This document shows positions 1 through 35,651 of a DNA stretch of 35,651 bases, one piece after another. Source of the DNA: Chiloscyllium plagiosum (lineage: Eukaryota). How positions within the stretch are numbered: the stretch's first letter is position 1; every line of letters begins with the position of its first letter. The position numbers and the translations under genes are program-made. Under the pieces are notes generated by a model that saw only the letters and a list, made by a program, of their open reading frames with translations, ran no database searches and was not told the origin of the DNA. The stretch is taken from NCBI RefSeq assembly GCF_004010195.1, contig NC_057752.1, forward strand, positions 62,001 to 97,651. Reading direction: 5' to 3'.

Positions 1-484
1 ACAGTTCTGGTCGCCCCATTACAGGAAGGATGTGGAAGCATTGGAAAAGGTGCAGAGGAGGTTTACCAGGATGTTGCCTGGTCTGGAGGGAAGGTCTTAT
101 GAGGAAAGGCTGAGAGACTTGGGATTGTTCTCATTGGAAAGAAGGCGACTAAGGGGTGATTTGATAGAGACATACAAGATGATCAGAGGATTAGATAGGG
201 TAGACAGTGAAACACTTATTCCTAGGATGATGACGTCAGCTTGTACGAGAGGGCATAACTACAAATTGAGGGGTGATAGATTTAAGACAGATGTCAGAGG
301 CAGGTTCTTTACGCAGAGAGTGGTAAGGGCGTGGAATGCCCTACCTGTTAATGTCGTCAACTCAGCCACATTACGGAGATTTAAACAATCCTTAGATAAG
401 CACATGGATGATTTTGGGACACAGGTCGGCGCAACATCGAGGGCCGAAGGGCCTGTTCTGCGCTGTATTGTTCGATGTTCTATG
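1..484 (+). mobile_element. CR1 LINE 3' end
   Basis: ORF2 C-terminus LEKVQRRFTRM...LFSLERRRLRGDLIETYK...FFTQRVVRAWNALP followed by a gttctatg-type tail. Confidence 0.92.
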
Positions 485-700
485 AAATCAATGTATACCA
501 CATTAACACTGTTACTATCATCAACCCTTTCTATTACCTCTTCAAAAAATTCTAGCAAGTTAGCCAAACACAATTTTCCCTCTAGAGGTCAATGCTGACT
601 CTTCCAAATCAAGCCACCTTTTTTCCACATGATTACTAATTCTGTTCTGAATAACTGTTTCTAGAAGTTTCCCCACCGCCAAAGTTAAACTTCCTAGTGT
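485..700 (-). mobile_element. older CR1 RT fragment interrupted by the + strand CR1
   Basis: CLANLLEFFEEVIERVD...VVYIDF on the minus strand. Confidence 0.8.
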
Positions 701-1170
701 ATTTTGGTCTCAATAGGGAGATCATATACAAAAAGCATATGGGTCACACTCACTGCTCAGAAATAGAATATGTGTGATTCGATACCATCAAGCAGGTATA
801 CGTTAAGTATAGCATTGGCTAGATATGGAGAAAAGCTCATGTACTGTGCTCAAACAATGAGCATAACTGCAAAAAAGGTATCCCTATATCTGTGCAACAT
901 TTCCACAAGGACCACATTATTTAGTCATATGTTTCTGCCACTCACCAATCATAGATCGGTGCCACTAATAGTTAATGAAAAAAATCATTGCTCACACCAT
1001 TTTACCTTCCCAACCTGGGATAAGTGGCCAATAAAAATCTTTGTTGCGAGTAAATTCTAGGTCAAATTGGAGTACCATATTAAAAAAATTATTAATTGTA
1101 CCTAAAATAAAGACACTTTCCTCAAGATGATATGTTAAACTAACCATATTTTCCAAGTTAACACGCATAC

Positions 1171-1328
1171 CTGATTCAATGTGACAAACTCTGCATCCAA
1201 GCCCACTAAATCACTAGGCTGGGGCATTTCATTCAGCATTAATGGAATAAAAGTTGCATGACATTTTCGCTGCTTTCTAGCGAGAGATGCCTCTGCCAGC
1301 AAAACACTTGCTTCAATTGGATTTTTTA
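1171..1328 (-). CDS. PAN2: PAN2 internal exon (start of DEDD exonuclease, ExoI motif DAE)
   Basis: ttcag|TA...CAG|gtatgc; 158 nt, (I)KNPIEASVLLAEASLARKQRKCHATFIPLMLNEMPQPSDLVGLDAEFVTLNQ. Confidence 0.96.
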
Positions 1329-2019
1329 CTGAAAGGTAAAAAATCATTCTGTGGTTACTAATGAAATAAGACATTAAAATATCAAAATATAAAACACAAA
1401 ACATAATTAGCTAGTCCAGTTACTAACTAGGGATGAGAAAATATTGCAAATTTAAATCACCTGTATGAGGAAAGTTTTCCTAAATTGAAAACAGGGTTAC
1501 AAAATTGAGCCAGATGATGACTCCGGCATTTTGACCATTTACAAAATGGGTGCCTCATATTTGCTACATCAAAACCAGAATGGCAAACTGTGCACACTAT
1601 TCAAAAGACATTACCACTGGCTTACGTGCTTGAGACACACTTAATAGATATTTATTACATTGACAAAAATTGAAATTTTTACTGATGCATCTAAATTTAA
1701 AACATTTTTAGAGAAATACAAAGACAATTGGACACAGATAAGAAATGCATTTGATTCTTTTCTCAGGAAAAGAAATAATCAGCTGTATTTTCAAGGTTAC
1801 CAGCAAAGACCCATCCGACTGACTGTTTTGATGATGTTAATTATATGTAATGCTAGTAAAGAAGGGATTTTAAAATGTCAGAATATGAAAACGATAAAAG
1901 AATAATTGAAAAACACACAGACCACTTTAAATAGTTTACAAAAAAGAAAATCCTGCAGCATTTAAAACCTTCCCTGATGATACAGAACTCCAACTGACAC
2001 CGACATTTTAAGCAACTAG

Positions 2020-2190
2020 TAACTGGAATTCCCTGAAATCAACTGAAACTCTCTCCTGAACAGCACTGTGGACTGCACTGTTCAAGAAGATAACTCACCG
2101 AGTTCTTCTTGAGGGCAACTAAGGACAGTCAATAAATGCTGGTTGAGCCAGTGACACCTATATTCCAGGAGTGGATGTATAAAAAAAAAT
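2020..2190 (+). mobile_element. LINE/SINE 3' tail fragment (L2-like)
   Basis: ttcaagaag...aataaatgctgg...A-run; homologous to 13990-14311. Confidence 0.55.
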
Positions 2191-2289
2191 TGCTTCTCCT
2201 TTATGAAGCACATCCTAGTTGCCTGGCACACATTTATGTTTGAGGTAGTATTCTGTGGTGAGTTGAATGAGCTCTCGAGTTGAATAAGA

Positions 2290-3930
2290 GAGATAGGAGA
2301 GGCGCTAAATGAATATTTTTCATCAGCATTCACACCGGAAAAAGACAATGTTGTTGAGGAGAATACTGAGATACAGGCTATTAGACTAGATGGGATTGGG
2401 GTTCACAAGGAGGTGCTAGCAATTCTGGAAAGTGTGAAAATAGCTAGGTCCCCTGGGCCGGATGGTATTTATCCTAGGATTATCTGGGAAGCTAGGGAGG
2501 AGATTGCAGAGCCTTTGGCTTTGATCTTTATGTCATCATTGTCTACAGGAACACTGCCAGAAGACTGGAGGATAGCAAATGCTGTCCCCTTGTTCAAGAA
2601 AGGAAGTAGAGACAACCCTGGTAATTATAGACCACTGAGCCTTACTTGAGTTGTGGGTAAAGTGTTGAAAAGTGTTATAAGAGATAGGATTTATAATCAT
2701 CTAAAAAGGAATAATTTGATTAAGGATAATCAACATGGTTTTGTAAAGGGGAGGTCGAGTCTCACGAACCTTAGTGAGTTCTTTGAGAAGGTGACCAAAC
2801 AGGTGGATGAGGGTAAAGAGTTTGATGTGGTGCATACGGATTTCAGTCAAGTGTTTGATAAGGTTCCCCATGGTAGGCTATTGCACAAAATATGGAGGTA
2901 TGGGATTGAGGGCAATTTAACGGTTTGGATCAGAAATTGGCTAGCTGAAAGAAGACAGAGGGTGATGGTTGATGGGAAATGTTCATCTATACCACAAGGA
3001 TCTGGTTTGGGGCCACTGCTGTTTGTCATTTTTATAGATGACCTAGATGAGGGCATAGAAGAATGGGTTAGTAAATTTGCGGATGACACTAAAGTCAGTG
3101 GAGTTGTGGACAGCCTGTAAGGATGCTGCAGGTTTCAGAGGGACATAGGTAAGTTGCAAAGCTGGGCTGAGAGGTGGCAAATGGAGTTTAATGCAGAGAA
3201 GTGTGAGGTGATTCACTTTGGAAGGCGTACTAGAATGCAGAGTACTGGGCTAATGGTAAGATTCTTGGTAGTGTGGATGAGCAGAGAGATCTCGGTGCTC
3301 ATGTGCATACATCCCTGAAAGTTGCCACCCAGGTCGATAGAGTTGTTAAGGCGGCATATGATGTGTTGGCTTTTATTGGTAGAGGAATTGAGTTTCGGAG
3401 CCATGAGGTCATGCTGCAGTTGTACAAAACTCTGGTGCGGCAGCACTTGGAGTATTGCGTACAGTTCTGGTCACCGCATTATAGAAAGGACATGGAAACA
3501 TTGGAAAGGGTGCAGAGGAGATTTACCAGGATGTTACCTGATATGAAGGGAGGGTCTTATAGGACTGCTTTCGTTCGAGAGAAGCAGGTTAAGGGGTGAC
3601 TTAATAGAGACATACAAAATGAGCAGAGAATTAGATAGGGTGGACAGCAAGAGGCTTTTTCCTCTGATGGTGATGGCTAGCAAGAGGGGATATAGCTTTA
3701 AATTGAGGGGTGATAGATGTCAGCGGTAGGTTCTTTACTCAGAAAGTAGTAAGGGCATGGAATGCCCTGCCTGCAACAGTAGTAGATTCGCCAATGTTAA
3801 GGGCACTTAAATGGTCATTGGATAAATACATGGATGATATGGAATAGTGTAGGTTAGATGGGCTTCAGATTAGCTTCACAGGTTGACAATATCGATGGCC
3901 GAAAGGCCACTACTGCATTGTAATGTTCTA
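2290..3930 (+). mobile_element. 5'-truncated, degenerate CR1 LINE (RT domain to tail)
   Basis: SPGPDGIYPR, PLFKKG..NYRP, QHGF, PQGS.LGP.LF, FADD and LEYCVQFWSP motifs broken by stops and frameshifts. Confidence 0.95.
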
Positions 3931-3964
3931 AATATACTGTCGCAAAACAGAGCAAAAGCTGCTA

Positions 3965-4140
3965 CTTGTAGAATTTAGAAGAATGAGAGGTGATCTCATG
4001 AAAATAGATAGGAATGGGGCTTGACACGTTAAGTGCTGAGAGGATATTTCCCCTTGTCAAAAAGTTTAGGACCAGAGTGCATTGTCAGAGGATAAAGGGG
4101 TGTCAATTTAAAATTGAGATGAGGAAGAATTTCTTTGCAG
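3965..4140 (+). mobile_element. CR1 fragment
   Basis: agaatgagaggtgatctcat...gagatgaggaagaatttctt. Confidence 0.7.
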
Positions 4141-4702
4141 CAGACATTACCCACAGCTGTTGGTGGTCTTTAAAACGGATGAAAAATACATATTAAGCAT
4201 TGCAACTTAAATTTAAAAACTAAGTTGGTCATGGAACCTTAATTTAGGGCATGTGCTATGAAATTTCTGTTTCTTGCTCACCCCCAGCTAATCAATTCCC
4301 TATCAGCTTTCTCTCCATCTTCCCAAAAAGGACAGAGCGAGGAGAGCTGAAGCTATTTGTAGCTAACCCCATTTACTACTCCAGTGGACGTCAGCAAATT
4401 TATCAGAGACTGGTCATCAAATCTGGCATATTTCTATAAAGCATCTTTGTCTGAGATAGCTATCAAACAGGATGACCCACATGTTCTTGCCTTATTTGCT
4501 AATACATAGTTCTCAAACAATCAGATAACTGCACCATATAAAACAATACAGAAATCATGCAATAGTGAGTTGGGAGTGTGGGGCAGAGAAAAAGAGAGGG
4601 AGCAGCTGAGGGAAGGGACAGTAGATTTGGGCTTCTTCTAGATCAAGCTATGCTTCTCCAGTCAACAATTTATGATTCAATAATTCAATAAATGTTACCT
4701 AC

Positions 4703-4793
4703 TTGTTAAATCATACTTGGAATTCAAATTTCGTCTAGCGTAATACAGAATACAGGGGATCTTCCAACTCAAATCAAACTGCACAGCCTCACA
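4703..4793 (-). CDS. PAN2: PAN2 internal exon (end of USP domain)
   Basis: tgcag|TGT...A|gtaggt; 91 nt, CEAVQFDLSWKIPCILYYARRNLNSKYDLT. Confidence 0.94.
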
Positions 4794-5507
4794 CTGCAAA
4801 AAAAAAAGTCAACTCTCAAGTAAACTGCAATCTCAACAATATTCCAAGAATTCTCACTGGTCACCCATTCAAAATAATTTGTTTCTTTCAATTCCCATGT
4901 GGCATATGTTGATACTCTGGTCTAAGTGGTTAGTCAGGTGTGCTATTCAGCAGACTTCTTGCCAACATTACTCTGTCAGCTTCTGCAAGGTGATGTGTAA
5001 CAATGATCCTTCATGTCCGAGAAGCTGTTAGCCTTCATTTTGGATCTTACTCCTTATCCTTCCCACTTCCGATTAGCTCACTAACAATGAAACCTTATTA
5101 TACATTGAATCAGAGAACAAAGTTGCATTACCTCAGTATGGCAAAGTCACTCAGATGCTGATGTACTGTACCGTACTGTACTTGGCTGTTCACTTTGTTA
5201 TAGTTGAGGCTGATAAACATAAATACATTTTTGTTCTGAGGAAATGTACTTTTTGCCCTCCACCAACTTACTCTACATCACCTGAAATTCTGCAAGTGGT
5301 CTTTTCTCTGCATGATGAAGTTCATAGCTGAACTCTCAGTTCCCTGGAGCAACAGCAATCGGAACCTTAGCACCACAGTGGGTCACTCATGACTGCAGTG
5401 TACTTAATAGTCCTATTGACATAACCACTTTACTTCGACTAGAGTGTGTGTGTCTGTATGTGTGTATGCCTTTACATAAGAAATCTTTTATCATGATAAG
5501 TTATGTA

Positions 5508-5738
5508 CAGATAGTCCCCAGATTGTGAACGGTTTCTGTTCTTGAATCCATTTGCAAGTCAATTTGTACACAAGTTGGAACACAATGTAGAACAATATAA
5601 AATTGGCATTCAGAAGTACAGAAAATGTTTACATGCTGAATCTTTAAAAATAATATTAATACACCCATGACACAAAAACAGAAATTGCAGTTAATACTCC
5701 GTGTATTGGTTCATGTTTGGAAGTCGAGGTCCCGCTGT
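5508..5738. mobile_element. degenerate Tc1/mariner (Tigger-like) MITE
   Basis: ta|cagatagtcccc start and gaggtcccgctg end form weak terminal inverted repeats. Confidence 0.4.
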
Positions 5739-5877
5739 CTACTTGGGGGTAAAAAAAAATCACAAAAGGTATATGAATTAAAAAATAGAAGGAAACAGAA
5801 TTCTTTCATTTTCCTTCCCCCTCAACATGGTTTCAAAGTAACGTAATTGAAAAGATAAAGTCACTATCATTTATTAC

Positions 5878-5937
5878 CTTGTCAATTGGTTCAATGAGAA
5901 AGTCATTAAACAGATACCACTGTTTATGAGTGACGCC
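5878..5937 (-). CDS. PAN2: PAN2 internal exon
   Basis: tttag|GGC...AAG|gtaata; 60 nt, GVTHKQWYLFNDFLIEPIDK. Confidence 0.95.
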
Positions 5938-6187
5938 CTAAAACACAAAGAAATTGCATGAGATATACACAATAAATCCTGCCTTAAGGTAGCAGTTTTC
6001 AGACATTGCTGCACTGGGGAAATAGCCATTTCCATTTGTAATACAAATAGCCATAGCCATTTGTAAATAGCCATTTCCAAGGACCCCCGTTATAAATCCA
6101 AAGGACAGTGCCAGTTACTCAAATAAAAACAATATAATTACTTCAGAGAATGTTGTGGTTCTGTTTGCCAAGCTGTGAATTTGTGTT

Positions 6188-6227
6188 GCAGATGTTTCGT
6201 CCCCTGTCTAGGGGACATCCTCAGTGC
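6188..6227 (-). ncRNA. hammerhead motif, inverted copy (PAN2 sense strand)
   Basis: gca CUGAGGA u guccccu-agac-aggggac GAAA ca UC ugc; stem III loop is ACAU instead of palindromic ACGU. Confidence 0.72.
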
Positions 6228-7450
6228 TTGGGAGCCTCCTGTGAAGCGCTGCTGTGTTGTTTCCTCCGGGATTTAGTGGTTTGTCTCTGCCGCTTTCGGT
6301 TGTCAGTTCCAGCTGTCCGTTGCAGTGGCCGGTATATTGGGTCCAGGTCGATGTGTTTGTTGATAGAATCTGTGGATGAGTGCCATGCCTCTAGGAATTC
6401 CCTGGCTGTTCTCTGTTTGGCTTGTCCTATAATAGTAGCATTGTCCCAGTCGAACTCATGCTTGTCATCTGCGTGTGTGGCTACCCGTTTTTGGCGAATA
6501 CATTGTAGAGGTGTTCTTCTTCCTCTTTTTGCAGTTCTGCACGCACCTGATCATCAACTCCACACTCACAGGAATCAGATTCACTGGAGAGGAAGAAAAG
6601 GACAACCAACTCCCATTCCTAGATGTGATGGTACAGAGAACACCGAACGGAGAATTCACCACAAAAGTATACAGGAAAGCCACACACACAGACCAAGTCC
6701 TGAACTACGAAAGCAACCACCCAAACACACACAAAAGAAGTTGCATCAAGACACTGTTCAAAAGGGCCACAACACACTGCAGTACACCAGAACTGCAAAA
6801 AGAAGAAGAACACCTCTACAATGTATTCGCCAAAAACGGGTACCCCTGCAATTTCATCAACAGATGCCTAAGGGAAAGACAACGGAATGAGGACATGCCA
6901 CAACCCAAAGGACTAGCCACGTTACCATACATCAAGAACATTTCTGAACTGACAGCCAGATTACTATGACCACTAGGACTCATAACAGAACACAAACCAA
7001 CAGCCACTCTCAGACAACAACTCACCAGGACAAAGGACCCGATACCCAGCATGAGCAAAACCAATGTAGTGTACAAAATCCCATGCAAGGACTGCACAAA
7101 ACACTACATAGGACAAACAGGAAGACAGCTAACAATCCGTATCCGTGAACACCAACTAGCCACAAAACGACACGACCAGCTATCCTTAATAGCCACACAC
7201 GCAGACGACAAGCAACAGGAGTTCGACTGGGACAACACTACTATTATAGGACAAGCCAAACAGAGAACAGCCAGAGAATTCCTAGAGGCATGGCACTCAT
7301 GCACAGATTCTATCAACAAACACATCAACCTGGACCCAATATACTGGCCACTGCAGCGGACAGCTGGAACTGACAACCGAAAGCGGCAGAGACAAACCAC
7401 TATAAATACCGGAGGAAACAACACAGAAGCGCTTCACAGGAGGCTCCCAA

Positions 7451-7490
7451 GCACTGAGGATGTCCCCTAGACAGGGGATGAAACGTATGC
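7451..7490 (+). ncRNA. minimal type I hammerhead ribozyme motif in PLE terminus
   Basis: gca CUGAGGA u gucccCU-agac-AGgggau GAAA cg UA ugc: core, stem II and 3-bp stem I present. Confidence 0.8.
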
Positions 7491-8472
7491 AACACAAATT
7501 CCCAGCTCAGCGAACAGAACCACAACAACAAGCACCCGAGCTACAAATCTTCTCACAAACTTTGAATACTTCAGGAGAATATTATTATGAATATTGCTGG
7601 TAAGTTGCATTTATCTGCTTTGATGGAAACTGGAGTCCAAGGAGGAAAAAAGGAATCTAAAGTGGTGGTGATTCAGAGAGAAAACCTTGACAACTACCAA
7701 CATATGACTTCTAAAAATGAAAAAAAGAGTCTGTCATATTTTACAACTGGCAATTGCCATTAGGCAAATTGGCATCTCCGCTTATTGAAATTTCACATCA
7801 TAAAATTGCACTTCCATTGGTCAGAGTTTTGGAAGGACTGTGGAAAGAATTTTAACATGGATATAACAAGGTCAACTGACAATCTGCCGGTATTTCATTT
7901 CTTAACATTGTATAAATCTAGCTTTTCCCCTCTAATAAAACATAATGCTGCAGTTGAGACAACAGCTTTATTTACAGCAGACTAAGCCACTCCCAGTACC
8001 GCTGCAAAAAACATCAGGCAGTGAAAATAACTGGCAGAAAAGGAAGGCAATCTTACTGATTTTTTTTCAAATAGTCATCATAAATTTAGATACTGATCCA
8101 TAAAAATGAAACTGACTACATTTTTTGGTAGTTGTAAGTTTAAGGCAGGACTGGGGCTGGGGTGATCACAAGTGTTTGGAACACGTTTCCTTGCAATTTC
8201 CTTCAGCATAATTTGAAGTACAAACTATACCAAATACTTCATTAATATATGAATTATAAAAGTATATTTTCAATTATATTAATGGCAATCCATGATTATC
8301 AACTGTTCATTAAAAGATTTATTTTGAAAAGGGAAGCAGATGGAATTTTGCTGATGAGATGTACTATAAATCGGTCAATAAATAACTTTTTTGCTTCTGA
8401 TAATACCACTGATACACTAAAATATGACAGTTTCAAGACCTGTTAATTTAGGAATTAGATCCATACTTATAC

Positions 8473-8610
8473 CTCCTTTCGTTGATGATACGTTTCGCCA
8501 ACCTTGATATGGGCTACAAGATTTCCACCAGTCCGAGGGTCTAAAATGTGGGCCACTGTTACCACCAGATCATATAGGTAGGTGCTCTCCTCATCTTCTG
8601 AAGGGTTCAA
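8473..8610 (-). CDS. PAN2: PAN2 internal exon (degenerate His box)
   Basis: tgtag|TTG...GAG|gtataa; 138 nt, LNPSEDEESTYLYDLVVTVAHILDPRTGGNLVAHIKVGETYHQRKE. Confidence 0.94.
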
Positions 8611-9574
8611 CTACATATAAGGACCAAAGTAAATAATAAGCCACCTCAGGGTGCTCACTGACTTATACATATCAAACAGGTTATAATTTGAGAATTTTAA
8701 AGAAATACAAACAATGAAAGCTGCTTTTTGATGCCAATTACTTCAAAATAGATTTATGTCATTTACATAAAACTGCACTGTTTCAGTATAAAGTTGGAAA
8801 TGTGCAATGTCTAACACAGCTTTAAAAGTAATGCCCCAGATCTCTTCCAGGTCTTCCTTCCCACAGAACACTCAAAATGAATTATTCAACATTGCCCTGT
8901 GGTTTCGTTCTCTAATTTACACAGAGCGCTTCAGTTTGCAGAAACGTAGATCTGAACGACAAATCAAATATATCTATACTATTCGGCTAGTCCGGCTATT
9001 CTTTCACAAGAGGATTTTAACAATTTAAAAATAGCATGAAAATTTGGAAATCAGACTTACAGAACATTATAATTAAAAGTCTTAATTTCCTGTGTCTTTA
9101 TTACAAATAATGTTTAAGGTGTCCAGAGACTAAACACATGGTACTTCTAACCCCTTTAAGGAACTCTGAGACAGAATACAGGAAAACATATTTCCAAACC
9201 AGATGCAACAAGTAGCAGTAAATAAAATTAATGGAAAACATTTCTGAAACCTGTTACAACTAAACTGAAGCTTGGCTATATTAGATTTTACAAGCTATGA
9301 TAGAGAAAGCAACATAGGTCCAGAACAGGGAACTTCAATCCTCCAGCATATTACAAGGGCCGCCCACGTTATGTTCACACTGATACCAGGTTTCTGCCAG
9401 TTAGACTTGAAGTGAGTTGTGTAAATGGCAATGCATCCTCGAGTAGCTATAACAAGTATAGTACTGTATTTATCCAGCCAATACCTATGAATGTGTGACT
9501 ATGCAAAATGAGTTAGTTACATAACCACAAAGGAATACTAACAGTTTCACTCTTCCAACTTCACCATCAAGATA

Positions 9575-10475
9575 TTAAGTTAGGTAGCATTGTAGACAGT
9601 ATAGATGATTACATAAAATTGCAAAGGAATATTGATAGACTAGGCAAATGGGCAAAACTGTGGCACATGGAATTCAGTGTATGTAAATTTGAGGTTATCC
9701 ACTGTGGACTGAAAAAGGATAGCTCAAGGTTCTTTCTGGATGGTATGAAGTTAAATACAGTGATGTCCAAAGAGACTTGGAATTCAGGTGCACAGACCTT
9801 TAAAATATCAAGAACAGGCGCAGAAAATAATCAGGGCAGCAAATGAAATACTGGGCTTTATATCTTGAGGGCTGGAGTATAAGGATGCAAAAGTTATGTT
9901 GCAGCTATACAAAACCGTGGTTGGACCCCGCTTGGAATACTGAGAGCAGATCTGGGCACCACACCTTAGGAAGGATATATTGGCCTTGGAGGCAGTACAA
10001 TGTAGGTTTACAAAATTGATACCTGAATTTCATGGGTTAAGTTAATGGAAAGTAAATACAAATAAAGCCAGTTTTCTATGGAATTTAGATGGTTAAGGGG
10101 TGATCTAATTGAAGTCTTCAGGATATTAACAGTAAAAGACAGGGTAGATAAAGATAAACTATTTGCATTTGTTGGGGATTCTAGAACTAGGGTGCAATAT
10201 CCAAACGTTAGGGCCAGACCATTCAGGAAAGAACTTCGGAAGCACTTTTAGACACAAAGAATGGTAGAAGTTTGGAAGTTTCTTCCACAAATTGCAGTTG
10301 ATGCGAGATCAGTTGTTAGTTTTAAATCTGAGACAGATAAACTTTTCTTAAGCAAAGATATTAAGGGATCTGGCCCAAAAGCAGGTATATGGAGTTAGGC
10401 CACAGATCAGCCACGATCTCACTGAATGGCAGAAGAGATTCAAGGGGCTAAATGGCCTATTCCTGTCCATATGTA
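9575..10475 (+). mobile_element. degenerate CR1 LINE 3' part
   Basis: LQRNIDRLGKWAKLWHMEFSV.KFEVIH and downstream CR1 ORF2 and tail remnants. Confidence 0.85.
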
Positions 10476-11650
10476 CAGTATTATAAAAACTAGAAGAAAA
10501 CATTCTGCAGACATATCTATAATTAAGAAAAAAAAAATCACCAGGTATGAACTGCAAATGTAACTGTCCGAGAAGATTTATGTTTAAACAATCTTACTCC
10601 ATTTTGTGGTTCTCAAATATTCATGTTTTTCCCCATGTTTTGGAAAAGATACTAACTGCCTCCCCTTCAGAAAAACATGTGCACATAATTTACCATGTGA
10701 TGAAAGGTGCAAGTTTCATGATATGAATATCATTTTTCAAGTTTTGCTTTCAAAACAGGTGCTGGTAAGCATTGGCTACTTCTGTGAAAGCTCTTTTTAG
10801 AGAAAAAGTTCAGAGATAAGGTTACAGTGTCCACCAGGAACAAAGGCTAAATCCAGCATTTTTGTCAGAAAGAGGACAACAACTAACATCCATGATGTTA
10901 ATGAAAGATGTTTATACTGTTGGGTTTATGACAAGGAAGGATGTAAGGCTATTAGCTTTGTTTTCAGTTCAGAAGAAATTAAAATGAGCAAACTTTAATT
11001 CAGTTCAAAAGCAAGATTTTCAGTTTAATTCAGGAGACATTTGATGAGTTTAAAAAATGTTCAGGGCAACTCAGGCAACAAAATCATGTCAGCAGGAAGG
11101 TTTAGTTTGTGAAATTTCTAAATGAGGAAAGTTTGCAGGTCATTAGAACGAAGTAAGTTTAGGCTCTCAGATTTGTGAAAAGTTTCTGACAGCAAATTTG
11201 GAAATGACTCAGTAAATTGTCCTCAGTCTAAAGCAAAGAAAATATCAAGAATCAGTTAAGTAGAATTTTAAAGTGTTGAACCAGGAGGAGTAAATCATCT
11301 GGACTCTCAAGATTCTACAATAGACAGCATCAGGAACAAAAGCTGAACTGTTGTTTTGCTGTGTGTTTTGAAATCATTCTCTTTCATATATCATATATAT
11401 GCTAAAAGAAAATCTGCAGCCTTGTATGAATATGTCTCAGTGGCTAACCACCATGTTAAATAACTAAATAAAGAAGAAAATGAAGATATGATATATTGAA
11501 CTGACTTGCCTAGTAGTATGAACAGCTGGGATCATAATTTCCACTTCTAAACTCAAGCTACTCTGTAAGTAGCAATTAAACCACATACAGGAGCTCATCT
11601 TCATTTAAGGTTTGAAAATAAAGAATCACAAGTTAGAAATAGTTACATAC

Positions 11651-11792
11651 ACCTTCATTTTCAGTCCAGTTTGTGACTTCCAGCTCTTTTGTTTTAGTGA
11701 GCTTCATCTTGATAGAACATGGGATCCATATATTTTTCAGTTCCTCAATTGATGTATAGAAGCTCAGTCCTTCTGCATTACAAAGTGCTTCC
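11651..11792 (-). CDS. PAN2: PAN2 internal exon
   Basis: tccag|G...GGT|gtatgt; 142 nt, (W)EALCNAEGLSFYTSIEELKNIWIPCSIKMKLTKTKELEVTNWTENEG. Confidence 0.92.
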
Positions 11793-12479
11793 CTGGAAAA
11801 AAAATGTCTTGGTTTGCAAATGGAACGTCATATCACCATTTGTTAAGTTAGGTGGAAACTGGGCAGTTTTTATGTTTTAGGATATTTTAGAAAACCCCTT
11901 GAAATTAAATTTTAAAAATTCAAAAAGATGAATCATCCCAGATAACGAGGGATATAGCACTAAATACATGGATTGAGACAAAGTCTTTTATCAGTTTTGC
12001 AAATGATATAAATACCATAAAGATACAGCACTTATGGGTTATTTTAGTTAAAACATAGTTATGTGTGGTTTCAGATAGAATAACAGTTGGAAAAGTAACA
12101 ACCTTTCTTTCCTTTTGAGAAAGATGGCCTACTTGGTAAACAGAAAGTGATACAACTTTGTATGGGACTGTAAATGAAATTGGCATTGTTTTTCCTCTAA
12201 ACTTCACTTTGATGTAGGATGTTCATGGATTTCCTGTTTTTTCTCCCCAAGAGATGGTGGCTGGCCTTGTTCAGAAGGTGCATAGGTCTCAGTTCTGTAC
12301 AGAATTGCTGGCTGGTTTTACTCCAAAGGAACTGTGCTCTTTGGAGCAAACTGACAACCAGAACATCGAACAATAATTTGCTGTTGCAGCTGATCTCCAG
12401 ACAATTAAAACCAATCACACACAGCTGCATTATCAGAGTAGCAGAAGGTGGAAGTGATCTTCAACAAGATTTAGTGCTG

Positions 12480-12830
12480 AGATCACAGATGTTCACAGTT
12501 TGCATTAACAATTTGAACTTTGGAATTAAAAATCCAATTTCCAAATTTGAGGTGACACCAGATTGATAGCAGAATAATCAACATTGAGGACGGCAACAAA
12601 TTACAGGAGAATGGTAAGAATGTCGAACTCACTCCAACAGGGAGTGGTTGAAGAGAATAGTACTGATGCATTTAAGGTCAAGATAGTCAAGCATATGAGG
12701 GAGAAGGGAATAGACGATTACACTGTAGATTCAGATGAGAAAAGATTGAAGAACACTCAGTTGGAATTGAAACACTGGTAGGGACTCGCTGGGCAGAATA
12801 ACTTGTTTCTGTGCCATAAATCCTATGTAA
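12480..12830 (+). mobile_element. fragmented CR1
   Basis: ISKFE..., gatgcatttaagg...catatgagggagaagggaata tail. Confidence 0.6.
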
Positions 12831-13344
12831 ACAATGCTCCACGTTCTTCAAACATGACTCACTGGAACTTTTGATGGCAATACCACTACCTTTTTATTAA
12901 AAGTTTCTTAACTTCGACTGAAACTTCTGAAAGCCTGAGAGTTCAGTTTTCAACCAAATACATTTTTAAGATCTAACAAGCTCTATCATAAGACAGATTT
13001 TGGGAACAGCAAAACAATTAGTGACAGGCTGGTAAGGGACCAAAGGGGAGGTAATATTTGTCAGTTAGTCCTTTGAGGAGTTAACAGCAATGGGTCAGGT
13101 CACTCAACCAGTAATCCAGAAGTGTGGACTAGTGTTCCAGACACAAGTTGAGATCCCATACCACAGCAGCTCAGGAACTTAAATTAAATAAACCTGGAAT
13201 AAAAAGCTATTAGAATATTGTTGACCAGGAAACTACCAGATAATTATAAAAACCCATCCAGTTCACTTATGTTCTTTAGAGAAGGAAGCTCACTGTGTTT
13301 ACCCAGTCTGGTCTGTATCTGGTCTCTACATCCCATCAGATCCT

Positions 13345-13941
13345 TCACACACCACCACATGCTGCCCTTGAAGCAAATGTGGTACAGAAGAGTGTGTTTA
13401 TCACCTCCTTCAGATACATGCCTTTGCAAAGGAGGTCTGGAAGGAGATGTAGTATTTTTTCAAGGCTTGAGCAGTTCAAGAGTGCAGGACTATATGCTCT
13501 ATGGGCTATTCCCAGGTGGGGACACAGTGACAAACATCAACTATTGATGGAGGATCACTACCTCGGTTGAACATGTTCTTTGGTCTGCCCAAGGCTCACC
13601 ATTTTTCCAATGCAAAGAATGTTGAGTGTGCAGACTGGCACGTTTCAAGATCCAGGATTGTGCTGAGAGATGCACTAAAGCTTGGGGGTAACTGTCAAAA
13701 GACACAGTGTGAAAAGACCATATCGCAGGCTATTCAGTCAGTCGACTGAGGAGCCAATACCTTTGTTGAACCTTTCAAGCTGTATGCTTGACACTGAACG
13801 TGTACAGTAAATACCATAACTAATGCAATAGTATGGAGGGATCTCAGAGTAAAAGAAAACACTATGGAGAAAGAAAAACGAACATTATTGCATTGTGAGG
13901 TCCAATTTGAAATGTACTTTTTAAATATATTTTTGAAAAAA
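13345..13941 (+). mobile_element. Tx1/L1-clade LINE 3' fragment
   Basis: LYGLFPG..TNIN...LWS-like remnants and an aaatatattttt-A-run 3' end. Confidence 0.55.
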
Positions 13942-14042
13942 GAAATTAGGTTCAAAACCCATAGCAATGTAGTTTCTACTCAACTGTATTCAAGACAGCA
14001 GCTCACCACCACTTTCTCAAGGATAATTAGAGATAGACAATA

Positions 14043-14260
14043 CAGGTCATTCTGCCATAGTGCGCATTTCATTAATGCAAATTCGCTGTAACGCAATTGA
14101 CGAGTTGGGGACACTGTTTCCAAAGCACAAGTTTTTTTAAGTGTGTTGGCTGTAACATGATTACATCGCCAACATTTTAAATGCAGTTTCTAAAGCATCA
14201 TTTTTCTGTAATGTGAGGTTGAAGAAGAATGCAACTGTCGTGTTATAGAAGAACTACCTG
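14043..14260 (+). mobile_element. Tc1/mariner-type MITE (copy 1)
   Basis: TIRs caggtcattctgccata / tatagaagaactacctg; TA on the left flank; homologous to 26650-26850. Confidence 0.8.
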
Positions 14261-14422
14261 CAAATATTGGTCTCACTGGTGACACACCACATCCCATGAA
14301 TGAACAAAAAAGGTGAGCACAGGTACAGTTTTCCTAATATTACTGAAGAGAAGAATTTGAACTGAGCCACAAACAAGTTCATCAAATCATGCTGGAAGAA
14401 AATGGATAAGAAAATAACCTAC

Positions 14423-14496
14423 CATTCTGTTGGGTTATTTTCTTTCATTTTCATTGCTTCCAAATCTTCCTTTCTCATCTTGTTGTGTAATTCATA
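14423..14496 (-). CDS. PAN2: PAN2 internal exon (divergent loop)
   Basis: gacag|TAT...TG|gtaggt; 74 nt, YELHNKMRKEDLEAMKMKENNPTE(W); its phases (0 then 2) bridge the neighbouring exons exactly. Confidence 0.85.
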
Positions 14497-15004
14497 CTGT
14501 CACAAAACAAAGCAGGATCACTAACACTTTAGGCAAAGAACTGTACGCAAACTGACCCATCATCAATATTTTCCTCTCCTGAAATGTTGACACGTGCGGA
14601 GTACTGTATTTAATAGGCCATTATTCATATGCCCCTATAGTTAGCATGTTACTTAGGCATGGAAAGCATCTTAACCAAACCCTACGCTGTTTGTACTCAA
14701 CAGCCACCTACCGACACGCTTGAAGGACATTCCAGTAGGGTTCAATCCCATTCTTACCTGATAGCCATTCACACGTAGTTTAGCTTAGTGATCCAGAATG
14801 GGACCTTAGTTAATGGTATCTGTGAGCTAGGGTAGCAGAGATAAAATTTAGTACCCCTACTGCTACCTGGCTAGGACAAATTAATTTAGTACCTACCAGA
14901 TCAAATCTAAAACCTTCCTGATCTATACAATGCAGCTCAGGTTCATTGCTAAAGGTAAGATATATTGGACTAGGAATGGTTATGGTATAGAATCGATAGA
15001 ATGA

Positions 15005-15560
15005 CATTAGTGCTCAAAGGGTTAAATAATGAGAGCAAGTTACTTCATCTGACCTTATAATTACTTGCTACACCGATTGCGTCTCTACCTCTGAGCAAGG
15101 AGGACTGGGTTTAAGTCCTACCTGCTCAGAGGTATGTCATAACATCTCTGAACAGGCTGATTAAAATACATCCATAATTAGAGTATAGAAGGTTGAGCAA
15201 TGATCTAATAAAGACATTTAAAATCAAGAGATTTGATACAATAAGTACTCCCAGATAAATTATTTCCGCTGAAGAGCTATACGGTACTCAAAATGTTAAC
15301 TGTTTCTCTCTCCACAGATGCTGCCAGACCTGCTGAGCTTCTCTAGCATTGCCATGTTTGTTTCAGATTTATAACATCTGCAGTATTTTGCTTTTATATA
15401 AATTATTTCCTTTCCTGAAGTAACCTAGAACAAGGGGGACATTATCTTCAAATACAGCCAGGCTGTTTAGCCACGAAATAAAGAAGAATTTTATTGCACA
15501 AAAGATAGCAAAAATACATAGCTTGCTTCCCAAGATGCTGGATACTGGGACCGTTGAAAT
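15005..15560 (+). mobile_element. degenerate CR1 fragment carrying two small insertions
   Basis: agaaggttgagcaatgatctaata...ctagaacaaggggga CR1 3' remnants. Confidence 0.6.
15064..15173 (+). mobile_element. short tRNA-derived element, monomer
   Basis: B-box-like ggtttaagtcc; flanked by a direct repeat ataatta at 15057-15063 and 15174-15180. Confidence 0.65.
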
Positions 15561-15926
15561 AATATAGCATATACAGCACAGAAACAGGCCATTCAACACA
15601 ACCAGTCTATGCCATTACTTTTGCTACACTTAAGCTTCCTTAAATCTTTCATCATCTAAATCTACCATGGTAACTATCTGTTCCTAGGTGGCTCATATGC
15701 TTGCCTAGGTTCCCCTTAAATGCACTCCCAATGGTAGTAAATTCCTCATTCTTACTACACTCATGGTGAAGACATTTCCACTGATTTCACTGTTGGATCT
15801 CTTACATTTTGCACCAATAGGTATAGATTAGCCATGATCTAACTGAATGGATCAAGGGGTTTTAGAGGTTATATTGTCTATGACTATTCCTATTTAACAA
15901 GTTATAAGATAATGTGTGTTCAGGGT

Positions 15927-16765
15927 GGGTCCTCTTGGTGGTGCAGTTGTAGTTGCCTGCCCTTGGACCAGGAGGCCCAGTTTCAACTCCTACCTGCTCC
16001 AGAGGTGTGTAATAACATCCCTGAACAGGCTGATTAGAAAAACTGGGTTAAATTTTTTAAAATAAGTTATGTTCAGGGAAGACACTTGTATTGCAGTGGC
16101 AATGTCCCTACCTCTGAGCTAGGAGGCCTGGTTTCAAGTCCCACCTGTTCCAGAGATGCGTGATACATATCTAAATCAGTTGGTTACAAAAAGTGAGGTC
16201 TTGTGCTGCAGTGGTAGTGTCCTTGCTTCTGGGCCCAGATTCAAGTTCCACCTTCTTTATAGGTCAGAGTCATAGAGATGTACAACAAAGAAACAGACCC
16301 TTCGGTCCATGCCGACCAGATATCCCAACCTAATCTAGTCCCACCTGCCAGCACCCAGCCCGTTTCCCTCCTTGTAATAACTCATTTAAACATGTTGATA
16401 AAAACAATCTAAGATATGTTCAGAAGGCCCAGGTTCAAGTACGACCTGCCCCAGAGGAATGCTATTACATTGCTGAACAGATTGATCAGAAAATATCCAA
16501 TATATATCCAGGTTGGGCTGTGTTCCATAATAGTCGTGCCCCTACCTCTGAGCTGGAAGTCCCAGGTTCAAGTCCCAACTGCTCCAGTGATGGGTAGTAA
16601 CATCTGTGAACAGGCTGTTCAAAAAATATCTAAGGTATGTCTACGACAGAGTTCTTGTGATGCCGTGGTGGTGTCTCTAAGCCAAAAGGTTTGGGATCAT
16701 GTCCGACGTGCTCCAAAGGCATGTCATAGCATCTCTGAACAGGTTGTTTATAAAATATGTAAAAT
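15927..16765 (+). repeat. head-to-tail array of six diverged tRNA-derived ~110 bp units
   Basis: recurring gtggtgcagtggtagtgtccctacctctgag...ggttcaagtcccacctgctccagagg...aacatctctgaacaggttgatt.aaaa. Confidence 0.8.
16265..16372 (-). mobile_element. CR1 3' tail inserted in array unit 3
   Basis: reverse complement resembles the tail at 31980-32090 (gtcggcatgga...gggtctgtttc...ctctatgactct). Confidence 0.75.
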
Positions 16766-17519
16766 ATCTCCAGTCCTTATAACATCAAAAGATAACTACA
16801 TAATTTATTCTGATAATACAAGGTCTATATGCCAGGAACAGGTATTATATATGTGAATGATCACGACTGAAACGAACCTAGCACCTCACAGAATTATCAT
16901 TCTTGGATTCAGGATAGCAGCAACACACTGTTTAAGGTATACTGTCGCAAGTTAGACCTATAAAACACAAAGCTAATGGATGATGTCAATAAAAATTTAG
17001 GATGGGATGTGGGGAAAAAGTAACAGCCAAAGTAAAATTTCAGCAACTAAATTGATAAATAATGCATTGCTTTGGGCCAGTCATCAATATGGCGTAAGTA
17101 TTAAAAGAAATTCCCTCGCTTTTCAACGAGAGCATGCAATATTGATTAGTTTTATTGATTTATTGCCCTTTTGGATGGAAATGTCAAAAAGATTACTTTA
17201 TTTTGCTCAGCTTTCCTTTGCCTTCCCTTGACACAGACATTCAGTATACTGCTTTGAATCTGGCGAGTCGGAGATTCAACACAGTAGCCTAGAAATGAGC
17301 CATTCTTCTTTTCTTCCTTTTCTTGTGGAAGAGTGCTGGCCTTTGTTCAGAAATTTACCATAGCATCACATTTCATTCTAACAGGAAAGCTGCTAGAATG
17401 TCACTAGCCATTGAAGAGGTGCTCCAAACTTGCCAGTAGTGACATTCTCTTCAATCAGAGATGACAATGTTGGAGTCATGCCCTTTCCTCATCACCAAAG
17501 TCTGCACAACTTAAGTACT

Positions 17520-17612
17520 ACATTACAATCGTGACTACACTTCACTAAGTATTTCATTAGTTGTAAAACACTTTGGACACCATAAAGCAAGGTACTATAT
17601 AAATGCAGAATA
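17520..17612 (+). mobile_element. SINE 3' tail remnant (Deu-SINE-like)
   Basis: gtgactacacttca..agtatttcatt.gttgtaaa..actttgg...ctatataaatgca. Confidence 0.5.
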
Positions 17613-17781
17613 TTATTTTTGTATTACTTTTTCAATTTTTGTTTTGTTAAATTTCAGAAACTCCTTAAAAGAGAGAACACAATATCCTAATCTGAAAAAG
17701 TAGGAAGTAAACACAAAGATTTTAGGACAGGTTTAAAGTATGATATTTTGAAGTGACAACAATTAATTCCTCTTTACACAC

Positions 17782-17880
17782 CTCAGCTTGGCATTTCCAG
17801 AATTCAGCTTCCTTTCTGCTGTTCACTTCACAGTTAATAACAAGAACATCAGGTAAGCATCGAATATTCCTGGTTTGAAC
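17782..17880 (-). CDS. PAN2: PAN2 internal exon
   Basis: tccag|GTT...GAG|gtgtgt; 99 nt, VQTRNIRCLPDVLVINCEVNSRKEAEFWKCQAE. Confidence 0.94.
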
Positions 17881-18577
17881 CTGGAACAATATACAATATC
17901 CAATCAACATAAACTTTCATTCAGTTCTGATGAAAGGTCAACCAGCTAAACGTAAACTCGGATATTCTCTCCACAGGTGCTGCCAGAACTGCTGAATAAT
18001 TTCAGAATTTTCTGTTTGTATTTCTGGAAATGCAATAGGTTGACTTGTAACAATGCACAATACTTTTTGCGATAATGCCACAAATGTATACAATAGTTTT
18101 GACTTGGTTGAAAGACCCCAGAAACATCCCAAGCATCTGACCATACACTATAGCCCGTTACTTCAGAGCATTGCTAGCAATTAAGACATTGCTTATTTTT
18201 ATAAATTTTTGGAACCAATTGTTATTTTCTGTAATGTTCCTGCTATATTTAAATATAAAATGTTTAAAAAGTGGATGTCTTGACAAGTTGTAAACTGAAG
18301 TAATTAATCAAGCAATGTGGACTTTCAAGAGTTAGAGAATCTTTATTCCCTCTCAAAGCTGAATGTACATAGCTTTGTTTTAATTCCTATAATAGGAATC
18401 CAATTTAAATGCACCAAAATCTTTCCATTAGCTATATTATCAAGAAGTCCACATTTCTTGTACTTGGAATTCAACCCAAATGACACATTTTCACGAGCTG
18501 CACTGCAAGCAGTGGAACAGGCAAATCAGTTCAACGTTTTACACAAAAGGATGACACCTCTGACAACAGAACACATC

Positions 18578-18774
18578 GGAGGAGAAAGTGAGGACTGCAG
18601 ATGCTGGAGACCAGAGTTGAAAAATGTGGTGCTGGAAAAACACAGCAGGCCAGGCAGCATCCGAGGAGCAGGAGAATCGACATTTCGGGCATAAGCCCTT
18701 CTTCAGGAAAGGCTTATGCCCGAAACGTCGATTCTCCTGCTCCTCGGATGCTGCCTGGCCTGCTGTGTTTTTCC
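18578..18774. mobile_element. short fold-back PLE-terminus insertion (copy A)
   Basis: inverted arms meeting at ~18709; imperfect target duplication acagaacacatc / acaaaacatatc. Confidence 0.85.
18677..18709 (-). ncRNA. minimal hammerhead motif (PAN2 sense strand)
   Basis: uuc CUGAAGA a gggc-uuau-gccc GAAA ug UC ga. Confidence 0.7.
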
Positions 18775-19500
18775 ACAAAACATATCCACAAAAGTAAACT
18801 TGAAGTAAAAACAGAAATTTCTGGACAGCAGGTCTGGCAGCATCCATGGGAAAAAAAAGTGCAGTTAACATTTTGCACCCACTGACTCTTTGTCAGAACT
18901 GTTAGCAAGTAGGGAAAGGTGGTATTGATGCTGAAGCCGAAGTTATGGTGGCAGGGACGGAAGAGGCGAGCAGATAGGTGGAGTGGAACCCAGGGAAAGA
19001 GAGATAGATATGAAAGGAGTAGGTAAAGAAGGAGATTATGGATAGCAGGCCAGGACAGACAATAAAGCTGAATAAGTGATAATAAGAGAAAGTGAGTGAG
19101 CTCTGCTGAATACAATCATATAATATGATAACGGGCCTAGGAGTACACAAGGAGGGTGACTTGTAGCACAGTGACATAATCTCATAACAGAACCAGGTAT
19201 TGGGTGGGTAAAATCATAGGAAGATAGATTCAGGCTCTGAAGCCATTGAACTTGATGTTGAGACCTAGAGGCTGCAAGATCCCCAAACGGAAAATGAGAT
19301 GTTGTTCTTTGAGCTTGCACTGAGGCTCCCTGTAATACTGCAGCAAGCCTGTAACATAGATACTAACCAGGGAACGTGGTGGGCAACTGGAAACTCAGGG
19401 TCATTTGTGTGGAAAAATGTAGGTGTTCTGCAAAGCGGTAACCCAGTCTGCGTCTCGTTTCCCCAATGTAGAGAGACTACACTGTGAACAGAGAATACAG

Positions 19501-19706
19501 AGCTGGAAATGTGTTGCTGGAAAAGCGCAGCAGGTCAGGCAGCATCCAGGGAACAGGAGAATCGACGTTTCGGGCATAAGCCCTTCTTCAGGAATCATGT
19601 CCGAAACATCGATTCTCCTGTTCCCTGGATGCTGCCTGACTTGCTGCGCTTTTCCAGCAACACATTTCCAGCTCTGATCTCCAGCATCTGCAGACCTCAC
19701 TTTCTC
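19501..19706. mobile_element. short fold-back PLE-terminus insertion (copy B)
   Basis: perfect 14-bp target duplication aacagagaatacag at 19487-19500 and 19707-19720; inverted arms. Confidence 0.92.
19561..19595 (-). ncRNA. intact minimal type I hammerhead motif (PAN2 sense strand)
   Basis: auuc CUGAAGA a gggc-uuau-gccc GAAA cg UC gau; all core nucleotides, 4-bp stem II, palindromic ACGU; stem I only ~2 bp. Confidence 0.8.
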
Positions 19707-20732
19707 AACAGAGAATACAGTAAACTAGATTGAATGTGAAGTACAGGCAAATCCTGGAAGGTATGTGTGGGACCAAGGAGAGGGGAGGTAAATGGGCAAC
19801 TATTACACCTTTGTGATTGCATGGGAAGGTACTGTGGGGTGGGTGAGTGAGGAGATGTTGGGAACAGGGAGGAGTGAATCAGATTGTCCCAAAGGGAACA
19901 GTCCGTGTGAAAAGCTGATGAAGGAAGGAAAGGGAATGTGTGTCCGGTCATGGCATCTCATTAAAGGAGACAGAAATGAAGCTTACAATCCTTTGGACGA
20001 GAAGGCTGGTGGGGTAGTAAGCGAGGACCAGGGGATCCTATCACTATTGTGGGAGGGAAGGGAAGGGGTGAGAGCAGAAGTGTGGGAGATGTGTAGACCT
20101 GTCAACCAAAGTAGCAAGGAATCCTCAGTTAATGAAAAAGGTGGACATTTCTGAGGATCCCTGTGGAAAATGGCATCGTCAGAACAGATGCAATAGAGAT
20201 GGAGAAATTGGGAGAACGGGATAGAGTTCTTAGAGGAAGCAGGGCGTGAGGATGTCTAGTCCAGATAACTTGGTGGCCAACCCAACCCCAGAAATGGAAA
20301 CAGAGATGTCAAGGAAGGGAAGGGAGCAGTCGGAGATGGACTAGGTGAAGGTGAGAGCAGGATGGAAATTGGAAGTGAAATTGATAAATTTTTCCATTTA
20401 GGAATGAGAAAGGGAAGCGGTACCTGATGATGTCATTAGTGTACCAGGAAGAGCTGGGAGGAGGGACCAGAGTAGGACTGAAACAAACAATGTTCCACGT
20501 ACCTCACAACACAGACAGGCATTACTGGGGTCCATGCAGGTACAAATGTCCACAGCTTTGACATGAAGAAAATGAGAGGAGTTAAAGAAGAGTCCCAAAG
20601 TGAGGATGAGCTCAGCCAGGCAGAGAAGAGTGGTGGTAGATGGGGATGATTCAGGCCTTCTTCCCAGGAAGAAGTGGACAGCCCTTAGACCATCTGAGGG
20701 GGTAGAGGGATTACACATCCATTGTGATGATA

Positions 20733-20950
20733 CTAGGAGAAAGTGAAGGCTGCAGATGCCGGAGATCAGAGTCAAAAGGCGTGGTGCTGGAAAAGCACAG
20801 CCCGTCAAGCAGCATCTAAGGAGGAGAGTTGATATTTCGAGTTAATGCTCTTCACATTCCTGATGAAAGAACTTAGGCTTGAAACGTCGACTTTCCTGCT
20901 CCTTGGTTGCTGCCTGACCGGCTGTGCTTTTCCAGCACCACACTTTTTGA
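20733..20950. mobile_element. short fold-back PLE-terminus insertion (copy C)
   Basis: 13-bp target duplication cattgtgatgata at 20720-20732 and 20951-20963; + strand CTGATGA...GAAACGTC at 20860-20888 with a damaged stem II. Confidence 0.9.
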
Positions 20951-20953
20951 CAT

Positions 20954-21593
20954 TGTGATGATAAAGCTCCTTTAAGGTTGTGCTGTACTTGGATTTTTTT
21001 CAAAAGTGTTTTACGACACAGCTTCCGGTTTGTCTGGCTTGACCTACTTGAAGAAGCTTTTAAGTATTAAAAAAAAACTTGTACAATATAGGGGTGTGGC
21101 CAGTTCTCCCAGCTCAGTGTTTCTCTGGTTTGATTCAGTTCTGGATTTTAGCAGTCTGACCGTTCAGAGCAAGCAGTCAGTTTTGAGGCTGCTGGTCAAA
21201 GAAACAGCTACATGGAAGAAGGTGTTCCATGCTGAATCTCTCTGCTATCTCTCAGTGTGTGACACCGCTCCTGTAAGACCCTGTGTTTGATTTTACCTTT
21301 TGTGCCAAGGGGTGTTTATGGGCATTGTTGCAGGTATTAGGAACAGCATCATTAAGTTGGGATAGTCTGTTTAGTTTTTGGATAGGTCAAGTTATTTTAT
21401 ATTCTGTTCTCTTTTGTTCACGCTTTATTCAGTAATCTTGTAAATAAATTCTGTTTTGTTTAAAAGTAAGTGGTAGGGCCAGTTGCAGCCCTCCTGGAAT
21501 ATCCACATTACACCTGCTTAAAACAACTAGCAAAATTAGGGTCCAGGCTACTTTGTTGAAATGTTTTGAGGGGGCCTGGCCTGGTCCATAACA
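20954..21593 (+). mobile_element. solo LTR (Gypsy-like, 4-bp target duplication)
   Basis: TGTGAT...ATAACA termini; ccat at 20719-20722 and 21594-21597; AATAAA at 21443; the host PLE RT motif rejoins across it. Confidence 0.8.
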
Positions 21594-22959
21594 CCATGCT
21601 GAAGAGGAGGTGACTGCTGCCCGCAAACTGGAAATTTTGAAATTGACGGAAAGTGTCAGAAGAATCACAGATGTAACTGGAGAGGGTCTAGATAAGGGGA
21701 GAAGAAAAAAAAAGAGTCAAGGTAAAAGAAATAAACTGTGGGGCAGGAACAACGGGTGTGCCCAGGCAATCCTGCCTGTGGATTGTGGGAGAAGGTAGAA
21801 GCCGGCTGTATGGGCTTGGAGGAATATGAGCTGGGAGGCTGTCATGGGGAGATCCCAGATGAGATTAGGTTGGTGATAGTTGTGGAGATAGTGGTCTAAT
21901 GCTCAATGGTGGGATTATGGTCCAGGGGAAGATAGGAGGAGAACGCCTATGTTCTGTCCGCAAAAATGAGCCTGAACTTCCAGTTGCCTGCAACTTTGAC
22001 ACACCACAAACGTTCCCAGGCAAACATTTCTGTTGCAGGCCTGCTGCAGTGTTCCAGAAAGTGTCAGTGTCAGCTTGGAGAACAAAATCTCATTTTATGC
22101 TAGAGGACCCTGCAGCTTTTAGGACTCAAGTGGAGAGAGTCATTCTATCCTCGCATAATTTTTACCTACCTCATAGCCAGTCCTGTTATGACCTGGGCTG
22201 CAGTCACCCACTCATTACTGTAATAATGTGCCGAGCAGTATGATAGGTTGCATTCAGTACAGCTCATCCCTTTTCTCTTAGCTCTTATTATCACTTCATC
22301 AGCTTTTCTTCTGCCCTGGCCTGCTATCCATAATCTGCTTGTTCACCTACCTTTCATATCTCTCTTTTTCTGAGCTCCATCTCCATCTACCACCTTTTCC
22401 AAGCTGCTAACAGTTTTAAGAGTCACTGGAAGCAAAATGTTAACTCTGCTTTTCTCCCCCACAGATGTTGCCTGACCTGCTGAGTTGTTCCAGCAATTTC
22501 TGATTTTGTTTCAGATCTCCAGCAATTGCTGTTGTTTGTTTTACTAAACTTAAGTGTCAGCTAAGATAGGTGGCATATGATCCATGAGGTTAGATTGCTG
22601 TTTTTAGCTTTGTGTTTTTTTAAAATATTGACTTAAAAATTGAACTTTTATAAGTCTGATGGTGAGTGAGCTATACCAAGATTCTTGTGACAGGACATCA
22701 GCACAATACATCATAAAAGTTCTAGAGGGAAAATGCTCACTCAGTAGTTAACTGAAAATGTAACCTTGTATTGTCAACTCACCAAAAGTAAAAGTTATAG
22801 AAGTTAAAGACTGTATCATAATGCATGCTTCACAGGACAATTTGTTGCAGGAAAGTTTTGAATATTTCCACAGTCATGAGTTGCAAGCACAATAACCAAT
22901 TACTGCAGACTCTATGCAAGAAATGCTACAGCATTGCGTGGAAATATATTTTAAAAAAT

Positions 22960-23395
22960 CATTTTTATATAGTGAGCATTTAGGATCTGGAACACATTGT
23001 ATGAGAGTGTGGTGAAGGCAGATTCAATTGAGGTAACCAAGAGAAAAATGGTCCAACATATAATGAGTCATGTATAGAAGGAGGCAATTTTGTCTGCTGT
23101 GTCTGAGCTGGCCCTCGAAAGAAGAAATTCACCAAGTGCTACTACCTTGTATTTTCCCCATAGCCCTGGAAATCTTTCCTCAATTTGGGCTTCACTGAAA
23201 TATGAAATCAAGTATCTGGATTTAGATGCCAAACTGCTTACCATTACACCATGGAACACATGGCTGTAAAGGAAGGACATTCAGGGATACAGGAAGGCAA
23301 CAGGAGATTGACACAAGGTGACTTGCTTCGGAAGATTAGTACAGACAGAACAGGCCAAATGGCTTTCTTTTGTGGTGTAACCATTCTATGATTTT
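22960..23395 (+). mobile_element. CR1 3' remnants (interrupted)
   Basis: gatctggaac...gtggtgaaggcagattcaattgagg and ggccaaatggc...ccattctatgatt tail. Confidence 0.55.
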
Positions 23396-23863
23396 ATATA
23401 CAATATTATTTCATTATGCAAACACAGTACAGTTAATATATTCTAAACGTAACTAGACAAACCCCTCAAAGTTTCTTTGATGTTTTTAAACCATGGCCTG
23501 TTCCGGTTCATCAAGTTACTCTCTTCCAATTTGATCCAGTATTCCTTTCACATCATACATTACATCAGGTCATGGTATAATTTTCATTTACTACGCAGCT
23601 CCTGATGAATAAACCAAGACTTCACGAGCTGCAAATTTCCCTCAGTCCAAATGTTGTACACTAGAAGTTAAATGCTTTCAGACGCAGTCCAGATGCACAC
23701 TTTCTCATTAGTTTTCTTTCAATCAACTACACACCATAAAACTTCCCTTCATACACATTTGAATACAATGAAATAATTTGTTCACAACACCTACTTGCCT
23801 TGCTACTTTTAACTCCCCTCTATTTAGCTTCCTATTAAAAGAATTAAATACAAATATACTAAC

Positions 23864-23970
23864 CGTAGGTTGGTATTTCTCACAGTTTTCACACCAGGCC
23901 TGGGTGTTCTGTTCAAGACAAATACTTCTCTTCAGCACTTCAGCAAACTCATACTGTCGAATACTTTTGT
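23864..23970 (-). CDS. PAN2: PAN2 internal exon
   Basis: tttag|AC...ACG|gttagt; 107 nt, (D)KSIRQYEFAEVLKRSICLEQNTQAWCENCEKYQPT. Confidence 0.95.
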
Positions 23971-24311
23971 CTAAAGTCAAAAACGCATTTTATGGATATA
24001 TTCAGTAAAAGATTGAGGTCAATCGATTTGTAATTTTTCAAACAGCTCTGAATTAACAGTACAGACAAAGCAGATATTTCTCCTCTCACAATATCAACTC
24101 CTGCTCATTGTAAATTTTGCTTTTTTTGTTTACAACAGATAATTTTCTGTTTCCATCTTGTTCAAAATCTTATTTCTGATATTTGAATTTTTAGGAAGTG
24201 GGAAAACATAGGAATAACTTCTGTTTCAAACGGAGTGATTCGATTGGTGCTTTTTAAACTGATCATTGGTAGGTTCTTCCAACTAGTCCTTCAATATTGG
24301 TTATCTACACG

Positions 24312-25546
24312 TGTTATGATCCCAAGCTGATGTTATTACCAGACAAGTCAGACCCCAGACAAGAACCTGGCTTGATAAATCATATTTTGATTTGTTTTAG
24401 CATTAACAAAAAGAGGTCTCTCACTGAAACATAAACACGCAATGCTGCAAATCATGTTTCAACAAAAAAAATTGATTAACAAAAGATAAAATAGAATAAA
24501 CCAAACCATCTACTTATAATACAAAATCAATGCTGTTTTAAACACATAATAAAAGTATAATTGCAAAACATTCCTTTTATAATTTGAAAAGAAAAAAAAA
24601 AAAAACAGCTTTTGTATAGTACCCAAAATTTACCTCTGGTTCAGTACCCAAAGTACCACTAGTACAATACTCACACCAGAATCCCTGTATCTAGCACCTT
24701 GGTGGAAAGTACTATATGCCTGAGCTTATAGGATTTTATCACAACCTTTCTGGTCTGGGACTAGCACTTACTCATCACTGTAATGTAACTAGCTCACTAT
24801 ATATTCTTCTCTCTTCAGGAGCACTAATCTACACAGTCTAGTCCAAGGATTTGACAGGACTGCTCAAAATTCAAAAGTGAAACCAAAAGTCTCTCTCTAA
24901 GCTATGGGCACCACATTACTCCTTTTTTTAAGAAAAAGTTCCAGCTGTTTCTAAAAAACTGCACGGTCATTTTATCTAGCTCGTTGTATCACAAAACATT
25001 GTAAAGTAAACAAAACAAAATCCATTAGTGGTGCATATAAACCCATTCACTCTAAAAGGAGACAGTGAGGACTGCAGATGCTGGAGGTCAGAGTTGAAGA
25101 GTGTGGTGCTGGAAAAGCACAGCCGGTCAGGCAGCATCCGAGGAGCAGGAGAAGTTGGCATTTTGAAATGAAGAGCTTATGCTCGAAACATAGACTCTCC
25201 TGCTCCTCAGATGCTGCCTGATCAGCTGCGCTTTTCCAGCACCACACTCTTCGACCTCATTCACACCTAAGGCAGACCTCAAAAACTGTTTAAAAGAAAT
25301 CACCATAACTACAGATGTACAAGTTAATTACTAACTCAAAACCAAACTCAAACTTATGCTCTCGCCCTTCATAATTTCTCCAACAGTTTTCTAGCTACTA
25401 TCCTTGCCTCTGATTTAGATGTTCTGCAGTTCTTTGATTCTAATTTAATGCAAGTTTAATCAAAAAATAAAAACAACAAGTATTATAAAAAGCCAGTGAC
25501 TAATAGGAAATTTCCACCATATTATTAGGAACTCTCCCATAACGTG
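24312..25546 (-). mobile_element. possible old solo LTR
   Basis: starts TGTTATG, ends near CATAAC; its terminus is similar to 11502-11537 in reverse; right boundary uncertain. Confidence 0.35.
25058..25257. mobile_element. short fold-back PLE-terminus insertion (copy D)
   Basis: same arms; imperfect duplication cattcactctaa / cattcacacctaa; hammerhead truncated (atgaagagcttatgctcgaaac). Confidence 0.85.
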
Positions 25547-26442
25547 GACATGAGAAGACAATCTTCAGGTGGAGAGATAATTGGATCAGGAAGCACAGGT
25601 GTAATTTAGCTCTCATCCTAAAATAATCCATTATTATTTCTATATAATACTTTGATTTCTCATTCTATGTAGTTTAATGGCAAAGCATGTGGCAATTTGG
25701 AAATGCGACAGTCTGTTGGTACTTTGGATTTTCTCCATAGTACAAGCTGAAAAGCTTGGAGACTCTGAACTGAGGCACTAAAATGTGGTCACGGGTAGGA
25801 AGGTGTAATCGCTGTATGTTAAGCTTTTATGCAGAGCTTTCATTATAAATATAGGCACATGCATTTATAAATATGACAAGATGACAGGCGTGCAAACAAG
25901 ACTTTTCAAAATATTACAGATAGTAAGTAATTTTGAGACAGCCACACTTCAGGGTTTACCAGATTATCTGTAAAATTTGTATCACCCTTGAACAAAGTAC
26001 AAAGAATAATACAAGTACTTTACTGTTAATACATTTTGACTTTAAAGAGACCCTGGAAATCTTACAAGTAGTTACTAACCTATTGAGAAAATTGACTTCG
26101 TAGGGGCTATGTGGGCCAAATGACCATTGAATTGTACTATTCTATGATTTGAACTCAGAATGAACTCAATGGGAATAAGCTTGTAAGTGTATGTCCTGTT
26201 ACAGTAATCAAACTTTGTGGCTGTAAAGCAGAGTGCAACATGCTATACAACACTTACAATACATATTCTAACTCACAACAAGAAATGCCTCAAGAAATCA
26301 AATTTATCAATATGAAGCTTTGAGAACGTCTATCATACTCCAGACATCATGCTTCAATGTGTCAAAAGTATAAGGATATCCTGAACTGCAAGGGAAAGGT
26401 AAGGCAATTTCTGAGACCCATTATTCTCTATGCATTACTCAC

Positions 26443-26591
26443 CAGCATTTTTCATATCAGGATACTGCAAAGTGAAAAGCAGACTCGAAGAAACCCGAAC
26501 AGTTTCTTTTCCACAGCGACAAGTGCTACAATTCTCAACTTCACAACCAAACAGCTTCCCAATCACAGATTCACCAGAAGATCCAAATGTA
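26443..26591 (-). CDS. PAN2: PAN2 internal exon
   Basis: ttcag|T...G|gtgagt; 149 nt, (S)TFGSSGESVIGKLFGCEVENCSTCRCGKETVRVSSSLLFTLQYPDMKNA. Confidence 0.95.
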
Positions 26592-26649
26592 CTGAAATTA
26601 AAAAGTGATAAGATTTTAGAGTATTGCGTTTTAAATAAAATGGTACATA

Positions 26650-26850
26650 CAGTCACTTCTTCAATAACATGATTGCTGTGTTCTTGTTCAACCCCACGTT
26701 ATAGAAAAATCACACTTTAGAAATGGCAATATCATGTTACAGCCAACACACGTTTTAAAAGTTCGCGCTTTAGAAACAGCGTCCCCAATTTGTCAATCAC
26801 ATTACAGCGAATTCGCATTGACAAAATGTGCATTATAGCAGAACGACCTG
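26650..26850 (-). mobile_element. Tc1/mariner-type MITE (copy 2, inverted relative to copy 1)
   Basis: TA on both flanks; reverse complement begins caggtcgttctgctataatgc and aligns with copy 1 along its length. Confidence 0.82.
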
Positions 26851-26963
26851 TATTGTACTTCGTACAAATAGTGTCATTAACCTTTAGTAGCACATTATTG
26901 CATATTTCCTGTTCTGTACAAGAATTTATAAATCTGTACAAGTTCTAGTTTAAGCCACATTAC

Positions 26964-27163
26964 CTCCCCATGACATTTCGATAGGCCTGTGGGCCCTCCT
27001 GCTCCTGTGTCTCCTGGTGTAGTTGTGTCAATATAAATCGATTCCAGCTCTGTATGAGACGGCCCAAATTCACCTTCCCAGTTGCTTCATCAGAATCAGC
27101 CAAGATCAATCCCAAAGCCGATGCTTCTGGAATAGTTCGGAAAGCACGAAGGAAATTGCTGGC
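26964..27163 (-). CDS. PAN2: PAN2 internal exon
   Basis: gttag|GCC...AG|gtaatg; 200 nt, [66 protein letters not shown], ends in phase 2. Confidence 0.96.
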
Positions 27164-27595
27164 CTAACAGAGTAAAGGAAAAAGAAAAAACAGGATGTTG
27201 CTTTTCTCCTAATTTTCATCCATCCAGAGCTTAAAAGTAGAACGTGTTAGGTTCAGAAGAAATAGGTGACTCTATAGATATACTCAAGCTGAATTCCATG
27301 TGGTTCTCTTTCCTTCAAGGTAAGCCATGGCAGTAGCATAAGGGAAAATAGGCTTAAAGTGCTGGAATTCTACTAAAGGGCTCAATTACCTAATCTGAGA
27401 TGTCTACACCTAAAATATGTATTTTTCGATTCTCTTTAAGATGAAGACAGATTCTCTGCATGTTTCCAGTACGTTTAAATCAGGGTAAGTTGACATAAGT
27501 TTTAAAAAATATTAGATGCCATAATCGAAGGTTTCTGGATTAATGGATGAACCATGATGGAATGAAAATGTTTCTTGATGTTGTAGAGCTGGGTC

Positions 27596-27612
27596 TATCG
27601 CCACCTGTTGGT
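27596..27612 (-). promoter_or_regulatory. candidate CTCF site
   Basis: ccaacaggtggcgata resembles the CTCF core CCASYAGRKGGCR; motif match only. Confidence 0.35.
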
Positions 27613-27689
27613 ATCTGCAAGCAGAGCATTTGCCTTTTTAAGATGGTTGGATTTTTGTGAAGTAACAGTCATGCATCCCTTGTCTGCAG

Positions 27690-28305
27690 GATTCCAGGTT
27701 ACTCAGACCCCTTGGCATCATGGTAGCCCACAAACCTACCAACACACTTAAACAGTGACTAATTAACCAAAAGGATCCATTAGATACTACCAGCAAAACT
27801 AATGTCATTTACAAGATACCATGCAGGAACTGTAAAAAAAAACACACATCGGAGTAACTAGCAGGAAACTTGCCACCAGGATACATGAACACCAACTAGC
27901 CGCCAAAAGACACTACCCACTATCACTAGTTTCTATACATACAGACAAAGCAGGGCACCACTTTGACTAGGACAACATACACATCCTAGGACAGGTGAAA
28001 CAAAGAACACACAAGAATTCTTAGAGGCATTGCATTCTAACCGGAACTCCATCAATAAACACATCGATTTAGACCCTATATACCTTTCCTTGAAAAGAAG
28101 AAAAACTGGAAATGATATCACCCACCTTAAGAAACCAAAACCTATAAATAGAGAGGTGGGACATACCACCAAGGCTTCATCGGAGAGTCTCACTGATGTT
28201 ATTTGGTATGGTGATGAAACATTTGAAAACAAACCTTCCAGCTCAGTGAGCTAACTTACATACTTATCATCAACCTGACCTACAAATATTCTCAAAAATC
28301 GTTAA
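27690..28305 (+). mobile_element. degenerate Penelope-like element 3' part
   Basis: NVIYKIPCRNC...RIHEHQLA...FLEALHS..NSINKHIDLDPIY, related to 7000-7560; decayed hammerhead at 28191-28225. Confidence 0.85.
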
Positions 28306-28659
28306 CTTATAAGCATTTTCATGATTGCTTTCCTTATTTGTTTAAATATATTACAAAATGTTTTCTGGTTTTGGTCAGCCATTCATCAAGAATGTACAAA
28401 AAATATCCCCATACAGAAGTGTCTCCAAAGCAAACTACTCAAAGACACACAACAGTTTCCTTCCCTAATACGTGCACGCTCTCCCCTTATTGGGACATAA
28501 TACTCCACTTCCGAAATTCACAGATTGGTAAGAGTGAAAAGATTAGAGCGTGTCAAGTCTGCACTAAGTTACTGTTGGGAGTTTAACCATACAAGACTGC
28601 ACTGCAGTACATGCTTCCAGCTTGTGCTACATTAGGACTCTTGTTAAGACTGTTTTTTG

Positions 28660-28930
28660 AAAAAAGGGTGTGCTAATCTTGTTTGTGGAGATTTTGCTGC
28701 ATTGCAGACCACCTCTCCTGGGAAAACACTGCAGCTGACCATCCCTTGGTTCAACATTTTTGGAGGACCACATACACCAAAGTCACAATATCTGACAGAT
28801 CCAAAGAAAGTATAGAGGCAATGCAGGTGCAGAAACTCACCCAAACACGAAACAACATAAATTGCCAGTTTTGCCAACATCCATGGATAGCACACATTAG
28901 AACCTTCAGTCAACGGAGGACCCAAAGATG
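28660..28930 (+). mobile_element. possible RTE-clade LINE 3' remnant
   Basis: SWENTAAD and a terminal cacattagaaccttcagtcaacggaggaccca resembling the RIGL.SH.RTH zinc knuckle. Confidence 0.35.
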
Positions 28931-28934
28931 ATGA

Positions 28935-29870
28935 AGAAGTCATTGCAGTGCTGAGGCTTCAATACTTTTACAATTATTTACGTGACTTGGATGAAGGGGC
29001 CAAATGTACAGTTGCTGATGCCACAAAGATAGGCATGAAACTAAGTTGTGAAGAGGATATAAAAAGGCTACCAACAGTGAGTGGATAAAGTGGCAAATGG
29101 AATATAATGTGGAAAATGTAAAGCTGTCCATTTCGCAGGAAAAAAACTTTTTAAAAAACATATGACCTAAACTGTGACAGATTGCAGAGCTCGGAGATGC
29201 AGACAATCCAAGTGCATGAATCACAATGGTTTATATGAAGGTACATTAAGTAATTCGGAAAGCTAGCAGAATGTTAGTGTTTACTGCAAGGAAATTGAAT
29301 ATGAAAGTACGGAGTTTATGTTTCAATTATACACAGTATACTGATGAGAGCACATCTGGAATACTGTAAATAGTATGCAAATCTCCTTATTTAAGAAAGA
29401 ATGTAAATATGGTGGAAGGAGTTCAGATAATGTTTGCTCGACTAATGTCTGAAATTGGCAAGCTGTCTTATGAGGAAATGTTGGACAGCCTAGGCTCATA
29501 ATCCTCTGGTGTTAGGAAGAATAAGAAACAACTTGATTGAAAGATACAAGATTTTGAGGGTTCTCGAGGGTGGATGTGGTGATATCTCTCCTTATGGCAG
29601 AACTTAGAACGAGGGGTCACGGTTTAAAAATAAGGAGTTGCCCACTTAAGATGAGATTTTTTTTTTCTTTTAGATGACGGAGTCTTTGGAACGCTCTTCT
29701 TCAAAAAGTGGCACAACTGGAGTCTTTGAGTATTTTTAGGCAGAGATAAATAGATGTTTGATACACAATGAGTTGAAACGTTAGTCGGTGGGAATGTGAG
29801 TTCAGCCACGATCTTACCAAATGGCAGAGCAGGCAAGGGGCTACATGGCTCTAATTCGCACATTCATATA
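28935..29870 (+). mobile_element. degenerate CR1 LINE 3' part
   Basis: ttgctgatg.cacaaagatagg (FADDTK-like), catctggaatactgt and tail remnants. Confidence 0.8.
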
Positions 29871-31799
29871 TAAAGTCTGGACATAAACAATGAGAATTCA
29901 ACTGCTATATAGGACCATTAGATTCCTGGGATTTCCTGGCTATATTGTGACAAAAAGAAGAATTCCAGCCATATAAATCCATTTTCTATTAAGAAGCCAG
30001 GTAGCTGGTTAATCATGAACAGCACCCAAGGATACTGCAGGCCCTTCAGACTCACATATCAGATTATCAAATTCACTGAAGTTCTGATCTTCCATTGCTG
30101 TATCACCTTGGAGGCAACTCCCAAAATTAAACAACATACAAAAAAAAATCAATGGACTAAGAAAAAAAATTACAGAACAATGCACAATAACTCCACTGTA
30201 AAACTGCAGATGGTGCTGTTGAGTTTAATAGCAAATTCAGCGCCATCACTGTTTGCAAAGTGGTTTTTAGAATTAACAATTATGCAACTGTAATGTGAAA
30301 TATAATAACTGCAAATAACATAGTATAGAATATGGGAAGAAATCTTAACCAGAAGAGGAGTCGCACGCTCAAGTCACAATTGTTGAAAATTTGTGAATAC
30401 CTTGTGAAATACGAAAGAAAATTCTAGAAACATACAAGATTTCATTCATCAGAATGTTTTCAGCTGAGTTTGGAACACAGCTTGCAGTAAAAATGAGAGC
30501 AACAATGCCAAAATATGGTCATGTTGTATTGCACAATGCGACAAGACAAAATAGATAACTATCCTGCTACTTCCAATCACAAAATAAATGTTTTACTGAG
30601 CTGAGAAGTTTGACGTTTCACCATAGGTACAGGTATAGAAGGAAATCTAGAGAAAATAATTTTTCTACTGGTCTGTGTTTGTTCGAAAGAAGCTCGATGG
30701 TAATGGCCTACAATTGGTTGAGCCATTCTCTGACCTGTAGGTGGCTGCAGATATGACAGGAAAGAAAATAAGAGACTAACATTGTTCTAAAATGAAATTT
30801 GATTGCAATGATCATATAGAAACAGTGGCAGTCTGTTTTTAAAAATTGAAAACATTAAGCAAACCATATAGCATCTGAAAGGTTAACATTTATTGAGTGA
30901 GACCCTTCAACAAATTGCAAAATATTAGGTTACCATTATCTTCTGGCCATTGATTAGTGCTATTTTCCATTTTAACTGCAGAACGTGGCTGTGGTTGGGT
31001 ATTTCACTTTTAAAGCCAATAAGACATTTACTAAATTCACAAACATGCAGTGTCAAAAAAAATACTTCACTGAGTCAGAACAGAAATATCACGCATGAGT
31101 GTACATTTCCAGAATTACTCTCACTACTTGTCTGCGGGTTGTGTCACTAGATGTCACAAACAAAAGTCGTTCCAAAACTTATTCTCCCATGTTAATTAAA
31201 TCATGTATTTCAGAACTATAATGCCAGTGCAACATTAAACTATGTCTAACCAATATATTTGTGACAGGACTTCATCATTAAATTTTCAAACATTTTAATC
31301 ATAACTAAATATATTTTAAATAGTTTAACATGGTGGTCAGGCACAGAAATATAGTCACACAAGACTGCGGAGATTTTTGAAACAAAAGAACAGGCAAACC
31401 AAATAAATAAAATCTAAACCAAATATAGAACACAGTTTTAAACATCTTAAAACATGCAGCAAAAAAAGTTTCAACCGGTTTCTTGATACCACTCATTACA
31501 GAGATTAAAACCTGAAGAAATTATCCCTCTATACCAAATTAAAGTTTTACTTAACCAATTCTCCCCAGTTTCAGATCTGTGAACTTCTTCTTACGTGAAT
31601 ACTCACAAAACTGAGCTTAAACTTACTCCACATTTAACAACCTTCAGATTTTCTAAGCAAAGCAAACTAGATTGAACGTTTCAGAGACTAACTTTTCTAT
31701 TGATTTGGTGCTCTCCCTGAACTGTCCTATGTTTCTTTCTAGGAAAGCAAGTACATTTGTTTCAGACCCCAGTCAGATTTCCTCCGAACTCAATAGCTA

Positions 31800-32090
31800 A
31801 AGTCTTTTCCCCAGGGTAGGGGAGTCCAAAACTAGTTTTAAACACAGGTTTAAAGTGAGAAGGATTTAAAAAAGAGACATAGGATGGTGCATGTATGGAA
31901 ATGAGTTGTCAGAGGAAGTGGTGGAGGCTGGTACAATTAAAACATTTCAAAGGCATCTGGATAGGTACATGAATAGGAAGGATTGAGGAATATGGGTCAA
32001 ATGCTAGAAAATGGGGCTAGATATCTTGTCGGCATGGATGAGTTGGACCAACGGGTCTGTTTCCATACGATACAGCTCTATGATTCTATG
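31800..32090 (+). mobile_element. CR1 3' end
   Basis: gaggaagtggtggaggctggtacaatt...ctctatgattctatg tail. Confidence 0.85.
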
Positions 32091-33016
32091 CTGCAAAAAT
32101 TTTCAATCTCTGGATTGTTCTAAACTCAAATCAATTCTGTATTATTCTGAATTAGAAACAAGCTAATTGCCTTCAATGGTTACTCTACCTGTCATAATCC
32201 ATCACAGTATAAACATCTTACTTCATTAACATTCCAGAGGTTTGCAATCACCTGCTTTCTGGCAATATACTCGATGAGGTCACTGTTTCAGAAGGAAGTT
32301 GACCTTGTTTATTTTTGTTTTTAAATTTCACATAAGTAACCACAATAATAACCAACCTATATGCCACTATTGTGAAATCCATACTCTAAAAATGATTAGA
32401 TTTCCAACCTCATTCCCAAAAACAGTTCTGAAGAACCACACTGCGCTCGAAACTAACTGTTTCTCTCTCCATAGATGCTGCCATACCCGTTGTTTGTTTC
32501 TAAAAATCTACATATGCTTATATCTTTCACCACAGAAGGAAGAGATTTAAGCGAAGAGAAAAACGTGTGGATCAGACTTAGTTTTTGTGTTCTGACTCTT
32601 CTGAAAACAAACAAAAAGCACTTGCCTGTTGTTTCTAGAGACACTGACAATTTCAAAGTGCTTATAGTAGTTTCTGTTTAAGATTTTCAACATTTGTAGT
32701 TTTTTGCTGATTATTTAAAATATGCAAAAAGTGGACAGCAACTCTGGTTAACAAGGTACATTTGGAACAACCAAAAACATAGGTGGCATGAACAAAGACC
32801 TAACCCAAGTGGACACAAGTAACATTCCCTCCAAGGTATACAACCTCAAAGTGCCTACACAGGCCTCTTTAACTCACCATCCCTGACAGATTTTTTAAAA
32901 ATTCAAGGGTTGGACACTTAACAAATTGCCAACCTACCCAAAAAAATATTTGAGGGAACATTGGAGACGCAAAAAATCCATCTTACAAGATCTAGACTGG
33001 CTCAGTAATCATTTAC

Positions 33017-33145
33017 CTGGCATGGGTCACCTCTCGAAAGATCGAGCATGTGAAATAGGAATCCAAGTTCACAGCCCAAGCAAAATTCCTTCTGACATAG
33101 ATGATTCTGAACATGGCAGCGGATGGGCTCCAGCAGATACAGCAC
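33017..33145 (-). CDS. PAN2: PAN2 internal exon
   Basis: tatag|GTG...CAG|gtaaat; 129 nt, VLYLLEPIRCHVQNHLCQKEFCLGCELGFLFHMLDLSRGDPCQ. Confidence 0.96.
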
Positions 33146-34160
33146 CTATAACAAATGAAGAGTGATAGACAAAATGAAAATGCACATATTTGAGGTAAAT
33201 CATGAAAATATCACAGAGATCTATCTTAAAATTGTAAATCACGCAGCATGACAGATGCTGTTTCCAAGAAATGGAAGAATTTCCATATCAGGTATTCAGA
33301 GTTTCATTAGGTACTCCCAAATTAGATACAGAGAAAAGTGCCCCTACCTTGTCCAAACAGTATGCCCTATCCCCACAAGTGTGGCAGAATTTTTCTTCTT
33401 TTTAGACCTTTAGAAATCAGACTGACAAACTAATCTAATGTTTTTTTTTAAATGGGACATTTTGATTTTGTTGGTCTGGACGGGACACAAGGCCAGAAGA
33501 AATTGGACTGAGATGGCCAAAATCATTTCACTTAGATCTCTCACAAGTTGGCCAAGAAGTTAAATAGTAAGCCACATGGTATCATCTACTCCTAGAATTG
33601 ATCAATAATTTGGTCTCTGGCTTGCCTGTCTACTATACAACCATCTACCAGGATGTATCTTGGTGTGGTTCTGGTTAATTAACCTGATTTCCCACTTTCT
33701 TCCTGCATGTGCGGCAACATCTAGACTTTGTTTACTCCCTAATCACTTTCAGCTCCCCATCGAGAATTGGGAAATAGTAGTGAAGTAGGAAATCATGGGC
33801 ACAAAACCAGATCTGTCCTTTTTAACTTGGTACACTTGTTCCATAGAACCAGGCCATCAATTCACAGTAAACAAATGGCGTTTGAAATAATTTTTAAAGA
33901 TGCATTCAGTATCTAATGTAATAAAGACATGATAGAGTGTAGTTTCCTTTGCTAATTCCAATCTCAAGCTGTTTAGTAATTTAATCAGCAATTTTCCTCC
34001 ATGTCCATGGAGGAAATATTTGGGTTCCACTGAAAACATTTCTTCCTTCTTGCAAATTATGCAGCTACGAGAAAGTCGGTGTTGGAACAAATCCATATTT
34101 TACTAATATATACACACAGTATGGTGAAAGCACAACTGCACTAGACATAACATTCATTTA

Positions 34161-34324
34161 GAGTCAAAAAGTATGGTGCTAGAAAAGCACAGCAGGTCAG
34201 GCAGCATCCAAGGAGGAGGGTCGAATGCCCGAAACGTCGACTCTCCTGCTCCTCAAATGCTGCCTGACCTGCTGTGCTTTGCCAGCGCCACACATTTTGA
34301 CTGATCTGCAGTCCTCACTTTCTC
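34161..34324. mobile_element. short fold-back PLE-terminus insertion (copy E)
   Basis: 15-bp target duplication cataacattcattta at 34146-34160 and 34325-34339; only the 3' half of the hammerhead (atgcccgaaacgtcga) remains. Confidence 0.9.
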
Positions 34325-34619
34325 CATAACATTCATTTACACCAGCGAAGAATGAAGCACTGTCCAAAGAAACAAAACTTCAAGACAAGTAACTTAAATT
34401 AACTTAAAAAAAAAACTAAAGCTAGAAGTAACGACAGTTTGAATTCAAATATTCCCCATTCTGCACATTAAGCAAGACAAGTTATCACTTGCATGGTCAC
34501 ACATGTACATAACATTCTTAAAATCATATTTCTTGAATTAGACAAAAAGAGTATCAACATATGGTACAACAGGATGATAGGATGCAAGATCAGTTCCTTA
34601 CTTGCTAAAATCAAGGGTT

Positions 34620-34845
34620 TGGTTTATAGCTCAGTTGATTGAATGGCTGGATCGTGATGTAGAGTGACACCACCAGCATGATTTTAATTCCTGCACCAGC
34701 GGAGGTTACCATGAAGGATTCTCCTTCTCAACCTCTCCCCTCACCTGATGTGTGGTGGTCCTCAGGTTAAATCACCATTAGTGATCTGTCTCTAATAAGA
34801 CAGCAGCCCTACTGTCTGGTAAGACTATGACAATTTTTACAGTTT
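34620..34845 (+). mobile_element. tRNA-derived SINE
   Basis: A-box-like tagctcagttg, degenerate B box, tttac-type tail. Confidence 0.6.
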
Positions 34846-34961
34846 TACCTTGATTTATATTTGCTAACTTTGTAGATTTCAATTAACTTAAAACCAGAAG
34901 GTGATAAAAGAAAAGTGTGGAGAATGATAAGGTAATGAGAGATTGGAAGAGTGTCCCTGAC

Positions 34962-35081
34962 CTGAATCATACAGTTGCAGTAAGCATTGGGAATGTGTGG
35001 CTCCAAACCTGCAAACAGCGTCTTGTTGTAGTGTTTGAAATCAAAGTCTTCTAAACCAAGTTTTGAGTATTTTATAGTAAC
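34962..35081 (-). CDS. PAN2: PAN2 internal exon (start of pseudo-USP domain)
   Basis: tttag|GTT...CAG|gtcagg; 120 nt, [40 protein letters not shown], matches vertebrate PAN2 as recalled. Confidence 0.96.
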
Positions 35082-35454
35082 CTAAACAGAAACATGTACA
35101 ATTAATCAAACTGCTGAACGATTTAGGCAGAGATCAAATATTTCACATAATTCATCATTAAACTGATACTTAAAACAAAAAAAAACAAGCAATTGCACAT
35201 TTTTGGTGTAAAAGATGTAGACCCAAAGGCTTGGTACAAATTCCAAGGTTAACAAAAGGTCTAAAGTTCTAGTTTAACTTGAGGATACAGCCAACACCTC
35301 CAGAAATAATCGCTCCCTTACAAAACTCAAAATTCAGGGCAATCTCCCTCAATGACCCATATCCTCTTCTGTGAGCTTCCATTCAAGAAGATTTTAAGAC
35401 TGTACAATCTTCTTGCTCCAGGGCTGAAAGCATACAAAACAATATAATCAAATA

Positions 35455-35651
35455 AGAGCTGAAAATGTGTTGCTGGAAAAGCGCAGCAGGTCAGGCAGCA
35501 TCCAAGGAGCAGGAGAATCGACGCTTCGGGCATGAGCCCTTCTTCAGGAATGAGGTAAGTGTGCCAAGCAGGCTAAGATAAAAGGTAGGGAGGAGGGACT
35601 TGGGGGAGGGGTGTTGGAAATGCGATAGGTGGAAGGAGGTTAAGGTGAGGG
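35455..35651 (-). mobile_element. terminus of a longer PLE of the fold-back family, running out of the window
   Basis: same arm as copies A-E; hammerhead at 35517-35551 has GAAG in place of GAAA; continues into UTR-like sequence that is purine-rich on +. Confidence 0.85.

Follow-up and report, generated by a model that had tools for sequence, protein, structure and literature searches.

EN+ Penelope-like elements (PLEs) insert as a unit composed of a pseudo-LTR (pLTR), an adjacent inverted, 5′-truncated copy, and a 30–40-bp tail at one end, according to two reports (PMC8557442; Pen2a_Av in PMC3846280). In Schistosoma, minimal hammerheads occur in opposite-strand pairs 100–700 bp apart (PMC4209133). 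In Anolis, the purified PLE Poseidon_Ac cuts both strands and extends them; synthesis begins at two internal sites, between which the tail lies, the RNA substrate is uncut, and a dimeric state is predicted (PMC11167929). In Drosophila, the transcription of Penelope starts inside the pLTR from an internal promoter (PMC2377424). Both minimal hammerheads and PLE insertions that are inverted with a tail at one end only have been published before.

Here, we examined a window of 35,651 nt from the Chiloscyllium plagiosum genome (contig NC_057752.1, positions 62,001–97,651), in which a sequence-only reading had proposed five short insertions, each made of two inverted arms, together with one longer copy. 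All five short insertions were recovered at the proposed positions; they are listed below together with the longer copy, with element positions numbered from the A of TCATTCC (+1).

18578..18774: mini insertion 1; minus-strand arm tailed (+131 to +2), head to head with a plus-strand arm that is tail-less (about +14 to +78); 12-bp target duplication with 2 mismatches, 18566-18577 / 18775-18786
18679..18706, minus strand: minimal hammerhead core of copy 1 (CUGA box, extra A, 4-bp helix II, GAAA)
19501..19706: mini insertion 2; minus-strand arm tail-less and reaching +1, plus-strand arm tailed, from about +19; perfect 14-bp target duplication, 19487-19500 / 19707-19720
19564..19591, minus strand: intact minimal hammerhead core of copy 2 (minimal-hammerhead scan)
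20733..20950: mini insertion 3; tailed arm on the minus strand and tail-less arm on the plus strand, whose first base is +1 (20856); perfect 13-bp target duplication, 20720-20732 / 20951-20963
20860-20888, plus strand, tail-less arm: decayed hammerhead core of copy 3 (minimal-hammerhead scan)
25058..25257: mini insertion 4; minus-strand arm tailed, to about +23, plus-strand arm tail-less, from about +8; imperfect target duplication around 25058-25257
34161..34324: mini insertion 5; minus-strand arm tail-less, to about +31, plus-strand arm tailed, from +19; perfect 15-bp target duplication, 34146-34160 / 34325-34339
35455..35651, minus strand: inverted arm lacking the tail, from a longer insertion of this element, and continuing upstream of +1 into the 3′ UTR

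The arms of the five mini insertions (minis) are 87–97% complementary where listed, and a tail of roughly 36 nt is present on one arm only in each, as had been claimed; the three perfect duplications that had been reported, within a range of 12–15 bp, are those of minis 2, 3, and 5. Mini 3 is an older copy, with an arm divergence of 13.5%. The longer insertion has a total length of 1,745 bp, crosses 1,304 N past the window end, finishes in a tailed arm, and has a 14-bp target duplication with 2 mismatches that begins at 35441. Longer copies often coincide with assembly N runs. The five minis differ at subfamily-diagnostic sites and are therefore not one family of clones. A search of the genome gave 1,196 candidates, 40 of which were scored and yielded 80 matches, so the mini structure is not a product of chance.

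On sequence evidence, the inserts are the shortest insertions of a predicted Neptune-type PLE, whose putative frame for reverse transcriptase (RT) and GIY-YIG endonuclease enters the same terminus. The sequence upstream of the arm contains a GIY-YIG frame that has a C-x4-C-x2-C finger, in agreement with the Neptune arrangement of a C-x2-5-C-x2-C finger upstream of a C-terminal GIY-YIG, in which the finger is shared with Nematis (PMC8557442). At one locus (L188), which also carries an inverted tail-less arm and a flanking duplication, the RT motifs, endonuclease, and terminus share a single frame of 494 codons, with 35 X where it crosses an N run. The Pfam matches of the RT-endonuclease were both under the curated cut-offs (GIY-YIG, E=0.00066; RVT_1, E=0.0031), and a PDB search with an RT-endonuclease fragment gave no sequence match at E up to 1. 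A search for an intact full-length ORF, based on the longest frames among 150 scored endonuclease matches and on eight loci, yielded none, the long frames being N runs. A candidate ORF start lies about 37 nt after the tail, with N runs interrupting its continuity with the RT, and the same terminus also occurs upstream of the ORF start, apparently as a pLTR in a partial tandem. The head-to-head arms, the one-sided tail, which falls within the 30–40 bp of EN+ PLEs, the inverted 5′-truncated copy, the target duplication, the order of RT and then GIY-YIG, and the partial tandems all resemble EN+ PLEs, as far as the available parts of the literature describe them.

A genomic sample of 134 stretches of 10 kb each, taken at fixed positions (1.289 Mb excluding N), contained 226 arms and gave estimates of approximately 600,000 arms and 80,000 minis per genome. 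The window, with 5 minis in 35.6 kb, is about six times denser than the sampled average (23 per Mb). The 3′ ends of the arms are bimodal, lying near +95 (tail-less) and +131 (tailed). Every one of the 41 duplication-validated head-to-head pairs has one tailed and one tail-less end (P about 3e-13 under independent choice), and 31 of the 41 duplications are 14–16 bp long. Only pairs with a duplication score of 8 or more were counted, those below being left out; matches to other PLE families by motif (3 of 140) were also left out before the counts, and a like filter was applied to the sample. Minis account for 30 of the 41 validated pairs, and one mini (L224:8553) that resembles another PLE family was retained. 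They are 90–250 bp long, have no ORF, and are the commonest form of insertion. In this respect, and in the piling of 5′ ends at one base after a G, the element differs from EN+ PLEs as described in the available sources; the rule of one tail per insertion also sets it apart from the described unit (accessible parts of PMC8557442 and PMC3846280), and its duplications are longer than the 8–10 bp of the Adineta examples (PMC3846280).

These data also bear out the earlier claim that the insertions are not DNA MITEs. A DNA-transposon origin, which would suit their short, non-coding form, long inverted repeats, and fairly narrow duplication length, is scarcely conceivable: the ends are asymmetric in 41 of 41 pairs, single-arm copies carry target duplications too, and longer copies continue into the RT/GIY-YIG frame. 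Neither symmetric ends with fixed-length duplications nor a genome devoid of a joined PLE ORF was found, and a class II MITE is refuted by that ORF, the partner of these asymmetric terminal repeats being an RT/GIY-YIG protein.

A whole or partial hammerhead core had been proposed for the centre of each insertion. Copies 1 and 2 are the only ones to pass the minimal-hammerhead scan of the window (the copy 1 core has one C-to-T change before GUC); the core of copy 3 is decayed, and the CUGA box is missing from both arms of copies 4 and 5. The predicted motif has the features of PLE minimal hammerheads, namely the core boxes, an extra base after position 9, helix II, and a palindromic 15.2-16.2. 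Like the metazoan PLE hammerheads of PMC4209133, it has CUGA and GAAA boxes, the extra base between positions 9 and 10.1, a G-C closing pair, and a palindromic ACGU replacing helix III, whereas its helix II is 4 bp long compared with 7–8 bp in Schistosoma. Among 93 sampled cores, the four helix II pairs were standard or G-U in 85, 91, 86, and 91, respectively; the loop varied, and almost no two-sided changes in helix II were observed. Single-strand folds recovered helix II with a z-score that was not significant. The suggested Rfam check recovered no hammerhead family, either in the window (E up to 1) or in 201 bases (E up to 10), which is expected because the motif has almost no helix I or III; the best Rfam matches in the window were microRNA models, below the cut-off.

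The 5′ ends of the arms pile up at +1, 4 nt before the hammerhead core. In the sample, 85 arms begin at −10 to +10, compared with 45 resolved anywhere further upstream, and the pile is wider than one base (9 arms at −2 and 14 at +2). In genome counts of exact copies with a non-C base before +1, that base is G in 3,017 of 5,033, versus 26% by composition, as expected if the RT copied a cap. These counts supersede a first test on 47 mixed copies, including ones continuing upstream, in which there was no excess (10/47). When 20 of these Gs were inspected, at least four matched neither the target nor the partner arm; most showed microhomology with one or the other and were hence not visibly extra. 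The predicted ribozyme cut is not enriched for 5′ ends (109 versus 131 and 82 at neighbouring positions). Cut RNA is therefore not the usual template, and the hammerhead seems to be carried passively by an uncut one. PMC4209133 proposes cleavage and circular templates, whereas the ends here point to uncut linear RNA.

Each insert consists of two copies of the PLE terminus joined head to head, and we consider it likely that both were primed on one capped, uncut RNA. The PLE protein would nick both target strands about 14–15 bp apart, and each nick would prime DNA synthesis on that RNA, one copy starting at +131 (tailed) and the other at +95 (tail-less), and both running off at the first RNA base. 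The 3′ ends of the two new strands would then pair over a few bases, each strand serving as template for the other, and the product would be a palindrome that has a single tail and is flanked by a target duplication. On this view, minis would be “strong-stop” by-products, which every subfamily generates anew whenever it inserts. From the DNA, we infer four points: a capped transcription start at +1, the use of one RNA molecule by both strands, the action of a dimer, and the annealing of the strands. Two target nicks priming on one RNA recall LINE-1 twin priming, and a short cDNA with run-off at a capped 5′ end, able to transfer to the 3′ end, recalls retroviral minus-strand strong-stop DNA. 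Twin priming, however, inverts non-overlapping parts, whereas here both strands copy the same 95 nt, and the primer would be target DNA, unlike the tRNA of retroviral strong-stop synthesis. The two tail-bounding RT starts, the cleavage and extension of both strands, and the uncut RNA substrate are shared with Poseidon_Ac in vitro; that element differs in belonging to the Poseidon clade and in its ORF, which starts inside the hammerhead, and the main text describes neither double products in inverted orientation nor jumps nor run-off at the 5′ end of the RNA (PMC11167929).

The position of +1 can be read in another way. With the PLE origin and the two primed strands unchanged, +1 may be the 5′ foot of hammerhead helix I, at which a 5′-to-3′ nuclease stops or the RT stalls at the folded, protein-bound ribozyme. 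We regard this as unlikely. Trimming or stalling leaves the 60% G before +1 unexplained, and TCATTCC fits the vertebrate initiator consensus. A stall would, moreover, affect all templates alike, whereas long arms are found mostly in pairs with other long arms. The site does fall where the 5′ strand of the predicted short helix I lies, PLE hammerhead folding is protein-assisted (PMC11167929), and the single-cell reads, in which both strands are covered, show no point where many molecules begin.

Several results favour one template for the two arms of an insertion. Partner arms diverge by a median of 6.4%, versus 12.4% to other arms (70 of 74 pairs measurable; 14 loci that were duplicates, larger palindromes, or another family left out), although later gene conversion, or the activity of one subfamily at a time, could account for this similarity in part. 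Once two pairs with an open 5′ end had been dropped, there were 30 pairs with both arms short, 5 with both long, and 4 mixed (Fisher p=7e-4). At two loci (L194 and L218), both strands have the same unusual start and the same junction. The use of one RNA per insertion is not universal, because 4 of 39 pairs are mixed and one arm reaches +1 at locus L209 while the other stops at +47.

Partial tandems were also analysed, chosen by a query demanding the ORF-start sequence. The tandem loci numbered 30, two of them seen twice and seven (L193, L204-L207, L212, L217) without the ORF-to-pLTR junction in view. In the 21 distinct partial tandems, the downstream copy starts at +1 to +4 in 12. In 9, the upstream copy ends at the same base to within 1 nt, and in no tandem does it run past it. 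They are likely to record jumps from +1 to the RNA 3′ end: the same cDNA would sometimes transfer from one to the other and continue, and such jumps are a possible route to pLTRs.

Could a single cDNA instead fold back at the near-palindromic front of the hammerhead and prime itself, or could a circular RNA from hammerhead cleavage be the template? Junctions often use short complementary words at +2 to +14, private variants are common to both arms, and the shared junctions of L194 and L218 are what a circle would give; self-priming has been hypothesised for Adineta PLEs (PMC3846280), as circular templates have in the work cited above (PMC4209133). Nevertheless, we find either route quite improbable. 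A folded-back copy cannot outreach its template at the 5′ end, yet among the 30 minis the tail-less arm reaches further in 12, the tailed arm in 8, and both equally in 10; that either arm can be longer argues against fold-back copying. With regard to a circle, no strand in the 21 tandems crosses the same junction twice, one 3′ point is joined to two different upstream points at locus L208, and junctions lie away from the ribozyme cut.

The sequence-only reading had taken the inserts for minimal ribozyme-bearing retro-insertions, but a distinct non-autonomous, ribozyme-driven family did not emerge, given the variable junctions, the subfamilies of the long element, the lost CUGA boxes, and the lack of cut-site ends. 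A self-propagating family with an internal promoter, transcribed from +1 and mobilised in trans like a SINE or retrozyme, is a shade less probable still than fold-back or circular copying. The approximately 80,000 copies would suit it, as would the internal Penelope promoter (PMC2377424), from which solo arms could be transcribed to give products identical to those of the full element. One junction type recurs, but it does so in several subfamilies and both orientations, and the arms follow several subfamilies of the long element. Furthermore, +1 is lost in many minis (7 of 30 have no arm starting by +10), and the RNA after the tail in tandems, which were selected for it, is the element's ORF start. 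A SINE-like master structure with a shared centre junction was rejected, as centre junctions vary among the 30 minis. Non-LTR retrozymes, which are present in a cartilaginous fish, are similarly non-coding and pLTR-derived with a type I hammerhead, but they are defined as direct tandem repeats with at least two complete hammerheads, whereas the present inserts are inverted pairs with an often broken core (bioRxiv 10.64898/2026.07.22.740005); a retrozyme identity was rejected on these grounds.

Returning to double priming on one capped RNA, we extend it to PLE replication in general only tentatively, at somewhat below even confidence: a dimer would nick both strands and prime twice near the cap, of one uncut RNA, and the short cDNA would either anneal to its twin, giving the minis, or jump from the cap to the RNA 3′ end and recopy the whole RNA. 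If so, this strong-stop scheme alone would yield the tail, the inverted arm, and the pLTR, and the PLE terminal repeat would be regenerated by retrovirus-like strand transfer, not by chance tandem insertion or circular RNA. The arm ends in this genome discriminate between ideas on PLE insertion, and the predictions are testable in the existing Anolis in vitro system; the mechanism, if right, would give a testable view of insertion by a poorly understood class. In the openly accessible main texts, to which our literature search was confined, we found no description of minis, a cap-linked pile-up, or PLE strand transfer. The elements themselves are probably dead by-products, and in annotation such repeats would pass for MITEs or microRNA hairpins. 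One sequencing run, the kind of which is not on record, contains joints from ORF-start positions back to +1, one of them with an intervening G.

All five short insertions claimed from the sequence alone were found in the window, with their inverted arms, one-sided tail, and target duplications (12 bp with 2 mismatches in one; perfect at 14, 13, and 15 bp in three; imperfect in one). CR1-like LINE and Penelope-like element (PLE) fragments are abundant around them. Element positions are numbered from the A of TCATTCC as +1; the CUGA box of the hammerhead begins at +5, and cleavage is predicted after +32. The claim that the inserts carry a hammerhead held in part: a recognisable core is kept only in copies 1 and 2, and the CUGA box is absent from copies 4 and 5.

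Repeat features of the window
18578–18774, 19501–19706, 20733–20950, 25058–25257, and 34161–34324: copies 1–5, short head-to-head pairs of inverted arms without an ORF (minis)
from 35455: sixth, longer copy, running past +1 into upstream sequence and across 1,304 N to a tailed arm; 14-bp duplication
6151–7527: second, unrelated PLE insertion, presumably Poseidon-like; two inverted arms, 93–96% complementary
27700–28290: decayed 3′ part of a PLE related to the 6151–7527 element; GIY-YIG remnant and terminus
15270–15395, 17925–18010, 18815–18890, 22420–22545, and 32425–32490: old solo arms from one or more additional PLE families
15083–16755: an 86-nt repeat unit, SINE-like in appearance, present as six diverged copies; five of these cluster in a stretch of under 800 bp

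Longer copies, sought with the sequence 5′ of the hammerhead, extend into a GIY-YIG endonuclease frame with a C-x4-C-x2-C finger ahead of it; a finger of this type before GIY-YIG marks Neptune and Nematis (PMC8557442). One locus, L188, is a single insertion bounded by matching flanks and comprising an inverted tail-less arm, reverse transcriptase (RT) motifs, the endonuclease, 3′ UTR, hammerhead, and tail, with a frame of 494 codons including 35 X; in other copies, the sequence past the tail enters an ORF with a start near +168. Pfam matches to the protein were weak and under the cut-off, and no intact full-length ORF was found among the copies examined, the long frames being N. Because the longer copies and L188 join the arm to an RT/GIY-YIG frame, the arm is a PLE terminus, as the sequence-only reading had proposed; its further claim of a separate ribozyme-driven family is wrong on present evidence, and the minis are probably by-products. 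N runs between the arms were very frequent in the longer inverted insertions (L051–L080, L181–L188), indicating that the element is under-assembled in this genome.

The inserts are real and abundant. A sample of 134 fixed-position 10-kb stretches (1.289 Mb without N) of the 3.56-Gb host genome yielded 226 arms and 41 duplication-validated head-to-head pairs, 30 of them no longer than 250 bp; the estimated genome totals are approximately 600,000 arms and 80,000 minis (54,000–114,000). Arm 3′ ends fell into two modes, near +95 (tail-less) and near +131 (tailed), and every validated pair (41/41) combined one tailed and one tail-less arm (P ~3e−13 under independent choice; tailed arms, 120/222). 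Duplications measured 14–16 bp in 31 of the 41 pairs, and all 22 perfect ones measured 13–16 bp. The 5′ starts lay at −10 to +10 in 85 arms, at +11 to +40 in 48, later in 21, and further upstream in 45, with 27 of the 226 open at an N run, edge, or end of the reference. Larger palindromes with arms ending alike and mirrored flanks (L081:1389–1652, L096:528–646, L100:80–418) are a class apart from the minis.

If the tail-less arm had been copied from the tailed arm, it could not reach further 5′; however, among 30 minis it did so in 12, the tailed arm in 8, and the two were equal in 10, which argues against the second arm being a copy of the first. Partner arms were more alike (median divergence, 6.4%) than arms of different insertions (12.4%), a likeness to which gene conversion may contribute. 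Arm lengths also matched within pairs (30 with two short arms, 5 with two long arms, 4 mixed, 2 dropped; P = 7e−4), in line with one template for both strands; this result speaks as well against a pause at +1 affecting all RNAs. At L194 and L218, both strands share an identical unusual start (−111 and −30) and an identical junction. Against a single template stand the four mixed pairs and L209, whose arms end at +1 and +47.

Exact genome-wide counts for one subfamily motif gave 9,630 copies running on upstream of +1 and 5,033 with a non-C base before +1; that base was G in 3,017 of the latter (60%, versus 26% expected from composition). G preceded +1 at 20 of 30 inspected loci, at least four of these matching neither target nor partner arm; most of the others lay within a short match to one of these, a pattern that a cDNA ending in C opposite the cap would produce. 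In a smaller set of 47 mixed copies, no G excess appeared. Copies starting at the ribozyme cut numbered 109, against 131 and 82 starting two and four bases further on. Given the G excess before +1 and the lack of an excess at the cut, the usual template was likely capped at +1 and uncut by the ribozyme; this start was not confirmed by RNA reads. In Drosophila Penelope, transcription is driven by an internal promoter and starts inside the pseudo-LTR (PMC2377424). Three matches of the ribozyme-cut-start pattern at 48-base spacing (G000:C60630:670–798) form a short tandem of that piece.

The purified Anolis PLE, a predicted dimer, cleaves and extends on both strands, two internal start sites bound its tail, and its RNA is used uncut (PMC11167929). 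We infer that a PLE dimer would nick the target strands 14–15 bp apart and that a single RNA would be primed at two positions, +131 and +95. With start sites near the cap, both cDNAs would run off at +1 and anneal through their 3′ ends to give a mini; far-end start sites would give the longer inverted insertions. Both strands would copy the same 95 bases, putatively by displacement without RNase H. A predicted long-range helix pairing GATGCTG with CAGCATC around the +95 start site (+49 to +111; L212:1420–1482) is a candidate RNA element for protein binding, its fold being not significant against shuffles. The ends of the minis make a question about PLE replication directly testable.

Earlier accounts already describe PLEs with partial tandems, an inverted copy truncated at its 5′ end, and a tail on one side only (PMC8557442, PMC3846280), minimal hammerheads and their opposite-strand pairs (PMC4209133), and retrozymes as direct tandems (bioRxiv 10.64898/2026.07.22.740005). 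No account of the minis or the proposed mechanism was found in literature searches that covered mainly open-access main texts and neither Repbase nor Dfam.

Thirty loci chosen for the ORF start, a small and selected set, gave 21 distinct partial tandems (terminus, ORF start, terminus), none full-length. The downstream copy begins at +1 to +4 in 12 of the 21 (at +1 in 9 after assigning shared bases), and in 9 the upstream copy ends no more than one base from that start, which it passes in none of the tandems. The tandems fit the copying of a linear RNA, in which the cDNA would run off at the 5′ end, jump to the 3′ end via 0–3 shared bases, and copy again; L197 has three joins in succession. A circular template fits poorly, since no strand crosses one junction twice among the 21 and, at L208, a single 3′ point near +525 is connected with two separate points upstream.

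The 6151–7527 insertion repeats the layout of the family studied, with a tail at one end only, an imperfect duplication of ~15 bp, and, in both arms, a hammerhead whose helix II is 7 bp long; a zinc finger was not seen in it. The GATGCTG...CAGCATC frame of the minis also occurs in the old solo arms. Inverted 120-nt repeats at 19258–19377 and 22010–22129 (74% complementary, 2.6 kb apart) enclose copies 2 and 3 within a purine-rich stretch resembling an old antisense Neptune body.
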